In this document: positions 1-64,000 of the stretch, one piece after another
How positions within the stretch are numbered: position 1 is the first letter of the stretch
How the letters are laid out: each line of letters begins with the position of its first letter
Origin: Raillietiella orientalis
Lineage: Eukaryota
Direction: 5' to 3'
Length of the DNA: 64,000 nt
Assembly: GCA_036172245.1 (NCBI GenBank)
Contig: JAYWIR010000001.1
Coordinates: 3,348,001-3,412,000, forward strand
Notes under the pieces: generated by a model
Database searches by the model: none
What the model saw: only the letters and a program-made list of their open reading frames with translations
What the model was told of the DNA's origin: nothing
Translations under genes and position numbers: made by a program

Positions 1-224
1 AAAGAATTATGCGTTATAATGGGGACCTTTATGTTTTTTCTTTTCTTTTTTGCGATCATGAATTGCAATGGCGTTGTCTTAGGGGACGGAATTTCACGTT
101 CGGAGTAGGTAGAATGAAGAGGATGTGTTTTACACTAAACATATTGAAAGTTGGCACTCTCGCGGTGAAAACAGGAAAAAAAAAATTTCGTTTGGTACCA
201 CCCACGGAGATCGTAGGCACAGAG

Positions 225-560
225 AGAGAAGAGATTCCAGGAGCGGATCCTCTCCGGGTTTTGTTAGGAGAAGAAATGAGGATTGGCCCCCTCCAGAGTA
301 TCCCTTCGGAGAGAATAAGGAAGAAGCTCACTTCGAGGTTCTCTTTCAAGCGTGATGGACCATCTTCCAAGCGTGATTGGAACGGACTCCTTCCTCCAGA
401 GTCTTCCTGGATTCATAGGGTGGTCCCCTACCGCGGTACTGCTAACTTCAAGAGCTACACACACCCTCGGGTGGCGTGGACAGTGTTAAAGAGCCTCGTG
501 AGCCCCCCTAAGGAGGCGGGAAGTTCTTCAGTACTCCTTGAGAACCAAAAAGAAAAGAAA
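225..560 (+). mobile_element. SINE-like family copy A (3' part, A-rich tail)
   Basis: Aligns by eye with the reverse complement of 61665-62000: gaagagattccaggagc, ggaacggactccttcctcc, cttcctggattc, caccctcgggtggcgtggacagtg, gttcttcagtact, gaacc + A-rich tail. Confidence 0.8.
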
Positions 561-1064
561 ACCCTCCGCAAGAAAACAAAAAAAAAATCGCTTCTGGGAA
601 GGTCATCTTTCCCGTGGTACAGACTCAACGAAGAAACAAACTGCATGCGCAAAAGTCTCAGCTGCCGGATGAGCTGCCCGCCGTGGTTCAGTATCGTCAG
701 GCATCTTCTAGATAGCTGAAGGGTAAAATCACTCGCGAGGAGCTGCGTTCAGCAAGTCCAACCAGGATTCAACTCCCGGAAAAAAGTTCAAGGCAGATTA
801 TTTGGGTATCGACAGTGACCGCCGGCTGAAGCAAGAAAACACGTCACCAGTTTCACTTCGCCTGTGCGATTTCAATGTTACTCTCAATGTGCTCGTCAGC
901 TGTGGAGACTCCGTGACCTTTTTTCAGGCTCTCCGACGCACTTTCGACGCTGTCATCCAAGAGCGGGTCAAGTACTTTGGTACGCGTCTCGGAAAGTCCG
1001 TTTGGCTGCATTGGCTAGACCCTCTTGAAAGAGGTTAAATTCCGAGAGCCGAAATCCCGAAAGA

Positions 1065-1460
1065 GCTTAAAAATAAATGCATATGCTTATGATACATATT
1101 TGTATTGAGATTAGTGTATATTATAAAGATTATAGAAAATAAATACATGTTTGTGTATGGATTAATATACGAATTTAACATACATATTGATCATATTTAT
1201 TAACGTACATATTATGAGTACTTATATTACCTTAACACAAGTATTTATTTTTTATATTCGTTGATATATATTAATACATATTGCTAATTATATTAATAAA
1301 TAAGTATGCTAAAATAAATTTGCGCATTAGTCTATATATACACATACACATTAATATACTTAATATGCATATATATATATATTCTAGAATCTTTATAATA
1401 TACATTGCTCTATATGTTAATCTATATATAAATAAAGATATGTATTTACTTTTATGATCT
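1065..1460. repeat. Very AT-rich low-complexity block with degenerate (TA)n/(TACA)n
   Basis: Abrupt compositional island with tatatatacacatacac and atatatatatat runs. Confidence 0.8.
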
Positions 1461-3614
1461 TTTGTGATTCTGATTTTCAGAATTTTGATCGGCACAGTCT
1501 GAATAGTCGCCATGTCAGTAACAAAGCAGAGCTGCCAGATAAATGCTTGGTGCTGCAGATCAGGAAAAGCAACAAAAGCAAAACGTACGCAAATTACGAG
1601 ATGAGAATACGGTATTTTGAAACTCGAAATGAAAATCAGATCTCAAGAAGGCTCCAAAAGGGAATTTTTTTTTTTTTCGTCAAACGGGAGCGGAATTAGA
1701 GGGAAAGTGCAGTTATGTCCCCGTTGCCAGCTGAAGAGCACACTTACATGCTGTATGGCGAACGAATCGGAAAAGAGCCATCTGGTCTCTCAACCGCCCC
1801 AGTGAGTAGCGCTTCCTGCTAGTAGGTTCGGGATGATGTCGACTTTCATCAATCTGCAAAAAAGAGCACCGTCACTTGGCAGCCATCGATGGTTACCGGA
1901 AGGTTTCCTTTTTCTAAGAAAAATTCGGAGTCGTCAACTGGATTGGTCACTTTCTTGCTTCATCGTCTTACACATTTAGCTAGATAAGATCTCCGGTCAG
2001 ACTTGGGATTGGCCTGGAAGCCAATTTAAAGTCTTTAAGCAGTTGACGTTGGGGCATCTTGCCCAGTTGCAATGACAGAGTTGCTGTTACTTTCTAAAAT
2101 TCTTTGCTAATTGATCAATTGGGAGACAATGGCAGAGGATTGAAGTCTTTCTCCCCATGAAATTTCGATTCTTCCAAGTTAAGAAAAGAATGTTGACGGT
2201 GGTGAACCGGAAAAGCATATGCACCGTCACGAGAGCACCCCCTTTCCCGCGGTGTTCTCCGACTTGCGATGCAGACTGCGTGGATGTCGGTTGCGGAAAG
2301 GAAAAGAAATGCTAAACTCGAACACTGGCAAGCAGATTCTCGAGATGGATTCTGACGCTTAATGGGGTTCGAATTTTCGGTCGTTTCAGCACGGAAATAA
2401 ACGGGAAGCGAGCCGATTTCGAAACTGCTCCCCCAAGTCAGGTTTTCGGTCCTCCACAGCCGCAGATTTTTCTAGCATTTTCTGAGGAACCGCTGTTGAA
2501 AGTCTGCAAAGAGAATATAGCTCTCTGTTGTTAGAGGAGAACCAGGACGCTGCGCGTTTATCTCCACGCTCCAGCATTCTGCGCGTGACATTTTCATCCC
2601 AAAGATCTCTTCTTGACCTGCCCAAAAGTGACTTTTCTGAATGAACGAACCAGCAGGCCAGTTCTTTATCCTCGTTCTGCTCGTGCATCTTCAGAACCAT
2701 GTAATATGGTGCGTTCCCAGCAGCGGAGAAAGTGGGCTGTACGAACCAGCACGTCTTCAATGGTAGTGCATCGCAGCTGCCGCAAAATTTTGTGCTCTAA
2801 GAAAGTAATGATGCAGCCCCAACGAACGCATGAGCTTGGAAGATAGAGAGTGGAAGACGAAATGGATGTTTCAATCAGGAATTGTCTTGAGTTTTGTTTG
2901 CCGTGTACCAATGCGAGGATGCATGCGATCCTTTCAAGAGTGGAGGCTGCCTCCTTACAGCTGCGATCCTGCCTTTCACTCGAAGCAAAGAGCAAATAAA
3001 TCCAACAGCTTAGCAGAAATTTACAGGACGCATGGCACATGGCTTTTTGTTCAAGGAGGAATTGCTTATTGGCTCATGCGAAGCCATTTTAGGTGTGCCG
3101 AAGCTAAAAAAAATCGTGCTGAGAAACTCTGGGCTCGTGAAGCGTCGCTCTCTGCTCCGACTTTCTCATCCACTCATGTGAAAAAAAGTGAAAATAAGCA
3201 GCCACCTGTTTTCTTGTTCATGCAGAGAATTCATCGTGGTCCTCCAGGAGATAATATCCGTCTCCAGCAAATACGCTATGATTTTTCATGAACATTCGGT
3301 TTTTCCGCTCCAGGAGCTCCTGTAGCGGTACGCGACGGCGGAATCTATGGATTTACACGGATCCTTTCTAGCTACTGAAGACAAAAGGTAGGTTGGAAGA
3401 ACAAAAACAATGAAGAGGGCACCATTCGAAAAAGGAAATCCAAGGGCTGTCCTTCGTCCTTTTCAGAGCATTGTTTTCAGACTTCCCGGTCATGACCGAC
3501 AAGGAAAAGAATGAGCTAGAGGCGGATGGCAATCTTTCAGCGAATACTCATTCGGAGAGTCGATGAATGTGTAAAGGGGCAACTGTTATCTAACCCTTCG
3601 CCAAGCATCCAGGT

Positions 3615-4620
3615 TGAGAAACCCGTCCGTGCCTTGAACTCGCCTAGATAGTGGAGGATTCGCAACGCACGCGGCTTGCCGCCTGCGTTGCAGCAGTAGC
3701 TGTCAGAGCTGCTACCGCTCCTTGGGCCCCGGGAGACGAAAGAGAACCGTTCACACCTCCGACGTTATTTCCTTCCGCTTGGGATCTGAGATACAGAATC
3801 TTGCTTTCATATGTGGTTCCTGTCTGCAAAGATAGTTTAGAGGAACGTCTTCTCTTGAGTCAACGCAAGCTTTCAACATGTTATCGCAGGTATATTATGA
3901 GCGGGATCGAGGAGCCTCTACCTTACCACACCACCTGTACCTTTCCAATCAGAGAAAGTGAAACTTTCCTGGAAACAGCAGCGAGAAGGCTTCGAATCTT
4001 CGAACCCGGGGCGTAAAAGATGGGGGAGGGAGGGGGACGAGAAACCAACGTTCGGATGCTCCTGTAAATAAGGGCTACCAGGTCGTTAGAAAGAGACGCA
4101 CGGAGGTTTTCGAAAAGATGAAGGGGCCTGAAGCTGTCGCCTTGGGTGAACGCTCCAGTGCACGGCACGACTAGAAGCCAGCTCACTCATTTGTGAACGC
4201 CGCAAACAACCGTGACACGGGGTGACACCAATGGTCTGAAGAGGATTTCGAAGGCTTCCAGAAGGATTCAAATGAAAGTGCACGGGATTGAGCTTTTCTT
4301 TGGCATTCTGGAATCGCAAATGATGGACAGAAGGTAGGAGAAGAGGCAAACAGCTTTGCGCCTGGAAGTGAGGGGTGGATTGGGTTGGATCCAAGATTCC
4401 GGAAGTTTCAGCGGCGGCAAGTGCTGACAAGGAACCCTCAGGAGTATCTCGGTCGAGGAAAACCCGTCCACGCCTTGAACTCGCCTAGATCGTGAAGGAT
4501 TCGCAACGCAGGCGGCAGGCCGCGTTGCTACAGCAGCTGTCCCACTGCTACCGTTCCTTGGTCCCCGGAGATGAAAGAGAACCGTTTAAGCCTCCTATGT
4601 ATTTCCTCCCGCGTGGGAAA
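3615..4620. repeat. Diverged ~170-bp direct repeat (3615-3785 and 4455-4620)
   Basis: Both units share aaacccgtcc..gccttgaactcgcctagat, aggattcgcaacgca, ctgctaccg.tccttgg.ccc and gaaagagaaccgtt. Confidence 0.9.
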
Positions 4621-7600
4621 CGAGGGCAAAAGCAAACCGAAGAGAAGCTCTGCGAGACGGACCAGGGACAGAGAGAATAATTCACTGGAGACTCAGAATG
4701 GGGGGTAGGAAAAATTCTGCAGAAGGTTATTAAGAAAAAAAAAATCTCCAAGCACTCAGGAACAGCCTCAATGTCAGAGTTGGATACTTGGAAGCTAACA
4801 TTCTCGACGGTAGCTCTCTGCCGCCCAAGAGGACGAAGAGGCAGACCAAAATCGTACCCCTTTATGAGCAGATAAAGAATTAAGCATGCATACGAAATGG
4901 AAACAATCATGTACCATTGTGGTTTCCACAATGATTGTGCACCACTGCGAGCAAAGCAGATGCTACGCCGGTGACTTCCTAAGAGAAGCTGCTCTTTGAT
5001 GATTTGGGTCAAAGATTTTAGATGGAAAGAAGCCAAATACCACACGGATAATCGGATCAATTTCTGTGTTGCAAATAAAGAAGCACCGAAATGAGAGGTT
5101 CTTCTTCTTCTATAAAGCTGGCATTCCTGAAAGAATGGAAGTCCTTTCGGGTTTTCCACTGTTGGCAGAACCTGCACTCTCAAAGCAGAAGAGGGTTGTT
5201 CCTATGCAACAACATCACTCCGGCTCGTGGGTGGTTCGTATCTACAAGCTCAAGAGGATAAGTTTCTCATGAAGGACATGCACTGCCTGCCTAACTACTC
5301 AGCGAAATTCTCTAAAAGCAAAGAGTAAAGGAGATCGAGAGACCAAGAAATGATACTGCTAAAAATCTGCTAATAGACTCGGATCGATGGACTCTCAAGA
5401 AAAGGCAGCAAAGTCTGCATGGCTTTCCTCCGTGGACGTTTCCTTCCTCAGACAAATCTGCTCGAGTTGAGGGAACGGACAGCTTCGGGAACTTCTCTCC
5501 CGTCCCGTGTCGTGAAGGCGCTCCATTGCCGCAAAGGGAAATCAGAAAATTCTGGAAGCAGCGGATACCTGGAGCTAGAATCTCGAGGATCGGAAACTTT
5601 CTATTGGACGCGATCACTTGAAACAAGACCAGGCGATCTCGAAACGAATGAGCCTCGATTCCGAAGTGGATCGCTGTCTGACACGCGTGGAAACCGGAGA
5701 GATTAGAAAGCAAAACCGACTGCTCCGTGTATCCGGAAGAGCTGGTGCAAGGAGACTCTGTCTTTCGAGCAGAGCAAGTTTCGCACCAGACAATTCGAAG
5801 AGACCACCTGCTGCTCCCTCCCTCTCGCAGTCGATCGGTTTCGGTGTCCCTGTGGCAAGCGACTTTGATGCGGGGAGATAGGAAAACAGCGTGGAAGTGC
5901 TGATCACCAGGTGGCAGACAAGGTGGGATGACGGAGAATAGTCCGCCTTCAGCCAAACCAACCTTCTCGAATGGCCGGATTCAAATGCTTTGCAGCCTAC
6001 GGCTGGAGAAGCAGGAAGTTCCCACCTCCGAGAGCTCAGTGAGTTGAGCCGTGTTAGCCGGTGACTTTTGCAGCCTAATGAAAACTAGCAGGAAGCACCA
6101 AAGCTGTCAAATGAACAGCAATCATCGATCACCCTGGCAGAAGCATCGAAATATACGTCACGTTTTCTCCCATACAACAGGGGATTTCCTTTCCGAAGGT
6201 TAATCCCTAGGGCAAAGATAAAGTTCCGTTGTGCCCAATTGAACCTAACGAATCTCACGACAAAAGTGACACCATCGAGAATGTCAAGCTGAGAGTACTT
6301 ACAATTCTGTCCTTAGAGACTGCTACTGAGAAACTTGCTGAGTAAGGAATGGGACACTGGAATTCTTGAGGGATTCGCATACTTATTCAAGATTTCGACC
6401 TTAGAAGTGAAAGTGAGCGATCCTTCCTCAGCAAGTATACGTAAGCAGACCATAGAAAGCATGCACAGACTAACAGGAATGAAGGCTCGGTGTTGCATTT
6501 CTAAATCATTTAATCCCGAAAGCATTCTTTATACAGTTTTCCTTCAATCTCAAGCTCCGAAAATTCAATTTCCGAATTCGGCACGCAAGAAACATCGGGA
6601 CAGAAGTCCTTTTTTGAACCCTCGCACATGCTGGAGCAAGTGTTAAGCGAAGAACATGACGCTTCATTCAGTTGGTCTTAAAAGCAAACAACCCAGCAGT
6701 AACCTCCGACACAGGCTAGGTCTCGTATCTTAGGAATCTTACACTTGGGAGGAGAAATTACTACCAGTGACAAACGATGAAGCCGACGCATATTGGGTCT
6801 TGTCACGAAAACATATGGGAATTCCTGCTGCGAACAGTCTAATGAGTTTCGAGCGCCTGCGAATGAGCCGGCGCAGACCACGCTCAAGTGTTTCTCACAT
6901 AGCCGCGCTATCGTAGGACTTACCCGAGACTCCCCGATACAGGCTGCTGTCACCACTTTTCTATTTCACTGGAGCAGTGCGTATTTACGCAAAATCGTTT
7001 ATACCGATGGACATCGTTACGAGCTGCTCTACTTAGGACTCCAAGTGGAACCAATCGGGTGGGCATTAGCAGCGCTTTCGTGTTCCCGATTTTTCAGACG
7101 TATTTTGAAAATTGGTAGCCTGATTTCTGGTGTCCACTGAAACAGCAGTTGCGATTTTCATGATGCCAAACCCACGATTGAGGTAATCGCTCCGCGACTC
7201 TGTCTCTCTAATCACCCAGAGGCTTTGGCACGAATAATGGCGGTGATTAGCTCTGTCAAGGTATCCGCGGTGGTGGCGCAAAGAGTTGCTACCACCACAG
7301 CATTGTTACTTCGGTTGTAACCATCGCCGTTGAGCAACATTCAGGACGAAATCATGGACTGGGGTGGATCAGAGCGGAGACTCATCGGACGGCCCGAGAG
7401 CAAAAAGGAGAGAGTCGCTACCATGCCACGTGCATTTTTTGTACCCCACCGTGCAACCAGGCGCTCCTCATTTCGGGACTTTTAAAACCAACAGGCCAGG
7501 CTGGAAACGACGAGGAGGACAACTGTAGGAGGAACAAAAAAGCCACGTTGTCCTTCAAGGAAGAACTGATTTCACCTATTGTTCTGGGTCGCCCGTGAGA

Positions 7601-10100
7601 GAAAGATACATTGCTCAACATCCTTACAAGCTCCGATGCAAGAGTTTACAATTGATTCTTCTTGGCCAGGAATGGTGAATTTCCCATCTTTTCACCTCCA
7701 GTTCCTCAGCGCTCCCCTTCACGTTAAGCAACTTTTTATCACTTCAGGACGAACTTTCATGCGAATCATTCCCGACGCCCTCGCAAACACTCGAGTGATC
7801 AGGAGGTAAGCGAGCAATCTGTCTGGATTGGGCAACGGTGCAGGGATGTGCCAACAACCCGTTCGCAAAGGAGTCCGGCATGCTTCGGAGTTTGCTGGGA
7901 AGATGAATCTCAATTTGGAGAGGGCCGAAAGGCTGTCGTGAAAGGCTGATTGCGTGCTCGGCTCGCGCCGGGAACAATTTCCAGCCGTTTGGCAGCTGCA
8001 ATTCGCTTCACCTTCCTCATCTTTCGAGGTGGAAATTCCGATCACCTGTTCGAACCTCAGAGACTGGACCACTCCACGCAGTCTCCGAAAGCTGTGTGGA
8101 AGTTTCCTGCTTCATTAAGGGAGCTACACACAAGCCTCTTAGTCTCTTCTCCAGGTACATGGGTTCGTCTTCTGTCTACCGGCATCGAGAGTGCCTCCAA
8201 GAAGCCGAACGGAGCTCCTCCCTCTTGAGAGCTGTAAACCTCCAAGTCGGAACCGCCGAAGCTGCGCCGACCTTCAATCCAAATATATCGATGAGTCCTG
8301 CTCTTCACTGCTTCCAGCGACATGCATTGTCTGGAGCTGGGAGGCTAATGGTCAAATGGCATAATATGCTCATCGAATCAGGTGCAGCTAGTTCCATTGC
8401 TAGCCAACCCATACGGACCATCACCGTAGAAATTTTCCCGACGGACGAAAGTGTCGAGACCCTTTTCGTCATAGGGAATATTAGAGTCACTATTGCTGAT
8501 CCTCACAGACAATATTGCTGATCACGGAGGGACCATAGAGACAAAAAGTCAGGTCCAGCAAATTCCAGCTTTCCGATCCCGTTGGACCTCCTGTCTCTGT
8601 CCAACTGGCTCGATAAAATCTCCGCTCATACGCCGAGCACCCAAGTTCAGAATGTCAGAGGCTGAGGTTGCCAAACGCAAGGTCAGTGACTTCGGAACTG
8701 CGCCGGCGTAAACCAGCAACTCAACAAAGCCAAGGATTTCCTGTGTTCCTCGCGCACCCAGCATCACTTCTGCTCTCATATGTTTGTGCAAAAGTGACTT
8801 CACCCACTAAATTCGAAACAGAGGACCCTCCGACTAGGCTTGCCATGCCACGAGACGCAGTTTCCATGACTGAGCTCCATCTGCACACTCTGCTCACCAA
8901 GAGTCATGGGCGAGAAGCACGGAAGGTAGTCTGCGACCGGGTCGCCTGGTTGCTCGCTGCCTCCGCCGACCGCTTCCCTTAGACTATGGAGTGCTCGTTG
9001 CCTTCTTAGGGAAGGGAACTTTCGGACTCCCGATGAACTCTTGGAGCACCTTGGCGGATACCTTCCGATCCATGCCTTTTGCACTTCTTGGCCTTCATGT
9101 CTACGGGTGCTCCCTTCCCGCTGCTGCGGCTGCTCTTGGCCGGAGACGAGGCCGCTTCGACCTTCCTTGTGGTCTCCTCTCCTTCCTGTCTGCGAGTGAT
9201 GGCCGCGACGACAGCATCTTCTTGCTTCAGCTTCAACAATCGGGAAGCTTCCTTGCCTTTAGGCTGCGTGAGGAGTCTTCAGTTGCTTCCTGATGGACGG
9301 AACCATCTTTCCCGGCCTCCACGCTCCATCTGGAAGCCCTCCGTACTTCTTGGGTGCATGGCCCTGAGCTGCTGCCTCTCTCTTCGGGATGTTATTCGCA
9401 ATTTGGTACGTAAATAAATGTTCCGAAGGATTCTCAGTCACCTACACCCAATCTGGTCATCTGGTCAGGAATTTTTTTTACCCCTCTTGATACAGCGTGT
9501 CCGAAATAGGAGGATTTCCCGTCTCCACTCTGTGAGTTCTTCCACCGTCTCCCAACACCGTTGCAGTCTCTCATATGATGGGGTCGCTGGCAACGAATGG
9601 TTTGTTGGGTGTTTTCAGTGGGTCTCTTGGGAGCTCTGAATGTTGTTCCTCATCGCCCAGTTTCTCAGCTACTCGACTCGCTTGGTTTCTGGGTCCCGTG
9701 CAGCAGTGGACTCTAAGTCAGCACGAGCGTCGCGCGCTGTGGCGGTCATCCCTCTGGAGGCGAAAAACAGAGCCTTGCCCCAGCGCTGGTTCTCTCCCGT
9801 TCCCTGGATTCCTACACGTTCGAGTGGGTTTTCGGACGGGCAGGTGACGTCGAGTGTTAGTTTCTTGACCTCTGCTCTGCAAGACCACCAGATCAGACAG
9901 ACTTCTTGGTCACCACTGTTCATCCTGCCGAGCGGTATGGTGCACCTCTGGGCAGGATACGTGTCGCAGCTGCGCATTACATTGGAGAGCATCGTCCAAC
10001 GTTTCGTGTGTCCTGCGTGCGTGCGAAGTTGATTCGCCACTTCTTCGTTCCTGGGATCCCAGTTTCCATCTTTTTCACGCCTCCATCGGGCTGTCTCTGA
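4400..10100 (-). mobile_element. Heavily decayed, near full-length non-LTR retrotransposon (I/Nimb-type: ORF1 knuckles, APE, RT, RNase H, C-terminal Zn knuckle)
   Basis: Degenerate motifs appear in the expected order on the minus strand across many frameshifts. ORF1: PIRCQR..HMRDC (~9590) and PDWV...YQIANNIPKREA (~9400). APE: WNC..RG (~8865), QE (~8740), SGDF (~8620). RT: DYLNRGFGIMKIATAVSVD (~7150), IGINDF (~7000), KLNFG (~6565), CLRILAEEGSL (~6430). RNase H: DVYFDAS (~6150), RL..PANTAQL (~6060), ETDRLREG (~5830). Ends are approximate. Confidence 0.65.
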
Positions 10101-10899
10101 GTGTTCTCAAAGACGAAAAAAAAAAAAATCGAGCATGGTGACTCCCTGACCCGACAGGCTTTCTGGGAAGCCAGGTCCGAGAGAAGTCTAGTACCGATAC
10201 TAGGCACTGGCTGGTTTGAGACCACTGCCTCCATTTTTTTTTTTTTTTTCCGAGTCACTTCTCTGATTTCGCTGAGCAGTCGGTCGGGAACCCTTCAGCG
10301 GTGGAGGTAGAATTCCTAATACAACTATGGAGAACGTGAGATCATGACTTCTCGACACATGCAAGTCCACGCTGCTTCTTGTAAACACCGCTCGCAAGGG
10401 TTTCGCACGGTCAGCGAAACATCTACAAAGCTCCCTTGCCATCTATGAAGGACAGCGTTTATGAAGTGATAGTAAATGAATATGAGATGACTTTCTCACT
10501 CCTGCAAATCTTCATTCGTGCTTCTAGTTATGCACAAGGAATGCCTGTTGGGGGGAAGGGAGGAGGGATGCGATCAATGATTATGGAGGATTCTCCACTA
10601 TCAAACTCCTCGTAGGCGGTTTTAAAACGTCGAATTGCCTCGCAGCTGCTTCTTCTGAGGCGACGTTCGCAGTCATTTTTTTTTTTGTACACCGCAGCAC
10701 TGGGTGTCGCTACACGAACCAGCGCTGTCAGTCACTCTAGTCGCCTCTAGCAAAGCGCCCGACTGGACCTGCTGCCAAGCAAAGGACATGACACTAGGTT
10801 CCACACTGATTATCGATCTCTGGTTCCCAGCAGATTCATTCCGTACCAGAGATTATGGAGCCAAAACTTTGCAGTTTCATCCTGTACAGTCTTTACCGG

Positions 10900-12170
10900 A
10901 TCTTGATCCTTGGTCTTCTGTGCTCTTCTTCCTGGCTCTTAGAACATCTTCAAAGACTCAACATGGTGAGCATCGAAACTGATTCAGAATTTCTAAAGCA
11001 TTCTCACTTCATTGTTAGATGAATCTTTGCATGCTGCATTGACCGTCACATGCAAAAGATGCCAGATTCATGATGACAGTGAGATTTTTGATTGATTACA
11101 TTCAGCATGCCTTTCCTTTTTCCAGAAGTGTTTGAAGAAGCCAAAAGTAGGGTGGAGGATCTTCCTACTCTACCGGTTTCCCAGAAGACTCACGTCTTGC
11201 GTCAAGAAAGAATGGGAAAAAGGAGGAACTTCGGAGCACACACAAGCTCCAGTGCAGGTGCAACAGGGACTTTGCTCTATAGACGTGGACCTAGTCGTGA
11301 GGAAAGATGCACATGAACAAGAAGGTAGTCATCGGAAGTTTCGTGTTCCTGCTCGATTCAAGAGACAGCCAGTGAGGCTTTGCGTCTTCTAGGAACTAAG
11401 TCCCAGCATGAGTATCATGCAAAACCCTCTTCTGTGTCACTATTCTCTGTCTTCAGTTGGTAGTTTACTCACCAGATGTGTTTCTTCGTAAACTTGCAAG
11501 AAGTATCCAGAGAAACCTCACTGATAATTGCCTTTGTTTTTATGTGATCCCAAAGTGATCAGAGGTTTGCATCCAAGTATTCCATTCTTCATCTGAAGTC
11601 CTTCACGAGTTCCCCTGAAGTTCTTTCATGCCTTGAATCTGTCCAACAAATGAGCTGGACGGGAATAGCAGTGCCCTCGTTAGCCAAGTCAGAGGAACCG
11701 GAAACATAAAGTTTTCCAAGAATGTGTTTTGGACAAAAGTTTCTTATCCCAAGCTTCAGGAAACGCTTATTATTACCAGAGAAATAAGGTTTCAGAGCCT
11801 CAGGAGACAAAGATAAGTTTCGTTTCTGGAGCATAGTTCAGCAAATACCCTGCATGCTAATACTCCAAATGGCACCCGGAGCACTAAAATCATGTATAGA
11901 GAGTAGTACCTAGGATTTCTCAGTTCGCGGATGAGCAGGCGGATGAAGAAAGTAATGGTAGAGCTAGATATGAGTTGTGGAAGACGTTTAATCGAGATAA
12001 TCTTGATCAGCACAGCAAAAGCAAACCATGTGATTACAAAAACTATCTTATCGAAAAGCACTTATCGCAATGCAGCTCAAGTTCAGTTTCTAATGGAAGC
12101 CTCTGTGACTAAAGAAATTGAACACAACTCACACATATTGCAAGAACACAAATATGCCACATCAGAATAA
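10900..12170 (+). mobile_element. Decayed LINE reverse-transcriptase fragment
   Basis: Ordered weak matches to early RT motifs: KTQHGEH..EFLKH (~10960-11000), FPEVFEEAK, ERMGKRR, YRRGPS (11092 ORF), GFRASGDK (~11790). Multiple stops. Confidence 0.35.
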
Positions 12171-15100
12171 TGAGAACAGGCATGATTAGGGTTCATCCTG
12201 CCACAACACAAACAAATTATGTAAGCGACCAAAATTCTCGGATTTCAAGAGTCGCTTCGAAAGCATCTAGCAGAAGTGAAAGGAAAGGAACAAATGTGTC
12301 TTACGTGTGTTGCGAAAACCAAAGTTTGCCTTAGTCGTATTCAGTTCATGGAAATAGATTCTACGAGAATGCATTCCTATAAATCGAATGTACAAGAATC
12401 GGGTTGAATAGGAAACATGAAAACATATTCAAGAATGCACAGATACATTCTGAATTTTGCAAATTGTTAGTGACATCTCCAGAGTTTCTGTTGAATGCTT
12501 TACAAGTGAGACTTCTTCATTTCCTTAGAAAGAGCGTATCTTCCGAATGCTACGTTCCATTTGTTCGAATTCGTGCATTTTGAAAAGTCGCTTGGAAAGA
12601 TAATCATTTGAATACTAAAAGAGCCGCCTGAAGCCCACTTTGCCATCAAAAATTGGTTACTGCATTAATCTCGAAGACCTGTTTAGAATGCATATAGCTT
12701 CATTTATATTGTACCCGATAATGGACAGTGTAAACAGACCATCTGAAGATTACGAAACCATCCTAAATATTTTCTAAAGTACTGCATAGAGGGTCTATAA
12801 CATGCAGACGATCTCCGCATTTGGGACTGGTTGGCTATGGTACGCAACTGTGTACGGGGAGCTCCCATTTCCCATAGGCTCGAAGTTAGGAATGAGCATT
12901 CCATTCTTGAAAGTTCATTTTATGCTATTAACTGCCAAACGCGACCGAAGAAATAAGCGAAAAGTAAACGAAAACGAAGAGCAAGCGTGAATATGCAACG
13001 GTGAATATAAAGTAAATACGACATCTTCCGGCCTAAAGACAAAACAAAGCACTGAAATGGAAAAAACTGACATCTATCCGACCTTAATCAGAGTCTCTGA
13101 CCGACTACAAAATAAACATCGTTTCCCTGTGATGGGATGCAATTCCTAAACAGACTGTAAGTTGATAGCTCCTACGTCTCATACAAAAAATAGTGGTAAG
13201 TGCGAGGTTCCATACTCCTCCCTTTCCTCTGAATGTTCTGAACTCGTGGAATTAAGAAATGAGGCAATAGCAGAGATATTTTCGTTTGACTGGCACAAAA
13301 GTTGTTACTTCTTGGTACTATCAAGTTAGCAACTTTTACTCTTCGGATAAATATTGTGGACTCTTTTTTGATAGAGATTTAATTTTTTTTTTCTTATTCG
13401 TGTGTATGCAACTGTACACCGTAGCAATGGGATTCTTTTCATCGATTGTCCGTTTTTAGAATCACATATTGGAACTTCGGTTCTCTCAGTTTAGATTCCC
13501 AGTTTCTTTTCACACAACGGTCGTTTTCTTTGAATCTGAACTCCTATAAAAGAAAGAATCCGTATAATGATTTTAGCATGAGACAGGCTTCATCTGAATG
13601 TGAGGAACCTTCTTTGCCAACGGCCATGATATGTGCCTCATTGAGATTCGAATGTTTTATAGAGATGTTTCATGCACATCAACGAAGTGATGTTCATGAC
13701 ATTACAGCCATGCTGTTCTGGATTCTTGATGAATCCAATTCCGATAGAAGTCCATTCAGTTACATTAGGTAGATGCGTTGCTTTTCTTGACTTTATTGTT
13801 TATTTTGCTATTCTATATGGTGCGTACTCTGCTTTTCTATTTGAATGACTACAAAGTTTCCTCGTATGTATTCTCGTATGGCCCTTCTCTATATTAATCC
13901 TCACTGTTCATTATCTTTCTAGAGCATGTTGGTCTTAATACTCACTTTTAATGTATTGTAGTTACGTGTATCAAACCGAATTGCAACAGTTCAATGAAGC
14001 TGCACTTACGAGACTTGGTAGATTCAGCCAAAGCCAAAAAAAACTAATTCTTCCTTGCAGACTCAATCTTGACATTTACTTTTATTTTAATAGCGAAATT
14101 GCTGCTTGAGTACATGGAAGAGACCACTGCACCTAGCTTATTGAAGTGTTTTAGGTAGGAGTGCTCTGTCTTCCGTCAGCAATCTCAAACATGAATCTCT
14201 GATGTACTTAAGTGAAGAGGTAATGGGTTTTACTTATTTAATATCTTGGTGCAGATGCTGTCATGCAAAAATAAATCTTCCACGAGTCCTTGATTTCTTA
14301 ATAAAAAACGAAACAAAACATAAACAATTGTCTTTTTCTAGCGGCTGTTCCTCCCAAGCGATTGAAGAGTTTTGCAAACACTCCCTCTCCCCCCCTTATT
14401 GTCTTTTTGAAGTTCCTTCGTAGCTTTGTGGATTGCTATAGACAGGTTTCATCTATACAACATACGAAGCATTTTTTCGTGATCATTTTTATAGTTTGAG
14501 GAACTGTCGTCTATGAAAAAAAAAGAACGTGAAAACATACGGACTGGACAATGGATTTCAGTTTTTTTTTTTTTTTTAAAGCTTTAATTTGGGAGGGGGG
14601 GATGCATGAATTCATGCAGTAGGAGCACCAAAGATAAGTATCAGCATGCTTATTTTGTGTTGTGCGACGTTGACTAGTATTTCGAAAAATAGTGAGGAAT
14701 TTATTGTTTAATAAGGCAAACACAAGTTATTGACCAAGGAAAACAACACGAGGACATTGAGGTAGAAAACATTCGACAAACTTCAATTTAGAATCTCGAA
14801 CATGAAAAAAAATAACAATAAAAAAATTCAGTTGCTTGAACTGAGCACGAGGGAAAATTACGTCACTAGATTGAGAAATAACTGATGAAGAAAGTTGTAG
14901 AAATACCACCACCACAAAACTCGAACTAGCACGAGCAAAATAGTTCGGTTTTAGAATTAACGAACTGAAACGCAAGGAAAAGATTCGGTTATAAATTCCT
15001 ATTCCAAATATTTCCAAAATCACACAAACAAACATGCAATGAATAACTCTTCACAGGAAAGCTGAAAACGTGCCCAGAGCTTTTCCGTGTGCTGTCCTTT

Positions 15101-16460
15101 TTCGCTGGTTCCTGTTGCGCTGGGAATCGTGACGAGCGTACAAGCTGTGGGTGAGCAGGTGTGTAGTTCAGAAAAAATTTACAAGGGAAGACACATCCTA
15201 TTCTACATGATTAACCTGTTTGTTATCCATCTTCCGAAGCATTGAATCGTACTAAAATTAAAAGTAGGCTTACAATTTTTCGTAATACATCGTAAGTTCA
15301 CAGATGCAGTATGAGTACTTGGACATATTTCTGAGAAATGCTTCAAGTAACAAAGCACGCAACATTGTATTGCAAAATTCCAACCACCCTGTTATAAGTT
15401 CGAATGAAAATTCAAGTATCCACAAAAACTTAAAATGAAAATTTTTTTAAACACTTGCTAAGAAATTCATATCTGTTGTGAATGATTTTAGTGGGTGGTA
15501 CAAAGGCGATGTTCCGTATATTGTCCGATCTCCAAAAACCGCGCAGATCTCATAATCTTTGCACATTGGTAAATTTCTCGACGAGATATCGAATGATGAA
15601 TGAGCAAGTTGTGAAAGAGTTAAGTTTCATCATGTAGCACACCAAGCATGTCAACCTGCAGCCCTGAGCATCAGATGTGAACAAGTAGATATAAGAGTTC
15701 TATATGAGTGGAACCCCATTCTGCATGAACTATTGAAAATTAAGTGGAAATAGTAAGTCTGAGTGGATTTTTTAATCGTAGCTGCTTAATTGTAAAAGCA
15801 GATTAATTATGGGTGACAGTGAAGGGTTGGAGTATAACTTTGCATTCGTTTGACTGAATTGGCTAATATGCAAGAAATTTAAGAAGGGATCGTGCATTTC
15901 TCATTCATAAGGAGCAAAACAATCAGCAGGAAACAAACAAGGATATATGTAATAAGGATTAGATCCCATTTACGTTAATAGAGTTCTTATAATCACTTCA
16001 TATTAGCAATGATGGACTCTGATTTTTTTAATAGATGCTAAGTTGTGTCTTATCAATATAAGTTTTAATTTCAACAGTTGGGGTGCAGGACTTTCCAAAC
16101 CCCAACTGTCTGCAGATCAATCAGTTACTTTTTACTATCTTTTACTTACAATTCCTAAGATCCAGGACTTTCACCTTGTTCACTAATATAGTTAAACTCA
16201 ACTAGCTTACTATTTCAAGATTGGTATTTCTCATTGGACAGAATCAGTTCCATAAAGGCATCTTATGTAACAATTGATATTTTTAGTAACTGTAGTGGAT
16301 TTCTGTACTATATTGCTAGTAAATATCCTCCAGCAAGACAACATTCAGTAAGGTGATTGAACTCAGCAACATACTACACATATTGATTTGCAAATTCATT
16401 AAATAAAATTGTTCTCAGTAGTATATTGATATTCAGAAGCAGGGAAAATAATGAACTATT

Positions 16461-19400
16461 TTATAGGATACTATCATCACTGCCAATTATTGATTTGATC
16501 CTCATAGCCAGGCTTGGCAAATATGAGATGAGTTTTTGAACATTGGAATGCACTTGACCAAATTCTTTGGATCCAGTAGCATTTTTCTGTATGGAATCCC
16601 CTGCACATTTACCACTGACTGTCTCAAAGTCTAGCATATCAATTATAGGACAACGTAATACAGTTCCTAAAATTGGATAGTGATGCATTTCCTCATTACC
16701 ACTTGAGGGATTAATTTCTTCTGGCAGATGATCCAACAAGAGCTGCCATGCTTTTTTGTATGCTTCACTAAGCAGTATACCAGGAACTGCTCCCAACAGT
16801 GGCAAAATATCATGCAACTCTGTAATCTGCACTTAAGATTAGTGCTCATTAGGTTTAAGAATTTAAACACTAACCATTTCCCGTGAACACATTTGAGAAA
16901 GAATCACAATCCAGTATTGTGGCTTTAATTTAAACATGAGGCATGCATGTGCAGCTAACCAACATGCTGCACTGGTGTGCTGCGAAGTTAGCTTTTCTAG
17001 CCAAGTATCCACATCGAAATCGGACGAAAAAACGTGTTTCTGCATGAAGCCAAGCTGATGCAGACGATTTTGAAATGCCAGTAGTTTCCCATTATCCCTG
17101 CTATTGTTAGAAAAGTTGTTGTTAGTAAGCTACTTACCTAAGTTTGGGAAGGTTCCCAACATAAGCACTGTCAATCTGCTGCTCATTTAAAGATTGCAGC
17201 AGGAAACAGTGACACAGCATCCTACAGATAGGAGATTGGGAAGTTTTTTCTGCAGCCTGATGCAAAACATAGTGATGCAGTTCCTTGCAACCATCCACCA
17301 ATAACAAAGTTGTCCTAGTTAGAAATGGTATAAATATAGACTAGTAAAGCAGCAATATATTACAACCTTAGATTGCCATCTTGTTTTTTGTTTGCAGAAA
17401 GTTCAGTGGAAACGAGGAATAAAAGTTTATCAAAAGTGGCTGTTTGGACAAGTGGCAAATTCAGATGATGAATTTGGCTTATGAATTTAACACATTGTTC
17501 GATTTCCCTCCAACAATATACAGGTCCTTTTGTATACAGATGAACAATTAATTCACTGGGATCAACATTATGTAGTGGAAAGGCCCAGGACATTCCAAAC
17601 ATCTTTAATGCTTGCTGGGTAGCCAAATTGACATAAGTTTGGTATTGCTGAAAGGATCTTCTATAGCCCAAGCGCTCAGAAAGCTCGTAACAGTACTGGG
17701 ATGCTATCATTCTATCATAACCAGGTGGAAGTTGTCGAATCAACTTGTTTCCATATAAAAAGACATTCTCCTTGGAAACCATATTTGCTAAACATTGACA
17801 GACTTTGCTCAACACATGATTACGCTGAGACCACAGTTCCCAATCTGAGCTTTGAAGATTCTGCAAGCTCATTTGCAATAAGTTATATGCTGCTAAATAA
17901 TGCAGCTTGTCGCAACACAAATTCAAAATAGGGGCAATGGTCAACCAATGACTCAGATTGTCCATGGTTACCTCAGGATCTGGTTCACAATACAAACTGC
18001 ACAAGTTAATCTTACTTACTTATTATGGTCCATTTGTTATCAGTATTCAAGAGCAAACAAGGCAAACGAGACTGAGCTAAAGAAGGAAGCTTCAGAGAGT
18101 CGGGAAACATTTCCATCCACTTCTCTAGTTCAACTGCTGAGGGAGGACTAACTCTGTGATAATCCTGGAGTAGCTGCAAAAGCAGCAATGCTGGAGGAAT
18201 AAGAGCATGGTCTGACATAACCAAGTGATGACGAAGCTTCTCCACTTCCTTCAAGATGAAGTTGAGTATTTCATAAAAATACCAGGATAACTACAAAGCC
18301 ATTGTCCTCTGCTGAATTCATAATCAAAGGACTATACTTTAGGGATCGCAGTTTCCAACAGAGACAATAAATTCGGTGATGGTGGACAACACTGGACAAT
18401 TTTCTGTATAGACTGCAAGTGCTGATCATAGTTTGCCTTAACTGGAAACTCATCTAACAGTATTTTCAGGCAATCCAATAGCATTCGGTCATGAGGTAAA
18501 TCAAATGCTGTGCTGAAGTCCTTCATCAACGTCAGATCAAACTTAGACTGAGTGGATGCAAGAGCCTGAAGTAGCTGTTGGGAGTCATTCTGCTTTATAA
18601 TGGTTTCTGGGAAATGACTTTTAATATACAAATTATGTTTTTTCAACTCACCTGCACTACCAATTTTTATTTTATGTAACTTTTCAGTCCACTGTGCTTG
18701 CTGACACATAGAAAGAAAATAAAAAATATTGGGATGGTCAGTGTGACCTGTATAGCACAAAAAACAGATAGCCAACTGAGCAATTAAACTACAAGAAGTT
18801 GCATCCTGAGCACGGTTGCAAAAAGCACGGAGGCACTTTTCTGCAACTTCAGCTGGAAGCATAGAAAGAAAAGCAAACGCCAGAATGATCTTAGGACTCG
18901 TTAAGTCACAGCTAGCATCTTGGAGAGCAAGTAAGGAACATCGGAGCATTTGATCAAGATCATAGCAGATGTGTTCATGCTAGAACTTGTTTGAATACTT
19001 TAAAAGAATGAAATTACTGACCTGAAGCAATTTTTTATCAAGGTGCAGAAAACATAAAATTGCAGTTGCATGCATTAGTACTGATAAAAGCAAATCTAAA
19101 TGTCCTAACTGCCGTAATCTTTGCAATAGATTCTCTATTTGAATGAAATCTATTGGATGATCTTTATTTGACCACTTGACTAAGGGAGCAGTTAATATAT
19201 ATTTGCTTATTGAGAGATCCGGCTTAGTTGCTTCACAGTATATATTTTCACCCGTATGAATCAGAGGACACAAATAATCACCCAACAATTGGACTGATAA
19301 TGCACACTTGTCCCAGTCCAACCGCTGAGACAAGGAATCCACGAGGTGAAGACTTGCCATCCATTTACAAGCAGAAACCAGATGATCTGATGAAATTAAA

Positions 19401-22400
19401 GTAGAAAAGATTTATTGACACTTACTAGAGCTAAGGCATACAGAAAGACATGGGAACATTTCTTGGAACAACACTAGGACTTCATTATAAAATGCCTGCT
19501 TATCATACAAGCATTGCTGCATCAAGAGCTTCAAGAAATCAAAAACAGCATTGGCACAGGAACTAGTCATTTGATGTCCGCATAATTTTCTGTTTTTCAG
19601 ATCCATTATCAGGACGTAAGACCCTGTTTATTTTGCCAACCTTAACAACTGAAGTAGAGCGGGCATTTTAGTTTGCTTCCACAATAGCTGGCATGCAAGC
19701 AGCACAATCCACTGAGAATCAACACCTAGTAAGTACCCTACTCGAAGCCACTGCAAATAATCCACATTCTCTTCCTAGCAGGTAAAATAAGGAAAGTGAT
19801 ATCTTCAGCGCCTTACCTTGGCTATAAGGTATTCCACAGCATTTTCAGCTTGCTGGATATTTCCCATTTGCAAAAATGGCACAGAGATACCAAATTCGAC
19901 CTACAAAACATGAGCAGCAATTTCACAAAATTTACATCATTCACCTTTAATTGTACAGTTTTTTTGAGCTTCAGAAGTTGTTCTGTGCATGAGTGCCATT
20001 GCTGCTGAGGTAAAAAAGATTTCAAATAACAACATAGTACTTTGATTTGCTTAAGCCAAAGAACAGGATCTTCACATTCAGACCCCAAGTACATTTCAGA
20101 ATAAACAAGGATCTGCTCCAATAGATCAGAAACATATTCCTTCGGAATACACCGCATCTGAATCAGCTGCTCATCAAAGTCACAATGATGCAAGCACATA
20201 AGAACCCAAGAGAAATAGATATGACCAGGAGTTATAACTCGACAGCATTGACAGATGAGAAGTGCATCCTGCACTCCCCCAATTTTTCGATTTTGTGATA
20301 AGATGTGTTGGACTAAAATCTGAAGCCGAACGGGAAAATGCAGGTATAAAACAGTCATCACTTACACGTGCCTGAGATGGACAAGAAATCAGATCCAGAT
20401 TAAGATTAGACAAACCATATCGTCCCAATGCAAAACGAAGAGATGCTTGACTACGCTGAAGGGCAATATCGTTCACAAGTGGGTGACAACAAATGCACAA
20501 GGATTCAGTTAACCCACTGAACTGTTGTGACCAAGGAACAGATACCCATCGGCATAGTTGTAATAACACTTGAAGACGAACATCTTCCCGAGGAATCCAG
20601 CACAGCAATTCTATTAATTTGGCTTCCAGACTGGCAGTTAGGCTGACACCAGCACAATGTATACATGCTTCCTTCCCAACTTCTAACTGCTGCCATAATT
20701 AGTTTGTTAGTAGACTACCTGTATATAGTCACTCAACAGAATGCTAGGGTCCAACTGTTGCTTGCGCATAATTTCAAACAAGAAATTTCGGATCTGCTGC
20801 AATTCTTTAGGATACATGAGCTGGTTCAAACAATACTGAATGAGCTTTTGTGGATTGCTCTAAAAAAAAATCCACTATTAATTACTTTTAATTAATACAC
20901 CTACCAAAAAGAATTCTGACAAAGGTACTTTAATGCAGAAGTCATTTGCAAGAACTCTGACATCCATAAGAATCTGAAGAACTTGGGACAGGCTGTACCA
21001 GAAGGATCCAGAGCCAGGATCACCCTGGAGACACTGAATTTCATCCATATTGGAATATGTTTGCAGCACTTCCTCGATTAGTAAAATTAATGCATCCAAA
21101 CATTCTGGATCTGGTGGCAAACTCCTAAAGGATTCTTTACCTACACAAAATGTAACCACATACCATGCACATTCCTGTAACCAGGTGCTAATAACTTCTA
21201 ATCCAGAGCAGCTCTGCTGTATCCACAAAGGTAAGATCCAACATCTAAAGGCTTTCAGCACTTCAAAAAGAGGCTCTATATTGTGCAAGGCACAAAGAAA
21301 TGATTTGAGAGATTCTGCAGAATAAGGCAATAATCCCAGTTCCACACCAATGCTGAATAGGATCATTCCTGTCCTTAATCTCCCCTACGAAATATTCATT
21401 TAAGTTGATCTAATTAAATTCCATGCCTGCCTGCTCCAAAACTCGAACAGATAATATTAATTTATCTTGCTCAAAAAATCCAGGCCACAATCTGACATAT
21501 TCATCAGCACTGGAGAAAGCTTCCATAAATAGGTGGAGATTTCGCCATGCATTACACAAAGATTCCAGGCCCAGATAATCCGAGTTGAGCTAAGAAATGT
21601 GCAATCAATAAAAACTTCCGAACCTCATAATGTATATAAGCAGCCAACCTGAATTCTATCAATAACAAGCATGAGTACTGCTTTTAGATTTTCTGGGGAA
21701 TATGAGTAGGTGCAAGAAGCAAAATCCACAACAAAGTCCACATCTTCTATTTGGCGTAGGCAATCCAAGAGTTCAAGAAGTTTGTCTTTCGAGTTCTCAG
21801 AGTGCACTTCATGAGATAACTGCTCTCCTAACATGAAAGCCTGTCTCTGTAAAATCAAATCCATGCTCAGATTACATTGGGCAGCTAATTGTTTGCCTTC
21901 ATTAAATTTTCCTTTCAGCAGAAGATGATCTAGCCTATATTACTTGGACAACCTTGGGCTGCTTTCAGTAGTGCGATTTACCTATTGATAGCATCAATAC
22001 AGTGGATTTGGTGAAGGGAAAATTTCTTCTGTTCATAGTTCCCCTCTAAAAGATATGTAACGTCTGCTGCACCCACAAGATCATATAGAGATCCCATAGA
22101 TGCATCTATAACTAGATGATGTACTAGTTGTTGTGGAAATAATTGCCAGACCTAACATACTTGAAAAGTATATAGTAATACTTGAAAAGTCTGCTACCTG
22201 TAATTCATAGTGATCACTCAGATCTGATAAAACCAGTAATGATGAATTAGACAACACATCAGAGTGAAGAACAACAAAGTCTTGCACTGAAGTTATGCTT
22301 TTCCACCAATAGCAGACTGTAAACGTTATTGAGGAAAGTAGCAATAATTGACGATTTTTTGTCAATATTAAAAAATATCTACCAAATGTTGACAAATATT

Positions 22401-23357
22401 ATGCAGCTATCGACTTACCTTTCTTTATGAGTCTGAGCTACTTTGATAGGAATATCTTTTCCCAAAGCTTCCAAAGGGACAATATCATGGGCAAAATCTT
22501 TGTTCCATTGAAAAAAATGTACAAACATTTTATCTAAGACCAACAGGAAAGAACCTAATAACCAGAATTCAATGACTTGCATATCGAGTTTTCCCACAGA
22601 ATGAACAAATAATTTTTCATGATTCAAATGAAATCCAGTCTCTATTTCCTTCCAATTAATAGGTCCAAAACTGCTCACGAGAACTTATATGTAACGAGAT
22701 CCAGTTTAAGATTGCTATGCTTACCATAATATGAGCCCTGTTTCTGAAAGGGCGTATAAATTTTTCCCTATTTCATCCATCCACAAAAAAATTATATTTT
22801 GAGAATCATCAAAGATATGATTTAAAGGTACAGATACTGGACACATATTTGTAAGAACATGCAAAAGATGAACATAACACTTTTCAGTGACAATTATCCA
22901 CTGCTCATCTGCAGAAAATTGCACAGTTTTCACCGGTGACTTAAGATTTGCTGCTATTTTCACTTCGTGATTTTCTATTGATATCACATATAGACTATTT
23001 TCTATTGCAACACAAACATGGTTTTTGGACACGAGAATTTTGTGGACTGGAAGTTCTTCAATCTACATTAAAGATAAACTGTAAGTGATTGGAAATGATT
23101 CAAAACTCGACTCTCGGATTCATACTTTTGAGTCACTTCAAATAATTACAGCTTTATTGTGAAATATTAACTTTGTTACACTGCAAGAAAAAAAGAACAC
23201 GTTTTTATTTGCTTACCTCCAAAGAGGATTTTATCACGGCAACTGTTTTTATGTTGAAAAACAAATCATTTTCATTAGAAATCAGCCTCTCGAAAACAGC
23301 AGTTTCATCTTCAGGTATGCTTGCAATAGTATCCCAGCATCCTTTTGTTTCAGCCAT
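16461..23357 (-). CDS. KNTC1: Kinetochore-associated protein 1 / Rough deal (ROD) homolog, multi-exon
   Basis: ATG at 23357 (MAETKGCWDTIASIPEDETAVF). Exons traced: 23357-23217, 23062-22725, ~22670-22419, 22378-22198, 22151-21982, then further exons with ~40-55 nt introns. ROD-like segments: N-terminal propeller (CVAIENSLYVI...VKTVQFSADEQWIIVTEKCYVHLLHV), RLDHLLLKGKFNEGKQLA, and C-terminal KKAWQLLL...VLRCPII. The middle exon boundaries were not all resolved. The stop at 16461 is taken from the last ORF. Confidence 0.85.
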
Positions 23358-24274
23358 TGGTTTATTCAGTTAAAAAACACATTTGGTTGCATGCTCGGAC
23401 ACAAACAAAGCATTGTTAGATTAGATACCGAATATTGAAGCTATAAAGTTAACATCTTTTCCAAACAGAAGCCCGTAACATCCAACATTGGACCATGAAA
23501 CATCTGTTTATTTTGATAAGCATTTGTATTTCCCACACAAAAAGGGAGGTTACCAGTACCACAGCAATAATACTGGTTCAATAAACTTGAAATCGTCACT
23601 ATTAATTTAAAAACATTTCTAGATTTTCAGTGCTGTATAACTCAGATATTTTTCTATTTCTTCTTAAAGAATTATCAATAAATTGAAATGCGCTATAATC
23701 CTTTGTTCAAAATTTACAAACAGTAAAATGCATAATTAATTTAGAGTATAGCCGAAAATCCACACCGACACCGTGCTGCTAAGAAATGAAAAGTTAAAAT
23801 GAATGTAACAAACAAGCTTAGAATTATATTTGTACTTTTAGGGATGAGATATTACAATTGATTTTCTATGATCCCGGTTTAATTTATATTGTGACTAACC
23901 AAAAGATTTCTGCAGAATATCACGTAAAGATCAACGATTCCCAGACGAGTAGGTAAATCTAATTATTACATAAAAAATTCTTTCGAGGTTTTCATTAGTT
24001 TACATTAAGCTAGCGCTCTGAAATTTGTTCAAAAAGGGTGAAGAAAAAGCAAGCTTCAGTGTAAAGTTGATTCAATGAAATATAATTATTAGTAAACTAT
24101 TACGGAGATAAAGTGCAATTTGTCGTATTCTTAGAATTCATGAGAACTGATTTTGTAAAAATTTTAGGAATTCTAGCAAATGGTATTTTTGAAACCACAT
24201 ATTGGAATTGTATTTTTGAAAATTCTTAAAAAGAAAAAAAGCTGGAAGGAAAACAGCTAAGACAGAAGAAAAAG

Positions 24275-24350
24275 AAGAACCCAAGGATTTCCATCGTCCT
24301 AGGCCAATAGTAACGATCTCCTCGTGGTGTCGCTATTGGCCTTTAAAAAA
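24275..24350 (+). repeat. Isolated retroposon-type 3' hairpin + A-run
   Basis: Perfect 10-bp stem AGGCCAATAG (24301-24310) / CTATTGGCCT (24333-24342), then ttaaaaaa. Homologous to the reverse complement of 46121-46200. Confidence 0.65.
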
Positions 24351-27300
24351 TATACATATATATAAAAATATATAAAAAAATTTTTTAAATGTGAATTAAT
24401 TAATTGAACATATCAATTAATTCAACAAAAGAACTTTTTTTTCTACAGAGAATTACACCAGTAAGGAAAACATGCGATAAATGTCATACTATCTCACAAG
24501 AAAACAGAAAAATATTCTTAGTCAGTGACGCATTGAAAACTGGCTTCATAATTAATCCTTCAAATTCATTCACGAGATGATGTCCTTTTCCTGCAAGAAA
24601 GTCTTCAAATTGTTTCTATTTTATTCTTCTCTCTATCCAATAAAGCAAATGTGTGATGTAGTTTGAACATCCAGAGACCATACAGTGAAGACATTTGTTT
24701 ATTTCTGACTGGACTGAAGTTTTATATCTTATAAATTGAATGTTTTTTCGAAATATCATTCTTATCTCATTAATAGGCACGATGTACTCAGCTGGATTCC
24801 GAAATGCGTCTTGGATATTAATTTTTCTTTGGGAGTTTCATTGAATTTTCTCTTCCCTTTGCCCACACTAAATGTGCCATCTGATAAAAACATAGATTCT
24901 TTTGTGAAAATAATGTAAACTATATAGAAACCTTTCTGCATTGTACTTGCCAGCTTGAGCAGAGTCTGGAAACTCAACGTTGTTCAAGATAAGAAGGAAT
25001 CTAATCCTATCTTTATCTCTTTATGTTTCATTCTTCTCTAAATTAAAAACAGAGAACGCTTGAAGAAATATGAAATTATCTGATGTTTAATTGGAAATCA
25101 GAGATGAAATTTAATCTAAATGAACCGAGAAGTCATCATAATCTACTTATACATAAGTATTGAAAGCTAAGGCATCAAAACCAATATAGCTCGTTGTGGA
25201 AATACAAAGCCATATACTTCATTATCATTGTAAGAAACTGTAATGACAAATGAGGTCTAAAGACCTCGGAACAATTTCCGATCAACTCAATACGTCAAAG
25301 CAATTTAAACAGAAACGGAAGTTTTCATACCTATGTGCAGACAGTAGCGTTAAGAATAATAATCCAAAAGAACAAAATCTTACATGAAATTCACTCGGTT
25401 AAAGAAAGATAAAGAATAAGTAATGGATAATCAACAGTTATTAAAAGATACTAATTTATTTATTTTAAATCAAAGCATTTGGACAAGCGAAGCGGATGTT
25501 CTACCGAAATGAGTATCAATCACCGAACGAACATTGAAATGATGAAAAATTAGGCACTGGCTGGGGCGTATTTTTTTCTGGTATACATCCTTGCCTTAAC
25601 CGTAAAGAAGAAATGAAGAAAAATAATCAAAAACTACGAAACGGACGGTGTTTGATTCCGAAACTGCAAGGTAAAAAAAAGATCAATAGAGGATAGGTAG
25701 CCGGATAGAACCGTGAAATGCATATTAATATGAACCAGTGGAACGAATTGAGTTGTGAATAAGTTACTTTTCTTCAATAACTTATTAGAGTCTAACAATG
25801 CAACATTCTATAAGCGGTTTTTAGATGAAAAATCTTTCAGAAAACAATACTGATGAACGCAACCGAAAATTCACATGCTGGTAATGCCAAAAAACTGGCT
25901 AGGGAAAAAATTGCTAGCAGCATAGGGATTCGCTTTTGAATAAATGTTGCTCCCATGAATTGTATCAGTGGTCTGTGTAGAGGGTAAGTCATAAGAAAAT
26001 ATGGAAACAAATGAACATTTGATGAAACGATACGGTATATAATGGAAATAAATGAAGTGATCGAAATGGAGACGGTCTGTGCAGAACACAAAAGAAAACC
26101 AAATATGCCAAACAAAATGCAGTGAACTCCTGTTTTCGAATACAAATCTATCTCACATGTAGTTTGTAGCTAATCCAGCTGCTTATCATGTGGTAACCAT
26201 ATTGCGAAACGTTACCTCGTGCGCAACGGGTGCAGTGTATGCACTGCCGTGGGGAAGCGTAGGTACTGCTTTTTGAGCGCTGCAGGCGGGTCGTCACGTG
26301 GACGCACCCGTTGTCCAGACGACGGGGAAAGCATCTTGCATGCCCCGGTCAACTCGTTCGCAAGTTTTATCGTAGTAGAAATGGAGGATTCTTTCTTTGT
26401 TTTGTTTTTTTGTTTTTGCGCCAGGATATGCTTCGGCACTGTGGGAAAAAACGTCGAAACGACGCGAAACGACGAAGTTGCCTGGGAATTTGTTAATTTC
26501 GTAATCATAGCAGAAAACAAGAGATTTTCACAGGCACCGAATCCGGTTTTCTGGTACTGATTTCAGAAATGTCGATTCTTGGAGTTTTGGTGGCTTTAGT
26601 TCCTGAGATGAGGAATTTGTCCTGTGGTGTGTGATGGCTTAGCTTGTAGAATAATAGAAGATCAGTTGTACAACATGTTAATTGCAGTATTCCAAACTAA
26701 AAGAAAATAAGTTTGGGATTTTATCAAGATTATAGCTCAATTAAAAAAAAAGTGGAAATGAATGCAAGAGAACACGCAAGTCACTTATTACAAATGATTC
26801 TAAATTTCATTTCTATGGTCACTCAACGAGAAACTTGCTCCCTAAATTCGACGAATGTAAAATTCTGTCAGGTGAAAACTGTCAAATGGAAAAATTGGAA
26901 AAAATGAATGTGACATTAAAAATCCGTTCCGATGTTTTATAAGTATTATTGCCGCTCAGAAACTTTTAGCTGAAGCGAGCAAAAAACTTCATTGCACTCA
27001 ACGTCACATAACACAAGTAAACAACTTTTATGCAATTTTCGTGCCATACTTAAGTTACATTTTGTAACAACAAAAAAACAGTTCACCATGTACGCAGTCA
27101 GCATTTGGTGTAATTAAAGCTAGAGCAGAAATTCCGGCTCCACGTAAGGAATATCACGGGAACCGAGTTACTGAACACTTGTGAGCTTGACATGAATGTG
27201 TGGTAATAGTAGAAAACATGAATAAATGAATAAGAAACAGTAAGATCACCGTTAATTTCTTTCCAGTTTTTACTTTTTTGATGCTCAAAGCGTATTTTGC

Positions 27301-27352
27301 AAAGTGTTTATAAAATCTTATTTCAGGTATAACTTCATCAGTAGCATAATAT

Positions 27353-28182
27353 ATGGAAAAAAACATGACAAAAACTTCAAGAATAAATCAAAAAAAACTT
27401 GTTATTGGGATTCTATCAGTAGTATTGCTTATATTTGTGCTATTTTCATATAGAAATACTTATGACCATATGTTGGAATTCAAAAAAGAGTTGCAAGAAT
27501 GCTTTGCATCAAGGGAAAAATCGGAATCACAATTGCAATGTTTGTTGGTTATCATTTTGATTAAGTTATTTAAATAAAAAAAAAAACATTCATCTTATAA
27601 ATTAATGTATCAATTGAATTTTGAACATGTATTGGTTAATTTTAGTTACTAAGGACTTGCATGCTGAAGCAGAGAAAAACTTGCAGCAATGCAAGCAAGG
27701 TAAGAATTCTGCTGAGAAAGAACACCAGGAGGCATTAACTCAGTGTAAATCTGCACAAAACAAAATGGAGAGGTATTCCAAATCAACTGAGGATAGCCTA
27801 AAGCAGTTGCAGGTAGGTTTATGTATTCCACATGAATTTATAGAAAATAATTGACTGTAGGTTCTTTTTAACACACTTGAAACGAAATATCAAAAACTTA
27901 TAACTGCTGAATCTATATGGAATGCAACAAAAACTGACTTGGAAAAAGCACTTACAGATCTTAAAAGTCACAAGGATAAAATCAAGAGTCTTGAGGTAAA
28001 CTCTTCATTATGTCCATGTGTAACATATCATTTTTAAGAATGAACTTGCCACATGCACTAGTGACAGGAGACGGACTGATGAACATGCAGCTGGAAAGGT
28101 TCTTAATTATGCTATTGCCAACAACTCGAAAATTGGAGATTCATAGAAGAAACAAGGTACAAAGTGGAAAAAAGCACAATAG
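27353..28182 (+). CDS. Small type II membrane coiled-coil protein, GOLIM4/GPP130 N-terminus-like
   Basis: Exons 27353-27539, 27646-27812, 27861-27995 and 28039-onward join in frame across GT-AG introns. Basic N-tail, one TM helix (LVIGILSVVLLIFVLFSY), then coiled coil with EKSESQLQFTKDLHAEAEKNLQ, which resembles my recollection of GOLIM4 ESLSAQLQVVYEHRSRLEKSLQ. The end is ambiguous: stop at 28146 if unspliced, or 28182 after one more intron. Confidence 0.6.
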
Positions 28183-30119
28183 AAGCACTCCAGTTCCTAG
28201 GTCATATATTCTTGCCAATATGATGGTTTCATTTTATGTACTGAAATACTGATGACCTTGGAGTGTGCAGACTCTGACATGTAAGAGTTCAAAGTATATA
28301 AAATTTATTTCCATTTAATTGTTTATTTAAAAAAAAAACGGTTTTCAATACGCAGATTTGATAATTGCGTACTTTTTCCAGGTTTTTTTTTATTTATTTT
28401 TTTAATCACATTAGATCTAATTTATATTAGCAGATTGGATATCCAATCTGCTAATTTATCAATTTTTTCTTGAGATATTCCTTCAGCTTCCATAGTGTCA
28501 TGCAGAGTAGGATCCATAAAGATAGTCTTTCTCACAGATGCTTAATTTTTCTCCTAATATTTCATGTGCAGCAAAGTTTCTAGTCGGAATAACATACACA
28601 ATGGTACACAAACAGGATGCCTTGTCCACTTTCTGCAGAATAAAATCCTTTTTGGTTATTTTGCTTGATTGAATCTTCTTAATCGAAGATTTCTTTTCCA
28701 TATTAACAATGTCTCTTGACTGATCAGAATGCTTGTTTGCAAACCATTTGATAACTTCTGTTGTTTCAAATGGAGAACTTATGGTTGCTTGCACTGCCTA
28801 TGGATTGCATTAAAAAAAGTAAAATTAGAGAAACCCCAAAATAATCTCAGATATAACACAATCTAAACATAATAATGTGAAACAAAAGCAATGAAGTTGC
28901 ATCATATTTTACTAAAAAGTAATACACTAATTTTAAAAGGTTTTGGAATAGCTAATTTGAATTTTTACTGAAGAACAAGTTGGTACAAAATGGGAATTTT
29001 TACATTCTAGTACACATCCAAAACAATTATTTTAATAAGTCATTAATGAAATTGCAGGGAAAACTTACAATGTCTTTATTCCCTAAATATCAATCTAATA
29101 ATTATAAACAAAAAGAAAGCATCTATCTTTGGTAAGTTACTACATTAGCTGCAATACAACATCTAAAATGGTAGATATCAAAACCATTTAGTGAATAATA
29201 CAGATATCTAATTACACACAGAGACAACACTATCAACAATGGAAAACTAAGGGAAAACCAAAGTGTGAACACATATTTCATGTTTCATCATATCTGGCAT
29301 GAAATACCTGTCTTTCATGAGAAAGTGAGCAATACAAAATAAAATGTGTGCCTTAAATTCAGTATCGCCCAAACAATGTTTTTTACTACAAAAGAGTAAA
29401 TATCCAAACTCTTGATCCACTAACTGTCGTATCAGAATTTCAGACTGAAATAAGAACTTTTGATGTTAATGAAAGGAGAATTCAAAAGTGTACTTGATAC
29501 TACTTGGAAAATCAATGTATGAAGAAGTGAAAAATAAGCTGAACATCATGCTAGGAAAACGGGGATAAAGATTGTGGTGTGATCTCTACATTTCCGATGT
29601 TACTACTGTAAAGCATTCTGCATTCTTACTCATAAGTGCAACACTGCATGTTGGATTTATATCATAAAGTAAACAACACAACAAAGAATGGAGAACCTAG
29701 AAGAATAATGAATAAAGCAGAAATGAATAAACTAACAACAGATGAAATACAAGGTGTTGGAATGAAAGAAAATGCCAATAGTTTCATGTATTACTTTCCA
29801 AACATCAATTCATGTTTCAGTCATCTTGAAAGTATAGAAATGAGCATTTTTGGTAATGTGCATTTCGAGTTTATCCGAGTACATACGATGTACAGATTTG
29901 CCAAGAAAGCTTTGTGTTTTTTTGAAAAACTCTGGTCCCCATTCCAACGCATAATTCTTTCGCCTTTTACTAAAGAATTGCGTAGACGGGGACGTCTAAA
30001 CGAGTCTTTAGACGAATTTTGTTAAAGCCCTACGTAGCTTCTCTTATAGCATTCATGCTGTAAAAGTAAATGCTGTAATCTGATGATTAACGAAACAAAA
30101 TAACACGACTGGATGCACT

Positions 30120-30235
30120 AAAAGCTTCTGTGGTTTTTGGTAAACTGATCTGGTTTTGGGTTCCACATGTTTGTCCTACTATTGCTTGCCAAAACACAGT
30201 AAGTAAGCAACTTTGTAAGTTTACATAGAAAACAC
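30120..30235 (-). pseudogene. Frameshifted GIY-YIG endonuclease relic, Penelope-like element type
   Basis: Mosaic reading FLCKLT/KVAYLLCFGKQ/VGQT...NHRS. Its spacing fits FxCxxxNVVYLxxCxxCGKQYVGQT-x11-HRS, but about 3 frameshifts are required. Confidence 0.4.
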
Positions 30236-32144
30236 ATGAAATCACGTGGAAAGGCTCCAAAAATAACTTTGAACTTACCAAGTAAATTGCATCCAATTCA
30301 TGCTCGGGCGTTTCATTCTTTGACAATCAGTCATCCAAGGAACTTTGAAATTCCTTCAACTCATTAGTAGTTCCGAATTTCGGTAATTTCCTATTCACTT
30401 TCTCCAATTTGGTCCCTAATTCAATGAGCTGACGGGCGAAAAATTGGCAGCTTACCTACGTCTACGCAAGCCATGCAGTCGCTGCATCAATTTGCTGCAT
30501 CCTGCATCACATTCTGTGATTTTAATTTCATACGATCCATTTGCATACCATTACCTCGAAACGTTACTCTGGACGACGTTCACTACCTCGGCAGCATACT
30601 TCAAGGGTCTGCTGTTGGATTTCATACCCGTGGGTAGCATCCAAAGAGATGGAACGAGGTACCGAAGGTGTGAGCACCCTGCCAAAGGAGTTCGCCAGCA
30701 TTCGGCCTGATCGCTGCTGGCGTTGAGTTCCCACGATAATACAGGTGAAAATGTGAAACTACAAACATTTGCAAGCCTGTGCACTAGCCCTTTTGCATTC
30801 GGACTTCTGTTTTTGTGAAAATGACTGTTTCGATTATGCCTTTCTCTTTTCTGTTCAATATCGGACACAATGTTTCAAAAGTCCCGAACAAAAGCTTGCT
30901 TGCAGCTACCTCCCACACGGAAACGAGGATAAAGAAACCAATTTCTTCGTCAGCCAGACATACGCGGGCTTTTAGAATGTTTCGAAATCGATGGTCAAAG
31001 CTCCTCATCAGCGAAACCAAGGATTAGTTTAAAAGTTAATATGGATGAAAAACTAGTCGACAAACGTAATCAAACCACAAGCACAAAGCAAACGATAATA
31101 GATGAAGAAACAAACCAGTTACGAGTGTACGTACTCAACATGTAGATCAGCTAAGATCCCGATCCTAGTTTTCTCACAATCTAAAATTTTTTACTATAAC
31201 AAAAAGTTGAGATTATTCAAAAATTTTCTTCACACTTTAATTTGCCTTCGTTTTGAATAGCAAATTCAATTCAAGAAATGCTTCCTTCATTCTTTAGAAC
31301 ACTTTTCATACATGGAATTTAGCTGCCAATTCAAAGTCTTTAAATCATTTGATGAGAACACAGTTATGCATAGCCATTTGGTTGAACAGAAGTTATAATA
31401 ATGAGGGTTTCTTGTTTTTTCTGCATAGAAAAAACAAGTACTGATTTAGTGGAATCAAACAAACAAAATGGAAGAAAGAAGAAATGGGATTACGAGCAGC
31501 TCTTATTAGATTGTGATGATCAGCAACAATGATTTGGTAAAATTCTTTGCTTTCATAAGCATTCTATGAAGTTTCCTTTCCATTTGAAATCATCTTTCCT
31601 CTCCTGAAAATTCTCTGAAAAGAGTTAAAGGAATGTACATAATGTAGAACTAGAGGGATCATTCCTTCAGAATTTATAACTTCATAATTATATTCACCAG
31701 ATAGCCAATTCATTTGAGTTTTTAAACACATCTAAAGTCATATCAAAGTGTATTCTGTCCTTCAAAAAGAATGAAATCTGCATTTTTGGAAAAAAGGGAT
31801 TTATAAAATAAAGAAAACTACATATTTTGCATTATTAGTGAGCACAAGTGTGAGGTTTTTTGTGAGCATTATCAGTCATTTTCGAACGCTGATTTGTAAA
31901 TATATACTTAAAAGGTAACTTGAGAATTTGATTACTCTAAAATAATTATATTTTACTGAAATAATAGACGTCTAGCTTTATTACAAGCCCAATCAAATCA
32001 CAGTGAAATGAGCACGATGAGGATTTTTACATGGTCAGTAAAAAGTAAGTGTAATTGGCAAAACCTTTTGATAAATTTTCGAATTGTGATGTGTTACGCA
32101 GAGATACTCTCTTCGGAAAGCAATCATACAATCTGCTGTAGAAG

Positions 32145-35100
32145 ATGACCGAATCTAAATATGTCCTCAAATGTTCATTGAGAAGTCATAATAGCGATGT
32201 ACGGTGCATAACAGTAACCGAAAACGGGAACCTAATCACAGGCTCGAGAGATAAAACATGCAAACTATGGACTCCAACAGAGTAAGACGATCATTTTTTT
32301 TTAAAAAAAAAAAAAGAAAGAGGACTGAAGAAGTTCACCGAGGAATTTGAAACCTAATTGCAATTAATATCGCAAAATATTGTTATGACAATAAAATGGT
32401 GGAATGCATAAGAATTTCTAAAAGAAAAATAAGGGTTTTTTGTTAGTAACATTCAGTATTAAGTTTTAAGACCTAGCACAAAAATTTACGACTGAAAGAT
32501 ATTTCTAAATTTCCAGTATGGTAATCACTGGAAAATTCGTTTTCTTATATGATATTGAAATTCGTGATGTTTATAAAAACGAAAGTTTAGAGTAGTTTAC
32601 ATTTATCAACCGTTTTCTTCATTGTTCCATGAAACTTGCCTAAAGCTTTTAAATAGTTTTTATGAAATGAGAAATTTTTGCTTTAGTGTTATCCCCAAAG
32701 TAGACATTACAACGTATTAAATATTGAAATTTTGATTAGAATTAGGTGAATTTTGATGAATTGTAAATGATATATTTTATTCATCGCATGTATAATATTA
32801 CTGGGGATTTTATTAGAGTTTTCCATATTTGTAATTATTGTTCACATAATCATATATTATGTTTAATATGGCGTATAAACGTTTAAAGAGATAGCAGCTT
32901 AGTGATTCAGTTTAATGGGATTTGAGTGTTGTTAATCTTAAACGTATACATGATGTGTGTTTTGCAAAATAACCCAGTATTACCCATGTTTTTCAAAGGA
33001 TAGCTTGATACATTTTTATTGTAAAGTTAAACTCTGATTTCCGATTATTGGCATAATTTGAGGATTATTTCAAATATTGATTTTTCATGATTCACTTAGT
33101 GATGGATCTCAAATGAAAGAATGCCAACAGTATCTGGGATCCGAAAAATTTGTTGCATGTGTTTGTTATATTGAACCAGATGAAGATTTTCCACAAGGAT
33201 TTCTTTTAGTTGGAAGCAATGATTCAGCTATTTATGGTTATTTTCTTAATGAAGAAAATCCCACATTCAAGCTTACTCATCACAAAGATGCAGGTTGAAT
33301 ATCATTGATTATCAATTTTTGAGTTATTTTTCAATTATGAAGATAACTAGAATATAACGTGCACTTTTGGCGAAACTTTCATGTGAAAGCATGTTAAAAA
33401 ATGCATGCAAGTTTAGTACATCACTTCCATCTTGCATATGTAGTTACAGTAATTCTTTTTAATTACTGTGATATTACTTGTTAGGTTCTTTTATTTGTTG
33501 AGTGTTCTGTACATGCAGTATAGCTGCACTGTTATTATCTTAAATTCCCTTTTTAATACTCTCTCTAATTGTTATTTTATGTACTAGAATTTACATATTT
33601 TGAAGGTACGGTCTACAAATCAGAATCACCCCTATATTGAAAAATCTGAGCATGGCTTTTGTGGGATTTTATTTGTAATTACAGAAATTTAAATGGATTG
33701 CATTTTTTTTTTTATCACAAAGACAGTTTGGTAGTATAATCTAATAAAATTATTATGTGTGTGGGATGAAGCTTCCCTAAATATATAAGAACATTTTTGG
33801 TGTCCAAGTTTTATGATTGATGCCAAGTATTGTTCCTTATTGTTAAGAATATTAAGAAAAGTCAACATCTATGAGTGCAGGACCCAGAGTTTCGGGCTTG
33901 ACACAACTGCAACGAAAATCAATATATTTTCAGTCAAAGTAACATATTTTCAGTATGTTCCTTAGATTTTCGTTGCAGTTCTCGTTTTTTTTTATTGTTT
34001 TCTTTTCCGTTGTTCTCTTCAGATTTCATCAAAAAAAAAGTAAAAAATTAAAATGTACATTGGTATTTAGTTGGACAAGGTTGTAAAATCAGTGGTGTGG
34101 CTCCTGTGGCTTTTTGTTGCCTACTGTGTTGGTGTTATTGCTGTGTACTTTTGCATTCATTATTGCATACTCATAAGAGAAAGGTTCATTGCAAATATAC
34201 ATAACTGATACAATTCTGCAATTACATATTTCACCTATAGAGAAAGATTAAAGTTCTCATGTTTGAAAGCAAGATGGGAATGAATTGATTATTTGAAGAA
34301 AAAATGCAGCTGTAATTAAATAGAAATTTATAAAAACTGTAAACTGATGTTACAATGAAAAAAAAAACATAGCATATAATTTGTAATAATTCTGAAGTAT
34401 TTCTCTCTTAAAATATTGGTTGCTTGTTTTAAACGTGAATTTCCAGCACAGTTACCTGTTTTCATGTGAGAACTGTAGAAATTGTCAAACATAGTTTCTG
34501 CCCAGAACCAGTACATTTTCCATCAGCAAAGTTCGTAAATTTCTGTTTGTAAAAAACAAACAACTCTCAAACAAAGCTGTAAAGGTTATTTTATCAATGG
34601 AATTAGTGCAAAATAATAAAAGTATCTCTTGATTTAGAAAGTGGTTAAATGGTGTGCTTTATTAGGATAATCAAAATTTGCCAGTAATAAAAGAAATTGT
34701 CATGAAATTTACTTCTGGCGAACAATTTTAGGGCAGTTTAAAGCAGTCTTATTGTGTGGTAATTGTTACAAAAAAACAATCTTGTTATCATTATTTATAG
34801 ATTAAAAAAGTTGCGAACCTTGCTGATCACTGATTTCCTGTAGAATTGTAATGTCAGCTTTCAAATCAATTATTATTTGTTACAGACACCTAATAGCTCA
34901 TATTTAGATTTGAGTTATAAGATTAACTATTTTGTAAAAGAATTTATGAATCTTCATATCACTTTTCGCATCATTAATTGTATTCTTTCAGTTTGCAGCA
35001 TAGTTTATGGGAGATCAGGCATTTTTGTCAGTTGTTCATGGGATACAACGGCAAAGGTCTGGTTAAAGCAAAAATGCATTTTTACACTGACTAGTCATCA

Positions 35101-37149
35101 AGCTGCAATATGGGCAGTTGCTACAGTACCTGAAGACGGAATTATTCTGACAGGATCAGCTGATAAAACTATCAAACTATGGAAGGGCGATCAGTGTCAA
35201 AAAACTTTGGAGAACCATTCTGATTGTGTGAGAGGTTTGGCTCTTCTAGAAAGGAAGCACTTTCTGTCTTGTTCCAATGATGCAACTATTAAATTATGGA
35301 CAATACAAGGGGATTGCTTGAAAACTTATTTTGGACATTCCAATTACATATATAGGTTAGAATCCGCATTTCCACAAAACTTTTATTGCTTAAATTTCTA
35401 GCATTGCTTCATTTCCTGATGGTCGTGGCTTTGTTAGTTGTGGAGAAGATGGCATTTTGAGAATCTGGAATCAAGACGAGTGTCAGCAAATGGTACATCT
35501 TCCAGCACAGTCATTATGGTGCGTAGCTGTACTTCCTAATGGAGACATTGCTGTAGGGAGTAGGTGAGTCCAAATATTTTTTATGGCTGAGACTGATGGT
35601 ATCCAAATTGTGACTACCTTTGCAGTGATGCTGTGTGTTGGGTGTTTACTTGTTCTTCAGAGCACTGTGCTCCTTCTAAGGATCAGTCTGTGTTTGAGAA
35701 AACTGCCAAAGATTTTCATGAAAGTAAAAATGAGCTACTCGGAGACATTAAAATTACAGAGTGAGGTGCATTAATTATTTGCAACCAGTGGCAAAGACTG
35801 TCATTTAGTTTGCCAGGAGAAGAAGCATTAAAAACACATGGCAAACATGAAGGCCAGAATCTAATCATTCGTGAAGGTACTTGTGCTGTTTTATTCAATT
35901 GGGATAGTGCAAAACAACAGTGGAATCGAGTTGGAGAAGTAATGGGTGCAAGTAATCAACACAAGCAATTATATAAAGGCAAAGTGAGTCATATTAACAG
36001 ATTACAAATCTATAGTAGGGATCCAGGAATATGACTATGTTTTCAGTGTTGATGTAGAAGAAGGCAAACCTCCTCTTAAGTTACCTTACAACAAGACAGA
36101 TGACCCTTGGAAAGCAGCACAAAATTTTATCTATGAATATGGTTTAAATCAGTTTTTTTTGGACCAGATTGTTAATTTTATTATTTCAAACTCAAAAAAT
36201 ACTACTAGTCCATCAGTGAAAGAATCTACTGACCCATACACAGGTTAGCATAGATGAGATTTTTGAATTACTTGTGCCATAGGTTGTGATCGTTATGTTC
36301 CTCCTTCAACCACAACTACACAAAAATCTTATTTTCATGTGGAATCTTATTTAATGTTTAACTTAGCAAAAGTAGAAGCAATATTGAGTAAGTGCATGAA
36401 ATATCTTAGATTTTATATGAGTTGCAGTGAAACTCCAGCAATTTCATCCTGATCTAACTGAAAATCAGTTGAGTCTTCTGAAGTCCCTATGTGAGCTCAC
36501 TTCTTCCATTGATCAAGCATCTTTAGAATTATTAGACTCACTACTACATACACAGGAGGAAAAAATCTATCCAGCTTTAGATGTGCTAAGGCTAGGACTG
36601 AGGAGAATGGATATTAACAAGTACTTCTGTGAACATTATCACTCATTGTTAGATTCTTTTTTGTTTTGTCATTTGCAAGATTCAAGTATTTCAGCGAATC
36701 GCTTGCTGTGTTTAAGGTGTCTTTGCAATTTGTTTTCCCATAAGACAGGAGAGCAACTAATGTTGAAGAATCAAAATCAGCTGCTGGATTTAATCACATG
36801 TTTGCAAAAAAATACCTTATCCTCTCATGAGCAAGTTGCAATAACAACCCTTATTCTTAATTATGTGTTAGCTATCAAAAATATTGGAAGCAATAGTTTC
36901 ATGCTTGTTACTCCTATATTAATTGAGTGCCTATTACAGTTTAAAGATGAAGAGGCACTTTTTCGCTGTTTAGTTTCATTGGGCATTATGCTGACTATCA
37001 AAGAATTGAAATTAAAATCTTCACCTCTGTTGTGTCAACTAAAATCTCACCTTAGCGTATTAAGAAAAGCTGAAATGTCTAAGCTGGCCAATGTTGCAGC
37101 TCAAGTTGAAACTTTACTCTTAAATAATCTTCATGAAAGCACTCAATAA
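32145..37149 (+). CDS. PLAA: Phospholipase A2-activating protein (PLAA/DOA1/UFD3): WD40 + PFU + PUL
   Basis: Nine exons join in frame, all GT-AG: 32145-32281, 33100-33293, 34992-35355, 35402-35563, 35626-35760, 35809-35983, 36027-36243, 36283-36387, 36428-37149. Motifs: HNSDVRC..ITGSRDKTCKLW, SCSWDTTAKVW, PFU EYDYVFSVDVEEGKPPLKLPYNKTDDPWKAAQNFI, DPYTGCDRYVP, PUL YPALDVLRL and EALFRCLVSLG. Confidence 0.96.
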
Positions 37150-37150
37150 A
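37145..37150 (+). promoter_or_regulatory. Putative polyadenylation signal overlapping the PLAA stop codon
   Basis: CAA TAA A gives AATAAA, followed by a T/GT-rich tract (ggttttttgagagttgtttgctttt). Confidence 0.55.
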
Positions 37151-40100
37151 ATTTATTTCTCAAGGTTTTTTGAGAGTTGTTTGCTTTTAGTTGGCTTGTT
37201 CACAAGCATCAATCCAATCATTATACACATCAATAGGTTCAGACAAAAAATTTATACTTGTTTGAAAATCTTCTAAACACACCCGGCATGTAACTCTGCC
37301 TGTATTCCTAGTTTTGTCCCTAGAATGATATGAAACATGGATTCTAGAAAAAGTCACGAGTGTCAGTTGACAAATAATATAATAACGACAGTAATTTTAT
37401 TAAGGTTCTGTTAACATGAGGTAACATCTAAATGAAGCTGAGCAATTCTTAGCTATCATTAACTATGGTAAGAGCAACTTGAAACACCAGATGCAGCACT
37501 GAATGACTAAAGGTTCATTATGCCTTCTTATTTTTATTTTAACAGTTTACTGCATTTTCATTTAATTTCAAATGGCATCAAAAAACTCAATTTCACGTTT
37601 TCACTTTCATAAATCATTCAATAAAAAACAGCACCATTTTACCCCAAGAAAACAATGAGGGCTTACATTTTAACTTCGCAAGATTTCTCATGATTGCAAA
37701 AAGGGCAATTAAATAATACATCCAATGGGACAATATTTTTTCTTTTCGGTGGCGGTTTTCGTTTGCTTTTTTTCCGTCCCATTCTGGAGTCTGGTTAATA
37801 CGTGACTCTATAACCAGCTAACTTTTGATCTGTTGCTCCAGTCTAAGCTATTCTTAGTTTTCACACAGTTGGCATCAGATAAATATTATTTCTATGAGAA
37901 ATACACTTGAATTAAGTCTGCACTAGAGCTTTTTAGGGTTTCAGATTTCTGTAAGCAAAAACACTTTTAAGATTCATGAAGATCAGATTCACTAACGAAA
38001 CACTGTCACTTCTATTGTATTTTCTTCATCATGCTATGGTCATCTACTTAAATAGAAATAACAAATGTATTTACTTGTTTTAGCCCTGAACCCACGTATG
38101 TTATTATTGTACAACTGTACTTTACTATGGCAGCACGCAAATTCCACGAGGCAAGTTATCTTGGCGAGGATGTTCTGAAATAATTTCCACTTCAAAGTTC
38201 AACAAGAAATCAATCCAAACATCAATAATCAACAATAAAATGTTAAGTTACTTCATAGAATAGCTGATATTTTTAAGTCGATAGTTATGATGTACGGGGA
38301 TGACAAGACGCAGAGAACACAGATTTAGATTACGCTTTCAGTACACTAGGAATCTTTTAAATTTAACTTTTTAAACTGAAAACTTCACCAATACCTAGAT
38401 AAAGAACGACTCGCTTTACAATTAATTATAATAAATGCTACCATAACAAAGTCAATACCTCTGATATGTATCTCTGATACGGAGATCGCATATCTCTGAT
38501 ATGCAATCTCGACTTTGACTATACATTTGCCTCGATGTAAAGGGCAATTTAGCTCCTTTACTCAATTTCTAATCTTGCTTAATCCTAGATTTATTTAAAA
38601 TTCTATAATTAAGGTAAAACCAATACCCCGGAGAAAGCAGTGTATGTGCTCTGCAAGATTTTTACGATACTGTTCCCAAGAACGAAAAACTGAAAAGACA
38701 ATCATAATGACCAACTTCTGAATAATCTTTTCCCGGTTTGTACACGCTGACTTATACAGATCGTCATTTCCATAAAAGCAAAAGCATGTTTATTTTAAGT
38801 AATTGAAAAGTGAATGTTCCAAAAGACAATCATAAAAAAAAATCAACTTGTAAAGGTCCCTGCATTAATTCTAAGAGATGTAGAAATAGTGAAATAATCA
38901 TTTGCCGTGAACGTCTATCTATGTAACAACATTTCTTGAATATTATCTGAATCCAAATATTTTCAAGCATTTTCCAATCATTCCAAAAGTCATACTTTAG
39001 TATTAACTAATTTTTTTGCATTTAATCTTTTCACCAAGACGGGTATCAAACTACAAATCATCTGAACTATTCACTGCATACGGATATCAGGAATAAGTGA
39101 CCCATCCCTTCCAGCATGACTTTAGTTTCAAGAGTACCTAATAAAAAATGAAAAAATTTGATCCATTTAGCTTTATCAATTCAGTAACTGCAGTAGATGA
39201 AAGATTTTAAGTATTGTGATAATAAGGATAATAGCGATAAGGCATCCTCAAAAAGAGTCAGAATAACCAAGGAATCAAATCGCAGTTTTAATCCAACTTT
39301 GTAGTGTGATAAGTAGTGAAGAGTGCAGTATTTTCTTTACTGAATACATGTCTTATACTTTTTATATGTTAATTATAATTAGCGTACATTTTGATATGCT
39401 AGTTTATTGATATTTTCTCTTGTGATCTTTACAGAGATGTCACTTATTTTTATAATACACGAGAAACTGTGCAATAAGTGAATGTTCATACAGTTGAAAC
39501 ATTATTCAGTATTTGAAAAAAAGAATATTATTCGATTTCAATGGAAGTGGAACGGAAATAGAAAAAAAGACAATTTAATAATCTAATTTCAAATCAAAAG
39601 CAGTATGAAATGGAAGATATGAAGTAAAATAATGCAAATGCTATTAATATAAAATGTAAACAATCTGAATAATATGTCATATAGGTAAATTAAGAGATGC
39701 AATTAAAAGTGGTCTGTCTGAAAAGCAAATTAAAAAGAAAAGAACATTTTTCATAATGAATCTTCGCATTATCCATGGACCAATAGTGAAACCGTGTCGA
39801 CTGACGCATCGTTTAGGATGTGGACTTCGAAACTAATCTGAACTTTAATTCATTATAAACTAAGAAGCATATATGATGGAAGGAATACATACATTTCAGT
39901 AGGAAAACTCATTAGAATTCTAAAGAATCTCAAATGTGAATTACGTTCAGGTTCAAATGGTTAATGTTTAGTTATGTTTTCGAATCGCTTAGAATTGATT
40001 CTATCAAATGCTTCTTGTTTAAATTGCCCAAGCAACCTAGACTGATGTTACAGCAGGGTAGCTTCATTGGAAATTCTTTTTGTTTTTATCTTTGTCTTGA

Positions 40101-42690
40101 TGTCATCAAACTACTCAGCTGAGAAAGGCATCATTAGGACTCCCCTTCTGCAATAAGACACTTGACTGCTTAACAACCACAAATTAAATTATTTTTTTAT
40201 ATTTTTCAATTATATCTCTAAGAAATATAGATTTTATTGTGCTCTTACTGTAGCGCCCAAATCTTGTTAATCCTTCATTCAAATAAAACAGCAAGTGCAC
40301 TTCACCTGTTTTACGTAAAGGTTCCTCAAAGAATCGAAGGAAACTGAGGATAATGGTTAGCTGCGATCCTCTTAGTAGCCAAGGTGTTCTGGATGTTCAA
40401 ATAGAGGGTGCCCACTGAATTCCACATCAGCGCAGTGGTATACACTTTTGATAACTTCTCACAGCAGATATGACAAGCTCTTGGGAACAAAAGGATGAAT
40501 GGATTTGAAGCCTCTGAGATGATCGACCACAAATGCGTTAGTGAGTGTTACTGAATTCACTGATTCATCATATGCTCATGTCGCCTATCCCTGTTTGCGA
40601 ATAACTCAGACGCTGATCTTTCCTCAACTCTTGTGAAAATGCTAATGCTGTGATACTCGCAGCATCAACTGGAATGTATGTTACAGATGCAGATGAATGT
40701 ATGTTATTTTACCACAAAAGGGCATGCAAACTTTCTCGGATAAAATGACGTTCCACAATGCACATTGTCAATGTCGGGTGAATGGGTCTCTGCAACAGTC
40801 ACGAAGAGAAGACGGTCGTAATAGATTGCATTTAGCTGCTGTACCACACTACCTCAAATGCGTCTCCATCGAAGATACCAACAGCAAATTTGTCATACTG
40901 AATGCGGAGACAACTCTCGAATTAACGCAATTGATGACATTATCTTTGGGTACATCGATGAAAATCGTGTCTCGCAGCAGCCATCGAAAACTTTTGCTGC
41001 GTGTACATATAACTGTAATTATTAATATATATTAAGGATACTTGAGCATGTCTTGAAAAAAGGTGGAATCCCTGACACAATAACGCAAAGCTGAACTCTG
41101 TTTGCTACATGATAAACTAATTTCGAGGCTTTATTCGTTTATCTATTTTCCTTCGAGAGCTCAAGATAAATGAATTGAAGTATCTTTTCTGGTTCGCACA
41201 GCGTATAGCTGTATCATTTTCCTTGTATGCCTCGGTTCTAAAAATTCAGAGCTTCTGTTGTAGCTTTTTAGTTAAACCTTGCCTCTTATGAAATTTTCTT
41301 TGAAGACACTTAGGGTGGTTTCCATTATTCATGGGGCTCTATGGACAATCAAGAACCAAAAAAAAGGCTAGTATTCCAGAATAAGGATGCATGCAGTATT
41401 CCTTTAAGCGATTCACTCTGAAAGCGTGCATAGGTCTCTGATGGCGCAAAATGCAATTTCAAGCTTTCATAATCTGTGAAGTAACCGTCTTCGAGACGGC
41501 AGCGATTCGTGAAGGCAACGAATGATTCCACCGTAATTAAAAAATAAAATAATATGGTTTTTTTTCGAACTGCCATGTTTGAAAACACACAAATGAAAAG
41601 GGAAGGTCACACAAAATGAAAAGAGGGAATTTCTTGATGGCGCTTTCTTCATGTGTAGTTTCTTTTATCAAGATTTAGGCAATGGAGCGACCTAAGAACC
41701 ATGGGAGCGAAACTGGTTTCAAAAGGTGAGAAATAGCAGAAAAGATAGCAACAGCAATTTGCAAGACAAACACCGTGCATGCATTTCAGCCAACAAGATA
41801 CACTCGTGCACTGAACACACTGAGTACTTCCTGAAAATTCAAGATCCTTAACTCCACATGAGCAAATCCAAGAAAATCCCAGAAGGAAAAAGAGGTTCCA
41901 ATGGGTTCTGAAGACCACGGAACGGGTCGTTGGCTTTCAACGGACGCCATCGGACTCTGCACGCGATACTTCCCGAGTTTGTTTTGAAAATCGCGTATCC
42001 ACTCTACCGTTTTACAAGAAACAGGAGTAATCAGTGAATTCCAGGTGCCATCCGTCTTTCACTACTTACAGAGCCTACCATAAATAAGGAGAAGGACTTT
42101 GTCCGCGTATGTAATTTCTCGTAAAAGCGAAGTGGAATAATGAAATCAGGTCACGTTTGGAATCCTCCGTGGTACAAAACTTTTTTTTATCATGAAAACA
42201 AATCTGTACGCTGGAAGATAATTTTGCGGTATTAACTCTTTAGTAAAAGAGGCTATCAATCATTTAATTATGATGAAATGATCCTTGGATGAGACATCCT
42301 TATTGTTTCTGATTTACCAGTGATACTGCGAAAACACCTTGGGGACCTGGAGTTCGTGTTTCTTCATTCATCCGTGTAGTCATCATCTAAAATTTGAATA
42401 AATCTAATTCTAAATAATAATGAGGAGTTTTTTTTAGAGTTTTTTTTCTTTATTGTTTCCCTTATTTCAGATCAGGGGAAGCTTTCTTGGGAGGCAGAAT
42501 TTTCCTCGGGCAAGATCAAGACGACTGGTGGTCTTAAAAGAGTTGAGCCGTTTCACCGAAACCACAAAGAATGTGGAAGTTTCGATTCACAGGAAGGTTT
42601 TCTTGACTTTACATAGCGACGTGCTATTCGTTACCGTTAACACCGGGTATAATGAATGGAAAATGAATTCAAAGAAGGAAACCTCCTGGT

Positions 42691-45600
42691 TCAAAAAGTG
42701 TAACGGCTGACGTAAATGTAAAGACGGGACACGGCGTTGATGGTGTCGAACTCCGAGGAAAAAATCTCCATCTTCAGTTGCAGCTCGATGTCTTGGGGGC
42801 CTTTGATTGATTTGATAAGGTAGATGATGGCCTCGTTGGATGAATTCTGAGGTTGCAGCAGAAAAAAGCCTTTGTCTGCTTTGGGGACTCCCGTGGGTGC
42901 GTGAACATTCACGATATCCATCGTGAACCGCACGTCTTTCTGATGGGGAACCCTCATCCTGAACAACTCCATCCTGTTTTGGACAGCGGTTATGGGTAAG
43001 AGGGAAACCAGGGTGACGTAGTTGTACGAATAGCTCAAAGGCTGCTGCAGACATTCGAGTTCGTGAGAGTAGCATGGTTTCGATTTGGTGCAGCGGCTGA
43101 AAAACAAAAGTGCCATGATCGCGTCGGTCTCCAAGCACCCGAGGGTGATGAATCCGAACAGAATGCTGCGGCATCACTTGCACTCCCTTCCTTTCAACCG
43201 ACCTCAAGAGGACAGAGATCCCGAGGAGATGGAAACGAAACAAAAAGTAAAAAACAAAGCCAAGCAGAACAGCGTGGAGTTAAACGGAGAGCCGTGCCAC
43301 TCGCTACAGCGCATAGCGTTGCCTTCCACGTCTTAAGCGAGTACCTATATGGGAAAAGCGCCAGCGCTGGAGGCGCTCGTGTGGCAGCACTCTCAGCACT
43401 GCCACCCGCAGTTTCTTGAGCCTTGAACAACAGCAAACATCATTTCGTCTTTCGAAAACAGCGCAGGAAGATTGAGTGTTGGATTCATTAGATCGAAGAT
43501 GAGGTCTGATCGACCTGCAGGCTACACGCTGGTTGCCTGGACTGCCTACGTACCACTCTTCTGAAGGTCAAGACAAAAACAAAAGGCAACCCTGGTTGCA
43601 AGTTCTGAGATAAAGTTTCCTCTTCCCAGGTCATTCGATTGTAGAATGACGGCAACTCATCATCCAAAATTCATTCATCCAAAATTCATTTTTTTTTGTT
43701 TCGACTACCCATCTCGATACAATCAACATCATTCTATAAAGGCAGCATTTTGAAAATTTTGCTTTCAGCAAAGGTGACCACGTCGAATGCGCACTGTGTT
43801 GCTTTTTATGACAACAAGCTCGCTTTGGGAAAGGAGCGGGAAAACCAAACACGAAACCATGTTTGAATACATTAAATAACTTGCATTTCGATGTCCAACT
43901 TCACTGTTTACTCTGTCCTTGTGCGTTACAGAAAGAAATCACATACAACTATGTTATACCAGAATGTTTACTTCTTGAACGTTGCATCTTCGCAGTCATT
44001 AATGATTCAAATTATGTGCGTGGAATTACTTGAAATTTTTCAATTTCCTTTTTGGACAGTACATATGTATGTGTACTGTCAGATTTTTAATACTTTTGGC
44101 ACACCAAAGGTTTCTATTTGCCGCGTGAGTTGCCGGAGGAGCAGGGAAGCCGCTGGTTGAGTGCACGCTGAGGGCAGCATCGCGACCTCCAGCGTTTGGG
44201 TCGTGCGGCAAAGACAAGCGTCCTCTCTTGCTCTTCACAAAAACTTAGGAACAACGTGGGTCAGAAAGGGAGAAGTTTCCCCTTCCGATGCACGTCCTGT
44301 TGTCGCCGAGATACAGGAGGGAACAGGAGCCGGTACGCTTGTCCTGGCTGCAGGAAGGCAGAACTGCAAAGCGAACCGGTGCGCGCATCCCAAGGCGCCC
44401 TGCTCACACGTGGATCCCGGCCAAGGAGCCCAACGTCCACAAATTTTGCACACGTTGAAATTTCCTTGCTTTTCGAAATGAGAAAACAAACCGCTTCCTC
44501 GAAAGCGTTGCTCATCCTGCAGTTCCGCCGAGAGTTCCTAGCGGTCTCCATTCCAAGAACATCTTTCACTGTGGGAGCGGACTCTCATTCCGTCCATCAG
44601 ACATGCGCCATTCAAAGAACGGGGAGGAGGAGCAGCATCCGATAAACTGGAGCAACAAGGAAGTGCCTTCGTTCTTCTCGATCCACGGCGTCGGATGGAA
44701 ATTCCTTCCTGCTGAAGTGCAGTAGCACCCACGTTAGCTGGAGTGTCTCAGAAGAATGAGAACAGCAGGAGAAGGCGGCCGTTCCGTTTGTTTCCCCTCC
44801 TTACGAAATCTCTCGCCCGCCTCTCTGCGATCGGTTCGAAAAGTCAGCCTGCTGACGTCTGCTTTCCCTTCTTGGGGGTCCTTTGTTGACCTAGCATCGA
44901 GATTTTCCCCTCCTATCGCCTTTCTGCTCCTCCTTTCAGAGGGATCTTCCGCCTTTCGTGGTTTTCTTGCCAGCTGTTCGCTAAATGGTTTGGTCCGTTC
45001 TTTCTCCATGCCCTCCTTGCAACACATCTGTTTTCTTGGCCAAGTCCATACCGAAACGTCGCTTCCATCCGCCTCAGAGTCCTAAGGAATCTTTTCCCTA
45101 CTAACCGCCGAATCATGTGCCCCCAACACTGGCACTGGGTTTACTTCCGACCTTGTGGGATTCTTGGAGTCACTAGGATATACTTTTTGCCTTCCAAGCG
45201 TGATGTTCGACGTCTCGTCTTAATGGCAGCTGTCGGAAGCAGCGTTTCTTTGGCTTTGCATACGTACTTGACGCATCTGCAAGTAACACAGAGAACGTTC
45301 TGCAGCTCGGATCATGAGTGTGCGATGGCTAAGATCGATCCCAGGCAATGATTTGCATTATCCATTTCCATGGAACTCTCAGCGTCTATTTTCATGTTTG
45401 CAACAGATCAGTACCCTACGATCTTTCTGGTTCCTGAAGGTCCTCCATTTTCTTGATTGTGTTACGTTTTTGGGTGTTCAAGTGCCTTCCCTGTTTTGCT
45501 GCGAGCTGTGACATTTGTCTGCCTGGGGCGCTCTATGTCAGCCCTAAATGCCGGGATCTTTTCTGCCCGTCTTTGCAGCTCTTTTCAAACGTTTCTTGTT

Positions 45601-48600
45601 TCAACCTTCCCTTCTTTGGGCACTTAATGTTCTCATCAGTGACGTTGGCTCCTGTTTATCTTATACCTATCTTGTTTATCTCAACGTCTGTTTATCTTGG
45701 TATCTCTATCTTCACACTTCAAACGGCACTAAACTGTGGAAACCGGCTGACCAGGAATTTCAACCCTTTTTTTTTTTTTTCCTTTCCTGATAGTCGTTTC
45801 CTGGTCGTGGTGAACTGGCTGCATCGATTGCATCTCTCATCCACCTCAGTTTTCCGTAGTTATTCAGCAGCAAAGAATTTATGCTAATTGAACGCGAAGT
45901 TGCCACCATACATCTATTCTATCTTGCTGCGTCAGCACTCAATACTCTCCGATCATCCTCACGTTGGTCACGATCTCCATGGTCACCAGCGGAAATTCAC
46001 GTCGCATGCAGTCGATCTTCCATACAAAGAGATACATTGAAAAAGCATCGATCTTAACAAAGTTTGTCAGTTTCTTCTTCGAAAACCTTTGATTTTTCTT
46101 TTCTTTTCTTTCCCTTTTTTCTTAAAGGCTACTAGCGACCTCACGAGGACATCGTTACCATTGACCTAGGGTGGTGGGCATCCTGTGGATTCTTTGGATT
46201 CTTATCTTTTTTGATCCACCCGGTGCTCAAGAACAGGTTTGCTTCCGGCCTCCTTGGAGGCTCGACGATGCCTCCCCATGTGCACTGAGGAGGCCCTTCA
46301 AACAATGTCGACGCCATCCGCGGGGACCCCTCCTGGTTGCTCCTCCTGAGAGGAACTGCCCCTGATCTTCCTCCTCTGGAGGGCTTGCTCATATTCTCAC
46401 CTGTTCACTATTCGTTCGCTACTCCATCACTTCTAATTCTTCTTACTTCCCTCGTTTTTCTATTGGGCTCGTTACGTGCGAATTCATCTACGCGAAGATT
46501 CACCGGACTCGTGTTATTAATTATCAGGATTTGGAAACGTGACCCTATCAAAGAGGTGCGTCTGGATTTGTTCCACCTGAGACAGAGCAGCCGTCTTTTG
46601 CACCTTTCATCCCTCCATCAGGAAATGATCCATCTCATCCTCGTTATTCAAGAGCACCTGAGAGGAAGCATTTATTGGCTGTCACTATGCCTCGGAAGCA
46701 ACGCAGCACACTCAGTCAGTCCGGAAAGAATTTCTTTTCACGTCTATCCCCCATGCTAAAGGTGCAAAGGGGTGCGCCCCATTTTGGGAAGGAGCAGGGA
46801 AGGAGATCGCCTGCAAACCGCTTGCAAACAGCCAACCCAGCGGTCGTATTCCGTTCCCTCTGCGAGCTCTCTTTAATCTATTTATTTGCTGCCCCTTTCC
46901 CGTCATCTCTGGCCTTAGCGAGAATCTGACCTCAGGGTCAGCGACTTTCTAAACTTAAAGCAAATCTAAAAACTCGGTTCCTACGTTTGCGTGCCCATTA
47001 TGATTATAACAATAATTATTTGTAATGAATGCTCTGGCATGACCATGAGAAAACACTGACTATCAAGCTGATGCCGTCTCAAACCTTTGATGTCCAAAAG
47101 GCATATTTGCTGATCGAGTTCGATATGAAGTAGGTCACAGAACGGTGGCGGTTGACGAGGAGACTTTTGCCCCAGTGACTCTTCCACTCGTCCACAGTGC
47201 TGCAGTTTAACTTGTTAAGCTGCAGCACCGGACACTGTGAGAAGCTGCGTTCGTACTCTCGCTTTCGCAAATGCACCGGCATGTATCCGGTTTTCGAGCC
47301 TTTCCGTTGCTTGGAAGAGGACCGATCACGAATCCTTCCTGACCAACGGATCAGTCTGTTGTACGGGAAGAGCGGATTAAGTTATGGGTCAAACACGCTT
47401 TGCGAAAGAACGTTTGAATAAGAACAATGGCAGCTGTAAGAGGTGTGCGGACTTTTTCAGCGTTACCGGTGGATACGTCTAGCAACGGGAAAACTTTCGC
47501 TTGCCGCATCTTCGCTGCAAGGGCGACAGCAACCGTCGGGTGACCCCGTGGTTTCGAGAGAGTGCATCTTCTGATTCGCACCCGAAAGATTTGTGGCGCT
47601 TCCGTTTCAACGACTCGTTCAAAATGGCTTTCAACTAAGATAAACAGTTACTTTGCATGCTTGAGGTCCTTGTTGTATCCTGGTGGGCACTGGAGTTTGT
47701 AGCATTTGTAACCACCATTCAGGTTAATGCAGATGTCATTCTCCCCAGGGCACGCGTCCTGCAAACACTCGTCGACATCTACAAGGAGAAAAAAAAAGAA
47801 AAAGCAAAGAAACAGAAGGCTGTTTTCTTCCCAGTTATCTTCTGCCAAACATTGAACTGAAATCTACTTTAAGATCCTGACCAATTTCCAGATAGGCAAC
47901 ACCATGTCAGTTTTCCTGGAGGTCACCGTCGAGTTTACGGTCAACATGTGTGTTTTCACATCAATCAATCAATCCTTTTCCTACCTATGCACCTGCTCTT
48001 TTGAGGTCCCAACGTGTATCCAGAGGGACACGAACACATGAATGAACCAGGTTGGTTATAGCAAAGCCCGTGGCAAAGATTCTGGTCTTCACATTCGTTG
48101 ATGTCAACGCAAGTTCTGAAAGTACATGAGCCTCTTAAATGGGCAGCGCGAACCTTTTGTCGGAAGCCAGTTCGTAGCCATGGTTGCAGAAGCAGGAGAA
48201 GGACCCTTGAGTGTTCATGCACTTGTGATGGCAGACTTGATTCTGCTCTGTGCATTCGTTTATATCTGGAAAGGAGAAACACTTCTGAAACATGAAGACG
48301 CAGCTTATTTAAATCTTCAGAAGCGCTGCTTTCGCTCTTCGCCCGCAACTGGGTGTTTTGCGGGGGGGACTCATCAGGCACGCAAGGACGCGCACCTCAG
48401 GAGTGAAAGCGGGGGAACCCAGGTGCGGGCGAAACGGGCGCTGATGTGCGGGGTGGAACGTGTGTGATCATCTCAGGAGGATCGAGATCGGGGATCCGCC
48501 CAAGAGAATCGGCAGATGCGTTTTGGGGAACAGGAAGCGCCGGGACTCTTTGAGATGGTTCCGTTCATGGGGCCTTTACAGAAGCCATCATCGGAAGTCT

Positions 48601-51600
48601 TCGATGCCTTTGGAGTGTTTGAAATCTCTGAGTTGCTTTTGAAAATTCCCGAGTCGCGCCGGCGCTCATGAAGGAGGATGATTCGTGATCAGGGTTCGCA
48701 GAGGTCAGCGAGGTCAACAAGATTCCATGAGTCATTCAAGGAGTCGGGATCACCCACACACCCCCACACAAGCGAATAGGGTGCTTCTCGATCCCAGGAA
48801 GCCTGCTAGAAGGAAGCGGCAAAGAGTTCTGAATCAGAAAGGTAATAGGGAACGAAATAATGGCTCGGGATAAGCAAAGGCCTTAAAGTCTGGCTGAGAA
48901 GGTCGATGTTCTTGGCAACGTGAGGGAGACAGAAAATTAAGTGTTGCGAGCTCATCCATTTTTTGCAGCATCACTTTTAGCGCTTGTCTGCATTGAAGAA
49001 GAGACCCTCCTCCATCAGGGGTCCGATTTCTATTGGGATGTCCTCCATGAATCATGGAGATTGCTTTCAGCAACATTTTTAAATGAAAGAAGGAAAACAG
49101 CTGAATTCCTTCCCAGCGAAAGCTATCAAAGGAGACCGAGGCCAGAAAAGAAATCCCGCAACAGCTAAGAGGTTCACTCATTATTCCCTCGTTATTAGCA
49201 GGACCATGGATTCTGTCAACGGCAACGCTCATCCTTACGATGTGGCAAACGGTAACGAAGAGTTTTTCCGATTTCGATCCAGTTATTGGGTTAGTGGAGT
49301 GAAGATGAAGGATTTTTTTTTCCCAACCCAACGTGGGATTTCTCAACCATTTCTGCACGCATTCAACGTATCAGGGAGTCCTTACCCACGCACTGGAACT
49401 GTCCCATTTGTTTGAATCCTTTCTTGCAGTTGCACCGATATGAGCCGATCGTGTTTTCGCAGGAGGCGTGCTCCGAGCACAACGAATAGTCCAAGCACTC
49501 GTTGACGTCCTCGCAGTGGCCGCGAGCGTTTTTGTGGTAGCCATCCTTGCAATCGCAAGAGTAGGTTCCCGGCAAGTTGACGCAGATCTGATCGGGATAG
49601 CAGTCCGTGGTGTAGACAGAGCATTCGTCGATGTCTAAAGGGGAACAGCAGCTCTCCTGAAGAAGCCGACCTCCGGTCGGATTACCTTCGCAGCGGTCGG
49701 TGTATGCTGAGAACGAGAAGCCTTCAGCGCACTCGATTGCGTTCCTGCATTCGTAAGAACCGAGAGTGTTAATGCACTGCTGATGGCTGCGGCAGGCAGA
49801 AGGGTTGGCGCATTCATCTTCGTCTGGAGCATCAGGAAAGACAAAGGGGAATCAGTGAACAGCACAGAAGTGGTTTCCACAAGATACTGCAGAAACCAGA
49901 TGAGGCATTCATTCCTCTGCACCACAGTGACCGAAAAACGCGTGTTCCCGTTTGTGGTTTCCTCTCCTTTTACATCCCTGCCGCTTCCTTGCATTTGGTG
50001 CACGTTAGCCAGCAGGAGCTCGGGGGGGATGGGCACGTCATCTTTGCGGACTGTGATCTTGTTTTCCTGTTTCCAAAAGACTTCCTGGATGTTTCGCTTC
50101 TCCTGCACGCGTCTTTCTCTCCGCGCAAGAGAATGCGCCAAGATCCGAAGCGCAGCGCGGCTTCATGAGATGCTCTTCGAGAGAGGATGCAGAGTTTCGA
50201 GCGCTTTCCCCCCAAGAATTCGGTGGCATCCATTCTAAAAAATATGGCTTCGATCAACGGTCCACCGCGAGGGAGTGTTCGCCTCCTAAAAAAGCTTGGT
50301 TTCTTGGACTAGGACACACTCGAACTCCAATTTTCGCGAAAATCTTCGTTTTCTCCGGAAGAACTTCGCCCCGAGGGCATCTGCACGCGGATATCCAACC
50401 TCGAGTTCGCCATCAAGGTCATTATCATATTCCCTTGCTTCGAGAACACTGGAAAGCAAGGGTTGGACGGAAAGGTGCTGGCGAAGAAAATGATGCTACT
50501 GAGGGGAACTCTGGACTATCTAGCTGTTCATCTCTCAGTCCATCTTCTACTTCTCTTTGCGGAGCTTCTCCAGCTACCTACGGTACTGGAACATCCGATG
50601 GCGAAAGTCATATTGACCGGAGCAGCCGTCTGTCACAGATGTTGCCCTCCATTGGTCGCTTTCGCTTCCTTCCCCTCTTCACAAACCATCACCTGATGGG
50701 AGGACGACAACTCACCTATGCAGCCGTGCTCACCAGGCTGGAGGCCGGGTTTACATTTCATCTGCTCGCAGTATCCGCTGTCGCTCAGGAACTGACCCAG
50801 AGGGCAAGTTTTCTTTTTACAAAGGAACGACCCGAGGGTGTTCTCGCACTCCCATATGGAGCCCATCTTGTCGCAGTTGTGAGTGTTTTGCACGCACTCG
50901 TCATCATCTGAAAGCACCATTCATGAGAAACTCAGCGGGAAGCTGATGAGGAATTTCACGCTCCCACCCCCATCATGTGCAACGAGTGTCCTTCCACTTC
51001 TCGAAACGAAATTCGTTCTCTTCGCCTCCTTATAAACGCGACAATGAGTAGATGACGCTCTCAAATGGGCAGCGCCCGCAACCTACAGCGCGAGCGCGTT
51101 CCCCGCTGCTGAAGAACAGCCCAAGAGCTGACCAAGGTCCAGAAAGACACGAATTTTGGGGGGGCCCTGATGCGCTCCCGTCGAAATGTGGTGCGTAAGC
51201 CCGGACTTTCGTTGTTTGTCACACGTGCAATCCCGTTTCATCTCCTTGCTTTCCCAGATGGAACTGGGAAAGCCTTCGACGCCAAGTCCCGGCAGGAAAG
51301 GAAAGGGAAACCATCGATGAGTAGGAATCAGGCAGCCAATCAGGTGCGATTGCTGGGTGCTAAAGAACCGTTCACCTCCTTAGGAAGGGAGGAAGAAGAT
51401 GGGAGGGGGGTCACAAAACTCTTTAGCACTGTCCACGCCACCCGAGGGTGTGGTGCGTGTAGTGACTCTTCAAGTTATAGGGGTAACCCTGGAGTGACCA
51501 CTATTCCAGGAAGGTTCCGAAGGAAGCTGTCCGTTCTTTTCTTACTCTTAGGAGGAAAACCCCGAAGGGATTCTCTAGTCGATTCTCTCCGGAGGGAACC

Positions 51601-54600
51601 CGCACAGGAACTGCTTCTTGTTTTGCCTCCTCTGAAGAGAACCCCGAAGGGACGATTTCCAATTCCCTGAAGGGAGCTCCACCAAGGGAGTGCTTCTTGA
51701 CACTCTGGATACGCGACTCCCCGAGAAGGCATCAATTAGCTCCAAGGAACGGCTCCATTTTCACCAAAGAAGGGGTTGGATCCTGAAGGAAACCGTCGCT
51801 CTTTGATTTCTGGAGGGACGCCGTAGGACCAACTCCCAATCCTGGCCAGTCGGTGGGTGCATCCGGGAGTTTCCGGTTTCCACCAGGACGCACCCCTGCT
51901 GTCCTGCGTGCCAGATCCCGGCAGGTTCCTTTTCGTATTCCTAAGCAACGTGGCAGGATCAAACGTCCTGCCACAGACATATAAGTTTGTTTTATAAATA
52001 AATGCCCCGGCGTGACCGGGTGTCAACCAGGACAGCAACCGAAACCCGTGTACCAACCAGCGTTGCCCTGGAACCAACCTGCGACGCACCCTTCCACTCC
52101 CGTTTTGCGGTATCGATCCTCCACGTGGCGACTCGAACCCGCAATGCTCGGTGCCACGTCGAGCGGAGATCGCAGCCGTACGGCCCTGCCAACGCGGGGG
52201 GCGTGTGGTTCGGCTGCAGCTGCTAGGATACACCAGCACGCCATCAGAACCAGCTAGCATTCCCAGTTTGGTGACATCTCTCCACGTGGTGGGAAGATGC
52301 GGAAGGAAGAACACGAAGAATGGCAAGAGGAGTTGAGTGTTTGGGAAGAGGGACTGCAGGGATGTCCAAGGAAACCTGTGTGCCGGGTGAGGGAGAAGAA
52401 GGGTGGGAAGAAACACACACACACACATGCAGCAGGTTGGTTCGTTAGAGAAGGATCCAAGGATCCCTGGAGTTGCATCCAGAGACTGACGGAATGCTCA
52501 GGAGAGCAAGAAGCGAGAACGAAGAGGACTTTTTTTTCTCCCGGCAGAAGGTGAGGAGAATCCTGTCGTGACACTCTGGATCCGGATTCGCGAGGACGTG
52601 TGAAGATCACTGTCGGGGAGGAAGATTCCAGGGATAAAGATGGCTCGACGTGCTGTCCCGGCACCGCTCATTGCGATCTTCGCCGTTCTGGAGCTGACTG
52701 CTCCTCAGGAGCACCGGAAGGAAGCGCCTTTTTTGTTCCACCTCTGTTTGATATCCGCCTCTTTTGTTCTTTGTGGAGTTTCTTTGCAGAGTTCCTCTTC
52801 CCGCGGGTTCAAGGTCGAACCACTTGGTCGGCTTCCTCAGAGCCGGCTTCCCATCTCTCGTGGGGAGGCGGAAGAGGGAACCGTCGGCGCGTCTTCCTCT
52901 ACGTAAGGACTAGACGAATCTTCGAGATTCCCGTCTGGACCGCACGTGGGAACGGAGCGGAACTGGTCGTCTTGCTCGGTGTTCTCTGCGTCAGAGGCCG
53001 CGTCTCTGCGTGACCTTGAAGAAACCCGTGCCCAAGGCGTTCCATCAAGGAAGTTGCTCCAGACACCGAGGCAGCCGGCGCAAGTTCACCTCGGAGTTCC
53101 TGAAGAGCGACGGGTTCCCTCCCTCCCTTGACTGCCCACCCCCACCTTCTCCCCTCATTGGAAAGATGGCTCATTTCACTCTCCGAGGGGCTCCGGAAGG
53201 ACTCTCAAGAGTACGGTGGGAAAGCTTTCTTGTTTTTCACGGAACGTTTGGAAAATAAAAGTATGAGGAAATGGGAGGGGGAGGGACGCCGCAGATTGAG
53301 TAGTGGGAGCGTCGGTAAAATTCGATTTCATCCTTTCATCTTCAATTTCACCCTTTTTCAAAGGGAGGAATTGAAGATGCAGCCGTGGCTGACGGGCTTC
53401 ATTCCTTCACAGTATCTATGTTTTAATTTGAGTACATATAAAAGTATACAAATACAGTGGTACCTCGGTGCTCGTCGTTAATTCGTTTTGAAACTCGCGA
53501 CGAGTTCCGAAACCGACGAGTACCGAACGGCCCATGATCCACCACATGAACCATGAACCACCACAATCCATGAACCCACGATTAACGCTTAAAATGCATA
53601 GAAAGCACACAAACAGGAACGATTCGGGAGGTACTCTGCGGAAGTGCTCGGCACTGTTTCCGAGCTACCACGAGACGAAAGCGTTCACTTTTTTCATCAG
53701 GAGAGGGGGGGGGGGGTCGAGTTCCGAGCATGCGCCGAGTGTCAAAACGTTTTTTTCCTCGCCCAAAATCAGACGAGTACTGAGCTTGACTAAATCCGAA
53801 ACCTTTTATGAATAGAAGCGAATTAAATACAGCATGTCGATACGTGTATAGCTGTTTTAAATTTATTCCGTTTATTTGAAAACCGCTTTTTCCCATAAGT
53901 AACGCGAATGTATCGGATCAATAAATTACCACTCGACCGGGTACATTCGCATCACGGTGGCGCGAATCACATCGCGCGATTCGCACCACCTCCATCGTTC
54001 GGAACGCTGCGGATCCGAAAGTGGTCCGAGGTGTCCTGCGGTTCCCGGACAGCGTCGATGCTTCGGGTGTGAAGGTTGAAAGTGCAGCACGCGACGGGAA
54101 GCAGCAGCAGCTGAGATCGGCCAGGGTGGACGGCGCGCGTTGAACCCTCCAGAAGGAGGGGAGGAACGGGCGCGCGCGATGTGCCACGTCCCCCCCGCTC
54201 TCCTGCGTCACAAGGTTCGGCTTTTGCGGCTCTCGCGTTCAAAGGGGACGCGTCGCGATCGGCAAGCGGGGGGGGGGGAAGGCAAAACTGACCTTCGCAT
54301 TCGTGCGTCTCCACGTTGTACGTGTATCCTGTCCCGCATCCCGTGATGCGCGAGCAGACGTAGGATCCGATCGTGTTGTCGCAGCGCTGGGTCTCCAGGC
54401 AGATGCCCTGGTACAGGCCGCACTCGTTGATGTCTGGTCGAAGTTCGAGCACCTCCGGGTGCACACCCGCTCTCCCGGAAGCCATCATGCCTACCTTCGC
54501 ACCGGCCGTTGAGAGGGTTGCCCTGGAAGCCCCTATTGCACTGGCAGTGGTAGCCTCCGGGGGTATTCACGCACTTCTGGTCCTCATCGCAGGTGCGGGG

Positions 54601-57600
54601 GAGGCTGCACTCGTCGATGTCTTAAAGACAGTTCCTACTATCGCCACCCAACTCCGGACTGGAGGAAGCGGGCACTGCGCCCGCGTACCTGAGCAGGAGG
54701 TGGAGTTCCAGGAGAACCCCTCGTCGCAGAAGGGGTGTCCGCGTATGCACACGTAGCTGCCCTTCTGGTTGACGCACCACTCGCCCGGCGAACAGACCGC
54801 TTCGTCGCCCGCGCATTCGTCCACGTCTGGGGAGCACAGAAAGGAGGAGAGCGCGTCGTGGTCATCGTCCGGAAGACGGTCGATCCTGGAGGAACGGACG
54901 GAGGCGGGGAGGAAGAGGGAGGGGCAAGAAGGAAAATGGCATCCCCCCCCCATAGTGAGGGGGGGTTGGCTGGCAGCAGGGAGGCGGCTGCTCTCTGGAC
55001 ATTCGGGGCGATGGGGAACCACCGGCTCAGACCCGGAGGTCGGGTTCAGGCACATCGAGGGTGACGTGCCCCGGGGTTCATCCTTCCTTCTCTCCGGGAG
55101 AGAACGGTTTCTGGGACTCGTTCCCGACGCCCCTGACCTTGGCTTCCCGAACCGAAAAAAGCCAGGAGGATTCCTTGAAAACCCATTCCCAAGACAGAGT
55201 CGACCGTTGCCCGAGGGCGGGCTAGGGACGCCGAGCCCTGAAAACCATGTAGGAAGCTCGCGAAGGCGAGGTCATATGACCGGAAGCGACCGTTTCTCCC
55301 CTTCCTCCTCCTTCCCTTCCGCTCCCGTCCGTCGGCACCCGGGAAGCGGGAAAGCCAGAGAAGGGCAGAGTCGTCGACTCGCTGAGGAGCCGCCAGGAAG
55401 GGGAGGAACGGCAGGGTGTGCGTGGGGGGGGAGAAGGGAGGGAATGGGACGGGACGAGCAGTCGGTTCGAGCTCCTCCCGTTCCTGCTGCTCTCACCTTC
55501 GCAGAGATCCAGGGACCCGTTGTAGCGATACCCTCCCCGGCACAGGATGTCGCACTGGTAGCTCCCGGCGGTGTTGCGACAGAGCTGGGATTCTGGGGCA
55601 CACCCGTGGACGCCCTCAGCGCACTCGTCGATGTCTGAAAAGAGAGGGGAGGGGGCGTGAGAGATGTGCGGCGCCACCTCAGGAGCTCCCCCCTTCCGGC
55701 GGAAAGAGCTCGCAGAGCCCCCCCCCCGTGTCCTGTGAAGGACCCGAGGGGCTCTCTGAGCGGAAGTGACCACCACTGGTCCACGCTTCCTTCCTTCTCC
55801 TCCTTTCCCCGGAGGAACGGAGCTCTCGGAATGCGCGGGGCCCTGGTGGGCAAGCGTCTTCATATTCGGAGGGGCACGTCCAGGCTGGAGCATCGCCGAG
55901 GAAGGCTGCGGGCTCCCTGTTTTTTTGGCATCTGGCGAGGCATCCTGGCCCTGAGGGGCCCACGCGAGCGAAAGTCCTCCGATACGTTGCTTCCCCCCTC
56001 GGGGCATCCCCGTGCTTTCATGAGGAGACCCTGCGCCCTCCAGTCCGCGGACCGCTGCGTGGACGCGGCTCGCGCAGGGGAGGCAAGGTCCTCCTCCTCT
56101 GGAAGCTCTTCTGCGAGAGGCACCCATTCCAGCGGGGAAGGAGGAGGACCACCCAGCAACGAGAAAGGCCTTCTTCTTTCGCTAGCCGAGGGAAGCGGCG
56201 AGGCGGTGGGGCGGGAGGGGGGAGGGGAAAAAGCGACGGAAGGGGCGCGCAGGGAATCAGGGATGGGGGTCCTTACCTTTGCAGGTGGACTCCTCTTCGC
56301 TGAAGCGGTACCCTGGCTCGCATCTTCTGATCCTCCTCGAGATGTACGCGGCCGTCTTCCACAGGCGGCTCGGATGGCGCCCGAAGGCGTCGTCACCGCT
56401 CTTCCTCGGGAGGAGGTCCAGGCAGCTGAAGGAGCCCGGCGTGTTCCTGCACTCCTGGGCTCCCGGCTTGCACCCGTGGGCTCCGGTGGAGCACTCGTCC
56501 ACGTCTGCAATGGCGGACGGGAGAGGGGGGGAGGAGAGAGCGAAGCGAATCCGGGAGGAGGAGGGGCGATGGTGGCGAAGGGATGAGAGGGAACAGGGCA
56601 CGGGGGGGGGGGGGGGAGAGGGACGAGAGAATGAAATGGCGCGCTCACCGACGCAGGTGCGACCGTCGCGGTCCAGCGAGTATCCGGGGTAGCAGGCGCA
56701 CCGCACCGACGGACCGTCCTCGATGCATTTCTGGCTGCATAGATGGTCGCCTCGGCAACTGCGGAAAAAGAAACAGGGAGAGAGGGGGAAGGGGGGGAGG
56801 AGGAGGAGGAGGAGGAGGAGGAGGAGGAGACTCCTGCCTTCCTTCTTTCGTTCTTTCCTTTTGTTTCTTTTTTGGTTCGCCAAGTAGTGAAGGACTGTTC
56901 GCCTCCCTACGGGCAGGTCCCCAAACTCCAGTGCCGTCCACGCCAACCGAGGGTGCGTGGAACTTCTCAAGTTGGAGGGTACCCCGGCAGGATACCACCC
57001 TATGAATCAAGAAAGACTCCGCTTGGAAAGGAACCCCGAGAGGACCCTCTTCCGCATTCTCTCCGGAGGGACCCCCGGAGGAGGAATCACTCCTTCATCT
57101 CTTCTCCGGAGGGACCCCTACCCCCAAAGGATCCTCTCCTGGTTCCCTCCTGCCCTGAAGAGAACCCCGAAAGGAGCAGCGCGCTTCTTGCACTCTATAG
57201 AGGTATCGCTCCACCAGCTCCGTGGCACGCGATGGAGGGTCTCTCCCCATCACGAGCCCTCCTCCCCTCTCTCTCCGAGATGGACGATGGCCCCACTTTC
57301 ACATCCGGATGGGAACCCCGAAGGACTCCTTGATCCCTGGAAGCACCCCGGAGGGTCGACTCCCAAACACGGCCAGTCAACGGGGGGCGTCCGGCTTCCA
57401 CCAGTGTCGTACCCTAAGCCTGTAAGGTCAACCAGCGTCACCTTGCCAGGGGGACTCGAAGGACCCATCCTCCGTTTTCCGGCGCCTACCCCCCTTCCCC
57501 GAGTGGGATTAGAACTCGTGACGCCCAGTGCCGCGCGCGGACTTTTCTCCATTCTTCTCCCCTGTTCTCTCCTCATAGAAACGTCTCGCATCCCGAACAG

Positions 57601-59395
57601 GGAGAAAAAGACGGAGGACGCGTGGGATCTCGCCGGGAAGCTCTGACAAGGCGGTTTCCCGGGATCAGAGTCTCTTGCATCTCCGGGGTCCAGGTGTTAA
57701 AGTCAGCTGGCCCCCAGAGCCGCTCAGGCAGGAGGACGGACGTTAGGAGTTTGGGGCGAGCCAAAGGAAACTTCCCCTGCCTGAGGGGAAAACGGAAGTC
57801 GCGGAGCTGCTCCTGGGGAAGAGAGAGACTCGCAAGGAGCTCTTTCAAAACCTGAGGTCGCGCGCCCCGTCTGTAGTCAACGAAAGGCACGAGATCAGGG
57901 ACCCGGAAGCGATGCTGAAATCTGGAAGACCTCCCTCATCTCGCACGTCTGTCAGCGTCTCCTTCGGAACTGAAAGAAGACAGAGACGAGAAAAGGTGCC
58001 AGGAAAGGGGAGATTGCCTGACGGCCGAGGACGGCTACCACCGGAAGTTGCCGCTTTCGTGGCACCTCCGAGGAATGCCGAGCGATGTTCCCTACGAGAA
58101 AAAGGTCTTCACCAGAAGGAATGGTCTTCTTGGAAGGACTTTGCAGTTCTTCCAGCTCACCAGAAAGGACATGCAGAGGGCACGAGGAGAAGAAGAGACG
58201 GAGAAATGGGAGAATGGAAGAGGAATGAAGAAACAGAAGGGGAACGACGAAGAAGGAACGAAGAAAGAAGGAGAGATGAGCAAGGAGGAATGGAAACGAG
58301 GAACGAGGAAGACAGACGGAGGAACCATCTCATCATCAGGACAGGGGAAGCACAAAAAAATCAGCTTATGTCTCCGAAGAAAGGCTGGGTCGAAGACACG
58401 GAGCGCGACATGACCGACGAACCGTGAGAATCTCCCTTTTTTCTGCTGCCTCCTCGACGGAGAGTACAACCTCTCCCTGTTTGGATTTTGCTTCATCACC
58501 CCCCTAACCGGCGTCATCTACTCCAGGTGCCTCCCTGTAGGAGATGAACTTCGCGCCCGCCCAGCTACAGATGCGCGCCTATGAGATGAGATGATTCTGG
58601 AACCCAGAGGTGACAGACCCAGAGGTGAACCGCCGCAGCCCATTAGAACGGTTCGATCTGTTGCTCCTTCAAAAGAAGCACCCAAGTATTCATCCTCCGC
58701 CTCCACCCCCATCCCCATTCTGGTTGCTTTTGTGTTTCGGACACTAGAGGGACAATCCAGTCGAGCAGGGAGCTCACACTCCTACAAAAGGGTTTCGCAG
58801 TTCCTTCGGCTTCCAGGAAGGGCAGGAGGGGAGTTTTTGCATCGTGCCGCCAAGGCAAGGGGGGGGGGGAGCGACGGGAAAAGCGAACCTCCATTTCTTG
58901 AGGATGCGGAAGAAGGGAGCGAAGAGGCAGACGTCTCTTAGCTCGGTTGCAGCGCGCGGGAACTGAGAGATGCGACTTTCCCATGGGCTTCTTACCTGGG
59001 GCGAACGCACTGTTTGAGTTTGGCATTCCACTCTGACCCCGCGTCGCATCCGCAGCGAGGGATGCCGTCAACTCGCACGCAGAAGCGCTGGCATCGCTCC
59101 TCCTCTTCCTCCGTGCACTCATCCTCTGCGTGGTTGGAAAAGAATCGGTCGTGCGCGCGCCTGCGTGCGCAGGGAAGACGCACTCACTTTCTCCCTTCAA
59201 TCGGTGCAAGCAGCACTTATGGAAGACCTGCCTGAAGACCTGCGTTGAGTTGGAGAAGTTCTCAGAAAAGCAGGTGTCCGAGACAGCTCTCGTCCTCCTC
59301 CCGATTTGGCACGCGTAGCAGCAGTTCTGGTGGTACAAGAGCTTTTATTGGTGAAAGGCAGCCGAGGGCTCCCTGCAAATGTCGCCGTTCGCACC
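42691..59395 (-). CDS. FBLN1: Fibulin-1/2-like extracellular matrix protein (5' partial)
   Basis: Exons: 59395-59188 (anaphylatoxin-like, NCCYACQIG...VFHKCC), 59125-58996, 56758-56649, 56504-56277, 55634-55497, 54826-54689, 54620-54495, 54433-54293, 50907-50716, 49823-49686, 49634-49386, 48265-48154, 48115-47985, 47778-47652, 43096-42691. Tandem cbEGF modules (D[IV][DN]EC...C.N..GS[YF].C) and a fibulin C-terminal domain ([16 protein letters not shown]...[10 protein letters not shown]). Splice phases are consistent except for a frame break in the first exon. No signal-peptide exon was found. Confidence 0.92.
46090..46345 (-). mobile_element. Divergent SINE-like 3' fragment (copy E) with an additional second tail
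   Basis: ccgcggatggcgtcgaca...ccaaggaggccggaag...gttcttgagcac...aaaaaa resembles the family tail. It is followed by a different hairpin tail homologous to 24275-24350, then an A-rich run. Confidence 0.6.
51345..52200 (-). mobile_element. SINE-like family copy B (tRNA-like head)
   Basis: B-box-like GGTTCGAGTC at 52139-52130. Body homologous to copies C and D. 3' motif caccctcgggtggcgtggacagtgctaaaga...ttctttagcac. Confidence 0.8.
53455..53800 (+). mobile_element. Truncated pogo/Tigger-like MITE
   Basis: TA followed by CAGTGGTACCTCGG (a Tigger-type terminus), with internal repeats gacgagttccgaa, gacgagtaccgaa, gtcgagttccgag, gacgagtactgag. The right terminal repeat was not found. Confidence 0.6.
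56796..56829 (+). repeat. (GAG)n microsatellite
   Basis: Uninterrupted gaggaggag run beside the tail of SINE copy C. Confidence 0.95.
56845..57550 (-). mobile_element. SINE-like family copy C
   Basis: Degenerate B box (gagttctaatccc, ~57510). Shared body and tccacgcaccctcggttggcgtgga hairpin. Ends gaacc + A-rich tail, next to a GAG microsatellite. Confidence 0.75.
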
Positions 59396-60149
59396 CTACG
59401 GCGCAAGGGAGAGGAGGTGCGAAAGGCGAAGGGACCACCACACATCACACGTTCGAATGTTGGAGTTGACCTTGCCTTCTCCCCTTTCCCCCTCCTCCTT
59501 TCGGATGTTCCGGAAACCTCCGGAACTGGGAACTCCTTGGAAACTTTCGTAGAGGCAGTCCGTACCGCTGCTCTATTTCCCTGCTTGGTCTCGCGCGTCA
59601 CTCTCTGGAGCAGGAGAGCAGGTGTCTGGCGTGTGCACGTTCAGCAGGTGCTTCGAGAACTCTGCCCGCCGGATCATCCAAGCTCTCAGCTCGGACGCAA
59701 CTTTCTGGCCGCGCATTCTTCGCTGGCGAGTCTCGAGATGTGTGTGGAGCCTGGCTGGTCAGTCGCGGATGCCAAGCAGTACAAGTCATAGGCCTGTACT
59801 GATTCCATCTGCAAGAGGAATCCTCTCCCTCTTCGTAAATAATGATCCATGGCAGGGTTCAAGGAAAAGCTCTTGCAAAAGATGCTGTCGTGTGCCACGA
59901 ACTCCTTCGTGTTCCTTTTCCGCCCAAAGAGCGTACTCTCTCTTCCCGTTTGCTCGGACATCATCCCAATGAGTCAGGTTTTGGAGCGCTTTTCGGGTCC
60001 GCGGGAACGGACTGCAGTCATCAGGGTTCCAGGGTTTCACCACTCCCCTTCTGCGCTTCGAGATATGACTGGTCGTTAGAGACAGGTCTTCTCATCAGGA
60101 CCCATTCTTCTATACCCAAAGACTCACTCTTTCAATACCTTTGTTATCA

Positions 60150-60600
60150 TCTTCTACCAAGCCCCTAACAATATGTCTGGAGGCTGGCTCATCTTAGTTT
60201 GGATTCTTCTCCCTCATCCATCCTTTGCTTCTTCCGATCATCTGAAGCCACTTGGCCGACGACAAGCATTCGTAAGGATACGAATCAAGAAGGAATCGAG
60301 GAAGCCCTTCAGAAAAGGATTTGCCAAGTAAGAGGGAAACTGCACCTCAACGCAGCATCCGACAAGTGAGGGTTTCGAAAGGGGAAAACGCACAGTCACA
60401 TGACCCAGCGTTCCGGTGCTCCCGTACGCGTCGCACTTGACCTCGGCATCCTGTTCGTTCAGGGACCTCAGAGGGAAGGCACAGGAGGGAAGGACCATCT
60501 GCACACCGAACTGATCTCTGTTCAGGACCGCAAGCAACTGGGCGTGAAGAATCGCGTAAGAGAAAACGAGCATGAGGCAGATGGAACGATCTTATAGGTG
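60150..60600 (-). mobile_element. Decayed LINE RT fragment in fibulin intron
   Basis: VLNRDQFG..., KCDAYGS, LKGFLDSFL and LVEDD lie in RT motif order (QxGFR, KAYD, NFL, YADD). Confidence 0.35.
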
Positions 60601-61664
60601 GCTCCAGAACTCAGGTCTCCTCCATGCGATTCTTCAAATTCAGGGGAGTCGCCAACGCCGTGCCCTCGAAAACCTCGTAGCGAACTTCAGGAAACCAAGG
60701 ATCGTCTACACCGGAAAGGACATGCAGAGGGCACGAGGAGAAGAAGAGACGGAGAAATGGAGATGAAACCACTGGAAGAACCCCTCGTTGCATCTTCCGC
60801 TTCCCCTCAGGCAGGGGCCTTCCTGGCTTTGCGGGATCCATCCATCCTCCCAGGTCTCCACCATCGTCTCGCTGGCAGGGTTCCCATCGGCGTATCGATG
60901 CAAGAAGGTGAGGTGTTTTTCTCTGCAGGACCAGGAAGAGGCAGAAACTGTAAGGATGTGAAGGACCTTTCGCGGCAGCCCCCGTTTTGGTTCCTGCTAG
61001 AGAACTTTACGTGCTTTGCTGCCATGGAAGCACGTCCTTTCCACTCAGGATATTTATCTTTCTATGCCCTACTCCTGTCTGACACCATCCAAGGTTACCG
61101 ACCTGACTATTCCTTGACATCTTTGCATCCTCAACCTGCCGGCAGGAATCGAAGGATCTGGAGTCAAGCAGTGAGAACGGAGAAGGCCGGCTCCGCCTCA
61201 CCCCCTCACCCTCTTCAGGGTGCCACCTCCGTCTCTATCCTTCGTCTCTCCCGCTGAGCTTTTCTCAACGAGTGCAGCATGCAGCATGCAGATGTCTGCT
61301 CTGAGTTTCTTGAGGAGGACGGGCTGCTCGTATCACCAGAGATTCCCCAGAGAGTGGGAGTCTCCGTTCGCCATTTCCCGACGACGCGTCAAAGAACTGC
61401 CAACAAATCCCCGAATTCGCAAAGGATCGGCGTTGGCCAACTTAAGTAGATGAACGGATCTTCCTCCTCGCACGTGGAAAAATCAAGGATTCGATCTGAA
61501 AAAGTTTCCGGTTGCCAGAAAGATCGAAAGGGGGATTTTTTCTCAACCCCACCGTTTTGCTGACCCTGTCCACATCGTTGCTGTTGGGGGAAGGACCGGT
61601 TCGCCACCGGTGATGGAAATCCTTTCACGGGTTCTTCTGTTTTCGCTGCTTCCCTTCCAGCATG

Positions 61665-62435
61665 TTTTTTTTTTTTTTTGGTTCCCTAAGTGCTGAAGAA
61701 CCGTTCGCCCCTGAGAGGGCTGGACCCAAAAAGCTCTTCAGCACCGTCCACGCCTTCCGAGAGTGCGTGTAATTCTTTCAAGCTATAAAGGTACCCACGA
61801 ATCCAGGAAGGCTTCGGAGGAAGGACTCCGTTCCTCTTACTCTTGGGAGGAAACCCCGAAGGAAAACCTTCCTTCCCTATTCTCTCCGGAGGGACCAACC
61901 GGAAGGATCACTCCTCGTATCTTCTCCGAAGGGAACCCGGAAAGGGCTTGCTCCTGGAATTTCTTCCTCGGCAGGAATAAACTTGTTACTCCTTCCACAA
62001 AAGAACTGCTCTTTGCTTCTCCTACAGTGTAGAGAACCCCGAAGGGACGCTTTCAAATTTCTGTGAAAGGCGCTGCCCGAAGGGTGCTGCGCGCTTCTTA
62101 ACACTCTGGAGAGGCGACCCCCCGAGGAAATATCAACCAGCTTTACGGAACGGCTGCATTTTCAAATCCTGAAGGGCTCTTTGAAGTCCTGGAGTGACCC
62201 GGAGGGTCGACTTTCAATCCCAGCCAATCAACGGGGGCATCTGGGGATTTCTGTCTTCCATCGTTACAGCACCTGAACTCTTCAGATCAGTCCGCGTCAT
62301 CCACCGGGGGGGAACTCGAAACCCATAACACTGCCCCCATTTCTCGGCGTCAATCCTTCTTCATTGGGGTTCGAACCCGCAACGCTGGGTACCACGCTCG
62401 TGGAGACCAAGGCCGTCTACAACGCGGCCGAACTG
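61665..62435 (-). mobile_element. SINE-like family copy D (most complete: tRNA-like head, poly(A) tail)
   Basis: A-box-like ggccgcgttgtag (~62429-62417) and B box GGTTCGAACCC (62377-62367). Four cTTCGg hairpins. Terminal stem GTGCTGAAGA...TCTTCAGCAC, then gaacc and an A-run (T-run at ~61665-61679 on +). Confidence 0.85.
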
Positions 62436-62479
62436 GTTGAAGTGTGGAGGCGAGATCTTTGATCAGGAAGAGTCTGTTT

Positions 62480-62900
62480 CTGGGGATGCACCCACAACTC
62501 TTCACTGGATACCGGGAATTTTTGCCCTGAAGGAAATCCTGATGTTCCAAGCTGTGCGGGGTCCAAAGGTCGGAGCAGAGAGCTCTTGTGTTCTTGGGCG
62601 CAAGAGCGCGTGGTCCCCTTGCTTTTCTTCTTCCATCTGTGCGTCTTCTTGCACCCTTCGATCCCAAACTGCATTCTTCCGTTGCAAAAATGAGAGCTCG
62701 CCTTCTGGTGCTGGAAACTCAGCGATCCAATTCATCCAGCTGCTCGGATTCCCTAGTGATCAAATACAAAGCCATCCCTCAAAGCACAGCAGCAGAGTGC
62801 AACTGTGGAATGCGTTGAATCTCCACGGTCACACTGGATGTGCTGGCACTTGAGAAAACACTCTGTTCTTCGGTGTGCGAGGCCATCTCTTCCGGTGAAC
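62480..62900 (+). mobile_element. Decayed LINE 3' fragment (RNase H end and Zn knuckle)
   Basis: LHWIPG followed by EGN in a shifted frame (WIPxHxGIxGNE-like), and AECNCG downstream. Confidence 0.35.
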
Positions 62901-64000
62901 ACTCGATGGATTTCGAGAGACTCAATCTTGGTAGGACGCTTCTGGTGAATCGATCGGCCCACATGACTCATCTGGGTCGCTTCTTTCCGTTCTTTCGGAT
63001 TCCTCCATTGACGTTTCGCATGAACCTGAAACTACCCCTCAATCCGTTCCCGCTATGGCATCCTTCCCGCTCGCTTCCTTTCCCTGCATCTCGCTCTTCC
63101 TCTTTCTCTTCTCCGTTCACCTGAGATGGCGGAAGGACCACGTCTCATTTTAGGTTCCCATTGTGCTCGTTTCCTCCTGCTCCAAAAATCCCGGATGAGA
63201 TTTTCGCTTTTTGAAATCATCGCTTGATATCCCCGTGCGAAAAAGGTGAGTCCCCATCCTCTGCTTGTCACCCTAGACGACAGCTTCCCTGGAGTACCGC
63301 CGGTTCTCCGACCTTTGTCGTGTGCTTTTCGCACACAGTGAGAGAAGTGAACTCTTCCCTTCTTCAGTCGGTCGGTTTCCTGCTGGCAAAAGAGAAGGCA
63401 CGCACCCTGCGACCTTACTGGTTTGCTCGCATCCCCGTTCGCCATTGTGCTGTCCACTTCTTGCAGACCGTTTGATTAGGAACGTTCGGTTCCGGTCCGT
63501 CCGTACACTCGGCGCTGCTCTTTTCCAAGCGCCTCGAATGCAGAAAAAAGATAAGGAGGAGCATCTCTCAAATAAGCAACGAAAGCGTCTGACCATCGCA
63601 TATTCGAGTGACATTCCAACCCCAGATACGAGCACTGCCGGAGATGTCTATCTTATCTTGGTAGGGCACTGTGATATCGACACGATTCCAAACCAGGATG
63701 ACCTTGGAGTTTCAAATAATGAAGCAGAATGGCTTCAGCACCAACAATTCTAATCATTCCTTGATCCCGCGAGACGAATTCCACTTAGGTACTCTCGGGA
63801 AGACGTGAATCTTCATTCCAAGATGGGAAAAAATCTTACGGTGTGAAATTCAGATCGTACGGTTCTTCAGTTCCACTCTCTGCATTCCTGGTTCTTTTAA
63901 TTCCTTCTCCTCGTGAAGAACCCGGAAAACTGCTCATCTTCACGGATAAGACCAACAGAGAGACCAAAGAGCAAAACTGCTCGTTCTTTAGGCGAGGAAA

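Follow-up and report, generated by a model that had tools for sequence, protein, structure and literature searches.

Catalogued SINEs span 75–662 nt in the SINEBase description (PMC3531059), which in another wording places them at <700 bp. LINEs of the Tx1 clade are known to target other transposons, and the account cited here (PMC4494074) gives target-specific examples that include Tx1 in Tx1D, Tx1-Mar in Mariner-N4_AMi, and Tx1-9_AMi in Harbinger, along with SINEU-3. Tailless retropseudogenes, as described in sections of PMC5322556, carry duplications and arise through mammalian L1. The titles and abstract openings of a partial literature set describe no UUCG-rich SINE and no LINE targeting a tRNA SINE.

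Within the window (the whole 64-kb stretch of DNA analysed; G000:C1:3348001-3412000), a first-pass annotation flagged an element rich in cTTCGg hairpins as a candidate for a new structured retroposon. The flagged element belongs to an old tRNA-derived SINE family of unusual length, of which it is a dead copy. With a probability of roughly 80%, the joint reading is that of an extinct ~880-nt tRNA SINE with neutrally decaying, unit-derived hairpins and two-site targeting by Tx1-like LINEs. Overall, as a dead SINE the family is ordinary, and its interest lies in the partnership with LINEs.

A long tRNA-derived SINE and its copies

Using a family profile made from 45 genome copies, all five copies claimed in the window by the first-pass annotation were recovered, along with a further tailed fragment. 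The copies, followed by the parts of the flagged copy in its own 5' to 3' order, are:

226..584, plus strand: 5'-truncated SINE copy ending at the internal A-run (profile 412–761)
24230..24380, plus strand: 3' fragment with a true tail, missed by the first-pass annotation (profile match 24230–24347)
46090..46324, minus strand: diverged 3' fragment with a true tail (profile match 46122–46324; tail read from the sequence)
51349..52198, minus strand: SINE copy split by a LINE fragment inserted at site 1 (profile 6–180 and 163–739)
56833..57541, minus strand: SINE copy ending near the internal A-run (profile 35–783)
61609..62431, minus strand: flagged SINE copy with full head and body and a tailless 3' end, 17.8% from the consensus (profile match 62428–61608, 624 bits)
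62355..62431, minus strand: tRNA-derived head with a degenerate A box (consensus head aligned end to end with host tRNA-Arg(CCT))
62311..62324, minus strand: second B-box-like motif, duplicating the T-arm region of the head (33-column alignment of the two consensus motifs)
62254..62266, plus strand: empty LINE target site 1, TTCC^ATC on the plus strand, nick between 62259 and 62260 (read from the sequence)
61840..62100, minus strand: stretch of degenerate ~40-nt tandem units, in which all four cTTCGg of the copy lie (consensus TRF and autocorrelation)
61749..61769, minus strand: CACGC/GCGTG hairpin (sequence, consensus and copy folds)
61690..61744, minus strand: GTGCTGAAGA/TCTTCAGCAC stem, perfect in the flagged copy, with an A-C mismatch in the consensus
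61665..61679, minus strand: internal A-run, not a tail (family sequence continues to 61609)
61609..61664, minus strand: 3' part of the body, which closes with LINE target site 2, TTCC^ATCACC (profile match)

The consensus is ~880 nt long, comprising ~815 nt and a ~60-nt tail module, and its body is GC-rich with the tandem unit in the middle. Family sequence extends for ~55 nt beyond the internal A-run, up to TTCC ATCATC, and is followed by the terminal module (a hairpin, a T-run and an A tail), such that the true end is ~110 nt beyond the A-run. This module is present in the fragments at 46 kb (hairpin module 46122–46183, then an A-rich tail) and 24 kb (hairpin module 24284–24347, then an A/TA tail). 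It is absent from the flagged copy (locus L001), which stops ~6 nt past the site-2 nick with no LINE or tail downstream, and the A-run at 61665–61679 that had been taken for its A-rich tail is internal. The length of ~850 bp given for the copy at 51 kb counts in a 136-nt LINE fragment and its 8-nt duplication.

The claim of a long tRNA-headed SINE-type retroposon was borne out by head identity, copy number, dispersal, the tail module, and duplications on some tailed copies. The three working criteria of SINEBase, as worded in the text cited (PMC3531059), place the family among SINEs. As a repeat it is <1 kb, interspersed and non-tandem, with copies dispersed over many contigs. In number it exceeds the threshold of at least 100 copies (931 exact 15-mers; 240 fragments). 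For the head, where at least 60% tRNA identity over at least 60 nt is called for, the consensus agrees with host tRNA-Arg(CCT) at 50/78 columns (64%, best of 61 host tRNAs), host tRNAs having been used instead of SINEBase's human set. This score was reached by 1/200 shuffles that kept the B box (null P 0.005), though the isotype is ambiguous (tRNA-Glu 61 and tRNA-Asp 60 vs tRNA-Arg 63). Of the A/B-box-like heads previously described, the B box stands (62367–62377 in the flagged copy) and the A box is degenerate. TTTT is absent from the consensus body, which is compatible with Pol III transcription, though a weak indication of it.

An exact 15-mer from the B box occurs 931 times genome-wide (control, 0) and in none of 62 host tRNA loci. 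As the exact 15-mer is kept in 15/76 heads that were not selected by the B-box motif, the count extrapolates to ~4,700 headed copies in the 210-Mb genome. Ninety loci were picked by head motif, 87 of them with body sequence. The 240 non-redundant fragments aligned diverge from the consensus by a mean of 19% substitution (range, 12–35%), in a star-like pattern. A coding body was rejected (stops in all forward frames of the SINE part of the consensus), as was a Helitron with a hairpin before CTAG (CTAG is missing from most ends, and the element does not start with TC). No tRNA was detected in the 64-kb window by ARAGORN.

Indicating an animal source, the window carries exons of genes that are fibulin-like, KNTC1/Rod-like, or with WD40 and PUL domains, as well as a U5 snRNA gene:

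29927-30041, plus strand: U5 snRNA gene (Rfam, 61 bits)

Within the fibulin-like EGF gene (42587–57006, minus strand) or upstream of it are the four minus-strand SINE copies, all in the orientation of the gene. The CpG observed/expected ratio is 0.2–0.4 at 16001–22000, 28001–30000 and 34001–38000 (KNTC1-like and WD40/PUL gene regions) and 0.7–1.0 in most other bins, and the low values suggest gene-body methylation over these regions. GC content ranges from 30% to 64%. The window also holds a 52-nt direct repeat at 98% identity (58158–58209 and 60709–60760), a 180-nt direct repeat at 81% (3604–3784 and 4443–4618), and a 115-nt inverted pair (1037–1148 and 1371–1485).

The tandem unit and its UUCG hairpins

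In the consensus body, TRF returned periods of 39–41 and autocorrelation peaked at 40, with a mean unit-pair similarity score of 35.5 against a null of 17.5 ± 0.9. TRF run on the window detected no ~40-nt unit in single copies, the periodicity being visible in the consensus only. The tandem-unit region is 106–297 nt long in the 87 copies and each unit contains two short palindromic slots (CCCTYCGGRG). The four sense cTTCGg reported for the flagged copy were confirmed (61856, 61926, 62039 and 62077), as were three in the copy at 51 kb. All four hairpins listed for the flagged copy have their motif, but in cccttcggag the position adjacent to the closing pair is a C-A mismatch.

The consensus contains six cTTCGg compared to a mean expectation of 0.45 (0/1000 dinucleotide shuffles reach six), together with seven cTCCGg, and lacks the antisense CCGAAG. 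Of the six, four occupy type-1 slots of the unit and one the type-2 slot of an optional unit, while the last lies outside the tandem units near position 156; a stem of at least 3 bp is closed by 4/6. These UUCG and UCCG hairpins probably descend, for the most part, from one amplified ~40-nt unit rather than from a selected RNA fold, and would have decayed neutrally in the copies.

The description of the RNA as highly structured did not survive the test that the first-pass annotation had itself named for it, namely conservation or covariation of the UUCG stems. Fold stability of the consensus was not unusual (MFE z = -1.1 vs shuffles; flagged copy, z = -1.76). Across 158 locally predicted pairs and 240 fragments, pairing is retained in 348 of 704 double changes (permuted, 330 ± 17), with similar small excesses in slid controls; covariation is thus not detected. 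The six cTTCGg are intact in 0.29–0.46 of copies (median for 210 comparable one-CpG hexamers, 0.31), with sites 355 and 393 kept somewhat better than background (0.46 and 0.43). The change from GTGCTGAAGA to GTGCTAAAGA, previously read as compensatory, resolves into two one-sided changes from an A-C mismatch. At this position the mismatch is the commonest state (53/121 copies; G-C, 19; A-T, 12), and 35 copies pair compared to 33.6 expected under independence.

A living source gene or young subfamily was not seen among the matches considered. When the long copies closest to the consensus (12% and 15% diverged) served as queries, no long match exceeded 77% and 80%, respectively, among the 40 scored of 5,426 and 6,495 candidates. 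Rfam gave no match for any SINE copy, and in the window only the U5 gene and a weak, low-complexity miRNA match.

Two readings would keep a function for the fold. In one, the master RNA was selected for a chain of UNCG tetraloop hairpins (for stability, protection from decay or RNP binding), a property that dead copies cannot show. The sense-only excess of cUUCGg (six) and cUCCGg (seven) in the consensus fits this, the variable base of a slot is often the N of UNCG (9/14 slots fit cUNCGg), and copies show no hypermutability of this base at their TTCG sites (0.87 identity). The base is, however, labile at TCCG sites (0.72), the consensus has neither excess stability nor covariation beyond that of the slid controls, and one amplified unit explains most motifs. 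With only 3/10,240 column pairs linked after correction, there are no distinct masters to compare. An effect at the level of the master is unlikely, retaining some weight because selection on a master is invisible in dead copies and because of the 9/14 slots. The other reading, raised by the first-pass annotation, takes the copies for retropseudogenes of an undescribed, functional, structured ncRNA gene. The lack of Rfam matches speaks for it, and the star-like divergence fits a single source, but the 40 candidates scored per query include no long near-consensus match. Thousands of copies, a tRNA head with a long body, and a repeat region of variable length fit a SINE instead, leaving pseudogenes of a living ncRNA scarcely credible.

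LINE insertions at two sites and the 3' ends of copies

Inside the SINE are two fixed TTCC^AYCA sites at which Tx1-like LINEs of two subfamilies insert, antisense at site 1 (position ~181) and sense at site 2 (~808). The inserts are independent, 5'-truncated events with target duplications and variable lengths. One of these events falls within the window:

51882..52033, plus strand: 5'-truncated Tx1-like LINE 3' end with its duplications (L283), antisense to the SINE; the LINE fragment, 51890–52025, lies between 8-nt duplications at 51882–51889 and 52026–52033

At site 1, the SINE head adjoins 17/30 LINE ends of the second subfamily (the first 30 of 91 exact ends), above the >20% of copies at one target asked of Tx1-type targeting, with the reservation that the search motif came from ends first seen in SINE-inserted copies and may inflate the fraction. 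Fourteen two-sided cases have inserts of 144–1237 nt and 12 of them have duplications of 8–16 nt. Site 2 yielded 39 cases (inserts of 151–1341 nt), a set gathered with a query from a site-2 copy and hence without an unbiased denominator. In the 26 of these cases without a tail, the bases after ATCATC are common to both junctions at 2.9/5 positions vs 1.3 (0/2000 permutations). Because these shared bases are locus-specific, the inserts are in-place insertions into individual copies.

Some SINE copies continue into ~1 kb of sequence whose consensus encodes a zf-RVT-type C-terminus. Matching intact ORF2s in the genome (1198–1212 aa) have endonuclease, RT and zf-RVT domains, with zinc-knuckle ORF1s upstream, and belong to young relatives (~65–73% DNA identity to the site-2 fragments) rather than to the targeting subfamilies themselves. 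The best family-named match of the LINE ORF2 is Xenopus Tx1 ORF2 (31%; 26% over 929 aa), and since human L1 ORF2 also matches (E 3e-44), 'Tx1-like' is an assignment by similarity. LINE 3' ends have AATAAA together with a small hairpin of variable loop, and no poly(A). The young Tx1-like LINEs with intact ORF2 (L146–L157) lack poly(A) and conserve a 3' hairpin that varies between subfamilies in its loop; they are densely clustered and nested, in many cases on small contigs or close to the ends of contigs (for example, G000:C53:276300-284800).

The 26 junctions that reach site 2 divide into 7 with a tail, 5 with a LINE and 14 tailless. Past the nick, tailless ends retain a median of 6 nt (22 ends), and the flagged copy belongs to this class, with neither tail nor duplication. 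In the search for target-site duplications that had been proposed, tailed copies exceed chance (4/13 score ≥8, p = 0.003), and tailless ones do so marginally if at all (1/24; p = 0.05 unanchored, p = 0.33 anchored). Longer LINE insertions hidden behind tailless ends were considered and rejected, 25/90 site-2 junctions having no LINE or called tail across 47–2500 nt downstream. At least two of these 25 (L183 and L226) were reassigned, as a very short LINE insert and a decayed tail. Around the internal A-run (profile positions 745–790) end 19/87 head-selected copies (L158–L247), as do the window copies at 226–584 and 56833–57541, which suggests a third class of ends formed by internal A priming.

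As a mechanism, Pol III would have transcribed a few master copies, and a LINE reverse transcriptase would have re-inserted the transcripts by target-primed reverse transcription. The LINE is a putative partner of the SINE; the SINE 3' end and the LINE have no homology beyond the target motif. Tailless site-2 ends may, with less certainty, be products of the same LINE machinery, and they admit two readings: priming of the RT at AUCAUC in the SINE RNA with a lost duplication, or endonuclease cutting followed by deletion.

The first of these extends to a self-reinforcing pair, proposed here tentatively, in which the SINE would hijack the LINE by mimicking its target rather than its tail. The SINE carries the endonuclease target motif twice, with one copy at its 3' end. 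This 3' motif might let the LINE RT start inside the SINE RNA without a LINE-derived tail or poly(A), priming there would yield the dominant tailless class, and each new SINE would supply two landing sites on which separate LINE subfamilies could have specialised. Tailless copies lack duplications, though, and simple priming predicts them. A LINE endonuclease that cut finished SINEs at site 2, with repair deleting the tail and flank, would account for the missing duplications (1/24 vs 4/13 in tailed copies), the lack of LINE sequence after tailless ends, and retained bases at L082 that do not look target-derived. Such cutting is nevertheless a doubtful source of these ends, as it needs deletions at about half of complete copies (14/26), and the retained length is tight (median 6) and below that of site-1 duplications (mostly 8–16). 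As for the element as a whole, it is very improbable that it represents the 5' portion of some non-autonomous LINE derivative, or a ~1.85-kb SINE-LINE chimeric master. Many copies do run into the zf-RVT-coding LINE 3' end, and L231, L232 and L236 share a similar junction, but intact LINE loci match the LINE part only, not the head or body. Insert lengths vary (151–1341 nt) and duplications are locus-specific, and therefore most are in-place insertions; the site-2 junction analysis rules out a single 1.85-kb chimeric master while leaving room for a minor one.

The site-2 insertions of L231, L232 and L236 start at nearly the same LINE position (1094–1099), which a microhomology hotspot would explain, as would a small chimeric master. 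Upstream of L010, L019, L020 and L029, up to 650 nt of sequence is common at 76–88%; it is partly the site-1 LINE insert, and older duplications could also contribute.

Comparison with known systems

The discovery of a structured RNA does not hold, and the two-site LINE targeting and the tailless class are the results that retain value. The SINE-LINE pair offers clear natural data on how LINEs choose their targets: the consensus gives the empty site, so that dozens of independent insertions at the two sites show where the nick falls and how long the duplication is. Should tailless ends arise by priming at the target motif, they would represent a route of SINE-LINE recognition distinct from shared tails and poly(A), one that can be tested with the intact LINE relatives in the same genome.

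Compared to the tRNA SINEs of SINEBase, as characterised in the text cited (PMC3531059), the family shares a head with at least 60% tRNA identity over at least 60 nt, >100 dispersed copies, a length under 1 kb, and an A-rich tail. It differs in its ~815 nt before the tail module, which exceeds the 75–662 nt range catalogued in 2013 as well as the <700 bp of the other wording, in its duplicated B-box region, and in that most complete copies are without a tail. With the CHRS family, as outlined in the same source (PMC3531059), it shares a body of degenerate tandem motif in variable repeat number, although the unit is ~40 nt with palindromic UNCG-type slots here and ~20 nt in CHRS.

Like the Tx1-clade LINEs covered in the cited account (PMC4494074), the LINE here is an endonuclease-RT element found at fixed sites in another mobile element, and the 20% criterion given there is exceeded at site 1; its clade is assigned by similarity only. 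In contrast to those examples, the target is a tRNA SINE, hit at two sites in opposite orientations by two subfamilies. Tailless ends resemble the tailless retropseudogenes and SINEs described in sections of PMC5322556 in being truncated at the 3' side at a defined internal position with no oligo(A), but differ in that no duplications were found and that the truncation coincides with the nick site of a LINE.
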